Shown here: positions 1-36,843 of the stretch, piece by piece
Numbering within the stretch: position 1 is the stretch's first letter
Layout of the letters: each line of letters begins with the position of its first letter
Assembly (NCBI GenBank): GCA_018830245.1
Contig: JAHJSW010000001.1
Coordinates: 1-36,843, forward strand
DNA length: 36,843 bases
From: Nanobdellota archaeon
GTDB taxonomy: Archaea > Nanobdellota > Nanobdellia > Pacearchaeales > GW2011-AR1
Direction: 5' to 3'
The notes under the pieces: model-generated
Told to the model about the DNA's origin: nothing
The model's database searches: none
What the model saw: only the letters and a program-made list of their open reading frames with translations
Position numbers and translations under genes: made by a program

Positions 1-1
1 A

Positions 2-124
<123 letters not shown>

Positions 125-125
125 A

Positions 126-713
126 ATGCTCTCTCTTCCAATTACCCGAGAACAGGCAATTGAACTCCTGAAGAAATTCCCTCAAGAAGAGTATGACATG
201 ATTCATTATCTAGAAAGTGAGGCGATAATGCGCGGGCTGGCTGAAAAGTTTGGAGAAGATGCTGATTATTGGGGCATGCTAGGACTTCTACATGATGTAG
301 ACTGGGCAGAAACAAAAAAAAATATTCCAGAACATATTGAAGTAGCAAAAGAAATCTTAAAAGACGCTGGTTTTGACGAAAATTTTATTTCTGCTATTGT
401 TTCGCATGGCTATGGATATGAAGAAAAGCCAAAAGATCTTGATAAAAAAAGAACTAGAAAAATTGAACATGCGCTAGCTGCTGCTGAAACTGTAACAGGG
501 CTAGTTCATGCCTACGCCCTTATGCGAGGGAAAAAAATTTCAGATATGGATGCAAAAGGACTAAAGAAAAAATTCAAAGAGAAAAGTTTTGCCTCCAAAA
601 TACGAAGAGATATAATCAAAGAATGCGAGGACATTGGGCTGGAATTAGGAGAGTTTTTTGAGGTTGCAATTGATTCAATCAAAAAAATTGCAAAGAAGGT
701 TGGGTTAAAATAA
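126..713 (+). CDS. HD-domain (HDIG-type) putative hydrolase
   Basis: H..ESEAIMR, GLLHDVD and AIVSH motifs; C-terminal KKFKEKSFA..IRR..I..CE pattern. Confidence 0.8.
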   Translation: MLSLPITREQAIELLKKFPQEEYDMIHYLESEAIMRGLAEKFGEDADYWGMLGLLHDVDWAETKKNIPEHIEVAKEILKDAGFDENFISAIVSHGYGYEEKPKDLDKKRTRKIEHALAAAETVTGLVHAYALMRGKKISDMDAKGLKKKFKEKSFASKIRRDIIKECEDIGLELGEFFEVAIDSIKKIAKKVGLK

Positions 714-759
714 AGAACAAAAAGGATATATTAATAAATGACATTAGATTATATTTTAA

Positions 760-951
760 ATGACCCTTAGCTTATATCGCGAATTTAGAGAGCTGCAAAA
801 AGAGGGACTAACAGATGGTGCTCCATATCTGGGAGTTCCAAGTGAGAGTGAGTTATTATTTGACGGAATATATGGAGAAATCCTTGCCCCTCTTAAAGAA
901 GATTCTTGGTTACATAGAGTTGGAAAAACACTTCTTGGTCTTTTGAATTGA
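760..951 (+). CDS. Small hypothetical protein
   Basis: 63-aa ORF filling the gap, with an AT-rich TATA-like tract upstream; no recognisable motif. Confidence 0.4.
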   Translation: MTLSLYREFRELQKEGLTDGAPYLGVPSESELLFDGIYGEILAPLKEDSWLHRVGKTLLGLLN

Positions 952-957
952 AATAAA

Positions 958-1143
958 ATGGGCTTAATTATTAAAAGCAATATCAAAAAAGTTGTAAAAG
1001 AATTAGATAAAGAAAATTCTGTTTCAAGTGTGGCAGAAGAAGTTGGACGAGCTCTTGAAAGAAAAACAGAAGAAGTTTTAAGAGACGCTATTAAAAGAGC
1101 TAAAGAAAATGGGAGGAGAACTCTTCAGGCAAGAGATATATAA
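958..1143 (+). CDS. Archaeal histone-fold protein (DPANN/DUF1931-like singlet)
   Basis: 61 aa ending AIKRAKENGRRTLQARDI, matching the histone-fold A..AGRKTV...DI signature. Confidence 0.8.
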   Translation: MGLIIKSNIKKVVKELDKENSVSSVAEEVGRALERKTEEVLRDAIKRAKENGRRTLQARDI

Positions 1144-1304
1144 TGGCAAGAACAAAATTTCCAATGTTAGCAGTTGTGTTATTGATATTTGGGATAGCGT
1201 GGTTGTTGAATGAGTTAAAAGTTTTTAACCTAGATCTTCCATGGGGACCAGTAATTATTATAATTATTGCTATTGGATTAATATTTAACAGATTTAGTAG
1301 ATAA
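1143..1304 (+). CDS. 53-aa two-helix membrane microprotein (not in the ORF track)
   Basis: MARTKFPMLAVVLLIFGIAWLLNELKVFNLDLPWGPVIIIIIAIGLIFNRFSR*; ATG overlaps the histone stop (TAATG). Confidence 0.65.
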   Translation: MARTKFPMLAVVLLIFGIAWLLNELKVFNLDLPWGPVIIIIIAIGLIFNRFSR

Positions 1305-1314
1305 GAGGTTTTTA

Positions 1315-1752
1315 ATGAGAAAAGGTGGGAAAGAAAAAAATTCTATAAGAGGTAAAAAGAGTCGTGCAGCAGGAGCAAGATTTGAATTAAAAGTTAGGGG
1401 GAAATTGGAGTCTGATAGATGGGTGATAGATAAGTGGAGTAATAATGTTGATCTTGATGAGAAAAAATTAGTGAAGGCTCGTGCAAAATTCAACCCGTAT
1501 CGAAAAGTTCTTGGAATTGGAACAGGTTTCCCAGATTTTATAGGATTTAAATTAAAATCAAAAAAAACTTATGAAATAATCGGAATAGAAGTTAAAGCAA
1601 ATGGCTGGATTGATAAAGAAGAGAAAGAGAAATGCAAATTTTTATTAAATGAAAAAATCTTCAGCAAGATTCTTATTGCAAAAAAAGGAGTAAAAAGAGG
1701 GGAGATTGAGTTTATTGACTTTGAAAAAAAGTATAGAAATAAATTAAAATAG
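1315..1752 (+). CDS. PD-(D/E)xK nuclease, Hjc/Holliday-junction-resolvase-like
   Basis: G.RFE..V...L N-terminal helix, GFPDFI and IEVK catalytic motifs; GAGGT SD-like sequence upstream. Confidence 0.7.
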   Translation: MRKGGKEKNSIRGKKSRAAGARFELKVRGKLESDRWVIDKWSNNVDLDEKKLVKARAKFNPYRKVLGIGTGFPDFIGFKLKSKKTYEIIGIEVKANGWIDKEEKEKCKFLLNEKIFSKILIAKKGVKRGEIEFIDFEKKYRNKLK

Positions 1753-1770
1753 GTTTTTCATTATATTTTC

Positions 1771-2553
1771 ATGAAGAAAGTGCAAGTTTGGTTAAGTATG
1801 CTTTTACTTATTCTGATTTTTCCTTTTATATCTGCACTTTCTATAACAGAAGTAGAATCAAATCCAGAAGGAGAGGATTCTGGATTTGAATGGGTAGAGC
1901 TATATAGTGATAGTGAAATTAATTTATCAGGATACAAACTTGTAAATAATGATGGAGGAGAAGTAGAATTAAATGGAAGTTTTTCAAGATATTATGTTTA
2001 TACATTTGAAAAACAATGGTTAGATAATTCTGATGAAAAAGTTTTTTTGTATCATAATGATTCTTTGATTCAGGAAACATCTCTTTTTGAAGACTCCAAG
2101 AATAATGGATTTACCTGGCAATTATGCGATTCTTGGGAATTTAAAGAAGCGACAAAAAATTCTGAGAACATTTGTGAAAGTTCTTCTGAAGTTATTGAAA
2201 ATGAATCCTCTGCAGAAAGTTCTGAAAATTCAGGAGAAGAAGTAATTATTGATGAAAAAGATTCCTCTTCAGACAGTGAAACAATCATAAATTCAGAGAA
2301 TGATCAAGAAGAAACAAACAATGATAATAAACAAGAAACAGAATCTCCAGTGATTGTACTAAGTCCAAAAGATATAAATAATACTAATTATACAAATCTT
2401 CTAAGCAAATACAATTATCCCTTTTACGGGTTAATCGTTTTTTGTATGCTGATTATTATTTTACTGATAATAAAATATAGAAAAGGAAAAAACAAAAATG
2501 AATTCGAAGAAGGATATGGAAACCAAGGGGATACAAGCAGTAATAATAATTGA
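1771..2553 (+). CDS. Secreted, membrane-anchored lamin-tail-domain-like protein
   Basis: Signal peptide; ITEVESNP.G.D..EWVELY...INLSGYKL pattern; acidic Ser/Glu linker; C-terminal TM and basic tail. Confidence 0.7.
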   Translation: MKKVQVWLSMLLLILIFPFISALSITEVESNPEGEDSGFEWVELYSDSEINLSGYKLVNNDGGEVELNGSFSRYYVYTFEKQWLDNSDEKVFLYHNDSLIQETSLFEDSKNNGFTWQLCDSWEFKEATKNSENICESSSEVIENESSAESSENSGEEVIIDEKDSSSDSETIINSENDQEETNNDNKQETESPVIVLSPKDINNTNYTNLLSKYNYPFYGLIVFCMLIIILLIIKYRKGKNKNEFEEGYGNQGDTSSNNN

Positions 2554-2947
2554 AGTAATTGGAAAACCCCCAGAACATCTGACTGAAACATTAAATGAAA
2601 TTATCAATAAAATCGATGCAGAAAAAGGGATAAATGTAACAGGAAAAAAAGTAAATGATCCTGTTTTAATGAAAAATCAGAAGAATTTTTACACAAACTT
2701 TGCAGAAGTAGAGGTAGAAGTGGATGAAATTTTGTATTTTGTAAAACTCTTGTTTAAATATATGCCTGCAAATGTTGAAATAATCTCTCCAGAATTAATC
2801 GCCCTTACAAACAATGGATGGAATGAAGTTCTGAATGAAATTACTAGAAGACTTCACGGATATGATGAGATAGCAAGAATTTTGCAAGTAGAAAAAGGAA
2901 TTTTAGAAAAAAAATTAAAAGAAGTTCTTGGGAAAAAGGAAAAATAA
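2498..2947 (+). CDS. Conserved-looking archaeal hypothetical protein
   Basis: 149-aa ORF with IIEVIGKP.EH, FAEVE and KYMPANVEII.P motifs; function unknown. Confidence 0.65.
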   Translation: MNSKKDMETKGIQAVIIIEVIGKPPEHLTETLNEIINKIDAEKGINVTGKKVNDPVLMKNQKNFYTNFAEVEVEVDEILYFVKLLFKYMPANVEIISPELIALTNNGWNEVLNEITRRLHGYDEIARILQVEKGILEKKLKEVLGKKEK

Positions 2948-4249
2948 TTACTTTTTTCCTTTAGCAATACTTAATAAATTTACAGGTTTGTTTCCTGCTC
3001 TACTGTATTTTGTTTTAAAAAACCAGATTAATAAAACTATAACCGCTATAACAATTGTCCACCCAATTATTTTTCCAACTATCCCAGGTTCAGGAGATTC
3101 GCAAGTTCCTAAACAACAATTTCCGTCTTTTGAATGAACCGCCTCCTTGCTACATTTTTCATTAGTTCCGCATATCCCTCCACCTAATTCTTTGCATGTT
3201 TTAGAAATCTGTAGAGGAGAAGGAGGAACAGAATCATCCTCATCCAAAGAGATATAATCTTTTATAAAAGTTAAATAAATCGTCGTGTAAGAATAAATTC
3301 CTGAAGAATCTTTAGCTGAAATCTGCCCTTCAATTGTTTTTTCTGTATAACCTGGAGAGATTATTAATTCAATTCTAACACTTGAATTTTCTTCTAAAGT
3401 GTTGATTTTGTTCTCATAAAGAGTAATGTAGGGTTTTAATGAATCTGAGAGAGAGATTGTTATATTTTCTAAAGTTTCTTTTCCAGTGTTATAAACATAT
3501 ATTTTCCTATCAGTACTTGAATTAGTTGGAAGAGTAATATTCAGTTCAGGAGGTTCAATTTTAAAGCTTCTTTGTTCTTTTTCTTCAGATTCTGTGTAAA
3601 TATAAACAGGAATTTCGTATTTTAGAGAAGAGGTACTTAATTCAATTATTCTTAATGTTGAAGAAGTAATATTTACTAATTCAAAATCTATTTTTTTTAT
3701 CTCTCCAGACCTCAAGGAAACAGATGTATTTTCTCCTTCTAAACCACTATCTTCAAATAAAGAAGAGAAAAATCCTTCACTAGATTCTTCTGAAGAAACC
3801 TTTGAATTGACAATAATTTTTTCATCTTTTAAATTCTGAACTTCTATGTAAAAATCTCCTTCTGTTACGACAAATCCGGGATTAATTGAGAAATCAGCTG
3901 TTTCATTTGTTATTATAAATTCCTTAATAATATCTTCTTCACTGACTATGCTTCCTTTCATATATCTTAAATTTTTTAAAACAATTGAATAATTATTTAC
4001 TCCTTTATCAGACAGAGGAGCATAAATGTAAAATTCTTCATTTATCTGTGCAACACTTGGATTTATAGAAATTCTGACATGATCTCTATAAAAAAATATA
4101 TTTTCTTTAAGAATTGGTTCTAAAAAATAACCAGAAACTCTTGCAAGAAGAGTTTCTCCTTGTTTAAATTCATCTTTCATATCAAACTCTACTGCAGAAA
4201 CTATTTGTAATAAAAGTAAAATTAAGATAAATATCCCACTTTTTTTCAT
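2948..4249 (-). CDS. Secreted Ig-like/CARDB-like protein with juxtamembrane Cys module and C-terminal TM
   Basis: Signal peptide; VYNTGKETLENITI Ig-like pattern; TCKELGGGIC..C..CC..C module; TM plus basic tail. Confidence 0.7.
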   Translation of the reverse strand: MKKSGIFILILLLLQIVSAVEFDMKDEFKQGETLLARVSGYFLEPILKENIFFYRDHVRISINPSVAQINEEFYIYAPLSDKGVNNYSIVLKNLRYMKGSIVSEEDIIKEFIITNETADFSINPGFVVTEGDFYIEVQNLKDEKIIVNSKVSSEESSEGFFSSLFEDSGLEGENTSVSLRSGEIKKIDFELVNITSSTLRIIELSTSSLKYEIPVYIYTESEEKEQRSFKIEPPELNITLPTNSSTDRKIYVYNTGKETLENITISLSDSLKPYITLYENKINTLEENSSVRIELIISPGYTEKTIEGQISAKDSSGIYSYTTIYLTFIKDYISLDEDDSVPPSPLQISKTCKELGGGICGTNEKCSKEAVHSKDGNCCLGTCESPEPGIVGKIIGWTIVIAVIVLLIWFFKTKYSRAGNKPVNLLSIAKGKK

Positions 4250-4293
4250 ATTTATTTAAGAAAAATCAGGTTAATAAATATTATTGAAACAAT

Positions 4294-4629
4294 TTAGATC
4301 TGTTCAGACATTTCAGAAGCTTGTGTAATAATGATTCTTACTAAGTCTCTGGCATTCTCTTCAGTTATTTCCGATGGTTCCCATGCTTGCTTTTTTGGAT
4401 TAACAAACCTTTTTCCTGCCTCACCATAAACAAAATCTTCTACCTTTCTTTGTTCGACTTTTAAATTACTTCCTTCCTCAAGAAATTTAACAACTTGCCA
4501 ACCAAGTTTTGATGCACATAAAAAATTTCCATAAGTCCCCCTTAATTCTGCACATTGAAAAATCCACTTACATTGAGTAGCTGGGAGTTCTTCATAACCA
4601 CAAGGGTTCAAATCATCTAAAGAGAGCAT
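4294..4629 (-). CDS. Hypothetical protein
   Basis: 111-aa ORF with a TATA-like TTTATTAA about 20 nt upstream; no recognised motif. Confidence 0.5.
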   Translation of the reverse strand: MLSLDDLNPCGYEELPATQCKWIFQCAELRGTYGNFLCASKLGWQVVKFLEEGSNLKVEQRKVEDFVYGEAGKRFVNPKKQAWEPSEITEENARDLVRIIITQASEMSEQI

Positions 4630-4691
4630 ACGATTATTAGAGAAACTGCTTTAATAAAGATTGTCAATATAAAACATATATTTTAAAAGAA

Positions 4692-6476
4692 TTATTTCCC
4701 CATTTCTTTTAGTTTTTTTAGAACTTCATCAATCTCTCCTGATTTTTGAGGAGAATGCCTTACAGGTTTTCTTGAAGTTCCAGGAGGGAGAATTCTTCTT
4801 TGAAGAGGTCTTCTTTGATAAGGATATCCTGGAGGTCCTCTTGGAGGAAAACCTCTAGCAGGAATTTCTTTTTGAGCAGGAGTTTTAGTTTTTCTAAATT
4901 TAGATTTTACTATAATCCAGTATGGTTGAACTCTATCTCTAAAAACTATTGCGAGAATAACTAAAATAATAAGAATAAGTAATAACCAAATCCACCAGTA
5001 ACTTTTATCATTTACTTTTTCTACACAACAAGCATCTCCATAATCACAAGTATAAGAAAAAGATTCTTCTTCATCATCATTGCAAAAAGATCTACAAGCT
5101 CCGTTTCCAACTACTTCACAATTTGATACATCTGGTTCAGGTTCTCTACAAACACCACTGATACAACATATTTCTCCATAAACTAAATCAGACGCAGAGA
5201 TTGAATTTCCGCCATCACATCTTTCTTGAGAATTGCAAACACTTCCACCTAATTCTTGGCAAGTTTCTAGAGATTTTTTTGTGTCGCAACATTTAAAGGT
5301 TCCAGAACAATCATATTCTGGAAGAATTTCTCCTTCACAATTTATTTCTGACAAACAATAATATCCTGCATCTTCGCAATCATCTACAGAAGGAGAGGTA
5401 GATCCTGGGTCTTTAGAAAAAATAGAATAAAGAATAAAAGCAGTATTTCTGATATTCCCTTGCCAGCATCCGTCACTATCTTGAACTTCTAATAACCAAT
5501 TAATGGATTTTGTTTTTTCTGAAGGTTCTTCATATTTAAAAGGGTATAATGCTACAGAAGTATCATAAAATTTATCTCCTGATTCATCCCAGTATGTATC
5601 TTTTTGCTTTGATAGCAAATCTACTCTAAAATCAGTATATCCTGTAAGAGAGTATAAAAAAGCCTCTGGAAGAAATTTTAGATTTTCTTCAGTCATTGCG
5701 ACAAGATAAGGAAGATAAGGCGTGATATCATAATCTCTATGATCTAATATTAAAGCAGCCCATAAGCTTCCTTCATAATCGCAAGAGCCGGCAATTGAAA
5801 AGCACAAAGAAGTTACCTCTTCTGTTGTTGTTCCTTCTGCAGACGCAGAAGTTGTTTTTTCTGAAACATGAATTGTAGTGGAACCAGTTTTTTTAAATAA
5901 TAAACTAGTAAGAAATTGCTTATCACATGAAATTTTAAATTCTTTTTCATAGCAATCAGGAGAAACCTTTAACCACCAACCTCCTTCAGACAAAGTTAAG
6001 CAACTTCCTGCACCAGATGAAATTTTTTTGTCCTCATTTATACTTGTTGAATAAGAAGAACCATCATAAGTAATTGTGCAAATTGTTGCCTCTGGACTTT
6101 CAATTTGCAAAAACCATGAAAGTTCTGAAGGAATTTCTTTTTGCGCGAGGAGCCAATCCTCTGCTTTTGCAGAACCACCTAAAGCTAAAATTGCTTGAGC
6201 AGTTGTTTTTATATTGCACCCTGATTTTGGCCAACACTCTCCTCCTGCTGAATCAGAAACAACTTCATTTTTACACTCTTTTATTGTTAGTAAAGAAAAA
6301 ATCCTTTCTTCTGAGGAAATTGAAGAACATCTCTCGCTCACTTTTTCTCTTAAACAATCATATGCTAAATCTACTCCGGTTTTTTCAGCAGTAACATTTT
6401 CTGCTGCTAGAAAAAATGATGTATTATAAATTAACAAGATTATCAAAATACTAAATAACACTAACCTCTTTTTCAT
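4692..6476 (-). CDS. Secreted surface protein: prenyltransferase-like alpha/alpha repeats, Cys-rich repeats, TM and Pro/Arg-rich tail
   Basis: TAQAILAL..AEDWLL and INWLLEVQDSDGCW..TAFIL motifs; three Cys-rich repeats; YWWIWLLLILII TM. Confidence 0.7.
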   Translation of the reverse strand: MKKRLVLFSILIILLIYNTSFFLAAENVTAEKTGVDLAYDCLREKVSERCSSISSEERIFSLLTIKECKNEVVSDSAGGECWPKSGCNIKTTAQAILALGGSAKAEDWLLAQKEIPSELSWFLQIESPEATICTITYDGSSYSTSINEDKKISSGAGSCLTLSEGGWWLKVSPDCYEKEFKISCDKQFLTSLLFKKTGSTTIHVSEKTTSASAEGTTTEEVTSLCFSIAGSCDYEGSLWAALILDHRDYDITPYLPYLVAMTEENLKFLPEAFLYSLTGYTDFRVDLLSKQKDTYWDESGDKFYDTSVALYPFKYEEPSEKTKSINWLLEVQDSDGCWQGNIRNTAFILYSIFSKDPGSTSPSVDDCEDAGYYCLSEINCEGEILPEYDCSGTFKCCDTKKSLETCQELGGSVCNSQERCDGGNSISASDLVYGEICCISGVCREPEPDVSNCEVVGNGACRSFCNDDEEESFSYTCDYGDACCVEKVNDKSYWWIWLLLILIILVILAIVFRDRVQPYWIIVKSKFRKTKTPAQKEIPARGFPPRGPPGYPYQRRPLQRRILPPGTSRKPVRHSPQKSGEIDEVLKKLKEMGK

Positions 6477-6487
6477 AAGTTAGTTAG

Positions 6488-7819
6488 TTAATTATTGTTT
6501 TTAAAATTATCTTTGCGATTTGTCTTCTTGCCTTTTTTATTTTCTTGCAAATTTTTTCTAATAACATAATTTACTGGATTTTTTACCAAATTGCAAAAAT
6601 TATCTGGAACACAAACACCGATCCCGTGATAGAATTCCTTGCAATTTGGAGGCATAATTGGCTTTCTTTTATAACTCCATAATAATTGAGATTTAATATA
6701 ACCTTTTTTTAAAGGAGGGTTATTTTTTTTATTCCAATCATCAATTTTTTTTTCTAATTCTTCCTTTTCCATCCCAATTGAACGAAATAAATTGATTAAA
6801 GCGAATAATGCTCTTTTCTTCCCATCAACAACACCATTTAAAATTTTTTTAATGCAAAAAGGGAAATTTTCATCTGAAAGATTATCTAATTTTATTGGTT
6901 TATAATTTGCATATTTTCCAGTGATTTTTTCCTCTGACTTCCCAGCTTTGATTTCATTGTCTTTATCCCAATCTAATGCCTGCATTAATAATTCAGAAGC
7001 TTCTCCCTCTACAGAATTTGGCATAAAATTTCTAATCTTTGCTTTTAAAGGATCTGCATCTTTTAATTCAAAATCTGGAAGTTCTTTTAAATCTAAAACA
7101 ACACTTGCTAGAGCTGTTTTTTCGTGCAAAGAATAAGGTGTTCTGAATAAATGTCTTGGAGAAACTAAAATAAGGTCAGGCATAACTTCTTGAGACGATT
7201 GGAAATCTTTTACATATTTATTTGGTCTTTCTAAATCACTTATTTTTTCAATTAGTTGCTTTTTTGTTTTCTGAATAATATACTTTATAATTATTCGAGG
7301 ATATTCTGGGAATCTCTCAGAAGTTTTTATTTCATTAATTTCTTTGGGAAAAGCTTTCCACGGAATAATAATGTGAAATCCTTTTGAACCTGAAAATTTT
7401 ATCCCTATGTTTTTTATTCCGTGAAATTTGAGAAAGTCCATTATAATTTTTGCAGAAATTTTTGAGTAATCAATATATTTACTATCAATATCAATCAGCA
7501 AATCCCACCCTTCTCTTAATTCATTTAACTGCTGCTCATTTAAATCAGTGGATAATTTTAAGGGGTCTTTCCATATTTCTTCAGAACAGTTAAGAGAGGT
7601 TGCTCCTTTTTTTGCTAACTCAAATACATCTCCAGGATATTGGAGTGAATCTGGTCTTTTTCCAAATCCTTCAAAATATAGTGGACAAACTTCACGATTT
7701 TTGCAAAATTCAAAAATTGCTTTTTGTACATCTGATCTAGAGTAGTAAAGTTCAGTAATTTTTCTAATTCTTTGCTCTTTAAAAGAAGGTGTTTTTTGTT
7801 CCATTAAAGAAATTGCCAA
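6488..7819 (-). CDS. priSL: Fused DNA primase PriS-PriL (DPANN type); start may be ATG at 7804
   Basis: AEP motifs DLLIDID, FSGSKGFH and RTPYSLH, followed by four Fe-S Cys (FPFCI, PPNC, GVC, NFC..KNP..Y). Confidence 0.9.
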   Translation of the reverse strand: MAISLMEQKTPSFKEQRIRKITELYYSRSDVQKAIFEFCKNREVCPLYFEGFGKRPDSLQYPGDVFELAKKGATSLNCSEEIWKDPLKLSTDLNEQQLNELREGWDLLIDIDSKYIDYSKISAKIIMDFLKFHGIKNIGIKFSGSKGFHIIIPWKAFPKEINEIKTSERFPEYPRIIIKYIIQKTKKQLIEKISDLERPNKYVKDFQSSQEVMPDLILVSPRHLFRTPYSLHEKTALASVVLDLKELPDFELKDADPLKAKIRNFMPNSVEGEASELLMQALDWDKDNEIKAGKSEEKITGKYANYKPIKLDNLSDENFPFCIKKILNGVVDGKKRALFALINLFRSIGMEKEELEKKIDDWNKKNNPPLKKGYIKSQLLWSYKRKPIMPPNCKEFYHGIGVCVPDNFCNLVKNPVNYVIRKNLQENKKGKKTNRKDNFKNNN

Positions 7820-7889
7820 GCAAAGTTTAAATAAATACCTTATACTTAATTATAATAATACTTAAAAGATTACTAATACATTCGTAAAC

Positions 7890-8615
7890 ATGCTAGTTAA
7901 ATTAGAAACCCCCCTGCTTTTATCAAAAGCTGTAGAGATTATCTCAGAATTAGTAATAGATGCTAGGATAAAAGTCAATGATTATGGACTAAGTATTACT
8001 GCTATAGACCCGGCAAATGTTGCGATGGTAAGCTTTAAGCTCCCAAAAAGTGCTTTTTCTCAGTTTGAGACTGGAGAAGAAGTTTTAGGAGTAAACTTAG
8101 ATAATCTAAAGAGAATTTTAAAAAGATGTGGTGCAGGAAGTTCTCTCACTCTAGAAAAGAAAGATAATCTCCTGAATATACAAATTCAAGACAGGATTAA
8201 AAGAAATTTTAACCTTAGTTTAATTGATATAGATAGAGAAGAAAAAGATCTCCCTCTTTTAGATTATAGTTCAAAAGTAGAAATGAATTCTATTGATTTT
8301 ATTGCGTCTGTAGAAGATTGCGCAGTTGTTGCTGATGCGTGTTCATTTATCATCCAAGATGGAAAATTTATAATAGAAGCAAAAGGCCTAAATTCTGCAA
8401 TGTCTGAATTTTCAGGAGATGAAGCAGGAATTATGGCTGAAAACTGCAAGGCAAGATATAGCATAGAATACTTGCAAAAATTTGTAAAAGGAGCTAAACT
8501 TAATGATAAAATAATTCTTAATTTTGCAAATGACCATCCTCTAAAAGTAGGTATTCGGTCAGAACACATGGAATTAATATTTATTCTTGCGCCGAGAGTA
8601 GAGACAGAGGGTTAA
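7890..8615 (+). CDS. pcn: DNA polymerase sliding clamp (PCNA)
   Basis: AIDPANVAMV, GVNLD.L..IL, YSIEYL and FILAPR motifs; 241 aa. Confidence 0.95.
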   Translation: MLVKLETPLLLSKAVEIISELVIDARIKVNDYGLSITAIDPANVAMVSFKLPKSAFSQFETGEEVLGVNLDNLKRILKRCGAGSSLTLEKKDNLLNIQIQDRIKRNFNLSLIDIDREEKDLPLLDYSSKVEMNSIDFIASVEDCAVVADACSFIIQDGKFIIEAKGLNSAMSEFSGDEAGIMAENCKARYSIEYLQKFVKGAKLNDKIILNFANDHPLKVGIRSEHMELIFILAPRVETEG

Positions 8616-8697
8616 GAAAAGATTTATATATGTTCTAATAATATTAAGTAGTATAAAGTATATTAAATATATTTAGTAATACGAAATAATACTTCAA

Positions 8698-8835
8698 ATG
8701 AAAGAGAGGATTTCTGCAACAGTAGATAAAGAAACAATAGAAACAATAGAAAAAATTCTTAGAGAAGGGAGATACAGGAATAAATCTCATGTTATTGAAG
8801 ACGCAATTAAATTATTAAAAGAGAAACGAAAATGA
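8698..8835 (+). CDS. Ribbon-helix-helix (CopG/Arc-like) regulator, 45 aa (not in the ORF track)
   Basis: MKERISATVDKETIETIEKILREGRYRNKSHVIEDAIKLL; stop overlaps the next start (ATGA). Confidence 0.75.
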   Translation: MKERISATVDKETIETIEKILREGRYRNKSHVIEDAIKLLKEKRK

Positions 8836-9593
8836 AAAAGAAGAGAGGGCAGGTGACGATTTTTATAATTTTAAGCATAGTTTTAATTGGAAGTTTAATT
8901 TTATTTTTTCTTGTAAGAGAGGGAATTGTTCCTCAATTTTGGGGAGGTGGAGAGATAAATCCAGATCTTTTTCTGCAAACTTGTTTAGAAGAAAAAATAG
9001 AGAGCACTATTGATATACTTTCTTCTCAGGGAGGATATATTGAAAATTCTTTATCAAAAGAATTTGACGGAAAAAATATTTCTTATTTATGCTACAACTC
9101 TCTTAATTATTATACCTGCATAAATCAGGAACCACTTCTGATTCAACATTTAAAAAACGAGATTAAGAAAGAAATTTCTGAGGAAGTAAAAAATTGTTTT
9201 AATGAGCTATCACTTAATTTAGAAAAAGAGGCTTATACTGTTGATGCAAAATATCATGATTTCGCCATAGATCTAGAATCTAAAAAAGTTATTGTAAAAA
9301 TAAATGGCGAAATGACTCTTACAAAAAATAGTGAGACCTTGAAACATGATGATTTTATTATTGTAGTCAAGAGTAGTTTTTATGATTTAGCGATAATTGC
9401 TCAGGAAATCATAAGCCAAGAATCAGAATTTTGTAATTTCAATTATCTTGGATATATGTTGCTTCATCCAGAAATAAGTATAGAATTAAATAATCTTGGA
9501 GACCAGACAAGTATTTACCATCTTCAACATAGAAAAACTGATGAAGATTTTTGGTTTGCTCTGAGAACTTGCGCACTTCCCGGAGGGATATAG
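8832..9593 (+). CDS. Class III signal-peptide (type IV pilin-like) protein, copy A
   Basis: MKKKRG|QVTIFIIL hydrophobic N-terminus; paralog of 13266..14069 (SSQGG, I.YLCY, C..Q.P.L.QH). Confidence 0.75.
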   Translation: MKKKRGQVTIFIILSIVLIGSLILFFLVREGIVPQFWGGGEINPDLFLQTCLEEKIESTIDILSSQGGYIENSLSKEFDGKNISYLCYNSLNYYTCINQEPLLIQHLKNEIKKEISEEVKNCFNELSLNLEKEAYTVDAKYHDFAIDLESKKVIVKINGEMTLTKNSETLKHDDFIIVVKSSFYDLAIIAQEIISQESEFCNFNYLGYMLLHPEISIELNNLGDQTSIYHLQHRKTDEDFWFALRTCALPGGI

Positions 9594-12500
9594 ATGAAAT
9601 CAAAAAATAGAAAAATAGCGATTGCAGAAATTTTAATATTAGTACTGGGAATTTTTTCATTTTCCTACTTATTATATCAGACTATGCCTCTTATTTCTGC
9701 ACAAGATATTTTAGGATGTTGTACTGAAACAAATACTGGAGCAAAATGCCAAGACCTAGTGCTGGGAAGTGATGAATGTAAAGAAGCTCTGCTTCCAAGT
9801 CAGTGCAAAGACACTTCAAATTGTAAACTTGGGTGTTGTATTGATGAAGAAGAGGGTTTGTGTTCTGAAAAATCTCCAAAAGACCTATGTACTTCTGATG
9901 GAGGAACTTGGAAAGACAATGAAGTATGCAATATTATTGAGTGCCAAAAAGGATGTTGTGTTTTAGGAACTCAGACAAATTATGTAACAGATGCTAGATG
10001 TGGGAAACTCGCAGGATTTTACGGGATTGAAAAAGATTTTCGACAACAAATAAAAACAGAATTAGAATGTGTTTTGCTGGCAGAATCCCAAGAACACGGA
10101 GCGTGTATATTGGGAGAAGATGTTTGCAAGTTTACTACTCAAGGAGATTGTGTAAATAAAGAAGGAGAGTTTCACAAAGATGTTTTATGTTCTAATCCTT
10201 ATCTAGAAACTTCTTGTGAACAGCAAGTTTCTGTAGGCTGTGTTGAAGGATTAGATGAAATTTACTGGTTTGACTCGTGTGGAAATAGAGAGAATATTTA
10301 TAATGCAGATAAAAATGTTTCTTGGAATAATGGAGAGTTATTACCAAAAGATCAGAGCTGCAATCCTACTTCTGCAAATATTGAGTCAGAAACTTGTGGG
10401 AACTGCAATTATTTTTTAGGGAGTAAGTGTGGTAGTTCTGAAGAGATAAAAATAAAGGATGGAAATTTTATTTGCCAGGATTTAAATTGTTATAATACTT
10501 ATGATGGAAGTGACAGAGTAAATGGAGAGAGCTGGTGCATATATGATGCTTCTATTGGAACAGGAACAGATGTTGTTGGAAGTCGACACTGGAAACATAT
10601 GTGTATTGACGGAAAAGAAGTTGTAGAACCGTGCGCAGATTATAGGCAGGAAATCTGTGCAGAAGAAATAGTAGAAATTTCAACTGATAAAAAAGTTAGT
10701 ATGTCTAATTGCATTATCAATGAATGGAGATCTTGTTTTTCATATAATGAACTATCAGCAGATAAAATGGTCAAGAAGTGCTCGGAAAATCAGCACTGTT
10801 ATTTAAAATCATTATGGCACCCTGGTGGAAAAGTTGCGCAAGGCCCAATTCAGACATGTCTTCCAGAATATCCTCCAGGACTTATATTTTGGGGAGATCA
10901 GAGTTCTGCTTCACAAATTTGCAGTCCAGCCTCACAAAATTTAGATGTTACTGCAGTTAAAGAATGTGGATTTTTAGGAATAAGTGAGGAGTGGGTATAT
11001 GTTGCAAATGATGTTGCAAGAACAGAAACCTGGTCCCAGATAATGAATAAGTGGTGCACTAATCTTGGAGATTGTGGTGCTTATGTTAATATTGAAGGAG
11101 AGGTTACAACAGGAGGATATAGCACAAGTGGGGTAGCTCGTGCTCTTTCTGCAAGTTACTTATCCCAGTTAGCAAGTTTTAATATTCCAAACCCTGATGC
11201 AAAAGGAAAAATTTCTGGAATAGTTCCTATTGAAGAAGAGGAAGATACTAGCTGGACTACTCTTATAGGATATGGTGTATTAGGTCAATGGCTTTATGAA
11301 GGAATTGCAGGATTAGATGTTTTTGCAGGTGCGGTAATGAATCCAATGGGGACCTGGAGTGAAGCAGGATTTCTTAATTTTATGACTCAACCATATTTTG
11401 CTGCGCCAGCAGCAATTGTTGCATCATATTTTGCAGGACAGATGATTGGACAGTTAATGGGGCTTGATGAGGCATCTGCTCAGCAAGTTGGAATTGCGGG
11501 TGCTATTGGGGCTATTGGCTCTGTTGCTTATACTTCTTTTTTTGGAGGTGGTTTTAACGCAGTAACTTTTGGAACAACATTTATGTGGGGAATTATTGTT
11601 GCTGTTGTTGTAGCAATCTGGATGCAATTAAAGGGATGTGGAGAACAGGCAAAATGGAAAGCAGGATTTACCTGCAGAGCGTGGGATCCTCCGTCAGGAG
11701 GAAAGGATTGTGAAAAATGTAATGAAGGTGAAAAAGATTCTGATGGAAATTTATTTCACGAATGCTCAGAATATAGATGTAAAAGTTTAGGTGCTGCTTG
11801 TGAATTTATTAATGCTGGAACAACAGACCCTAAATGTATCTGGAGTAGGCCAAATGATGCGGCTTCTCCAGTAATCAGTCCGTGGCAAGAAAGTTTATCA
11901 AAAGGGTATAATTTTGAGACAAGTGCTTCTTGCCCGTCAACATGCTCAAATAAAGTAATTAGAAATAATGAATCTGGTTGTTTAGAAGCATATAAATCAA
12001 TTACTTTTGGGATACAAACAGATGAATATGCTAAATGTAAATTTGATACTTCAAATAAACAATATGAAGATATGGTTAATTCATTTACAGGATTATATAC
12101 AGAAAATCATTCAACAGTAATTATGTCCCCAGGAATAATCACTCTTGAAGCAGAATTAGAAAGATTAAGAAAGCAATTTAAAAATGAGACAGGAGAGCCA
12201 CTTGGACAAGAGTATATTGATAATATTATAAATAAATCAATTGATGGAACATTAAGATTATATATAAAATGTAAAGATGTAAATGGAAATACAAATTCTG
12301 CTCCTTTGTTAGTTGAGATGTGCTTAGACCCTGAACCAGACACAACTCCTCCACATGTTGTTTCAATTAATCCAAATAATAATCGAAAAATAGCATACGG
12401 GTTAACAGAACAAGATATTTTAATGTATGTAAATGAACCTGCAGAGTGCAAATATTCTTCTACAGATAAAATTTATGATGAAATGGAAAATTCTTTTGAC

Positions 12501-13220
12501 TGCCAGACAGAATTAAGTGAAGGAACAATAAAAGGATGGTTATGTGCAACTAAACTTACAAATCTGCAAAATGAAAATTCTTACTATATCAGATGCAAAG
12601 ATAAACCATATAGTGTGGAACAAGAGAGAAATGCAAATTTAGAGAGTTATAATTATGTAATTTCTAAATCATTGAGTGAACTTTCAATTAATTCGATTTC
12701 TCCAGATGGAGATGTTGGAGGGGGATTTGAACCAATTTCAGTTAGTCTTGAAGTAAAAACCTCTGGAGGAGCAAATAATGGCGTCTCTATTTGTTATTAT
12801 AAATGGGGGAATAACTGGATTTCTTTTATGGAGACAGATTCAAAATCCCATAAACAACAATTAAGTTTAGGAAAAGGAAGTTATTCAGTAGAAATAAAAT
12901 GTGTTGATGAAGCAGAGAATGAAGCTTATGGAGAAACTAGTTTTCATTTAAACTTAGATACTTCTCCACCAAGTGTAGCGAGAGCATATAAAGAAGGGAA
13001 TAAATTAATTGTAATCACAGATGAAAAAGCAGAATGTTTTTATCATCCTAATAAATGTTATTTTGATATAGAAAATGCAACTTTAATGACCACTGTATTT
13101 TCAAGAGAGCATAGTGCAGAATGGATTACTGGACAAGTGTATCATATAAAATGCATAGATATTTGGGGGAATAAAGCTGACGGATGCAGTATGAAAATAT
13201 TTCCGAATTCATTAGTTTAA
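9594..13220 (+). CDS. Giant Cys-rich surface protein (1208 aa), fused form
   Basis: Pilin-like N-terminus RK|IAIAEIL; GCC repeats; central Gly/Ala hydrophobic segment; C-terminal Ig-like repeats (DTTPP, NEPAECK, RCKD). Confidence 0.8.
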   Translation: MKSKNRKIAIAEILILVLGIFSFSYLLYQTMPLISAQDILGCCTETNTGAKCQDLVLGSDECKEALLPSQCKDTSNCKLGCCIDEEEGLCSEKSPKDLCTSDGGTWKDNEVCNIIECQKGCCVLGTQTNYVTDARCGKLAGFYGIEKDFRQQIKTELECVLLAESQEHGACILGEDVCKFTTQGDCVNKEGEFHKDVLCSNPYLETSCEQQVSVGCVEGLDEIYWFDSCGNRENIYNADKNVSWNNGELLPKDQSCNPTSANIESETCGNCNYFLGSKCGSSEEIKIKDGNFICQDLNCYNTYDGSDRVNGESWCIYDASIGTGTDVVGSRHWKHMCIDGKEVVEPCADYRQEICAEEIVEISTDKKVSMSNCIINEWRSCFSYNELSADKMVKKCSENQHCYLKSLWHPGGKVAQGPIQTCLPEYPPGLIFWGDQSSASQICSPASQNLDVTAVKECGFLGISEEWVYVANDVARTETWSQIMNKWCTNLGDCGAYVNIEGEVTTGGYSTSGVARALSASYLSQLASFNIPNPDAKGKISGIVPIEEEEDTSWTTLIGYGVLGQWLYEGIAGLDVFAGAVMNPMGTWSEAGFLNFMTQPYFAAPAAIVASYFAGQMIGQLMGLDEASAQQVGIAGAIGAIGSVAYTSFFGGGFNAVTFGTTFMWGIIVAVVVAIWMQLKGCGEQAKWKAGFTCRAWDPPSGGKDCEKCNEGEKDSDGNLFHECSEYRCKSLGAACEFINAGTTDPKCIWSRPNDAASPVISPWQESLSKGYNFETSASCPSTCSNKVIRNNESGCLEAYKSITFGIQTDEYAKCKFDTSNKQYEDMVNSFTGLYTENHSTVIMSPGIITLEAELERLRKQFKNETGEPLGQEYIDNIINKSIDGTLRLYIKCKDVNGNTNSAPLLVEMCLDPEPDTTPPHVVSINPNNNRKIAYGLTEQDILMYVNEPAECKYSSTDKIYDEMENSFDCQTELSEGTIKGWLCATKLTNLQNENSYYIRCKDKPYSVEQERNANLESYNYVISKSLSELSINSISPDGDVGGGFEPISVSLEVKTSGGANNGVSICYYKWGNNWISFMETDSKSHKQQLSLGKGSYSVEIKCVDEAENEAYGETSFHLNLDTSPPSVARAYKEGNKLIVITDEKAECFYHPNKCYFDIENATLMTTVFSREHSAEWITGQVYHIKCIDIWGNKADGCSMKIFPNSLV

Positions 13221-13265
13221 CAAAAATTTTTAAACAGAAATACCGTATAAAAAAAAGGAGACAAT

Positions 13266-14069
13266 ATGAAAAAAAGAGGTGAGGACGCGAATAATAGAAA
13301 AGGTCAGATTACAATTTTTATAATTCTTGCAATAGTTGTTGTAGTTCTTGGAATTGTTTTATACTTTTTTTATCCTAAAATAATCTCAAACTTTGGATTT
13401 GAATCAAATCCCTCATTATATATGGAGTCCTGCATTAAAGAAGACCTAACAAATACTGTTGAAAAAATATCTTCTCAGGGAGGAAGTTTAGAACCAGAAC
13501 ACTATATTATGTATCAAGGAAACAAAATAGAATATCTTTGTTATACTGAAGAATATTATACTACTTGCATAATGCAACAACCAATGTTAAAACAGCATAT
13601 TGAAAAAGAAGTTCAAGAAGCAATTAAAAGTAAGGTAAGTGAATGCTTTGATCTTTTAAAAGAAGATTATGAGAAAAAAGGATATTCTGTGAATTTAAAA
13701 AAAGGAGAGATTAGTATTGAACTCCTCCCTCAAAGAATTATTGCTTTGTTTAATTCTACATTGACTATTAAAAAAGAAGAATCTCAAAAATATGATTCAA
13801 TTAAAATTGTTTTAAATAATAATCTTTATGAGTTAGTGAGTATTGCCAATAGTATCTTAAACTGGGAGGCTCGTTACGGAGATTCTGAAACAACAACATA
13901 TATGGATTATTATCATGATCTAAAAGTTGAGAAAAAGAAACAATCAGAAGGCTCAACAATTTATATTTTAACAGATAGAACAAGTGAAAATAAATTTCAG
14001 TTTGCATCAAGGAGTGTTGCATGGCCTCCAGGATATGGAATTGATAAAGTTTATATTGAAAATGCGTAA
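13266..14069 (+). CDS. Class III signal-peptide (type IV pilin-like) protein, copy B
   Basis: RKG|QITIFIILAIVVVV; AAGGAG SD upstream; paralog of 8832..9593. Confidence 0.75.
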   Translation: MKKRGEDANNRKGQITIFIILAIVVVVLGIVLYFFYPKIISNFGFESNPSLYMESCIKEDLTNTVEKISSQGGSLEPEHYIMYQGNKIEYLCYTEEYYTTCIMQQPMLKQHIEKEVQEAIKSKVSECFDLLKEDYEKKGYSVNLKKGEISIELLPQRIIALFNSTLTIKKEESQKYDSIKIVLNNNLYELVSIANSILNWEARYGDSETTTYMDYYHDLKVEKKKQSEGSTIYILTDRTSENKFQFASRSVAWPPGYGIDKVYIENA

Positions 14070-15918
14070 AAAAAATATATTTATTTTAGGACTTGGAATT
14101 TTCTTACTAGGAGTTCTGCCATTTATTTCAGCAATAGAAATTTCTTATTGTTGTGAAAAAACAGTTGATGGTGCGTGGTGCCAGAATGCTCCTGAAGAAA
14201 GATGCGATGATGATTTTAGAAAAGTCCCTGCTTCTTGTGATGCTACTTCTTATTGTAAACTTGGATGTTGTTATGACAGTCAGGAAGGAACTTGCATGGA
14301 AAATACTCCTCAAAAAGTTTGTGATGGCCCTGAAGAAAACGACCCTCACGGAATTTGGTCTGGAGATAGTACTGAATGTGATATTCCCCAGTGTAGTTTA
14401 GGGTGTTGTTTAATTGGAGATCAGGCAGCGTTTGTAACACAAACTAGATGTAAAAGACTCTCTTCATTATATGGATTAGAAATTAATTTTAGAACAGATC
14501 TTTCTAATGAGGTTTTGTGCATCCAAAGTGCGACATCAGAAGTAAAAGGGGCTTGTGTTTTTGAGAAAGAGTATGAAAAAACTTGTAAATTTATCTCTAA
14601 AAGAGAATGTTTAGAAATGAGTTCTGGTAATGAGACAGGAGAGTTTCACGAAGGTTATTTATGTTCTGCTGAAAATCTAGGAACAAATTGCGGACCTACA
14701 GAAAAAACAGTTTGTGTTGAAGAGTATGATGAAGTTTATTTTGTTGATAGTTGTGGGAACTTAGCAAATATTTATGATGCGTCTAAAATAAAAAATAAAA
14801 ATTACTGGTCAAAAATTGTAGGAAAAGCAGAAAGTTGTGGATTTGGTCAGTCAAATGCAGATTCTTCTAGTTGTGGAAATTGTGATTATTATCTTGGAAG
14901 CAGTTGTAAGGCATATAAAGTTGGGCAGGATAAAGTTCGTCCAAGTTATGGGAATAATCTCTGCAGGGACTTAGGTTGTAAGTATGATGGAGAAGACTAT
15001 GAACACGGAGAGACTTGGTGTATTTATGAAAATCAGGTAGGAAAAGGAAGAGATGTTGTTGGAAGCAGACATATAAGAGCGATTTGTTATAATGGGGATG
15101 TTTTAACAGAACCTTGTGCAGATTTCAGACAGGAAATTTGTCTTCAAGAAGAAATAGAAACTACAAAAGGAGAGTTTTTTAGCTCAGCTTGTGTTGTTAA
15201 TCGATGGCAAGATTGTGTTGCTCAGACAAATAGAAAAAATTGTGAAAATATAGATAAAAGAGAGTGCACATGGCTAACTGACGGGGGTTTAATGTCGCAC
15301 CAGTCATATGAAGCAGAGGAAGGAGATTTAACAGATTCTAGTTCAGATAGTAGTCCAAGTTCATCAAGCAGTACTACAACTGCAGATACAACTACTAATT
15401 CAAATTCCACAATTACTGGAGGAGTGATTACTGGCGCATTTATTGGAGGGATTTTTGGAGGAAGTGATGATTCTGAGGAAGAGTATAGTGATGCTCCAAC
15501 AATAATTAAAGGTGCTTGTGTTCCAAGTTATCCTCCTGGTTTAGAATTTTGGTCAGATGGAGAGACCAGGCAGGTTTGTTCTCAGGCAGATTTTGTCTGT
15601 TATGTTGAATTTGCAAAAAAAGGCTATTTCTTTTCACATGAAGCAGAGTGTGTAAAAAATTGTGAGTGCTTGTCTAATTCATGGGTAGCAAAACAAAATA
15701 GAATTTGTAATGGTCTTGGGGATTGTGGTGCTTATGTTAATATAGAAAAGAAATTCACTTCAGGAGGAATGAGTGTAAAGAAAGGAACTGTTCCAAGTAA
15801 CTTTAGTGAAGGATTAATAGAAGGATTATACAAGGATTTATTTGTAGGAATCTTTGAGGATGTTTTTGAAGGAGTATTTGATATTGGAGATATTTTTGGA
15901 GGAGGTCTTGGGTTTTAG
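14062..15918 (+). CDS. Cys-rich secreted protein, paralog of the N-terminal half of the 1208-aa protein
   Basis: Start reassigned to ATG 14062 (MRKKNIFILGLG signal peptide). Shares CKLGCC, DSCGN..NIY.A, CGNC.Y.LGS.C, GE.WCIY, DVVGSRH and LGDCGAYVNIE with 9594..13220. Confidence 0.8.
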   Translation: MRKKNIFILGLGIFLLGVLPFISAIEISYCCEKTVDGAWCQNAPEERCDDDFRKVPASCDATSYCKLGCCYDSQEGTCMENTPQKVCDGPEENDPHGIWSGDSTECDIPQCSLGCCLIGDQAAFVTQTRCKRLSSLYGLEINFRTDLSNEVLCIQSATSEVKGACVFEKEYEKTCKFISKRECLEMSSGNETGEFHEGYLCSAENLGTNCGPTEKTVCVEEYDEVYFVDSCGNLANIYDASKIKNKNYWSKIVGKAESCGFGQSNADSSSCGNCDYYLGSSCKAYKVGQDKVRPSYGNNLCRDLGCKYDGEDYEHGETWCIYENQVGKGRDVVGSRHIRAICYNGDVLTEPCADFRQEICLQEEIETTKGEFFSSACVVNRWQDCVAQTNRKNCENIDKRECTWLTDGGLMSHQSYEAEEGDLTDSSSDSSPSSSSSTTTADTTTNSNSTITGGVITGAFIGGIFGGSDDSEEEYSDAPTIIKGACVPSYPPGLEFWSDGETRQVCSQADFVCYVEFAKKGYFFSHEAECVKNCECLSNSWVAKQNRICNGLGDCGAYVNIEKKFTSGGMSVKKGTVPSNFSEGLIEGLYKDLFVGIFEDVFEGVFDIGDIFGGGLGF

Positions 15919-15975
15919 TGATACTACTTCATAGTAACATTTAAATATGATGGAAACAACAAAAAAATAAGGAAA

Positions 15976-16557
15976 ATGGGATTAAGACAAAAACTGATAG
16001 CAGGGGCAGGAGCATGTACATTAGCTGTAACTACGACTTTGTTGTCTGGATGCGGAAGTATGACCCAAAGAGAGAGAACTGAAATACTAGGACTCGCAGC
16101 ATTTGGACTTCCAGGATATGCTCTTGCAAGGTTATCTAATCAAGAGCAGGAAGAACAGCAAAGAAAACCTCAAAAACAAGAAGAACGTGCTTTTTTTACA
16201 TATGGGTTTGATAAAGACTTAAATGGAGATGGGATTTTAAGTCCAGATGAATTTTTTGAGATGGGGAAAAAAATATTTGACTTACGTACTGAAATGATGA
16301 GTGTAGGATTTTTTAAAGAAGATTATGAAGGACCTGTTCTTTTTAGAGCATTCACAAAATCAGGAAAAGAGATTGGAAGAAACATAAGAATAAATTCTAA
16401 AGGAAGATGCTTAGTTACATATACTGGTCCAGGAACAGAAGGGGATGATTTTATGGAGAAGATTAAAAAACAAGGTCCAGGAAAATACGATGTTACAGCT
16501 ACTATTCTAAAGAATGGAGAAACATATAAATTAGAATTAGAGATAACTAACAAATAA
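15976..16557 (+). CDS. Putative lipoprotein with EF-hand-like loop
   Basis: Lipobox-like LLSG|C; DKDLNGDGILSPDEF Dx[DN]xDG loop; TTTAAATA upstream. Confidence 0.6.
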   Translation: MGLRQKLIAGAGACTLAVTTTLLSGCGSMTQRERTEILGLAAFGLPGYALARLSNQEQEEQQRKPQKQEERAFFTYGFDKDLNGDGILSPDEFFEMGKKIFDLRTEMMSVGFFKEDYEGPVLFRAFTKSGKEIGRNIRINSKGRCLVTYTGPGTEGDDFMEKIKKQGPGKYDVTATILKNGETYKLELEITNK

Positions 16558-16560
16558 AAA

Positions 16561-18576
16561 ATGTACTTAAAAAAGAGGTTTGATAAAAGAGGTAAGATTG
16601 CAATTTTAGAGATATTTATTCTCTTGCTTGGAATTATCGCAATTTCTTATGCAATTGGAAGTGAGATTAAACTTATAAAAGCAAGAGCTAAGGTCCCCCC
16701 AGCTACAGAAAATCCTACTAAGAACCCTCCACTAGGAGATCTCTCTGGAGGAGCAGTTCAAAAAGGAGCGGGAGGAGCAGAAGCTGCTACAGGAACAGCA
16801 ACCACAATTATGAATGGGTTTTTATGGGCAACAATAATTATCACTGCGCTAAAAATGTTTGGGATTACTCTCGGAGATAGCAAGTATACTACAAAAGCAT
16901 TAAGAGCAGGGGCGTTCTGGGGAGTAATGTCATATTATATTACCGACGCTATTGACCCAACATGGGCTGCTGAAAAAGGATGGTGGGATGTTTCTCAAGG
17001 CGCATGGGTTGGAATAGGTGTTGGACTGCTTATTTTTGAAGCAACATATAAAAAAGTAAAAGTTATTCCTGTTACATTTAACTGTCTTCCGTGGGAAGCG
17101 CCGACAGGAGGAGGAGATTGTGAGAAATGCAACGAAAGAGAAGTATGCAGTGAGTATATGTGTAAAAGTTTGGGACAGGCATGTGAATTAATTAACAAAG
17201 GAACAGAAGAAGAAGCATGTGCATGGGTAAATCCTCATGATGTAACACCTCCAATAATTGAGACCTGGGAAGATGCATTACTTCCTGATTACAAATATTC
17301 TCCTGACAATACAATTTCTCCACCTGATAGAGGAGTAAAAGTAATAAACACTAAATCAACAACAGACTGTGCAAAAGCATTCACCCCACTTTCCTTTGGA
17401 ATCACTCTTGATGAACCAGGGAAATGTAAAATAGATTATATAAGAAAAGGCAGTTTTGATGAGATGGCTTATTTATTTGGAGAGAGTGGCACACTAAAAT
17501 ACGAACATACTCAGACAATGAGTCTTCCTGGACCAGAAGCATTTAAAGAAGAAAATATCACACTTCAAAATGATGGAGAGTATGAATTATATGTAAGATG
17601 CCAGGATGCAAATGGAAATTATAATACTGCGAATTTTGTATTTAGATATTGTGTAGAAAAAGGGCCTGATACAACCCCTCCTCTGATTGTTAACACAAAT
17701 TTACTGAACAATATGCCTATTGCATATAATCAAACTTCTCTTGAGATTGAAGTTTATGTAAATGAACCTGCAGAGTGTAAATGGAGTCATAGAGACCAAG
17801 ATTATGATAAGATGGAAGAACAGATGGTATGTTCTTCTAGTATATTTGAAATGAATGCGCAAATGCTTTATGAATGCTCAACAAAACTTACTGGAATAGT
17901 AAGTAAAGAAAAAAATTCATTTTACTTTAGATGCAAAGATAAACCAAGAGCGACAAGTGATAGAAATACTAACACAGAATCATATGTTTTTAATGTGCTT
18001 GGAACACAACCACTAGTAATAAGCACTGTAGAACCAAATAATACACTTGTAAAAGATTCTACAGAGTCGGTAAAAGTAACTATTAAAGTTGAAACAGCTG
18101 CAGGGCATGAAGATGGAAAATCAATCTGCTATTATAGTGAGACAGATGATGAGGAAGATTATATTATGTTTTATAAAACTCAGTCACATGTACACGCCCA
18201 AGAATTATGGTTATCTGAAGGAAGGTATGATTATTTTATAAAATGCGTTGATCTTGGAGGGAATTCAGATAAAAGAAGCATAAATTTTGATGTTGAATCA
18301 GATATCAGTGCTCCTTCTGTAGTAAGAGTTTATCATGAAGAATCATACTTAAAATTAATTACAAATGAAAAAGCAGAGTGTGTTTATGATACAATGAATT
18401 GTAATTATCAGTTTGATGACGGGACATCAATCTCAGTAATAAATGAGGTTAATCACTATACTGACTGGGATACTAAAAAAGAATTTTTTATAAAATGCCA
18501 AGACGAATATAGAAACCAACCTCTTCCAAACGAATGCAGTATAATTGTAAGACCATTAGAACTTGGGTTTCGATAG
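16561..18576 (+). CDS. Pilin-like-signal protein, paralog of the C-terminal half of the 1208-aa protein
   Basis: KRG|KIAILEIFILL; shares F.C..W..P.GG.DCEKCN, CSEY.CKSLG.ACE, YVNEPAECK and RCKDKP with 9594..13220. Confidence 0.8.
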   Translation: MYLKKRFDKRGKIAILEIFILLLGIIAISYAIGSEIKLIKARAKVPPATENPTKNPPLGDLSGGAVQKGAGGAEAATGTATTIMNGFLWATIIITALKMFGITLGDSKYTTKALRAGAFWGVMSYYITDAIDPTWAAEKGWWDVSQGAWVGIGVGLLIFEATYKKVKVIPVTFNCLPWEAPTGGGDCEKCNEREVCSEYMCKSLGQACELINKGTEEEACAWVNPHDVTPPIIETWEDALLPDYKYSPDNTISPPDRGVKVINTKSTTDCAKAFTPLSFGITLDEPGKCKIDYIRKGSFDEMAYLFGESGTLKYEHTQTMSLPGPEAFKEENITLQNDGEYELYVRCQDANGNYNTANFVFRYCVEKGPDTTPPLIVNTNLLNNMPIAYNQTSLEIEVYVNEPAECKWSHRDQDYDKMEEQMVCSSSIFEMNAQMLYECSTKLTGIVSKEKNSFYFRCKDKPRATSDRNTNTESYVFNVLGTQPLVISTVEPNNTLVKDSTESVKVTIKVETAAGHEDGKSICYYSETDDEEDYIMFYKTQSHVHAQELWLSEGRYDYFIKCVDLGGNSDKRSINFDVESDISAPSVVRVYHEESYLKLITNEKAECVYDTMNCNYQFDDGTSISVINEVNHYTDWDTKKEFFIKCQDEYRNQPLPNECSIIVRPLELGFR

Positions 18577-18612
18577 AGGGAGATAGGGATAATAACTTTC
18601 TTTTTTGTTTCT

Positions 18613-18978
18613 TTATTTAACAAATTCAACATTTTTAAATTTCTCAAATTCCTTATCTCCAGTGAGAAAAAGAAGATTATTTTCTAATGCATAGGTATAA
18701 CCAATGCAATCTGCATAAGATAGATTCTTTTTTTTATTTTTAATTCTAAATTTTACTGCCTTTTTTAAGACCTTGTCATTAGCATTAATAACAAAATACC
18801 TAAATTTTTCATAGATTTCATCAGCAATTTTTTCTCCATACTCCCGTAAAGCAAACCAATAAATTTCGACTAAATTAAAAACAGTCATTGCAAAAGGTTC
18901 TTGAGAGTAACGAGCATACATAGGATTTCCATCAAGAAGTTCAATTACTGCATAGCTATCAAAGAAATATCCTACCAT
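18613..18978 (-). CDS. vapC: VapC-family PIN-domain toxin
   Basis: YFFDSYA, E, LSYADC and LTGDKEF acidic PIN motifs; 121 aa. Confidence 0.9.
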   Translation of the reverse strand: MVGYFFDSYAVIELLDGNPMYARYSQEPFAMTVFNLVEIYWFALREYGEKIADEIYEKFRYFVINANDKVLKKAVKFRIKNKKKNLSYADCIGYTYALENNLLFLTGDKEFEKFKNVEFVK

Positions 18979-19184
18979 CCTTTTCTCATTTCGTCTTTTA
19001 TTTTTTGAGCCCTCTGCTTAGATTTGCGAGGAAACATTCCAAAAAAGTCTCTTGCAAGGAGATTTTTCTTAATTTCTATTGTAATTTCATGGTTTTCTTT
19101 AATTTTATGTGCCTCTACAAATATCTTAGGAAGAATAATTGCCAGTGAATTCCCCCATTTTCTTGGTCTTGTCTTTATTTCCAT
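18972..19184 (-). CDS. vapB: AbrB/MazE-type antitoxin
   Basis: RKWGNSLAIILPK motif; overlaps the start of vapC. Confidence 0.85.
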   Translation of the reverse strand: MEIKTRPRKWGNSLAIILPKIFVEAHKIKENHEITIEIKKNLLARDFFGMFPRKSKQRAQKIKDEMRKGW

Positions 19185-19337
19185 GATACATAATGATACT
19201 TTATGATATTTAAATGTTTTGATTTTGCAATTTTAAGAAAACCCAAAATTTAGATGTAAAATAAATATGATAAATATTAGAGGAACACAACTTTTTCTTT
19301 TATAAAACCTTATAAATAATCTTTTTTTAATTCAAGT

Positions 19338-19835
19338 ATGAAAAAGAGTGGCCAGATGAAGTTATCTTTTGGTATGATTGTTTCAATTATTCTAATAATT
19401 ATATTTATTGCTTTTGCTTTTTTTGCTATTAAAAAATTTCTTGAAATTCAGGAAGCTGTAAAAATTGGAAAATTCAAAGATAATTTACAGGCAGATGTTG
19501 ATAAAATGTGGGGAGGTCAGCAGGGTTCTCAAGAAAAAGAATATTTTCTTCCAAAAAAAATACAGTATGTTTGTTTTGTAAATTATTTATCTTCAAAAAA
19601 AGGAGAGAACCAAGAATTATATAGTAAATTAAAACAAGTTTATTATGGTGAGGAAAATATGATTTTTTATCCTTTAGGATCTGCACAAAGTTTAGAAGCA
19701 GTAGAATTAAAACATTTAAACATGGAAAAAATAACTAGTGATGAAAACCCGTATTGTATTGCTCCTAAAAATGGAAAAGTTCAGATGAAGATACAAAAAA
19801 AATATGAAGAGGCACTTGTTGAAATAACTCGATAA
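19338..19835 (+). CDS. Class III signal-peptide (pilin-like) protein
   Basis: MKKSG|QMKLSFGMIVSIILII; TTATAAAT about 20 nt upstream. Confidence 0.75.
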   Translation: MKKSGQMKLSFGMIVSIILIIIFIAFAFFAIKKFLEIQEAVKIGKFKDNLQADVDKMWGGQQGSQEKEYFLPKKIQYVCFVNYLSSKKGENQELYSKLKQVYYGEENMIFYPLGSAQSLEAVELKHLNMEKITSDENPYCIAPKNGKVQMKIQKKYEEALVEITR

Positions 19836-19836
19836 A

Positions 19837-20763
19837 ATGTTAGAAAAAAAAGGTTATCTAGAACTCCCTTTTGCCTGGCTTTTTGCAATTGTTGCAGGAG
19901 CATTTATCTTATTTCTTGCAATTTTTTTCGCAACAAAACTAATCAATCTTGAACAAACCAGTATTGATGCTCAGACAGGAAAAGAGATTGGGATATTGCT
20001 TAATCCTCTTGAAACAAGTTTTGAGGCAGGGAAAACAACTTCATTTATAATGCCAGTTGATACAAGAATCTACAATAAATGCAATAATAAAGGAATTTTT
20101 GGGAGACAGATAATCCAAATCTCTCAAAAAAGTTTTAATAAATGGACAGAAACAGATTTAGAAGTTGGTTTCTCAAATAAATACATATTTTCAGAAAATT
20201 ATACAGAAGGGAAGAAATTTTATTTATTTTCCAAACCATTTGAATTCCCCTTTAAAATCTCTGATTTAATTTATATGACTTCTTCAAATAAAATTTACTG
20301 CTTTAAAGATCCTCCTTTAAACATAGAAGAGGAATTAGCTTCATTGAATCAAGGAAATATTAGAATAAATAATTGTTCAGGGGAAAGTATTAAGATTTGC
20401 TTTTCAGGAGGATCTGAATGTGAGGTAGATGTAAACTATGAATATAAATGGGTAATTAGAAATTCAGAAAAAGTATATTTTGAAAAAGATGCACTGATGT
20501 ATGCTGCGATTTTTTCAGATAAGAAAACTTATGAGTGCCAGTTAAAGAGATTAATGCAAAGAGTAAATCAATTAGCGCTATTATATCAGGATAAAGCAGA
20601 TTTTGTTTCAAAAGCAGGATGCGAATCAAATCTAAAACAAGATTTATTAATGTTAAGTAATTCAGCGTCTGATTTTGAAGATTCGTCAAACCTTGGAGTG
20701 CTTGCTATAAATGTTGAATCAATTAAAGACAAAAATAATTTTGCAGATTGTGAGTTATGGTAA
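19837..20763 (+). CDS. Class III signal-peptide-like protein
   Basis: KKG|YLELPFAWLFAIVAG followed by a soluble Cys-containing domain. Confidence 0.7.
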   Translation: MLEKKGYLELPFAWLFAIVAGAFILFLAIFFATKLINLEQTSIDAQTGKEIGILLNPLETSFEAGKTTSFIMPVDTRIYNKCNNKGIFGRQIIQISQKSFNKWTETDLEVGFSNKYIFSENYTEGKKFYLFSKPFEFPFKISDLIYMTSSNKIYCFKDPPLNIEEELASLNQGNIRINNCSGESIKICFSGGSECEVDVNYEYKWVIRNSEKVYFEKDALMYAAIFSDKKTYECQLKRLMQRVNQLALLYQDKADFVSKAGCESNLKQDLLMLSNSASDFEDSSNLGVLAINVESIKDKNNFADCELW

Positions 20764-20764
20764 G

Positions 20765-21283
20765 ATGAAAAATAGAAAAGCACAACTAAAAATAAAGCAA
20801 ATGACATTTATGTTAATTGCTGTCACGCTATTTTTTGCACTAGTTGGAATGTTTGTCTTGGTTATTAAATTTTCAGATATACGAGAAGCTGCAACTGAAC
20901 TTGAAGAGAGGAATGCCATGTTACTTGTTTCAAAGCTTGCTAACTCCCCTGAATTTTCTTGTGGAGGAGCATTTGACACACCTCGGTTAAATTGCATAGA
21001 TGCTGATAAAGTAATGATTTTAAGGCAACACATAGAAAAATACAATGATTTTTGGGGGGTTTCGAATATAGAGATAAGAAAAATTTATCCTGCAGCAAAC
21101 TCTGAAATCTTGTGCACTCTTGAGAATTATCCTAATTGTAATATCATCAGATTACGTTCAAAAGAGATTATTGGAGCAGATTTATCAAATTTTATATCTT
21201 TATGCAGAAAAGAACCTTATGAAGGAGATTATTACAATAAATGTGAACTAGCCAGAATTATGGTGAGTTATGAAGAAAAATGA
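20765..21283 (+). CDS. Class III signal-peptide (pilin-like) protein
   Basis: Start reassigned to ATG 20765: MKNRKA|QLKIKQMTFMLIAV. Confidence 0.7.
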   Translation: MKNRKAQLKIKQMTFMLIAVTLFFALVGMFVLVIKFSDIREAATELEERNAMLLVSKLANSPEFSCGGAFDTPRLNCIDADKVMILRQHIEKYNDFWGVSNIEIRKIYPAANSEILCTLENYPNCNIIRLRSKEIIGADLSNFISLCRKEPYEGDYYNKCELARIMVSYEEK

Positions 21284-21768
21284 GAACAAAAAATAAAAAA
21301 GCACAAGAAGAAATGATTGGTTTTGCGCTAATAATAATCATAGTTGCGGTGATTTTATTAATTTTCTTGGGATTTTCCTTGCGAACTCATCAAAAAGAAC
21401 TTGTAGAGAGTTATGAAGTAGACAGCTTTATTCAATCTTTTTTACAATATACTAGTGATTGCGCAGAAGGTCATGAACCAAATTATGCTTCAATTCAAAA
21501 ACTTATTTTTTTATGCAATAGGAAAGAGAGGTGCACAGATGAAAGAGATAGTTGTGAAGTTTTGAACACTACATTAACTCAAATATTAGAAAAAAGCTGG
21601 GAAATTGTAGATAGACCTACTAAGGGATATGAACTAAATATTAGTTCAGGTAATAAAGATATTATTTTGATTAAAACAGGGAATTTTACTAGAAATTATA
21701 AAGGATCTCAACAAAATTTGATAATTGGGGGAAACCCTTCAGATATAATCTTTGTAGCTTATTATTAA
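21280..21768 (+). CDS. Class III signal-peptide (pilin-like) protein
   Basis: KKA|QEEMIGFALIIIIV; ATGA overlap with the previous gene. Confidence 0.75.
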   Translation: MRTKNKKAQEEMIGFALIIIIVAVILLIFLGFSLRTHQKELVESYEVDSFIQSFLQYTSDCAEGHEPNYASIQKLIFLCNRKERCTDERDSCEVLNTTLTQILEKSWEIVDRPTKGYELNISSGNKDIILIKTGNFTRNYKGSQQNLIIGGNPSDIIFVAYY

Positions 21769-22133
21769 ACTTTTAAATGAATAGTAATAGTATCTACAAT
21801 AATCTCTGGTTTGTGCCGTATTCTATTCTTAGTTTTTTCCTCAATAAGTTCAATAAACCCAAATCTCTCTAAAAGCTTAATATCATCATTTACAGACTTA
21901 AATCCTCGATTTAATTTTTTCGCCAAATCATATATAGATTTTGGATTTTGAGTCTTAATTGTATGCAAAATACGTGCTTTTTCATTGCTTAAAAGCTGCC
22001 TCAAGGCCAAAACTCCAGAAAAATCATAGTCTTTTTTAGAGATTCCTGATTTTTTGAAAATAGAAAATGTTCCTTTTGATTCTTTAATTGTAATTTCTCG
22101 TGTCTTTTTCTTAACCATCTTGTTTTTATACAC
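21765..22133 (-). CDS. Winged-HTH transcriptional regulator (HVO_A0114-like); start may be ATG 22118
   Basis: P.SIYDLAKKLNRGFKSVNDDIKLLERFGFIEL HTH pattern. Confidence 0.8.
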   Translation of the reverse strand: MYKNKMVKKKTREITIKESKGTFSIFKKSGISKKDYDFSGVLALRQLLSNEKARILHTIKTQNPKSIYDLAKKLNRGFKSVNDDIKLLERFGFIELIEEKTKNRIRHKPEIIVDTITIHLKV

Positions 22134-22345
22134 AGAGTTTTATCATATAGAGATATAAAAATATATCTTTAATATATCTATTTTATTAATATATATGTTA
22201 TTTAATATTACCCTATATTAATAAACCTTTTGGAAAGATAATAAGTTTAGTAGTGTATTCCAATTTAGTAATAACACAACATTTATAAACAAAACCATCA
22301 AAAATAGTGTTTTTAGTAAAGAGCGTTGAAGAAGAAACCGTAATC

Positions 22346-22353
22346 TTTTTAAA
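22346..22353 (+). promoter_or_regulatory. Putative TATA box of the S-layer gene
   Basis: TTTTTAAA with a purine-rich BRE-like run upstream, about 22 nt before the first leader hairpin. Confidence 0.45.
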
Positions 22354-22371
22354 CAAAATCGATTTTTGAGA

Positions 22372-22496
22372 TATACCCGCAAGGGTTCTATAGGGAATTA
22401 AATCATGCTCGTCTCAATACAATGGTCTCCCCTATGACTATTAGATTGAGGAGGGAGTTGTCATAGACAACAATTATCATACAAATGAAAGGAGGT
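22372..22496 (+). ncRNA. Structured 5' leader of the S-layer mRNA (candidate cis-regulatory RNA)
   Basis: GCAA-tetraloop hairpin, nested stem-loop with possible pseudoknot, GTTGTC-ATA-GACAAC hairpin, then GGAGGT SD. Confidence 0.5.
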
Positions 22497-22510
22497 TGAA
22501 AAGAAAAGAA

Positions 22511-24910
22511 ATGAAATTTAGTTTTAAAAAAATATCTGCTATAGCAACTAGTGCATTAATGTTAGGTATGAGTGCTGGTGTCGCTGTTGCAGCAAGCTAT
22601 CCAGAACCTTTTATTTCTGGAGGAAGTGCAAATGTAGCTATTGTTTATGGTACAGGGGCAGGGGTTTCTGCTCTAGATCTTGTTCAAGCCGGAAACATAC
22701 AGTCTAATTTGCAATCTAATCTTGGTTCAGCAGGAACTACTGTAACTAGTGGTTCTGTCACTGGAGGAGATAGTGTTAAATTCGAAAAATCTTCAACAAA
22801 ATTCCAATTAGGAAAGGGGATTACAGATATTATCTCAACTTCTATTACTGATGATAGTCCTGGAGAAGGACTTAAAGTTCTTTTAGCTGATGGGAAATAT
22901 GTGGATGATGATAATGACGAAAAAGACTATACTCAAAAGATTGATATGGCTAACTTAACATTAGGTATGTTTGATGATGATGACTATAAACCAGACACCC
23001 CTACAATTGGCTTTAGAGTTACTAGCGCATCTCAGGTATTAAATTATACCTTAGATTTTACTGATGAACCAGAGTGGGCAGACTTAACATCAACAAATAT
23101 TGAAATTATGGGAAAAACATATTTCATATTGAGTGTTACAGCAAACACAACAATAAATCTTCTTGACTCAGCAAATACTGCAACAGTATCAGAAGGTGAA
23201 ACCGCAAGTGTTACTGTAGAAGGAACAACCTATGAAGTTTCTATCCAGTATATTAGTTCTACAGAAGTAAAACTAACAATTAATGGAGAGAATACAAATA
23301 GTCTGCAAGAGTCGCATACTCAAAAATTGAAGAATGGGGCTTATGTTGGTATCAAAGACATTATGCATGATTCAAAAACAGGAAGTGTGAGTAGTGTAGA
23401 GTTTAGTATTGGAACAGGAAAATTAATTCTTAAGGATGCTACTGATGTTGAGATTAACGATGCATCTGTGTCTAATATGAAAACATATATTACTACAACA
23501 AGTTCGTCTACTCCTACAATTAGCAAAATTGTAATTGAATGGAAAGCAGATGATGAATTATTTATAGCGCCAGACAGTGAGGTTACAATGCCAGGGTTTG
23601 GAGCAGTAAAATTGTCCTTTAGTGGGATGTTATACCCTAAAGAAGAAGTAATTACTGTTAAAGGAGGAAGTACTACTTATGCCGTACTTGAAAATTTCCC
23701 TATGAAAGATGGTTCAGTAGATATAAACATTCTTTACGGAAATAGTAGTGATTGGACAGGAATTGGAAAAGATTCTACTCATCTACTAAGAACAGATGTT
23801 GATTCAGACATAACATTTGACAAAGACACTGATGAATATTTTGTAGCTTCTTTTAATGATGGAAGTAATGCAGAATCTTATTTAATGAGGGCTACTGATT
23901 TCGGGCAGATTGGAACTACTACTGCAAACAGAACTGATATTCAGTATCGGAAAGATGGTGTTTGGACAACAATAAAAGACGATGCTAAATTAGCAGATGT
24001 TGTCACAATCGGGAATGTCCAATTAACTATTGGAGCAATTAAGAGATCTGCAGAAAATACTGTTGTCCTTACAGCAGGAACAAGTTGTAACTTTCATACA
24101 GCTTATTCAAAAGAAGGCTTAGAAGTTTTCTTACCATATGCTGCTGATGCTGGACCAGCTACTGCTAGACCAGGTGCGCTTAACACAACTAATGTAACTC
24201 ATGGAGGAACTGCTACCACTTTTGACTTAATCTTTAGTGAAGAAGACAAAAATGGAAATATTGGTGATGGAGGAAACATTACTGCAGTTCTTGGATGGAA
24301 TTCTGCCACAACTAAAGAAGCTTATGTAAGCGATGTTGGAAACGAATCAGTTACATTTGCTGAAGATGGAGACAGCACTAAAAAATGGCTAAGTTATAAA
24401 TATGGTGCACTTGCTTCTAAATTGTTGTGGGATAAAACAGGAGACCAGTATGAACTCCAGATAACATATCATGGAGATGAATCATATGGAGAAGTTTACT
24501 TAACTGCTCCTCTTGCAACTGTTTCAGCAGGAACAACTTCAACAACTACTGCAACTCAACTTGGAGATGTATTAGTAAAAGATAGTGAAGTTAGCTCTGT
24601 AAGTTCAAAGAACTTAATTATTGTTGGTGGAAGCTGTATTAATTCAGCTGCTGCTAAAGTATTAGGTGGAACTTATTGTGGTGCAGGATTCACAGAAGCA
24701 ACTGGTGTCGGAGCAGGAGAATTCCTAATCCAGAGTGTAGGCGATGCTTATTCAACTGGAAAAATCGCATTAGTTGTTGCTGGTTATGAAGCTGCAGACA
24801 CTGTAAATGCTGCTACATATCTAAGAACTCAAACAGTTGACACAACTGCAGGTAAGAAATACAAAGGTACTTCATCTACTAGTGCAGAACTTGTTACAAC
24901 AACAGTGTAA
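22511..24910 (+). CDS. S-layer protein (Methanococcus-type N- and C-terminal domains)
   Basis: MKFSFKKISAIA signal; AIVYG.GA...D...A..I at the N-terminus; NLIIVGG.CINS.A and LVVAG..AADT..AA..L at the C-terminus; many NxS/T sequons. Confidence 0.85.
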   Translation: MKFSFKKISAIATSALMLGMSAGVAVAASYPEPFISGGSANVAIVYGTGAGVSALDLVQAGNIQSNLQSNLGSAGTTVTSGSVTGGDSVKFEKSSTKFQLGKGITDIISTSITDDSPGEGLKVLLADGKYVDDDNDEKDYTQKIDMANLTLGMFDDDDYKPDTPTIGFRVTSASQVLNYTLDFTDEPEWADLTSTNIEIMGKTYFILSVTANTTINLLDSANTATVSEGETASVTVEGTTYEVSIQYISSTEVKLTINGENTNSLQESHTQKLKNGAYVGIKDIMHDSKTGSVSSVEFSIGTGKLILKDATDVEINDASVSNMKTYITTTSSSTPTISKIVIEWKADDELFIAPDSEVTMPGFGAVKLSFSGMLYPKEEVITVKGGSTTYAVLENFPMKDGSVDINILYGNSSDWTGIGKDSTHLLRTDVDSDITFDKDTDEYFVASFNDGSNAESYLMRATDFGQIGTTTANRTDIQYRKDGVWTTIKDDAKLADVVTIGNVQLTIGAIKRSAENTVVLTAGTSCNFHTAYSKEGLEVFLPYAADAGPATARPGALNTTNVTHGGTATTFDLIFSEEDKNGNIGDGGNITAVLGWNSATTKEAYVSDVGNESVTFAEDGDSTKKWLSYKYGALASKLLWDKTGDQYELQITYHGDESYGEVYLTAPLATVSAGTTSTTTATQLGDVLVKDSEVSSVSSKNLIIVGGSCINSAAAKVLGGTYCGAGFTEATGVGAGEFLIQSVGDAYSTGKIALVVAGYEAADTVNAATYLRTQTVDTTAGKKYKGTSSTSAELVTTTV

Positions 24911-24920
24911 GTCAAAAAAA

Positions 24921-24953
24921 TAATTTTTTATTTTTTCCTTTTTCTTTTTTTTT
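24921..24953 (+). terminator. Oligo-T archaeal terminator
   Basis: Long T-tract immediately after the S-layer stop codon. Confidence 0.65.
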
Positions 24954-25014
24954 AACTGATGGCTAGAGCTGTGCAAAAGCAAAGTTTTATATTAGGAAAA
25001 AAATTGTTTTTAAA

Positions 25015-25658
25015 ATGAACCTCTGCGGACTGAAGTCCGCAGTTTCCAAATCATGTTCAACCAATGAGAGAGGGACCATGGTGTTCCTCTTGATGTAAAA
25101 CATAGGAGATAGTAAAGTCCAAATCAGTGAAACCAACTGAGGCTATGAACTTTCCTTTAGACCAAAGATGTCGTCGAGGATATCTTAATTTAGCTTTAGG
25201 GTGAAACCTAAAGAAAAGGTATGAGGAAGCTCCCTTAATAAGTTGGACAAGTTTGCTTGGATTAACACTAACCTTGGTTTTAACAACCATATGGACATGC
25301 TCAGGCATAACATTGATTGTTATTATCTTGATATTATGTTTGGTACAAGTTTGTCTTATACAAGCTTGGATTAAATTTTTATATTTAATCTTACTAAACA
25401 TCTTATACCTATACTTAGTACAAAACTGGATGTGCCAAAAAGCAATACCAACCGAGTGATTGTTTCGATCATAAAGTTTCATAAAACTTATGCTCATGTT
25501 CAACTCCAGAATAAAGCTCACGCTAAATTCGTAATTTAGTTCATAGAGCCTAGTATCTAGGCTCTTCATAATCATGAATCAAGAAATAAATAAATTTAGG
25601 AGAAGGAAGGGATGCAATTCCCCTACTAGCTAAAGCTAGTAGTATCCTTGCAACTTAA
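25015..25658 (-). mobile_element. IS200/IS605-family element 1 (tnpA only, 644 bp)
   Basis: Left-end hairpin 25623-25642 with GATA guide; right-end hairpin 25023-25042 with GAAA guide; ends in TCAT; outside TCAT target is the host ATGA at 25659-25662. Confidence 0.85.
25057..25497 (-). CDS. tnpA: Y1 HUH transposase TnpA
   Basis: WHIQFCTKYR, EHVHM (HUH), KGASS, LWSKGKF..SVG and catalytic Y...Q; start set at ATG 25497 with GGAG 6 nt upstream. Confidence 0.92.
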   Translation of the reverse strand: MSISFMKLYDRNNHSVGIAFWHIQFCTKYRYKMFSKIKYKNLIQACIRQTCTKHNIKIITINVMPEHVHMVVKTKVSVNPSKLVQLIKGASSYLFFRFHPKAKLRYPRRHLWSKGKFIASVGFTDLDFTISYVLHQEEHHGPSLIG

Positions 25659-26219
25659 ATGAAAAAAATTACTGAAAAAAGAAAAAATGAGAAAAGAAAT
25701 CAGCTGATTCTAGGACTCATCTTAATAAGTGTTATGTTTTTGAGTGTTTTGGGATATGCTTTAAGGGAAGAAGAGGAGAGTGAGGAAGAAAAAGTTATTT
25801 ACAATAATTTTGAATTTGAAAAAAATAATGACTTCTGGTACTTAAGTGTAGAAAATTTTAATTTTGTTTTTAAGAATAATCCTTTTCAAATAGAAGAAAT
25901 TCCAGCTCAATTAAAAGGGCTGAATAATTACAAAGGAAAACCATTATATATTTATTCAGAAGAGGACGAAGCGAGTTCAGAAATCTATATAAATCTAAAC
26001 CAATTGATACAAAGAATGCAATTTGCTTGCCTAGAAAGTTTAGAAAATTGTGAGGAAAATTCTCCTACAAAAACCTGTGAAGATAATTTTATTATAATAA
26101 GAGTTAATAATAATACTCGAATTGTTCAGGAAGAAAATTGTGTATTTATACAAGGGAAAAAAGAAGAGATTGTAGGATTAGTTGATGAATTTTTATTTAA
26201 AATAATTGGAGTGAGATAA
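25659..26219 (+). CDS. Membrane-anchored hypothetical protein
   Basis: Basic N-terminus, single TM, YNNFEF...W and Cys-containing domain; loosely similar to the next gene. Confidence 0.65.
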   Translation: MKKITEKRKNEKRNQLILGLILISVMFLSVLGYALREEEESEEEKVIYNNFEFEKNNDFWYLSVENFNFVFKNNPFQIEEIPAQLKGLNNYKGKPLYIYSEEDEASSEIYINLNQLIQRMQFACLESLENCEENSPTKTCEDNFIIIRVNNNTRIVQEENCVFIQGKKEEIVGLVDEFLFKIIGVR

Positions 26220-26221
26220 AA

Positions 26222-26938
26222 ATGAAAAAAGAGAGAAAAAAAGTTAAAGAAATTTTCAAGATAGAAAAAAAAGGTGAAGAAAAAATTAAAAAAACTTCTG
26301 GAATTGAAAGAGAGGAAAAAATTGATGCGAAAAAATTAAAAAAACAAATTCAAAAAGAAAACAAAATACTAAGAAACTTTCTTATCGTCATTGGAGCGAT
26401 AATTGTTTTTATTGCTTGTTTTTTCTTTATTTCATATCAAATAAGAAATTTTGAATACAAAGAAGTCAAATTTAAGATAGTAAAAGAAAAGAATTTAATA
26501 TTCTATAAAACTTCATTTCCTCTTTACTCTCAAGAAGGTGTGCATACAGCAGATTATAATTTTTTTATAAGAAACGACCCTAGAAAATTAGGAGAAGAAG
26601 TTCCTTTCAAAGGACAGTTATTTTTATTAGAAAATTTTGTAATTAATATGAGTGAAGAATTTCATTGTGAAGGAGATGGAATGATTGCAATAGCAAACAT
26701 GATAAAACCTCTAGAAGTTTTAGGAGCTAAAGTGATAAAAGATGAAAATGCTTCTTGCGATGTTTCAGGAAGATACATCTTCTTACAAATACAATCAGGA
26801 AATGAAACCGAAATAAAGCAAGTCGCCCCTTCTTGTTATAATCTATATGTTAAAGATTGCGAAATTTTAAAGGTGACAGAAAGATTAATGCTTGAAACAT
26901 TTATTGAATTTACAAAAGCTCAAGAAAAGTTAAATTAA
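26222..26938 (+). CDS. Membrane-anchored hypothetical protein
   Basis: Lys/Glu-rich N-terminus, [14 protein letters not shown] and Cys-containing C-terminal domain. Confidence 0.65.
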
Positions 26939-27558
26939 TTTTTTCTTTTTTTTAGTAAGAGGTAAATTATTATAATAATTAAAGATAACAAAAGTAAAAG
27001 AAGTATGAGAATATTCTTGTTTCCATCTATCCACTCAGTGCTTCCTCCAAATAAATATCCTACATAAATGAGAATTACTGTCCAAATACCTGCCCCAAGA
27101 CAAGTATAAAAACAAAATTTAACGAAATTCATCCTCGAGAATCCAGCAGGAAGCGAGATTAACTGCCGAACTACTGGAATTAACCTTCCTATAAAAGTTG
27201 TTATCTCCCCGTGTTTTTGAAAATACTTGTCTGATTTTTGTAATTTTTCCTTGTTTATAAGAAAAAATTTCCCATATTTTGAAACTAATAAATCAACTGT
27301 TTTTCTTCCAAGATATAATGCTAAAAAAAAGTTAACTAATGCTCCGACTAAACTTCCGAGTAATCCTGACAAAAACACTAAAAAAAAGGACATCTCTCCT
27401 TTTGCGACTAGTGCTCCTGCAGGTATAAGCACGATTTCACTTGGGAAAGGGAAAAAAGAGCTTTCTACAGTCATCCCAATAAAAATTCCTATATATCCTG
27501 CCTCTTTTATGATTAACAATAAAGTACTTATCAATTGATGGAATAGTTCTAAAATCAT
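26935..27558 (-). CDS. dedA: DedA-family membrane protein
   Basis: [14 protein letters not shown]...[17 protein letters not shown] motifs. Confidence 0.92.
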
Positions 27559-28094
27559 TTTCTTTTTAAAAGAGAATTTTTATATAAAAATTTTAAATCT
27601 GAATAAAAAGGGATATCTTTTATTTTAAAAATTTTGACTTGAGCAAACCAGATTATTACTACAAAAAGTGTGCTTCCAAAATACCAGAATAATTTATGAG
27701 TAATATCAAAAAAAGAAGAATTTGAGATAAACATCAGACTAAGTAGAAAAATTCTAATTAGATTAAGCACGAGGAAAGATAGAAAAGAAAGAACAATTAA
27801 TTTCAGACGTTTCTTAAGGTTAATTTTAGGGGTAGCTAAATTTAGTATCAAAAGGAGATAATAAGCTGCGCCTGCAATGCATGCTCCAACTATCTCAATA
27901 GGAAAACAGCTTGAAACAGTTATTAAATTTTCATTTAGATTAGCATCAAAAAAAAGATTTATCAAAAAATGAGAAGGGTAAAGAGTAAGAACATTAAATA
28001 AAGAATACAAAAGATTTAAACCAAAAAACCCTGTTAAGACCAGAAAAGAATATCTAAATAAAATGTCTAAAAATTCCCTGGATTTTTTCTTCAT
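27555..28094 (-). CDS. Archaeosortase/exosortase-family protein (pacearchaeosortase-like)
   Basis: Multi-TM protein with the Cys-Arg-His triad: [22 protein letters not shown]. Confidence 0.8.
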
Positions 28095-28143
28095 TATTCC
28101 CTAAGTGGAAATGTATTTAAATAATTTAATGTTATTGATTAAA

Positions 28144-28731
28144 ATGAAAAAGAATAATCTAATAATTTTAACTCTTTTGCCTATTTTATTTGCATTAATA
28201 AGTTTTTACTATGATTCTAAGATTATTTACGGAGTATCTTTAATACAAAATAACTTTTTAAATTATTTTTTTATAGGAATTACTTATCTAAGTTCAAAGA
28301 TAATAATTTTCTTTTTACTGACTGGCCTTTTTTTACTTTATTCAGAAAAAAGAACGTGGATAATTCCATTATGGTTTTCTTTAGCATTATCAGTTTTAGT
28401 TAGTTTCTTATTAAAAATCACTGTGCAAAGATCAAGACCATATCAACAAGAGTTAATTTCAGCACTCTCTATGTTAAAAGAAAACAGTCATTTAATTTGG
28501 GATTTTTCATTTCCCTCATTTAGTGCAATGTTTGTTTTTTGTGCGATTCCTTTTATATCTAAAGAATTTCCGAGATTCAAATATATATGGATAATATTTG
28601 CAATTTTAGTTGCTTTTTCTAGAGTTTACCTTGGATTGCACTTCCTAAGTGATGTGATAATTGGTGGAACAATCGGATATTTGATTGGAATGATAATAGT
28701 AAGAAAAAGTTATAAGAGAAAACAAGATTAA
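28144..28731 (+). CDS. PAP2-family membrane phosphatase (degenerate motif 2)
   Basis: K....R.RP, SFPSFS (canonical PSGH), SRVYLGLHFLSDV; start set at ATG 28144. Confidence 0.8.
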   Translation: MKKNNLIILTLLPILFALISFYYDSKIIYGVSLIQNNFLNYFFIGITYLSSKIIIFFLLTGLFLLYSEKRTWIIPLWFSLALSVLVSFLLKITVQRSRPYQQELISALSMLKENSHLIWDFSFPSFSAMFVFCAIPFISKEFPRFKYIWIIFAILVAFSRVYLGLHFLSDVIIGGTIGYLIGMIIVRKSYKRKQD

Positions 28732-28749
28732 AATTAAAACTTTTTAGTT

Positions 28750-30393
28750 TTATTTTCTTGCAATTTTTACAATAACAATAATGATAATTATTACTAGAAC
28801 TACATTGAATAATCCAATTCCCCATAACCAAGCATTATTTCCATCAAGAAGATTAGATAAGCTAAAACCCTCTTTTTCAATGAATACAGAAACTGATTGT
28901 GTCTTTACAATTTCTCCGGCTGTAAGAACTTCTATATCAAAAAGTTTATTTCCTTCTACATCTTCTTTAACATTAAGTGTCACTAAAATTTCTTTTGAAT
29001 CTCCTTTAGCCAGAGTAAAAGTGCTTTGGTCTACACTAGCAGAAGATGCCCAATTTGAATATCCTGTTGTCATAATAGTATAAGTTCCTGATTCTTTTCC
29101 AATATTTGTTACAGTAGCTCTTACAATCATCTCTTCTCCAGCTTTTCCTCCAGATTCTAAACTTGCAGAGATAGTTACATCTGAAACACTGCTACTACTG
29201 CCTAAACAGCTTCCTTCAATCTGAAGAGGAAGAGTAAATGAGGATTCGTCTTCATCATAATCATTTTCAAAAATATCATTATCTTCGTCATAAACCTCAA
29301 AAGTAAGGGGGTAGTATTTTTCTTCTGCATCTTCTGGAATTTCAATTAAAACATCAAATTTTTCCCGATCAAATGCATCAATATCTCCGATATTTATTCT
29401 CTCATTTATCCCAAGTGCTGTGTTGTAAATCATAACATAAACATCTTCTTGGTCATTATCTCCAATATTCCAAACATCTGCTGTTATCTGAAGATTTGTT
29501 CCACATGAAACTAATTCTGTGAAATCAATATTGTTTAAAATTACAAAATCTGATTCTTCATAAACAGTCACGATTCCAGAATCACTTGCACAGGCATCAT
29601 ATTCAGGGTTAGTATTATCCTCTTTGAACTCCCCTGTGGCTCTCACATAAAGAACCAAATCCCCATTTACCAAATCCTCTAAATCTTCATCAAGGTCATC
29701 ATCAACAATAAATGTAAAAATAATTGTTTCATCTTCTCCGTCCTTTAGGTCAATTTCTTTTTCTTCATCCACATCTATTGCCCATTCTCCTGTTTTTTTA
29801 TCATAAATTCCCCACTCTATAGAGATGTCTTTTATTTTCTGGTCATTGTTTTTATTGTCAATCTTAAGTTCAAGTTCAACTTCATCAAAAGGAAGCCATT
29901 CATAATCCTCTCCAAAACCAGATATAACTTTAATATGTCTAATTTCTAAATTTAAATCATTATTTAAATCAGTATATTCATTATCATCATAAGTACAGAA
30001 TTCTGTATTTTTTGTGAATGAAACAATTTGACTTCCACCCGTTGAAGCAGTTAAGTTAGTTTTATAATCTTCATAAAATTCAAAATTAAATCCTACTTGA
30101 ACATCATAATCAAAAGTAATTGGTTCAGCAGATGTTCCTCCAAAAGGGTGTGTCAATCCCGCAAAGGTTATTGTTTTTCCATTAGAATCTGTAATAGTTA
30201 TTGGATTAAAAGAAAAAACTACACTTTCTATATCAGTACTTGTTGCTGAAATATCAAAAGTTTGTGCACCTTCTGTTAAAAGTAATTGTGAAGGTGTTAC
30301 ACTATTAAATGTAACTGCTGCGCTAGCAAAACCAACTAAAAGAATTACTGCTAAAACACCCATACCCATCAAGTTGAATATTTTTGTTTTCAT
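28750..30393 (-). CDS. Putative second S-layer/Ig-repeat surface protein
   Basis: Signal peptide; acidic CARDB-like repeats (VWNIGD..Q, VTNIG); C-terminal TM with basic end. Confidence 0.7.
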   Translation of the reverse strand: MKTKIFNLMGMGVLAVILLVGFASAAVTFNSVTPSQLLLTEGAQTFDISATSTDIESVVFSFNPITITDSNGKTITFAGLTHPFGGTSAEPITFDYDVQVGFNFEFYEDYKTNLTASTGGSQIVSFTKNTEFCTYDDNEYTDLNNDLNLEIRHIKVISGFGEDYEWLPFDEVELELKIDNKNNDQKIKDISIEWGIYDKKTGEWAIDVDEEKEIDLKDGEDETIIFTFIVDDDLDEDLEDLVNGDLVLYVRATGEFKEDNTNPEYDACASDSGIVTVYEESDFVILNNIDFTELVSCGTNLQITADVWNIGDNDQEDVYVMIYNTALGINERINIGDIDAFDREKFDVLIEIPEDAEEKYYPLTFEVYDEDNDIFENDYDEDESSFTLPLQIEGSCLGSSSSVSDVTISASLESGGKAGEEMIVRATVTNIGKESGTYTIMTTGYSNWASSASVDQSTFTLAKGDSKEILVTLNVKEDVEGNKLFDIEVLTAGEIVKTQSVSVFIEKEGFSLSNLLDGNNAWLWGIGLFNVVLVIIIIIVIVKIARK

Positions 30394-30512
30394 TTTGTAA
30401 TCATTCCAGAGTTACTATGGTTTATAAACTTTTCTATATTATAAAATATATTAAAAAAAAGTAATTTCAAAAGGTTTATATATTTTTGAAAATTTAATTT
30501 ACTAACGATAAA

Positions 30513-30905
30513 ATGGTGATTAGATCAAAAGAAAATTCTCTTGGGGCGTGGGCTTTTTTAATAGGAGTTATTCTCGCAGTAGTTATTGGAATAAGCACTT
30601 CTTCTTTTTTGTCAATATCAAAAATTACTCAGTATAGCCCTCAAATTTATGCAATTCTTGTTATACTCGGAATTTTTGTTGGATTTTCAATTAATGTTAC
30701 TGGAAAAGATTCTCAAGCATTTTTAATTACAAGTGCTATTTTAGTAATTGTTAGCAAGTTTGGCATGGAAAGTGTTACTGGTTCATTAATAGGCATTGGA
30801 GTAGGAGATACAGTATCTTCAACATTTGCTGCTTTACTTGCATTGTTTGTTCCAGCAACAATAATTGTAGCACTAAAAACAGTTTTTTCTATGGCAAAGA
30901 TTTAA
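30513..30905 (+). CDS. Four-TM membrane protein
   Basis: GAWAFLIGVILAV, LVILG..VG..N and FVPA.IIVALK hydrophobic segments. Confidence 0.7.
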   Translation: MVIRSKENSLGAWAFLIGVILAVVIGISTSSFLSISKITQYSPQIYAILVILGIFVGFSINVTGKDSQAFLITSAILVIVSKFGMESVTGSLIGIGVGDTVSSTFAALLALFVPATIIVALKTVFSMAKI

Positions 30906-31108
30906 TTATCAATAAAGGTGAATCTTGGTCCTTGATAGTCTTTTTTATTAATTTCTTCTAAGAAGTTTTTTAATGGTCTTGCCCAGACCTTGTTATTCTC
31001 TAAAGATTGATAAATAACAAGAGTTTCCCCTGTTTCAGTGTGAACTGCAGTATCAAGAACCTCATACACTCCTCCTTTAAAATGCCTATACTTGCCTTTT
31101 CTAATCAT
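30902..31108 (-). CDS. DUF1653 family protein
   Basis: G.YRHFKG..YEV...A.HTET.E.LVIY..L...WARP...F...PRF. Confidence 0.9.
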   Translation of the reverse strand: MIRKGKYRHFKGGVYEVLDTAVHTETGETLVIYQSLENNKVWARPLKNFLEEINKKDYQGPRFTFIDN

Positions 31109-31724
31109 AATTTAACTTATCTATATTTATTATAGAAGCATCATTCATATCTAATCTAGGACAAGCAGTATTTATCCATGCTTTTAACCCAAAATTCTGA
31201 AATTCTTGATTATCTATATTATTACTAATAAATAGGTAAGCAGATTTATTTTTCAATTTTCTCTTTAAATCAATTGCTTTTTTTAGATTTTGTTGGCCAG
31301 GCTTTGTTGAGATGATAACTCCTATTTTTTCTGAATTTAAAAAATTTAAATAAGATGCCTTTTGTTTTTTTCCAAATTCTTGTATATTTTGATTTGAAAC
31401 TCTTTCTAAGGTGCTATTAATTATATATACAGGGATTTTTGTTTCATAATTCAGAGAAAGGGCGTGAAATTTTCCATCGCTTACTAAAAGAATTGCTTGG
31501 GTGTTTTTCGGCAAGTTTGGCTTACTACATCCTAAAACTTGCACTGTCTTTAAGATTCTATGATTTTTTTCAAGAATTTTTTTTAATCTCAAGGCAAAAT
31601 CTTTATACTGTATAGAGTAAGCAATAACAAGGTTTTTAGGGAGTTTTTCTAAGAAGATCTTTAGTTTAGATTCTGGAATATTCAATTTTGCTTTTGCAGG
31701 GATAAATATGGTTTTCATATCCAA
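31101..31724 (-). CDS. dph2: Diphthamide synthesis protein Dph2, N-terminally shortened
   Basis: QVLGC, GKFH, STKPGQ and TACPRL motifs. Confidence 0.8.
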   Translation of the reverse strand: MDMKTIFIPAKAKLNIPESKLKIFLEKLPKNLVIAYSIQYKDFALRLKKILEKNHRILKTVQVLGCSKPNLPKNTQAILLVSDGKFHALSLNYETKIPVYIINSTLERVSNQNIQEFGKKQKASYLNFLNSEKIGVIISTKPGQQNLKKAIDLKRKLKNKSAYLFISNNIDNQEFQNFGLKAWINTACPRLDMNDASIINIDKLNYD

Positions 31725-31764
31725 AAATAGAATAAATTGATTATAAATATTTCCCCATACTTTT

Positions 31765-31944
31765 TTAATCTTTATCAGGAGGTATCTTTATTCCTAAACT
31801 TGGAATTTCAATTGTTCTTCCTTTCCTTTGATTGTTTTCTAAAATTAATGCTGCTAATCCCTCTACTACAAACTGAATTTGACTACCGAATGCTTTGGCT
31901 CTTTCTTCAGGATTGTAAGTCTCTTTTCTAGAAATGTAATCCAT
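31765..31944 (-). CDS. 59-aa hypothetical protein (not in the ORF track)
   Basis: MDYISRKETYNPEERAKAFG...IEIPSLGIKIPPDKD*; starts 3 nt after the sepF stop and fills the gap. Confidence 0.4.
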   Translation of the reverse strand: MDYISRKETYNPEERAKAFGSQIQFVVEGLAALILENNQRKGRTIEIPSLGIKIPPDKD

Positions 31945-31947
31945 ATT

Positions 31948-32340
31948 TCACTCAAACCTATTGCTCTTTTTTGCTGGAGGTTGTGCAGTCTCTTTGTGAA
32001 TTTTTGCAAAAGAAGGAGTTACAATCACTATGTTTTCTCCAAACCCTGCAATGCTTCCTTCAAGGGCATCAGTAGTTTTCTTAATTTTTGAGATTGCTCT
32101 TTTTAATTCTATAGAATCTTTTTGTCTCAAAATTTTTATATCTATCACTGCAATAGTGTATCCTTCTCTTAAAGCACTAAGAATCTCGTTGGTATCCTCG
32201 TAGTGCTTTAAAACAAAAAGCCTTACAAGAACCTTGTTGTCTTTTTCCTCTTTTTCTAAATCAATTTCTAAATAATCCTCGTCAAATTCATCTCCTCTCG
32301 ATGAACCTGAAAACGCTCTTTTTATTTTATCGAAAACCAT
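31948..32340 (-). CDS. sepF: Archaeal cell division protein SepF
   Basis: N-terminal amphipathic MVFDKIKRAF; LREG.TI..IDI..L..D..ELKR.....K.....G.IAG....IVTP. Confidence 0.85.
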   Translation of the reverse strand: MVFDKIKRAFSGSSRGDEFDEDYLEIDLEKEEKDNKVLVRLFVLKHYEDTNEILSALREGYTIAVIDIKILRQKDSIELKRAISKIKKTTDALEGSIAGFGENIVIVTPSFAKIHKETAQPPAKKSNRFE

Positions 32341-32406
32341 AACTAAATTATATATGAGATATTTATAAAGATTTCGTAATTATTTTACATACTTTTTGTC
32401 TAAATC

Positions 32407-32739
32407 CTATTTTTTGCTCTTTTCTCTTTCTTTAAGAATTTCTTCTCTATTTGCCTCTAATTTTTCAGCCAGAGATTTCTCTTGTTTTTCAATAGTCTTC
32501 ATCCTAAGACCTAATATCTTTTCCTTGTTAGAAAGCTCTTCTTTTACCCCTAACTTATCTGTTTTAATCATTAACTGCCCGATAATTTTGAAAATTTCCT
32601 CTCCAGATTTCTCTATTTCTTCTAAAGCAGACTGGGTTTCAGACAATTCCATCTGAAAGGCTTGTTTTTGAAGAAGAATGTTTTGGAGGTTTTGCTCAAT
32701 CAACTGCATCTCTTGTATTTTTGTGTTCATATCTTTCAT
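32407..32739 (-). CDS. pfdB: Prefoldin beta subunit
   Basis: QKQ.FQMEL.E...ALEE, FKIIG.LMIK and coiled coils; follows rpoP. Confidence 0.88.
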   Translation of the reverse strand: MKDMNTKIQEMQLIEQNLQNILLQKQAFQMELSETQSALEEIEKSGEEIFKIIGQLMIKTDKLGVKEELSNKEKILGLRMKTIEKQEKSLAEKLEANREEILKEREKSKK

Positions 32740-32750
32740 TTTAATTTATT

Positions 32751-32888
32751 TTATTCAGCTTTTATTTTTTTTACTTTTGTTCGCGGTTTAAAGAAAATCT
32801 TACTTCCACAAAAAGGGCAGACAAATCTTTTGTCCAACTCATTACTCTGAATCTTTTTTCCACATTTAAAACATTTATATGTTGTCAT
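32751..32888 (-). CDS. rpoP: RNA polymerase subunit P (Rpo12) (not in the ORF track)
   Basis: MTTYKCFKCGKKIQSNELDKRFVCPFCGSKIFFKPRTKVKKIKAE*, a zinc ribbon in the expected rpl37Ae-rpoP-pfdB context. Confidence 0.9.
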   Translation of the reverse strand: MTTYKCFKCGKKIQSNELDKRFVCPFCGSKIFFKPRTKVKKIKAE

Positions 32889-32922
32889 TTTGATAGTCTT
32901 ATAATAATCTTAAATACTAAGT

Positions 32923-33612
32923 TTATAAATTTATTTCTAAAGAGGCATATGTCAAAATTACCCCTAATCTTCTCATTCTTTCTATGTATCTTTCTATCCT
33001 TTCCTGTCTTGATAAAAACATATCTCGCAATATTTCTTTTTTTATCCCCGGCATTTGAAGTTCCAACATAAACCTATGAGGATAAGAATCGCCATGAGGC
33101 CCAGATATTTTCGTATGGAGTTCTGATTCTAACCTGGTTGTGATATCATACTTCCACACCCCTTTGCCATCATAAACTTCTGATTCTAATATCGTATTAG
33201 TATCTTCTTTTAATCTTCTCTTTAATTTTGCATGGGCAATAACATCAGCGAGGGATGGCGGATAAATAAAATTTTCGATAAGAATTTTTTTAGGATGTGG
33301 GTGCACCCATATTGCTTTTATTGAAGATGGGTGCCTTTTATTTAATAAAGTTATAATTTTCTCAACATCAAACTCTACCTCTTCTCTTCCCTCTGCAAAC
33401 CCTAGATCATAGCATTTGCCCTCTAAGCATATCCAAGCATCTTCTCTTTCTGCATTATTAGCTAAATTGTGAAATTGTTTCCTAGCTTCAGCATAAGAAA
33501 TATTATATACTGTTCCAGTTCCAGATCTAATTCTAATTTTATTATCAAAATCTAAATTAACACTTTGTAGGATTGCTAATCCTATTAGTAACGCGTATAA
33601 TGTTTTTTTCAT
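32923..33612 (-). CDS. Signal-peptide protein with JAB/MPN-like metal motif
   Basis: N-terminal hydrophobic signal; E..., HPHP...PSLAD motif. Confidence 0.55.
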   Translation of the reverse strand: MKKTLYALLIGLAILQSVNLDFDNKIRIRSGTGTVYNISYAEARKQFHNLANNAEREDAWICLEGKCYDLGFAEGREEVEFDVEKIITLLNKRHPSSIKAIWVHPHPKKILIENFIYPPSLADVIAHAKLKRRLKEDTNTILESEVYDGKGVWKYDITTRLESELHTKISGPHGDSYPHRFMLELQMPGIKKEILRDMFLSRQERIERYIERMRRLGVILTYASLEINL

Positions 33613-33708
33613 AACAAAAAGAGATCTTATCCTTATATATAAAATTATCTCAAACTTGCAAAAGAGACGGCTATAATTTGAATAATCTGCTCACTAAAAA
33701 TCAAAAAT

Positions 33709-33930
33709 TTATTTTTCTAAATAATATGTATTTGAAGCGAATTTCTTCTCGCATTTTGAACATTTCCAAATCCCTTTTGAAAGTCTTTTTACTCCGAGTT
33801 TTTTGCAAAAAGGGCATGTTTGTTTTATTCTCTGTTTTTTTTCTACATTAACTACTTTCATTCTGACTTTCTTCCCGTATCTTGCTCCAAATCTTCCTGC
33901 TGATTTTGTTTTTTTTGATTTTGTAGGCAT
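33709..33930 (-). CDS. rpl37ae: 50S ribosomal protein L37Ae (eL43)
   Basis: AGRFGARYG, CPFC...VKR...GIW.C.KC...FA. Confidence 0.95.
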   Translation of the reverse strand: MPTKSKKTKSAGRFGARYGKKVRMKVVNVEKKQRIKQTCPFCKKLGVKRLSKGIWKCSKCEKKFASNTYYLEK

Positions 33931-33942
33931 TTTAAATTAAAA

Positions 33943-34015
33943 TGGGACTGCCCGGATTTGAACCGGGGTCGTCAGGTCCCAAACCTGAAAGGCTACCAAA
34001 CTACCCCACAGCCCC
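33943..34015 (-). tRNA. tRNA-Pro(UGG), intronless, CCA not encoded
   Basis: Acceptor GGGGCTG/CAGTCCC; anticodon arm TCAGG-TTTGGGA-CCTGA; GGTTCAAATCC T-arm. Confidence 0.95.
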
Positions 34016-34056
34016 TTAAATAAATGAGGGCCATAGGAATTTATAAAACTATTGAA

Positions 34057-34665
34057 TTATTTTTTATCTTTTTTCTCTTCTTTCTCTTCTTTAGCTTTTG
34101 TCTCTTGTTGAATTATTTTTTCTTGCTTGTTTTTTACTTCAGAAAAATATTTTTCTAATTCTTGTTTTTTTTCTGAAGAAGTTTCAGTGATTTCCCCTTT
34201 AATTTCTTTATCATATTTTCCTTCTTCTATCTCTAACTCAATCTCTTTCGCAGGTTTGTTTTCTATCAAAACCCCTAAACTTGAACATGTTCCAACGACT
34301 GTTTTTACTGCAGATTTTAAATCTTTACAAAAAAGATTAGGCAATTTTGTTCTTGCAACAGAGATTATTTGCTCGATAGAAGCATTAGCAACTTGTGCTT
34401 TTTTTTGTATTCCTGAACCTTTATCAATACCTAATTCTTTTTTTATTAATTCTGAAACCGGAGGAGAAAAAACTTGAATCTCAAATTCTTTTGTAGAAAC
34501 ATTTACTTCTAGTTCAACAGGAACTTTTAATCCTTTGAAATCTTTTGTTGCCTCATTTACTTTTTGAATAATCTTATTTGCATTAAGACCAAGAGGACCA
34601 ATTTTTTGACTCAAAGAAGGTCCTGGTTGCATATTCCCTCCTTCAACTAAAAGTTTAATCTGCAT
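34057..34665 (-). CDS. rpl11: 50S ribosomal protein L11 with Lys/Glu-rich C-terminal extension
   Basis: VEGG..PGP....GPLG.N, FKGLKVPV, PP.SELIK, VGTC.SLG. Confidence 0.93.
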   Translation of the reverse strand: MQIKLLVEGGNMQPGPSLSQKIGPLGLNANKIIQKVNEATKDFKGLKVPVELEVNVSTKEFEIQVFSPPVSELIKKELGIDKGSGIQKKAQVANASIEQIISVARTKLPNLFCKDLKSAVKTVVGTCSSLGVLIENKPAKEIELEIEEGKYDKEIKGEITETSSEKKQELEKYFSEVKNKQEKIIQQETKAKEEKEEKKDKK

Positions 34666-34867
34666 TTTCCAACGCCCTCCTCAACTTAGATTTTTTTTCT
34701 ATTAATCTCTGAAGTTCTTTAGTAGGATACGCATAATGAAGAATTGCTGCTTCAGGATCAGTAGCTAATTGCCTTGCAAACCGAGGAGAAACTTTTGTTT
34801 TTTGATCTATTCTATAATTTATCATCTCCAATCTAACTCTCAAATAAAATTCTCTCAACTTATTCAT
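34655..34867 (-). CDS. Hypothetical protein between spt5 and rpl11
   Basis: 70-aa ORF overlapping both neighbours; contains the GGAGG SD of rpl11. Confidence 0.5.
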   Translation of the reverse strand: MNKLREFYLRVRLEMINYRIDQKTKVSPRFARQLATDPEAAILHYAYPTKELQRLIEKKSKLRRALENAD

Positions 34868-35312
34868 TTTCTTCTTCCTCTCTCCTTATAACCTTAACAT
34901 TGTCTAATTTAATTGTAACAGGTAGTGGAACAACAGCTCCAAGTAAGCTTACTACAACTTCTTCTTTTTGTTTATCGATTCTTAAAACTTTTGCTTTTTC
35001 TTTTTTAAAAGGTTCTGAAATTATTTCTACTATATCTCCGTCTTTTATTGAAATCGCACTTATCGAAGGCTCAATCATATTTTTTATTTCTTCATATCCA
35101 ATTGTTTTTCCGATAATGCCTTTTACATATGGAAGATTAAATACAGCTTCTTCTGCTGATTCTCTATCCTCTGCTTCTAAAAGAATATATCCTCTTAATC
35201 CGTGAGGTCTTGAAACAGAAAATACTCTAAGTTCCTTTTTTTTGGCTCTATCAGCAACCATATCAACTGCTCTTTCTTCTTTGTTTGTTGTTACCTTTAT
35301 AATAAATATCAT
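34860..35312 (-). CDS. spt5: Transcription elongation factor Spt5 (NusG)
   Basis: NGN domain (LRGYILLEA) plus KOW (GDIVEII.EPFK.EKAKV..ID). Confidence 0.95.
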   Translation of the reverse strand: MIFIIKVTTNKEERAVDMVADRAKKKELRVFSVSRPHGLRGYILLEAEDRESAEEAVFNLPYVKGIIGKTIGYEEIKNMIEPSISAISIKDGDIVEIISEPFKKEKAKVLRIDKQKEEVVVSLLGAVVPLPVTIKLDNVKVIRREEEENE

Positions 35313-35401
35313 TTTCTCTTGCTCTAGCTATTCTCTAATCTGTAATATAATTAAAGAATAATAATACTATTTAAAAATTGGGGTTTATAAAATTATCTGA
35401 A

Positions 35402-35587
35402 TTATTTAATAAACATCTTCATCGAGATTGAAATTAAAAACCCAAGAGCACCTAAGATAAGAATTCCGATTGCAGAAACTTTTGCAATGGTCTCGAATTC
35501 TTTTCGAGTAGGTTTTCTCAGTGCATGCCATACTCTCTTACATTTAACAATAAAAGATTTTGCAGGAGTTAATAATTTCTTTACCAT
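35402..35587 (-). CDS. secE: Protein translocase SecE (Sec61 gamma)
   Basis: RVW...RKPT.KEF...AKV..IGI..LG.LGF. Confidence 0.92.
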   Translation of the reverse strand: MVKKLLTPAKSFIVKCKRVWHALRKPTRKEFETIAKVSAIGILILGALGFLISISMKMFIK

Positions 35588-35681
35588 GATATACTTAAAA
35601 ATGATTAGTTTTTAAGGTTTTGGAGAAGCTAGACGTTAGTAAAAAATCCTAAGTAAAACAAGATTTAATTTTTAAAAAACA

Positions 35682-35957
35682 TCAACAAAGTCCTCTCCTT
35701 AATTCGCGTTTTTTTTCCTCTTGAGGAAACCTTTTTTCTCTTGGTTCAAAATAACGAGGAGGAAAAGATTTTTGAATTGCTGGTTCTATAGAAGGAAGAA
35801 CCCGCACTCCTGAACCCTCATTTACTCCTCTCACGTATCCCCATGTGAAAAGCCCTGTTGCTAAAACAAGAAAAGATATTCCGATTGCAAACATCTCAAG
35901 CGCTGCATGAAGAACCCCATTGTAATCTTTTTTCATCTTAGAATAATTTTCTTTCAT
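35682..35957 (-). CDS. Small membrane hypothetical protein (host gene of IS element 2)
   Basis: One TM segment; original start inferred as ATG 35957 (MKENYSK), whose SD now lies beyond the IS at 36589-36592. Confidence 0.55.
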   Translation of the reverse strand: MKENYSKMKKDYNGVLHAALEMFAIGISFLVLATGLFTWGYVRGVNEGSGVRVLPSIEPAIQKSFPPRYFEPREKRFPQEEKKRELRRGLC

Positions 35958-36581
35958 TACATCCACGGCGAGGATACCACTGCTTTAAAGCAGGGAGGAA
36001 TCGCCGTCCTCAAAATTTAATTCTTCCAAATGATTAGAAACAGAAGGTCTGGATACTAGACCTCCTGAATAAAACACAAAGTTAGCATGAGCTTTGTCTT
36101 CTGCTGACTTAGGAGATAAAAAATGGATTTGAACTCGCGGAAGCACAGTTTCGGGCAAAATGCCTTCCACTTTGTCTGGAAAATTAAATATGCTAAAGAC
36201 CCTTTCAAATTTTACGGGTTGAAGATGGATTGCGAGTTTTTCTTGAGGCAAGTTGCTTACAGACGAGGATTCAAAATTTACGAACTCCACGTCGCTGTTG
36301 ACCATGTCCACTTGTTTGTTGAACTTCCTCCAACTGTGAGTGTTAGCATGGCTCTTCAGTTGTTTAAGGGCTACTCTGCCTTTAAACTTTTCAAAAAACA
36401 TCCTTGGTTGAGAAACCACTTTAGAAATGGACACTTCTGGAGCCCTGGAAAATTCTTCCGTAGCGTCGGCAACACAACCACCGAAGCTGTCCAGCACTAC
36501 ATTACTTCTTCTCAACCGTGGGTTTCTTAGTTTTAACATTTTATTTGTTGATACCTCGCGCTTTAGCGCGGGGTTATTCAT
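35958..36581 (+). mobile_element. IS200/IS605-family element 2 (tnpA only, 624 bp)
   Basis: TCAT target 35954-35957; GATA 35973-35976 plus left hairpin; GATA 36550-36553 plus right hairpin 36554-36573; terminal TCAT 36578-36581. Confidence 0.85.
36123..36530 (+). CDS. tnpA: Y1 HUH transposase TnpA
   Basis: FHFVWKIKY, DHVHL, KGYSA, FWSPGKFFRSVG and YI..SQ; AGGAG SD upstream. Confidence 0.92.
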   Translation: MDLNSRKHSFGQNAFHFVWKIKYAKDPFKFYGLKMDCEFFLRQVAYRRGFKIYELHVAVDHVHLFVELPPTVSVSMALQLFKGYSAFKLFKKHPWLRNHFRNGHFWSPGKFFRSVGNTTTEAVQHYITSSQPWVS

Positions 36582-36751
36582 TTTTCTTCTCCTTTCAATT
36601 TTATTTTAACTAGTGATTAAGTAAGATTATTTACCTTTATTAATATAAAAACATTATGTTCTTTAAGGATATATGCCCTCCCCCTTTATTTTTTTATATA
36701 ATAAACAAGGTATAACGCTTTGTATGACAGTTACAGAGTATGAGTTAATTT

Positions 36752-36843
36752 TTAACATGGAGGCTCTGTTTGGTCAACTTCTCCAGTACAAAATACAGAT
36801 GGGTCTAAACCACAATCCTTTGCTAAAACATTAGAATCACACG
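36752..36843 (-). CDS. Probable C-terminus of a gene running off the window edge
   Basis: Open frame CDSNVLAKDCGLDPSVFCTGEVDQTEPPC*. Confidence 0.35.
   Translation of the reverse strand, partial: CDSNVLAKDCGLDPSVFCTGEVDQTEPPC

Follow-up and report, generated by a model that had tools for sequence, protein, structure and literature searches.

In most archaea of the Woese-/Pacearchaeota type, a gene cluster of conserved order adjoins the S-layer gene; it probably encodes an undescribed core cell-surface device, consisting of five families of pilin-like proteins and of giant Cys-rich surface proteins. We give a probability of about 0.5 to the reading that, in DPANN archaea of this type, it forms a core module of the cell surface that belongs to the type IV filament world and whose families are undescribed; its architecture is best read as a membrane-based display complex, related to type IV filaments, for giant adhesin-like proteins. 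In the window (the whole stretch of 36,843 nucleotides analysed here), positions 8698-21768 hold two paralogous modules followed by four small pilin-signal genes, g9-g12, which adjoin the S-layer gene. Each module joins a protein of about 260 aa bearing a K-R-G↓Q signal to a giant Cys-rich protein, encoded by a single gene, g2, in the first module and divided into g4 and g6 in the second. The features are as follows, the arrow separating positions -1 and +1 of each signal:

8698..8835, + strand: RHH (CopG-type) ORF, 45 aa (Pfam RHH_1, E 3e-7, 30.6 bits for a cut-off of 20.5)
8832..9593, + strand: g1, 253 aa, MKKKRG↓QVTIF; class III signal and disulfide-bearing alpha/beta domain
9594..13220, + strand: g2, 1208 aa, 66 Cys, RK↓IAIAE; giant Cys-rich protein
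13266..14069, + strand: g3, 267 aa, NRKG↓QITIF; g1 paralogue
14062..15918, + strand: g4, about 617-618 aa, 45 Cys; equivalent of the N-terminal half of g2
15976..16557, + strand: g5, 193 aa, lipobox-like LLSGC; orphan between the halves of the split giant
16561..18576, + strand: g6, 671 aa, 21 Cys, KRG↓KIAILE; equivalent of the C-terminal half of g2
18613..19184, - strand: VapC (PIN) and AbrB/MazE-type pair (Pfam PIN, E 4e-8; MazE_antitoxin, E 7e-8)
19338..19835, + strand: g9, 165 aa, KKSG↓QMKLSF; pilin-signal protein
19837..20763, + strand: g10, 308 aa, EKKG↓YLELPFAW; pilin-signal-like protein
20711..21283, + strand: ORF of g11, probable start 20765, 172 aa, MKNRKA↓QLKIKQ
21280..21768, + strand: g12, 162 aa, NKKA↓QEEMIGF; pilin-signal protein, 4-bp overlap with g11
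21765..22133, - strand: winged-helix regulator (Pfam HVO_A0114 PF25212, E 4e-16)
22496..24910, + strand: S-layer protein gene (Pfam S_layer_C PF05124, E 1.1e-9)

The first-pass annotation had described eight co-oriented, mostly abutting genes with pilin-like signals, together with giant Cys-rich partners, next to an S-layer gene. The eight N-termini that it quoted are all present on the + strand, the Cys counts of the giants are real (66 in the 1208 aa of g2, 45 in 617 for g4, 21 in 671 for g6) and the S_layer_C match bears out the neighbour. Canonical status, however, does not extend to all eight signals: those of g1, g3, g9, g11 and g12 are canonical and that of g10 nearly so, but those of g2 and g6 are not. 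The eight genes do share the + strand, although their run is interrupted by g5 and by the minus-strand VapC/AbrB-MazE pair. The cluster matches no characterised pilus, in line with the earlier failure to recognise any characterised system in it, and its proteins lack any match to a Pfam or NCBIfam family, leaving all families unannotated. Gene g4 and the paralogies of g1 with g3 and of g2 with g4 plus g6 had gone unremarked.

The arrangement recurs widely. Its gene order is shared by 28 related loci from many families; a g1-type gene lies directly upstream of a giant in all 28 of the loci that hold one, and the S-layer gene lies downstream of the cluster in 22/22 loci reaching that far, preceded by four small ORFs of g9-g12 size in 20 of these and by three in the other two. 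Each locus carries one to three paralogous g1-giant modules, and the split-giant form is found again among them. The g1 domain was found in 240 of the 251 sampled genomes, with up to 11 matches per genome. Near-universality and a fixed site beside the S-layer gene fit a core envelope device as well as they fit a host-contact organ. By comparison, g5 has no Pfam or NCBIfam match and no BLASTP homologue among the 29 related loci, its position being taken elsewhere by unrelated ORFs, and it probably lies outside the system. The VapC/AbrB-MazE pair is an insertion between two blocks; other unrelated minus-strand ORFs occupy its position in loci L008 and L010.

Under conservation across families, the supposed prepilin-type signals do behave as class III signals. 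Among the 615 ORFs of at least 100 aa in the genome, 9 carry the motif [KR]x?[GA]↓Q with a hydrophobic stretch behind it, and five of these 9 fall among the 11 ORFs of the region (hypergeometric P about 8e-8), indicating that the motif is not due to chance; two of the four carriers outside the region flank a TadC-linked ATPase on contig C2. A loose criterion (K/R-G/A/S plus a TM segment) is satisfied by 51/891 ORFs genome-wide and is thus unspecific. In the g1 family, position -1 is G/A/S and +1 is Q in 45/45 sequences. The g12 family (n=22) keeps G/A/S at -1, Q at +1, E/D at +3 and G at +6, each in 22/22; the g11 family (n=22) has G/A/S at -1 in 22/22, Q at +1 in 17/22 and E/Q at +6 in 22/22; the g9 family (n=22) has G/A at -1 in 22/22 and Q at +1 in 17/22; and the g10 family (n=24) has G/A at -1 in 19/24, F at +6 in 23/24 and W/Y at +8 in 23/24. 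Judged from these sequences, conservation of the motif far exceeds what a plain membrane anchor would require. The N-terminus of the g2 family has no conserved G/A cleavage position and keeps only an early-helix E/Q (55/58), and the g6 signal has K at +1. Over their first 35-120 residues, the families prove related to one another in profile-profile comparison (97.7% for g9-g10, 96.2% for g11-g12 and 92% for g1-g12 over 120 columns). No cluster member matches Pilin_N or Class_IIIsignal in Pfam, which is weak evidence since the canonical pilins of this very genome score only 19 bits.

Among the small proteins, the g9 family has two conserved Cys, and its best PDB sequence match, the type IV pilin PilE1 (E 0.01), is not significant. 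When the four chains were folded together from custom alignments, with their TM helices removed, the soluble domains of g10 and g11 were predicted to bind through an interface seen in the predicted complex. The median ipSAE of g10 against the other three chains was 0.81, compared with 0.05 for the best of three controls, and it dropped to 0.05 upon replacement of g11. The runs shared at least 79% of contacts, with a partner pLDDT of at least 83. The score mark was reached by 116/157 solved complexes and 2/215 mismatched pairs in a calibration that differed from this prediction in its alignments and in the number of chains folded.

The g1 family counts 1351 representatives at E<=1e-3 and has six conserved Cys; g3 is 34% identical to g1 over 249 aa (E 4e-48). 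In the AF2 model of g1 (pLDDT 92.9), an N-terminal helix of only 25 residues leads through a low-confidence linker (residues 30-43) into a separate alpha/beta domain with no fold match in the PDB: Foldseek returned 0 matches at E<=1e-3, and a wide VIA search reached a best Z of 6.2 and returned no pilin. The long alpha-1 helix packed on a sheet that is typical of pilins, and that the first-pass reading implied, is not predicted for g1. In the model, the combination of short helix, flexible linker and unmatched fold would argue against a classic pilus tip. A functional link between small and giant proteins, also proposed earlier, finds support in the predicted g10-g11 binding and in the fusion, seen in other lineages, of g1 to g2-like giants. 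In six genomes chosen for long frames in the g1-domain survey, seven ORFs (1088-1268 aa) carry a signal and a g1 domain followed by g2-like segments. On contig C22 of the present genome, a g1-type gene precedes an ORF of 2435 aa in which GDSL-lipase and SLT lytic-transglycosylase domains are combined.

The giants g2, g4 and g6 have no Pfam match. The 212 homologues of g2, about 1200 aa long, are unnamed, and many Cys are invariant in the family. The g2 chain begins with a helix containing a conserved Glu. A Cys domain rich in beta structure (about 40-530) comes next, then a hydrophobic, Gly-rich stretch of helices (about 600-680) and, up to the C-terminus, tandem Ig-like domains. Its AF2 model has a pLDDT of 80 with a low-confidence stretch at 541-603, and Foldseek retrieved tandem Ig/FN3 arrays only; each Ig-like domain modelled in the C-terminal half has a conserved Cys pair. 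In the split form, g4 is 41% identical to g2 residues 13-383 and starts at ATG 14062, overlapping the end of g3, with a plain, signal-peptide-like N-terminus of secretory type. The g6 protein, which has its own N-terminal helix resembling the g2 N-terminus, is 36% identical to g2 residues 692-1207 and carries hydrophobic helices, Ig-like domains and a sub-threshold Big_13 match. The giants have hydrophobic helices in mid-protein, one of them strong and two or three weak, and are therefore probably fixed in a membrane, although their topology as derived is not self-consistent. These helices fit a membrane-embedded complex better than cargo carried at the tip of an extended pilus, as had been proposed.

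Matches to an A24 peptidase, T2SSE and T2SSF are all absent from the contig of the window, as the first-pass annotation had stated of the window itself, and the machinery that it expected elsewhere was found. The genome has a single A24 prepilin peptidase, an enzyme present in 247/251 sampled genomes, and two T2SSE ATPases, both outside the window's contig. One ATPase system includes two TadC genes and Pilin_N-like pilins. The other includes a protein of 725 aa, with about nine TM segments, which was found in 60/61 genomes of the class; in genome G249, its gene is followed by six pilin-like genes and a peptidase gene. BLASTP with the proteins of this genome revealed no ATPase, platform or peptidase gene in the fetched flanks of the 29 related loci. 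Of the 251 genomes, 54 yielded no canonical TadC, and at least 53 of these 54 still have the g1 domain, so that canonical TadC is not required. Co-occurrence with machinery is otherwise uninformative since the peptidase and the second system are both near-universal.

The earlier interpretation as a minor-pilin complex at a pilus tip thus stands as regards class III-like signals and machinery encoded elsewhere, but is weakened as regards a classic pilus tip. We propose that g1/g3, g9, g10, g11 and g12, whose motifs are evident, would be made with class III signals and cleaved after the conserved [KR]-[G/A] by the single A24 peptidase. Their hydrophobic N-terminal helices, along with the pilin-like, probably uncleaved helix of the giants with its conserved Glu/Gln, may then build a short base at the membrane, similar to a pilus or pseudopilus, with g10 and g11 predicted to pair via their globular domains. 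The g1-type proteins act as dedicated partners or carriers of the giants, as fusion in other lineages shows, and the giants may expose a disulfide-rich head and Ig-like stalk at or through the S-layer, acting as adhesins whose target may be a host cell, a surface or the S-layer of the cell itself. Assembly could be driven by either of the two ATPase systems, the likelier being the 762-aa ATPase found across the class, together with its polytopic membrane partner of 725 aa.

Several known systems offer parallels. EppA substrates are linked with Gln at +1, and the +1 Gln signals of this cluster resemble theirs. The priming or tip complex of bacterial type IVa pili consists of the minor pilins FimU-PilVWX and a non-pilin adhesin of about 1100 aa, PilY1. 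The present cluster likewise joins in an operon four small pilin-like proteins and a very large non-pilin surface protein, its ATPase, platform and peptidase genes are encoded apart, and binding is predicted between its minor subunits g10 and g11. In contrast, it resembles neither PilY1 nor bacterial minor pilins in sequence or fold, its giants combine a high Cys content with Ig-like stalks and hydrophobic helices, and the organism that carries it is an archaeon, which has an S-layer but lacks an outer membrane. The PilY analogy is cited in section 9 of PMC4858521. As far as described there, archaeal T4P loci bring together at least five minor pilin-like proteins with large adhesins and proteins resembling those of S-layers, and the sets of pilins are encoded apart from the ATPase. 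The clade-1 ('Epd-type') loci of Methanococcus, Methanothermobacter and Thermococcus, in the model of Makarova, Koonin & Albers 2016, come close in that account, grouping at least five 'minor pilin' genes with class III signals and two large putative adhesins, with many pilin genes away from the ATPase (PMC4858521). Their large proteins, however, bear DUF2341 according to the same account, whereas g2, g4 and g6 are without Pfam match. The present cluster also differs in having no PF04021 or Pilin_N match, in the location of ATPase, TadC and peptidase outside its locus, in the internal hydrophobic helices of its giants and in g1, a 250-aa carrier fused to a giant in some lineages. The Sulfolobus bindosome (Bas system), in the part of PMC3047682 that concerns it, consists of sugar-binding proteins with class III signals that stay in the envelope near the S-layer and form no long filament, as may be the case for the large proteins here; the cluster nevertheless lacks solute-binding domains and ABC transporter context, its families differ, and its conservation is seen in DPANN, not in Sulfolobales. 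In modular type IV pilins, among them Streptococcus sanguinis PilB as presented in PMC8179133, an N-terminal pilin-type module is joined to a large adhesive module in the manner of the g1-giant fusions, but the g1 module has no recognisable pilin fold, and g1 and the giant are separate genes in this window.

The bindosome precedent (PMC3047682, as far as it describes that system) also lends itself to a different reading, namely an S-layer anchoring or spacing complex of membrane-anchored envelope scaffolds, neither filament nor host organ, in which the Ig-like stalks of the giants would keep the S-layer in place above the membrane or organise it there, and class III signals would serve peptidase processing and membrane retention only. 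The S-layer gene adjoining the cluster wherever the loci reach, a g1 domain as widespread as expected of a housekeeping envelope part, the dispensability of canonical TadC, the tethered-protein look of the short g1 helix and linker, the internal hydrophobic helices and stalk of the giants, and an S-layer protein in which a hydropathy scan shows no C-terminal hydrophobic anchor all speak for it. We nonetheless consider it doubtful, given the multiplicity of g1-giant modules per locus and of g1-domain matches per genome, the variety of giants behind g1-type genes (the 2435-aa ORF on C22), suggestive of a carrier for diverse effectors rather than a single structural anchor, a strictness at +1 Gln, +3 Glu and +6 Gly exceeding what retention needs, and the absence of the g1 domain from 11/251 good genomes.

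A bridge or translocon that targets a host membrane, in which Gly-zipper-like mid helices of the giants would enter the partner's membrane from a pilin-like stem and build a cell-cell contact or cytoplasmic bridge of putative episymbionts, is unlikely. It draws on the Gly-rich, weakly hydrophobic character of these helices and on the extracellular-looking domains with conserved Cys pairs on both sides of them, which ordinary topology cannot accommodate, as well as on the small genome (642 kb) and the lipase and lytic-transglycosylase domains borne by giant partners of g1-type proteins elsewhere in it; the non-significant profile match (E 0.45) between the mid region and AopB, a type III translocator, is a curiosity, not evidence. 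Yet the searches brought up no pore former or fusogen significantly similar to the giants, the organism has no known host, and an ordinary polytopic anchor fits too if the helix count was misjudged near the low-confidence stretch. That these are unrelated membrane or secreted proteins with merely prepilin-like N-termini and no common system would agree with the lack of database families and the unspecific loose criterion. This last explanation is highly improbable, and we consider it refuted by the g1-giant fusions, the synteny across 28 loci of many families, the predicted g10-g11 complex with its clean controls, and the invariant, clustered motif.

Returning to the proposed display complex, two regulators, one of them a candidate, accompany its genes. 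The cluster start assigned earlier, 8698, is in fact that of the 45-aa RHH_1/CopG ORF, whose stop overlaps the g1 start and which, from its sequence, is a candidate local regulator; in 2/29 related loci (L028, L029), a homologue immediately precedes the first g1-type gene. The winged-helix regulator, with sub-threshold Lrs14/Sta1 matches, sits between the cluster and the S-layer gene, a position kept in 11/29 related loci, among them L006, L008, L010 and L027-L032.

The cluster at 8698-21768 lies on contig C21 of a 642-kb genome assembled in 42 contigs (estimated 85% complete). Its genes, numbered g1-g6 and g9-g12, and their immediate neighbors are laid out as follows:

7890-8615: PCNA, upstream border of the cluster
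8698-8835, plus strand: RHH/CopG ORF of 45 aa, overlapping the start of g1
8832-9593, plus strand: g1, pilin-signal protein
9594-13220, plus strand: g2, giant Cys-rich protein
13266-14069, plus strand: g3, pilin-signal protein
14062-15918, plus strand: g4, first part of a split g2 equivalent
15976-16557, plus strand: g5, orphan of 193 aa; its LLSGC resembles a lipobox and its DxNxDG a calcium loop; local GC content slightly raised
16561-18576, plus strand: g6, second part of the split g2 equivalent
18613-19184, minus strand: VapC (PIN) and AbrB/MazE-type toxin-antitoxin pair, between the giant block and the four small pilin-like genes
19338-19835, plus strand: g9, small pilin-like protein
19837-20763, plus strand: g10, small pilin-like protein
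20765-21283, plus strand: g11, small pilin-like protein
21280-21768, plus strand: g12, small pilin-like protein
21765-22133, minus strand: winged-helix regulator
22496-24910, plus strand: S-layer gene (Pfam S_layer_C PF05124, E 1.1e-9, 38.6 bits against a cut-off of 23.9)

All eight pilin-like N-termini quoted in the first-pass annotation were found in the sequence, and the Cys richness that it ascribed to the large proteins is borne out by the 66, 45 and 21 Cys of g2, g4 and g6. BLAST within the cluster identified g1 and g3 as paralogues (34% identity) and g2 as the equivalent of g4 and g6 combined (41% identity to g2 at residues 13-383 and 36% at 692-1207); the region thus resolves into two modules of a small protein and a giant, the second giant being split, followed by a four-gene block. 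Apart from one Big_13 match below threshold, Pfam and NCBIfam returned nothing for the ten proteins of the cluster, and PDB sequence-profile searches with the g1, g2, g9, g11 and g12 alignments returned nothing significant. A PilE1 profile match (E 0.01) is a non-significant curiosity, and scanning the g11 and g12 families member by member against Pfam yielded noise only. In the ESM Atlas, g2 matched unnamed Nanobdellota clusters only, while the named clusters nearest to g12, DUF7287 (0.84) and DUF7288 (0.80), are leads only.

Signal peptides were assessed in family alignments built from database matches and syntenic loci, a class III signal being taken as a short basic N-terminus with K/R at -2 and G/A(/S) at -1 of the putative cleavage site, followed by some 20 hydrophobic residues. 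g1, g3, g9, g11 and g12 carry such a signal, and g10 carries most of it.

Residues around the putative cleavage site in the pilin-like families (number of members)
g1 family, n = 45: K/R at -2 in 43; G/A/S at -1 in 45; Q at +1 in 45; six conserved Cys
g9 family, n = 22: K/R at -2 in 19; G/A at -1 in 22; Q at +1 in 17
g10 family, n = 24: K/R at -2 in 20; G/A at -1 in 19; +1 variable; F at +6 in 23; W/Y at +8 in 23
g11 family, n = 22: K/R at -2 in 21; G/A/S at -1 in 22; Q at +1 in 17; E/Q at +6 in 22
g12 family, n = 22: K/R at -2 in 22; G/A/S at -1 in 22; Q at +1 in 22; E/D at +3 in 22; G at +6 in 22

The claim of eight pilin-type signals accordingly stands for five canonical ones (g1, g3, g9, g11, g12) and one near-canonical one (g10); g2 and g6 retain pilin-like helices but have no credible cleavage site. 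In the g2 family (n = 58) the N-terminal helix is well conserved, with E/Q at position 12 in 55 of 58 members and an F-A-F-S-Y motif, and a fixed G/A cleavage site is absent (G at position 7 in 10 of 58); g6 has K at +1 and lacks the cleavage motif. Judged by sequence, the conservation around the cleavage site of the pilin-like families is the class III pattern and goes beyond what a plain membrane anchor would need. The Gln at +1 is a residue that we take to be linked to EppA-type substrates. The motif [KR]x?[GA]/Q (the slash marking the cleavage site) followed by a hydrophobic stretch occurs in only 9 of the 615 genome ORFs of at least 100 aa, five of which are among the 11 ORFs of the region (P ~8e-8) and two more of which, on contig C2, flank a secretion ATPase; relaxing the criterion makes it unspecific, with matches in 51 of 891 ORFs. 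Profile-profile comparison of the first 35-120 residues related g9 to g10 (97.7% probability), g11 to g12 (96.2%) and g1 to g12 (92%, 120 columns). No cluster protein matched Pilin_N (PF07790) or Class_IIIsignal (PF04021) at E<=0.01, a single g12-family member out of 22 matching Pilin_N at E 0.047; as a control, even a canonical pilin of this genome scores no more than 19.3 bits (cut-off 25.2).

The constituent families are widespread. Homologues of the window's proteins were found in MAGs of Pacearchaeota, Woesearchaeota and 'Nanoarchaeota'. The g1 family comprises 1351 representative clusters at E<=1e-3, and its profile was matched in 240 of the 251 genomes sampled from the phylum (1-11 matches per genome); every one of the 251 is labelled as belonging to one class, and two in the tally are flagged as unpublished. 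The g2 family counts 212 matches of ~1200 aa, the named ones all 'hypothetical' except for one evident misnomer. Gene order was compared in 29 related loci, nine from named MAGs and 20 from genomes picked by their best g1 matches. A g2-type gene is present in 28 of these loci, and in 28/28 a giant is directly preceded by a g1-type gene. Where the S-layer gene is within reach (22 loci), it follows four small ORFs of g9-g12 size in 20 cases and three in 2; PCNA precedes the cluster in 17 loci, and the split g4 plus g6 form recurs. g5 is absent from all 29 loci. Since unrelated ORFs occupy the g5 and toxin-antitoxin sites elsewhere (on the minus strand at the latter), g5 and the toxin-antitoxin pair are insertions.

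The window encodes no secretion ATPase, TadC or prepilin peptidase, and BLASTP (E<=1e-3) found no homologues of them in the fetched flanks of the 29 loci. The first-pass annotation had regarded a genome lacking ATPase or peptidase as telling against its proposal; both were located elsewhere in this genome. The one A24 peptidase (PF01478), on contig C28, scores 49.5 bits (46.8 bits for the 306-aa protein alone), and the pilin-like proteins of the cluster would, from their signals, be its substrates. Two ATPase loci were identified:

Contig C2, System A: 517-aa T2SSE ATPase, two TadC genes and flanking pilins of the KRG/ISPVI type
End of contig C6 (L047: 7885-12378), System B: 762-aa T2SSE ATPase, then a protein of 725 aa that has some nine hydrophobic segments and matches nothing in Pfam

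In a relative (G249), six pilin-like genes and the A24 peptidase gene come after the System B pair. The genes of a 5.6-kb contig of our genome (C30; L016: 1-5665), which include a 51-aa Flp-like ORF and seven pilin-signal genes, are colinear homologues of this run, so that C6, C30 and C28 (L018) are probably one locus. That 51-aa ORF is the only candidate returned when the genome was searched for a ~70-aa major pilin. Canonical TadC is found in 197 of the 251 genomes, and the g1 domain is still present in at least 53 of the 54 without it. Five TadC-less genomes were checked; all five had a g10-family match, and four had a T2SSE frame of 764-776 aa. Of the 61 genomes in a class sample, 60 encode the 725-aa protein. 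Should the cluster be served by a secretion ATPase, System B is the one with a matching distribution, its near-universality being a weak sign of partnership. Co-occurrence with the A24 peptidase is uninformative, as the peptidase is found in 247 of the 251 genomes.

The structural model of g1 (pLDDT 92.9, pTM 0.81) comprises a helix (residues 5-29), a low-confidence linker (30-43) and a separate alpha/beta domain. Foldseek found no PDB match for it at E<=1e-3, and the best hit of a wide VIA search (Z 6.2) fell below the noise level stated for the tool, no pilin being listed. Absence of pilin-type alpha-1 packing, which the first-pass annotation had named as evidence against its proposal, is nearly what the g1 model presents, for g1 only; in the type IV pilin fold, the C-terminal half of a long N-terminal helix packs on a beta-sheet. 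The model of the first 1200 residues of g2 (pLDDT 80.2, pTM 0.53) runs from a helix (3-30) through a beta-rich Cys domain (to ~530), a disordered stretch (541-603) and three helices (603-621, 626-649, 656-679) to a run of beta-sandwiches. For this run Foldseek retrieved tandem Ig/FN3 arrays only, for example PTP-delta, NCAM, titin and the GhpA grappling hook, all of them stalks of a generic, adhesion-type kind. The helical region (window 11400-11630, g2 residues ~600-680) is Gly-zipper-like (GIAGAIGAIGS...) and has Cys-rich domains on both sides. By hydropathy it holds two weak, Gly-rich transmembrane segments besides a strong one (657-675). If the chain crossed the membrane an odd number of times, the Ig half would lie in the cytoplasm, in conflict with the conserved Cys pairs of that half; the hydropathy result cannot be squared with conserved Cys pairs both before and after the helices. 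A match of the same region to the AopB (type III translocator) profile (E 0.45) is a non-significant curiosity.

Complex prediction on g9-g12, with N-terminal helices removed and g10 as the scored chain, gave g10 ipSAE values of 0.82, 0.81 and 0.81, against 0.00, 0.00 and 0.05 in controls (0.05 with g11 replaced). The mark applied is one that 116 of the 157 solved complexes and 2 of the 215 mismatched pairs attained, a calibration from which our runs differ in their custom alignments and four chains. The runs have at least 79% of their contacts in common, with partner pLDDT of at least 83, and place g10 residues 87-88, 113-114, 139-142, 245-262 and 305-308 against g11 residues 61-97 and 148-156. 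As modelled, these results support binding of g10 to g11.

A physical link between g1 and the giants is suggested by gene fusions. Seven ORFs of 1088-1268 aa from six genomes, which were picked because g1 matches fell inside long frames, open with K-[KR]-[GAS]/Q and the g1 domain and run on into segments resembling g2 residues ~300-520 and ~560-1120; such Rosetta-stone evidence points to g1 and the giant acting together physically. Within the family that the window comes from, a g1-domain protein of ~620 aa precedes a giant of 1700-2400 aa in 3/3 cases, namely two relatives' loci (L023 and L024: about 620 aa plus 1700-2200 aa) and contig C22 of our genome (locus L017):

9027-16334, minus strand: giant of 2435 aa with 64 Cys and GDSL-lipase and SLT lytic-transglycosylase Pfam domains
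16331-17938, minus strand, directly upstream: g1-domain protein of at least 535 aa, the gene being cut by the contig end

The most economical reading of these findings, to which we assign a probability of roughly one half, is that the cluster encodes a membrane-based display complex related to type IV filaments. The pilin-like proteins, once processed by the A24 peptidase, would form a short base, with those of the g1 type serving as carriers of the giants, which in turn would display their disulfide-rich head and Ig-like stalk at the S-layer. The main rival is a housekeeping complex that anchors or spaces the S-layer; the fixed place of the cluster beside the S-layer gene and its near-universality are what such a complex would lead one to expect, whereas multiple modules and the pairing of enzyme-bearing giants with g1-type genes are not, and we consider it rather unlikely. 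That the giants insert into a host membrane as a bridge has almost no positive evidence on its side and is, in our view, quite improbable.

A bolder and distinctly tentative proposal is that the g1 domain is a dedicated carrier on which interchangeable giant effectors are mounted over an envelope pilin-like base, making up a modular platform for attachment and attack, distinct both from classical pili and from the secretion systems described so far. Its effectors would then include the Ig-stalk giants of this cluster and the 2435-aa lipase/transglycosylase giant elsewhere in the genome, and a platform of this kind would account for how Woesearchaeota and Pacearchaeota engage other cells.

Among known systems, the closest described is the clade-1/Epd scheme of archaeal type IV pili, with five or more minor pilin-like proteins and two large PilY-like adhesins (PMC4858521). 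The cluster is alike in outline but failed tests of membership. In that scheme the two large proteins carry DUF2341, which is lacking from g2, g4 and g6, and the ATPase, two TadC genes and a dedicated peptidase are linked to the pilin genes, whereas here they lie on other contigs; the cluster also differs in its lack of Pilin_N and Class_IIIsignal matches and in the internal hydrophobic helices of its giants. The bacterial counterpart of the scheme is the minor-pilin/PilY1 priming complex. Priming complexes of bacterial type IV pili and type II secretion systems are specific hetero-complexes of small pilin-like subunits, to which the predicted g10-g11 pair may be compared. The Sulfolobus bindosome and modular pilins offer partial analogies. 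Host-derived nanotubes are described in a report on another DPANN lineage (PMC11329633), and a term search of PMC11537232 returned no passage on pili or the S-layer. Our literature search brought up no description of the cluster in print; related arCOGs could be present in supplementary tables of the 2016 census (PMC4858521), which lay outside this search. The cluster is best viewed as a probable new set of surface proteins associated with type IV filaments, all of its families being unannotated.

Few uncultured archaea are as widespread as Woesearchaeota and Pacearchaeota. For the building of their envelope or their contact with other cells, the cluster provides a concrete, near-universal set of candidates, namely pilin-like proteins of five families, giants with Ig stalks, the predicted pair of g10 and g11 and the fusion of carrier and giant. 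It also suggests that prepilin-type signals in DPANN archaea serve a membrane-based display device besides ordinary pili.

The sequencing runs containing DNA of the region are groundwater metagenomes, and no RNA data set was listed as containing it. In two groundwater metatranscriptomes from a related study, contigs at least 85% alike fall almost all on the 3' part of the S-layer gene, piling up at 24387-24910 (85-95% alike) with scarcely any elsewhere in 8698-24910; these contigs are relatives' sequences and therefore uninformative on expression of the cluster. A scan for bacterial-type promoters and terminators gave 67 sites where 62 were expected; applied to an archaeon, it carries no information.

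Downstream of the S-layer gene, an IS200-like Y1 transposase (25057-25575, minus strand; Pfam Y1_Tnp, E 5.5e-26) separates it from two membrane-protein genes (25659-26219 and 26222-26938) that adjoin it directly in relatives. Further along, a secreted protein of 547 aa whose CARDB and fn3-like matches fall below threshold (28750-30393, minus strand) and a SepF homologue (31948-32340, minus strand; E 4e-10) make up ordinary surroundings. On the other side of the cluster, a 443-aa primase ORF (6488-7819, minus strand) matches both the small- and large-subunit primase Pfam families and is hence a fused PriS-PriL, which is kept upstream of PCNA in related loci.

Follow-up and report, generated by a model that had tools for sequence, protein, structure and literature searches.

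IS608 of Helicobacter pylori resembles the elements described here in its Y1 HUH transposase and subterminal hairpins. It too inserts 3' of a tetranucleotide in the flank, which is recognized by a 4-nt guide located at the 5' foot of its left hairpin, and its right end closes with a cleavage tetranucleotide of its own (PMC3201880). It differs in carrying tnpB and in targeting TTAC, whereas the present elements contain tnpA only and have the target YCAT/TTT, which mirrors the start-codon context; furthermore, both cleavage sites are TCAT here, so insertion duplicates the ATGA. No description of an antisense read-through frame for IS608 was found in the literature. ISDra2 of Deinococcus radiodurans encodes a homologous TnpA (2xm3, E 1.7e-13) and belongs to the same single-strand 'peel and paste' family but carries tnpB; its target is the pentanucleotide TTGAT, and we know of no link between this element and start codons. 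IS200 of Salmonella and other enterobacteria is a tnpA-only element of ~700 bp with structured ends, and its antisense transcript art200, which lies opposite the 5' region of tnpA, limits transposase (PMC4513863). That transcript is a small non-coding RNA which the element itself makes; in the present case an open reading frame takes up the entire antisense strand, apparently under the control of host signals and in register with the host ATG. Among solved structures, the best-scoring relatives of the e2 transposase (P0002) described below are the Sulfolobus IS200-type transposases 2ec2 and 2f4f (E 1.7e-15 and 5.1e-15, proteins alone being compared), which like it are archaeal tnpA-only proteins.

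The window, by which we mean the whole 36,843-nt stretch analysed (Nanobdellota archaeon, JAHJSW010000001.1), contains two complete insertion sequences, e1 (644 bp, 25015-25658, minus strand) and e2 (624 bp, 35958-36581, plus strand). Their TnpA proteins share only 31% identity, and these are thus two different elements; both belong to the IS200 group of the IS200/IS605 family and are expected to move as single-stranded DNA by way of a Y1 HUH transposase. The IS200-like character and exact boundaries proposed in a preliminary description of this DNA are borne out by matches to Pfam Y1_Tnp (E 5.5e-26 for e1 and 1.2e-26 for e2), by the hairpin ends and by the recurrence of the same ends in different flanks, and in this genome two orthologous loci free of the IS (L092 and L087) can be aligned as far as the junction, which confirms the boundaries and the identity of the flanks. 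Each of the four ends folds into a hairpin as single-stranded DNA (z -3.4 to -5.3), with GATA at the 5' foot of both left ends and of the e2 right end and GAAA at that of the e1 right end, and both right ends run hairpin, 4 nt and TCAT, as the preliminary description had it. Each element sits antisense to a host gene, between its upstream signals and its ATG, precisely at an ATGA start codon (25659-25662 for e1 and 35954-35957 for e2), and each right end supplies a second, new ATGA (TCAT at 25015-25018 and 36578-36581, respectively). A third left end, on another contig of this genome (C7), adjoins the ATGA that opens a 382-codon ORF, which we take to resemble UDP-GlcNAc 2-epimerase at its N-terminus; on the host strand, TAAA precedes two further right ends, each located where a contig ends.

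The e2 left-end structure (35965-36007; repeats I4 and I5; -12 kcal/mol, z -3.66) consists of an outer stem (35965-35971/36001-36007) and an inner hairpin (35980-35993), and contains the guide GATA (35973-35976), of which A35974 covaries with the first target base. An internal hairpin with a GATAC loop lies 5' of tnpA (36041-36067) and is retained among copies with variable sequence; e1 has a similar hairpin at 25545-25565. The tnpA gene (36123-36530) encodes a 135-residue Y1 HUH transposase in which the HUH motif and the C-terminal tyrosine are in register with solved Y1 transposases, among them those of ISDra2 and IS608. The right end (36550-36581; repeat I2) comprises a guide GATA (36550-36553), a hairpin (36553-36574, z -5.31), TTAT and the terminal TCAT. 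The interrupted gene (35682-35957, minus strand) encodes 91 aa counted from the ATG at 35957, its ATGA being the complement of the target TCAT, and its product matches no Pfam family. With e2 in place, the host Shine-Dalgarno sequence GGAG (36589-36592, minus strand) is 7 nt upstream of the ATG that the element brings rather than of the host ATG, and deleting e2 in silico returns it to 7 nt upstream of position 35957, as had been predicted. From the right-end ATG a 198-codon ORF runs antisense through e2 (35985-36581, minus strand) to a TAA inside the left-end hairpin loop, 27 nt short of the host ATG.

The ends of e1 recur in other flanks (L019/L107, L108 and L109), and a 656-nt unitig from run X3 spans 25011-25666, covering the element and both its edges. 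Read on the minus strand, its right-end hairpin (25023-25042; repeat I4; -10.1 kcal/mol, z -3.35) has the 5'-foot guide GAAA (25043-25046) and its left-end hairpin (25623-25642; repeat I6; z -3.46) the guide GATA (25643-25646). The longest ORF for tnpA (25057-25575, minus strand) is 172 aa, with residues 48-162 matching Y1_Tnp; it contains seven TTA, CTA or TCA codons, and the antisense frame is closed because of these. The left flank in tnpA orientation terminates in TCAT, the complement of the ATGA of the plus-strand host gene (25659-26219, 186 aa), whose product has no Pfam family. A TATA-like box, TTTTATAT (24985-24992), is now separated from the host ATG by e1, and the new ATGA that follows this promoter opens a plus-strand ORF of only 27 codons. 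Removing e1 in silico joins TTTTTAAA to ATGAAAAAA, 22 nt past TTTTATAT, which agrees with the arrangement claimed beforehand. The host gene is matched in 57 of the 61 genomes searched, G000 among them; at seven orthologous loci displayed from the 56 relatives with a match the start is ATGAGAAA, ~20 nt after a TATA-like box, and no Shine-Dalgarno sequence was found in those seven.

For e2, a metagenome scan yielded 250 relatives, of which the best 80 were kept; 66 of these are complete, and three earlier loci bring the total of complete copies that share the e2 ends to 69. In every one of the 69 the antisense strand is open over 182-210 codons. This frame is codon-aligned with tnpA, and TTA, CTA and TCA, the codons that would close it, number zero in 56 tnpA genes of 135 codons; no fewer than 29 Leu and 19 Ser synonymous switches took place among the permitted codons. 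As an internal control from the same genes, TTR Leu codons end in A in 0 of 261 cases, against 80% for Lys, 70% for Gln and 55% for Glu, and every one of 47 other IS200-type tnpA genes scored as controls has between one and ten of the three codons. The e2-family tnpA genes avoid GTA, ATA and GCA as well, none of which would put a stop in the antisense frame, so that antisense stops account for only part of the codon pattern. In the 155-176 nt outside tnpA, 58 elements have 20 stops in the ORF frame, all of them terminal, and 201 and 295 in the other two frames. In 39 of 60 distinct sequences the stop overlaps the host ATG as TAATG; it lies 8 nt upstream, two codons earlier in the same frame, in six, and 27-31 nt upstream in 15, although these sequences are kin (76-100% nucleotide identity in tnpA) and such counts overstate the independent events. 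The window's own copy is one of the 15. L178, a relative that belongs to a different family of the class and is 68% identical, likewise lacks TTA, CTA and TCA; its antisense frame is at least 179 codons long and overlaps the start of a 247-codon host ORF as TAATG. Judged from codon use and register, these patterns show selection for an open antisense frame and for the placement of its start and end.

The frame begins at the right-end ATG in 16 of the 60 sequences, at an ATG at position 41-47 in 43, and at position 148 in one (L094). A leader ORF is needed in 44 elements, and 36 of these fit start/stop coupling between leader and long frame. In the eight misfits the leader stop and long-frame ATG are at positions 6 and 44 (L031), 78 and 43 (L028), 36 and 148 (L094), 45 and 44 (L051), and 36 and 46-47 (L041, L087, L090 and L102).

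We read the e2 antisense frame as a translational relay that keeps the interrupted host gene translatable, an interpretation we consider on balance probable. The e2 lineage would have adapted to its start-codon niche by keeping the whole antisense strand stop-free, and ribosomes starting at the element-borne ATG could therefore read through e2, either directly or via a leader ORF of 2-26 codons. They would terminate at the host ATG or slightly short of it, usually within TAATG, and might reinitiate there. We infer that the frame is translated and that host-gene expression is thereby preserved. No obvious Shine-Dalgarno sequence lies between the stop and the host ATG in the 15 sequences that stop 27-31 nt short, which seems a weak arrangement for reinitiation. 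Self-splicing introns, inteins and Tn7 at attTn7 also occupy sites without destroying host expression, but introns and inteins remove themselves from RNA or protein and Tn7 inserts downstream of a gene, whereas here the insertion would be made neutral by relaying translation across the element. Engineered non-polar resistance cassettes work in the way proposed here, with an open frame whose end falls on the start of the following gene. A stop/start overlap for coupling is present in another HUH-family element, IS91 (orf121-tnpA), although there it couples two element genes on the sense strand (PMC13181058), whereas the antisense frame here would couple to a host gene. No description of translational relay through a natural transposon was found in the literature, and the feature that appears new is the stop-free antisense frame in all 69 complete e2-family copies.

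The preliminary description supposed instead that insertion at a start codon is a safe harbour that silences an undamaged host gene until precise excision reactivates it; on that view the e2 frame would be irrelevant to host expression. Excision in the IS200/IS605 family is indeed precise, with flanks resealed (PMC3201880). At e1 the element lies between a leaderless-type promoter and the ATG and gives no more than its 27-codon ORF in exchange, so that host expression is plausibly lost. The e2 host gene has no homolog in 60 relatives and may be dispensable. However, the broadly distributed e1 host gene is intact here, which is hard to square with stable silencing, and silencing leaves unaccounted for both the exclusion of TTA, CTA and TCA from e2 tnpA together with ~160 nt of non-coding sequence kept in frame, and the finding that the antisense frame is in fusion register with the host protein in none of the 60 sequences. 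No empty-site joint is listed for the contigs of four runs, although contigs cannot exclude rare alleles. For the e2 family, the selected full-length antisense frame ending on or near the host ATG argues against a host gene that is off until excision and points to continued host translation. A switch thus seems unlikely as the general explanation; for e1, which lacks the relay frame, off/on switching of the host gene is possible.

A second alternative to the relay is that the e2 antisense frame encodes a functional element protein, such as a transposition regulator, and not just a translated spacer. Its length and presence in every complete copy would be in keeping with this, as would 19 invariant columns in an alignment of 31 sequences; overlapping antisense genes are also described in bacteria. 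Median amino-acid identity is nonetheless 0.64 for the antisense product and 0.90 for TnpA, with 124 of 135 tnpA third codon positions varying, and AlphaFold2 with the 31-sequence alignment gives pLDDT 35, pTM 0.13 and no secondary structure. The product scores low with a protein language model (1072) and has no Pfam family, and its start and stop are set by the ends of the element and by the host ATG, not by signals that belong to the frame itself. By these predictions it does not look like a protein, and we regard a coding function as doubtful.

About equally doubtful is a role confined to polarity, in which the open frame serves to avert early termination of transcription, or decay of the mRNA, along 620 nt that would otherwise go untranslated, and has no part in reinitiation. 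Archaea have transcription-translation coupling and a termination factor that acts on untranslated RNA, and most sites are within operons: a co-directional upstream ORF ends at the junction in 38 of 65 non-redundant right flanks (among the best 80 of the 250), its stop being the TGA within ATGA in 16 of the 38 and a TAA one base before the ATG in 14. Polarity avoidance is also compatible with the 15 frames whose stop is ~30 nt short of the host ATG, a distance at which coupling would be weak. It does not by itself predict the TAATG register, however, which is found in 39 of the 60 sequences and, two codons earlier and in the same frame, in six more, and which recurs in L178 at 68% identity.

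Two insertions were acknowledged at the outset to be too few to exclude purifying selection alone, and the family survey has resolved the doubt about numbers. Among non-redundant left junctions from the best 80 of the 250 relatives, 62 of 64 as called end in CAT, and L051 also does after re-calling. At 46 of 57 non-redundant sites with both flanks (same sample) the junction ATG opens an ORF of at least 30 codons, as its first start codon at 36 and with an in-frame start further upstream at 10; ten of the remainder have short ORFs only and one has no ATG. One of the ten sites away from gene starts (L070) follows the terminator of a gene whose product we take to be FtsZ-like. The non-start copies still carry the open antisense frame, and start-codon residence does not require that frame, since among e1 and its relatives, which lack it, five of six judged sites are at start codons by eye. 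Using crude ORF-based gene calls for this genome alone, called gene starts make up 314 of 6735 ATGA sites (4.7%) and 37% of the non-intragenic ones, and 9.2% of ATGA sites qualify under the ORF criterion applied to the 57 sites. Chance placement of two unrelated insertions, for which one could cite the presence of only two complete copies in the window and an ATGA start in ~41% of called genes (314 of 760), is refuted by these counts (46 of 57 against 37%, p = 1.8e-11) and by further start-codon copies in this genome and in relatives. Start-codon placement is therefore a property of the family.

The base preceding CAT follows the guide, as the IS608-type rule applied in the preliminary description requires: GGATAC accompanies TCAT at 56 of 57 sites and GGGTAC accompanies CCAT at seven of seven (best 80 of the 250). 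The target extends 3' to TCAT/TTT, the reverse complement of the local start context AAA/ATGA. AAA occupies positions -3 to -1 before the ATG at 81% of 59 sites (same sample), against 32% of genomic ATGA starts and 6% elsewhere, and is also present at nine of 11 non-start insertion sites (p = 5e-10); we take TTT to be recognized at integration rather than selected afterwards. In this genome 98 of 459 AAA/ATGA sites are gene starts, or 75% of the non-intragenic ones, and this 7-mer combined with loss of intragenic insertions predicts 75% start-codon sites where 81% are observed (p = 0.20). The proposed enrichment at start codons thus holds relative to non-intragenic ATGA sites in general, but no special sensing of start codons is needed to explain it. 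As in IS608, the left-end hairpin would carry at its foot a short DNA guide that specifies YCAT, and insertions are found where a T-run follows; on the opposite strand this is the usual start context in these AT-rich, ~90% coding genomes. With intragenic insertions presumably lost, most survivors would lie between upstream signals and the ATG, inevitably antisense to the host gene. Because the right end also finishes in TCAT, the upstream side keeps an ATGA, which gives an upstream gene that overlaps the junction its TGA stop back and offers a start codon to the host ribosome-binding site. In five distant relatives, read by eye, the guide is AATA and the flank TTAT.

The genome that holds the window (642 kb, 31% G+C, 85% complete, in 42 contigs) carries two short insertions in this region, and the same elements are found in named relatives, MAGs labelled Nanoarchaeota, Pacearchaeota and Woesearchaeota. 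Element 1 (25015-25658, minus strand, 644 bp) contains a tnpA open reading frame at 25057-25575 (minus strand; Pfam Y1_Tnp PF01797, E 5.5e-26), and element 2 (35958-36581, plus strand, 624 bp) one at 36123-36530 (plus strand; same family, E 1.2e-26). Y1_Tnp is the sole family match within either element, so that both consist of tnpA only, without tnpB. The two transposases share just 31% identity; that of element 2 aligns with the solved Y1 transposases 2ec2 and 2f4f in such a way that HUH motif and C-terminal tyrosine line up, and is likewise matched by the TnpA proteins of IS608 and ISDra2. In tnpA orientation both elements are arranged as a flank ending in TCAT, a left-end hairpin with GATA at its 5' foot, tnpA, and a right end composed of a hairpin with foot GATA (element 2) or GAAA (element 1), four bases and TCAT, beyond which the other flank begins. 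The four subterminal hairpins fold as single-stranded DNA better than shuffled sequences (z -3.4 to -5.3), and the left and right ends of each element are unlike in sequence, these being hairpins and not terminal inverted repeats. A search of 24000-36843 against Rfam gave a single match, a tRNA at 33943-34015, and none inside either element. With a Y1 transposase, tnpA alone, subterminal hairpins, insertion 3' of a specific tetranucleotide without target duplication and matching guides, both belong to the IS200 group of the IS200/IS605 family, and the observation in the preliminary description is confirmed.

At both elements the flanking TCAT is the reverse complement of an ATGA that opens a host gene, 25659-26219 (plus strand) for element 1 and 35957-35682 (minus strand) for element 2, as had been proposed. 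Excision in silico agrees with the earlier reading of the promoter contexts, placing the ATG 22 nt past the TATA-like TTTTATAT for element 1 and 7 nt past GGAG for element 2. The element 2-type ends recur unchanged in other flanks of the same genome (contig C7 terminates in a left end, contigs C38 and C31 in right ends), in two relatives and in 80 metagenome loci, the best 80 of 250, and element 1-type ends recur in L019/L107, L108 and L109. An IS-free locus on contig C5 of the window's genome aligns from the first base of the right flank of locus L092, with the same TTTATC... directly 3' of the start-codon CAT, and for L087 the match of the left flank to a C5 gene runs through the final flank base, the junction falling on the ATGA start of that gene. 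Because these IS-free loci align up to the junction, the T-rich bases past the right-end TCAT belong to the host and not to the element. Right ends in the element 2 family set close mostly with TCAT and in a few copies with TTAT.

Several loci have unusual junctions. In metagenome locus L036 (1-1640) an element 2-type copy lies directly 3' of the terminal TCAT of an element 1-type right end, so a right end can itself be a target and the two families can stack. L031 and L032, and L064, L066, L069 and L074, have one element 2 flank in common and the other different, L069 consisting of the left flank of L066 and the right flank of L064; such mosaics could come from recombination among copies or from chimeric assembly across the repeat. 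Public run X3 contains a 656-nt unitig over window positions 25011-25666, that is, element 1 with four bases (TAAA) on one side and eight (ATGAAAAA) on the other, an extent that would be expected if several copies in that sample share the extended site.

Target choice follows the rule described for IS608 in the text of PMC3201880, in which guide tetranucleotides 5' of the hairpin foot read the cleavage tetranucleotides. YCAT closes 63 of 64 non-redundant left flanks of the element 2 family set; the guide GGATAC accompanies TCAT at 56 of 57 sites (the leftover site has TCAAT), and the variant guide GGGTAC accompanies CCAT at 7/7. Five distant relatives (L177, L179, L181, L183 and L190), read by eye, have an AATA guide with TTAT at the expected place, a boundary that is supported in L177 only, through a tandem second left end. 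The covariation of GATA/TCAT, GGTA/CCAT and AATA/TTAT fits the pairing suggested in the preliminary description (first guide base with second target base, second with first, fourth with fourth), and offers a ready natural series for the retargeting rules of single-strand transposases. The L177 arrangement (1250-1400) consists of two tandem left ends, each preceded by TTAT, upstream of one tnpA, and looks like a solo left end beside a full element.

Start-codon placement extends through the element 2 family. We counted 57 non-redundant sites with both flanks, drawn from the best 80 of 250 relatives, and at 36 of these an ORF of 30 codons or more has the junction ATG as its first start. At ten further sites the ORF reaches the same minimum length and an in-frame ATG, GTG or TTG precedes the junction, the open stretch upstream being 2-75 codons long and no more than 26 codons in seven of the ten; another ten have short ORFs only, and one lacks the ATG. 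The rebuilt sites resemble textbook starts, many with an SD-like motif 5-9 nt upstream. The junction also ends a co-directional upstream ORF in 38 of 65 non-redundant right flanks, the stop being the TGA within ATGA (the common 4-nt gene overlap) in 16 and a TAA one base before the ATG in 14. Because the right end finishes in TCAT, the upstream gene regains its TGA and the host gene retains its own ATGA. Copies of element 1 type, judged by eye, lie at ORF starts in five of six sites (L002, L019/L107, L108, L109 and L116, but not L110). More distant IS200 families in the relatives are excluded from all counts, their left boundaries being unfixable from single copies; several of these copies are off the ATG, placed tens of bases ahead of a divergently oriented gene.

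The question raised in the preliminary description was whether purifying selection alone could account for this placement. The null model uses crude ORF-based gene calls for the window's genome (760 genes, 90.6% coding), in which the 6735 ATGA sites comprise 314 starts, 530 intergenic and 5891 intragenic sites; starts are thus 4.7% of all ATGA sites and 37% of the non-intragenic ones. The 46 of 57 observed exceed the 37% expected (p = 1.8e-11). However, A occupies the three positions ahead of the junction ATG in 92, 98 and 88% of sites, and AAA precedes the ATG at 81% of 59 insertion sites versus 32% of genomic ATGA starts and 6% of other ATGA sites. AAA is present even at non-start insertion sites (9 of 11; p = 5e-10), which makes it look like part of the target itself, read on the target strand as TCAT and then TTT. 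The genome has 98 AAA|ATGA starts, 33 intergenic and 328 intragenic occurrences, so that starts make up 75% of the non-intragenic ones, and the 81% observed does not differ from this (p = 0.20). A 7-nt target that mimics the start context is enough when joined with the loss of intragenic insertions.

Sites away from starts, and their neighbours, show some further features. Element 2 copies at non-start sites include L070, which follows the terminator of a gene, and L103, 69 nt upstream of a gene; by their translations we take the gene ahead of the L070 site to be FtsZ-like and that downstream of the L103 site to encode a relative of ribosomal protein L13. The L103 copy lies on the ATGA of a 23-codon ORF whose TGA overlaps the ATG of the L13-like gene, and its left flank includes a 69-nt stretch, with a hairpin of TTTAG-type loop inside, that is missing from the orthologous locus of the window's genome and so may be the remnant of an older small element. 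L110 (2260-2500) combines an element 1-like left end and TnpA with an element 2-like internal hairpin segment; it lies off the start codon, 37 nt ahead of the ATG of a gene and immediately in front of a TATA-like box. Window segments at about 19840-20022 and 20771-20964 are 71-74% identical to the left flanks of the element 2 insertions L038 and L053, which indicates that orthologs of two window genes, uninterrupted here, bear such an element at their start codons elsewhere.

The element 2 lineage has a second property. In all 69 complete copies one antisense frame, read toward the host ATG, is free of stops over 182-210 codons, nearly the full 615-640 bp. Its end is placed as in translationally coupled cistrons: in 39 of 60 distinct sequences it is TAATG, whose TAA combines the element's final two bases with the first base of the host ATG; in six the frame ends two codons earlier, 8 nt upstream of the host ATG and in the same frame; and in 15, among them the window's copy (35985-36581), the TAA is supplied by the loop of the left-end hairpin and precedes the host ATG by 30-31 nt. 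None of the 60 uses the third frame, the one that would continue into the host protein. The antisense frame starts at the right-end ATG in 16 of the 60 sequences; in 43 of the other 44 it starts at an ATG at position 41-47, and in L094 only at 148. For these 44, reading from the right-end ATG meets a stop somewhere within positions 6-78; in 36 cases that stop and the second ATG are a few bases apart. The left-end hairpin loop of the window's element 2 also contains TTTAAA, 26 nt before the host ATG, for which we claim no role as the TATA box of a leaderless transcript. Orthologs of its host gene were not found in the 60 relatives searched.

Codon use in tnpA matches this openness. The antisense frame is codon-aligned with tnpA, so that any TTA, CTA or TCA codon in the gene would close it, and none of these occurs across 56 tnpA genes of 135 codons (a set that leaves out L099), whereas in the window's genome 55% of Leu codons are TTA or CTA and 25% of Ser codons are TCA. 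Among the permitted codons there have been at least 29 synonymous switches in Leu columns and at least 19 in Ser columns. The same tnpA genes provide an internal control, in that 0 of 261 TTR Leu codons end in A versus 80% of AAR, 70% of CAR and 55% of GAR codons. Outside tnpA, in 155-176 nt of 58 elements forming 23 sequence clusters, the antisense frame has 20 stops, all terminal, and the other two frames have 201 and 295. Forty-seven of 47 other IS200-type tnpA hits scored, element 1 and its relatives among them, have 1-10 TTA, CTA or TCA codons, as do more distant TCAT- or TTAT-type relatives. L178, of another family of the class (68% identical), has none, and its frame of at least 179 codons ends in TAATG on a 247-codon host ORF. 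The 56 element 2 family tnpA genes also nearly avoid GTA (1%), ATA (4%) and GCA (5%). Antisense stops do not explain this second avoidance: on the other strand these codons read TAC, TAT and TGC, each a single change away from a stop.

What is conserved in the antisense frame is its openness, its start place and its stop place. The most economical account of these is a translational relay, and we think that this is probably how the frame is used: ribosomes would initiate at the ATG carried by the element, through the host SD or by reinitiation after the stop of the upstream gene, cross the element along the antisense frame, terminate on the host ATG and reinitiate there. The alternative favoured in the preliminary description, that insertion silences the host gene until exact excision switches it on again, is unlikely. 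Five DNA-type public runs, all as contigs, and no RNA run are listed with part of the window; among the joints shown for them none skips 25015-25658 or 35958-36581 and there is no right-end/left-end circle junction, a result that contigs would also give if empty alleles were rare. The earlier interpretation is in part supported, and sharpened, its start-codon placement and guide rule being retained and the relay preferred over the switch. A variant in which the frame merely prevents polarity on an untranslated stretch speaks to the openness that we observe, and we consider it improbable. A functional antisense protein, for which a long open frame might be taken as a sign, is equally doubtful: median identity is 0.64 for the antisense product versus 0.90 for TnpA with 124 of 135 third codon positions of tnpA variable, AlphaFold2 (31-sequence alignment) gives pLDDT 35 and pTM 0.13 without secondary structure, the ESM Atlas recognition score is low, and a Pfam search of the product finds no family.

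Judged from comparison of sequences, the chances seem about even that these parts form a single adaptation, an IS200 lineage of DPANN-type archaea specialised on start codons, in which the guide would be aimed at the reverse complement of the start context, the right end would re-create ATGA (also the TGA of the upstream gene), and the whole antisense strand would serve as a relay frame that hands ribosomes back at TAATG, yielding a naturally non-polar, translationally transparent insertion. In very small, gene-dense genomes transposons have almost no harmless landing sites, and the family seems to solve this problem in two steps: a start-mimicking target, which spares the coding sequence and also the stop codon of any overlapping upstream gene, and, in one lineage only, a reverse strand that ribosomes can read. 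If the relay works, it would represent a novel route by which a mobile element does almost no harm, would explain the persistence of IS200-type elements in reduced archaeal genomes and would provide a natural model for non-polar insertion cassettes. Our literature searches, including a 2026 survey of archaeal IS elements (PMC13343696, supplements aside), turned up neither IS200 insertion directed to start codons, nor a TCAT target, nor a read-through frame on the antisense strand. Automatic gene calling may report the antisense frame of 200 codons as a hypothetical protein and overlook the 135-codon transposase, and start-codon annotation near such elements calls for caution.

Element 1 does not share the antisense frame; its right-end ATG opens 27 codons only and its tnpA has seven TTA, CTA or TCA codons. 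Its host gene (25659-26219) encodes a 186-aa protein without a Pfam family, its charged N-terminus leading into a hydrophobic segment, and has matches in 57 of 61 genomes searched, the window's own included; it appears to be an uncharacterised, conserved core gene. In seven orthologous loci, drawn from the 56 relatives that match, the gene starts with ATGAGAAA about 20 nt past a TATA-like box and lacks an SD, which suggests that it is leaderless. After insertion of element 1 the host promoter would yield a transcript that opens with the element's ATGA and the 27-codon ORF, ahead of the intact host gene, and for this element the silencing proposed in the preliminary description may apply.

A bacterial promoter and terminator scan, uninformative for an archaeal host, recovered only the right-end hairpin with its T-run. 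At 36553-36585 the right-end hairpin of element 2, TATTCAT and the host T-run together resemble an oligo-T terminator for tnpA, and we speculate that the TTT preferred after the target might also end tnpA transcripts.
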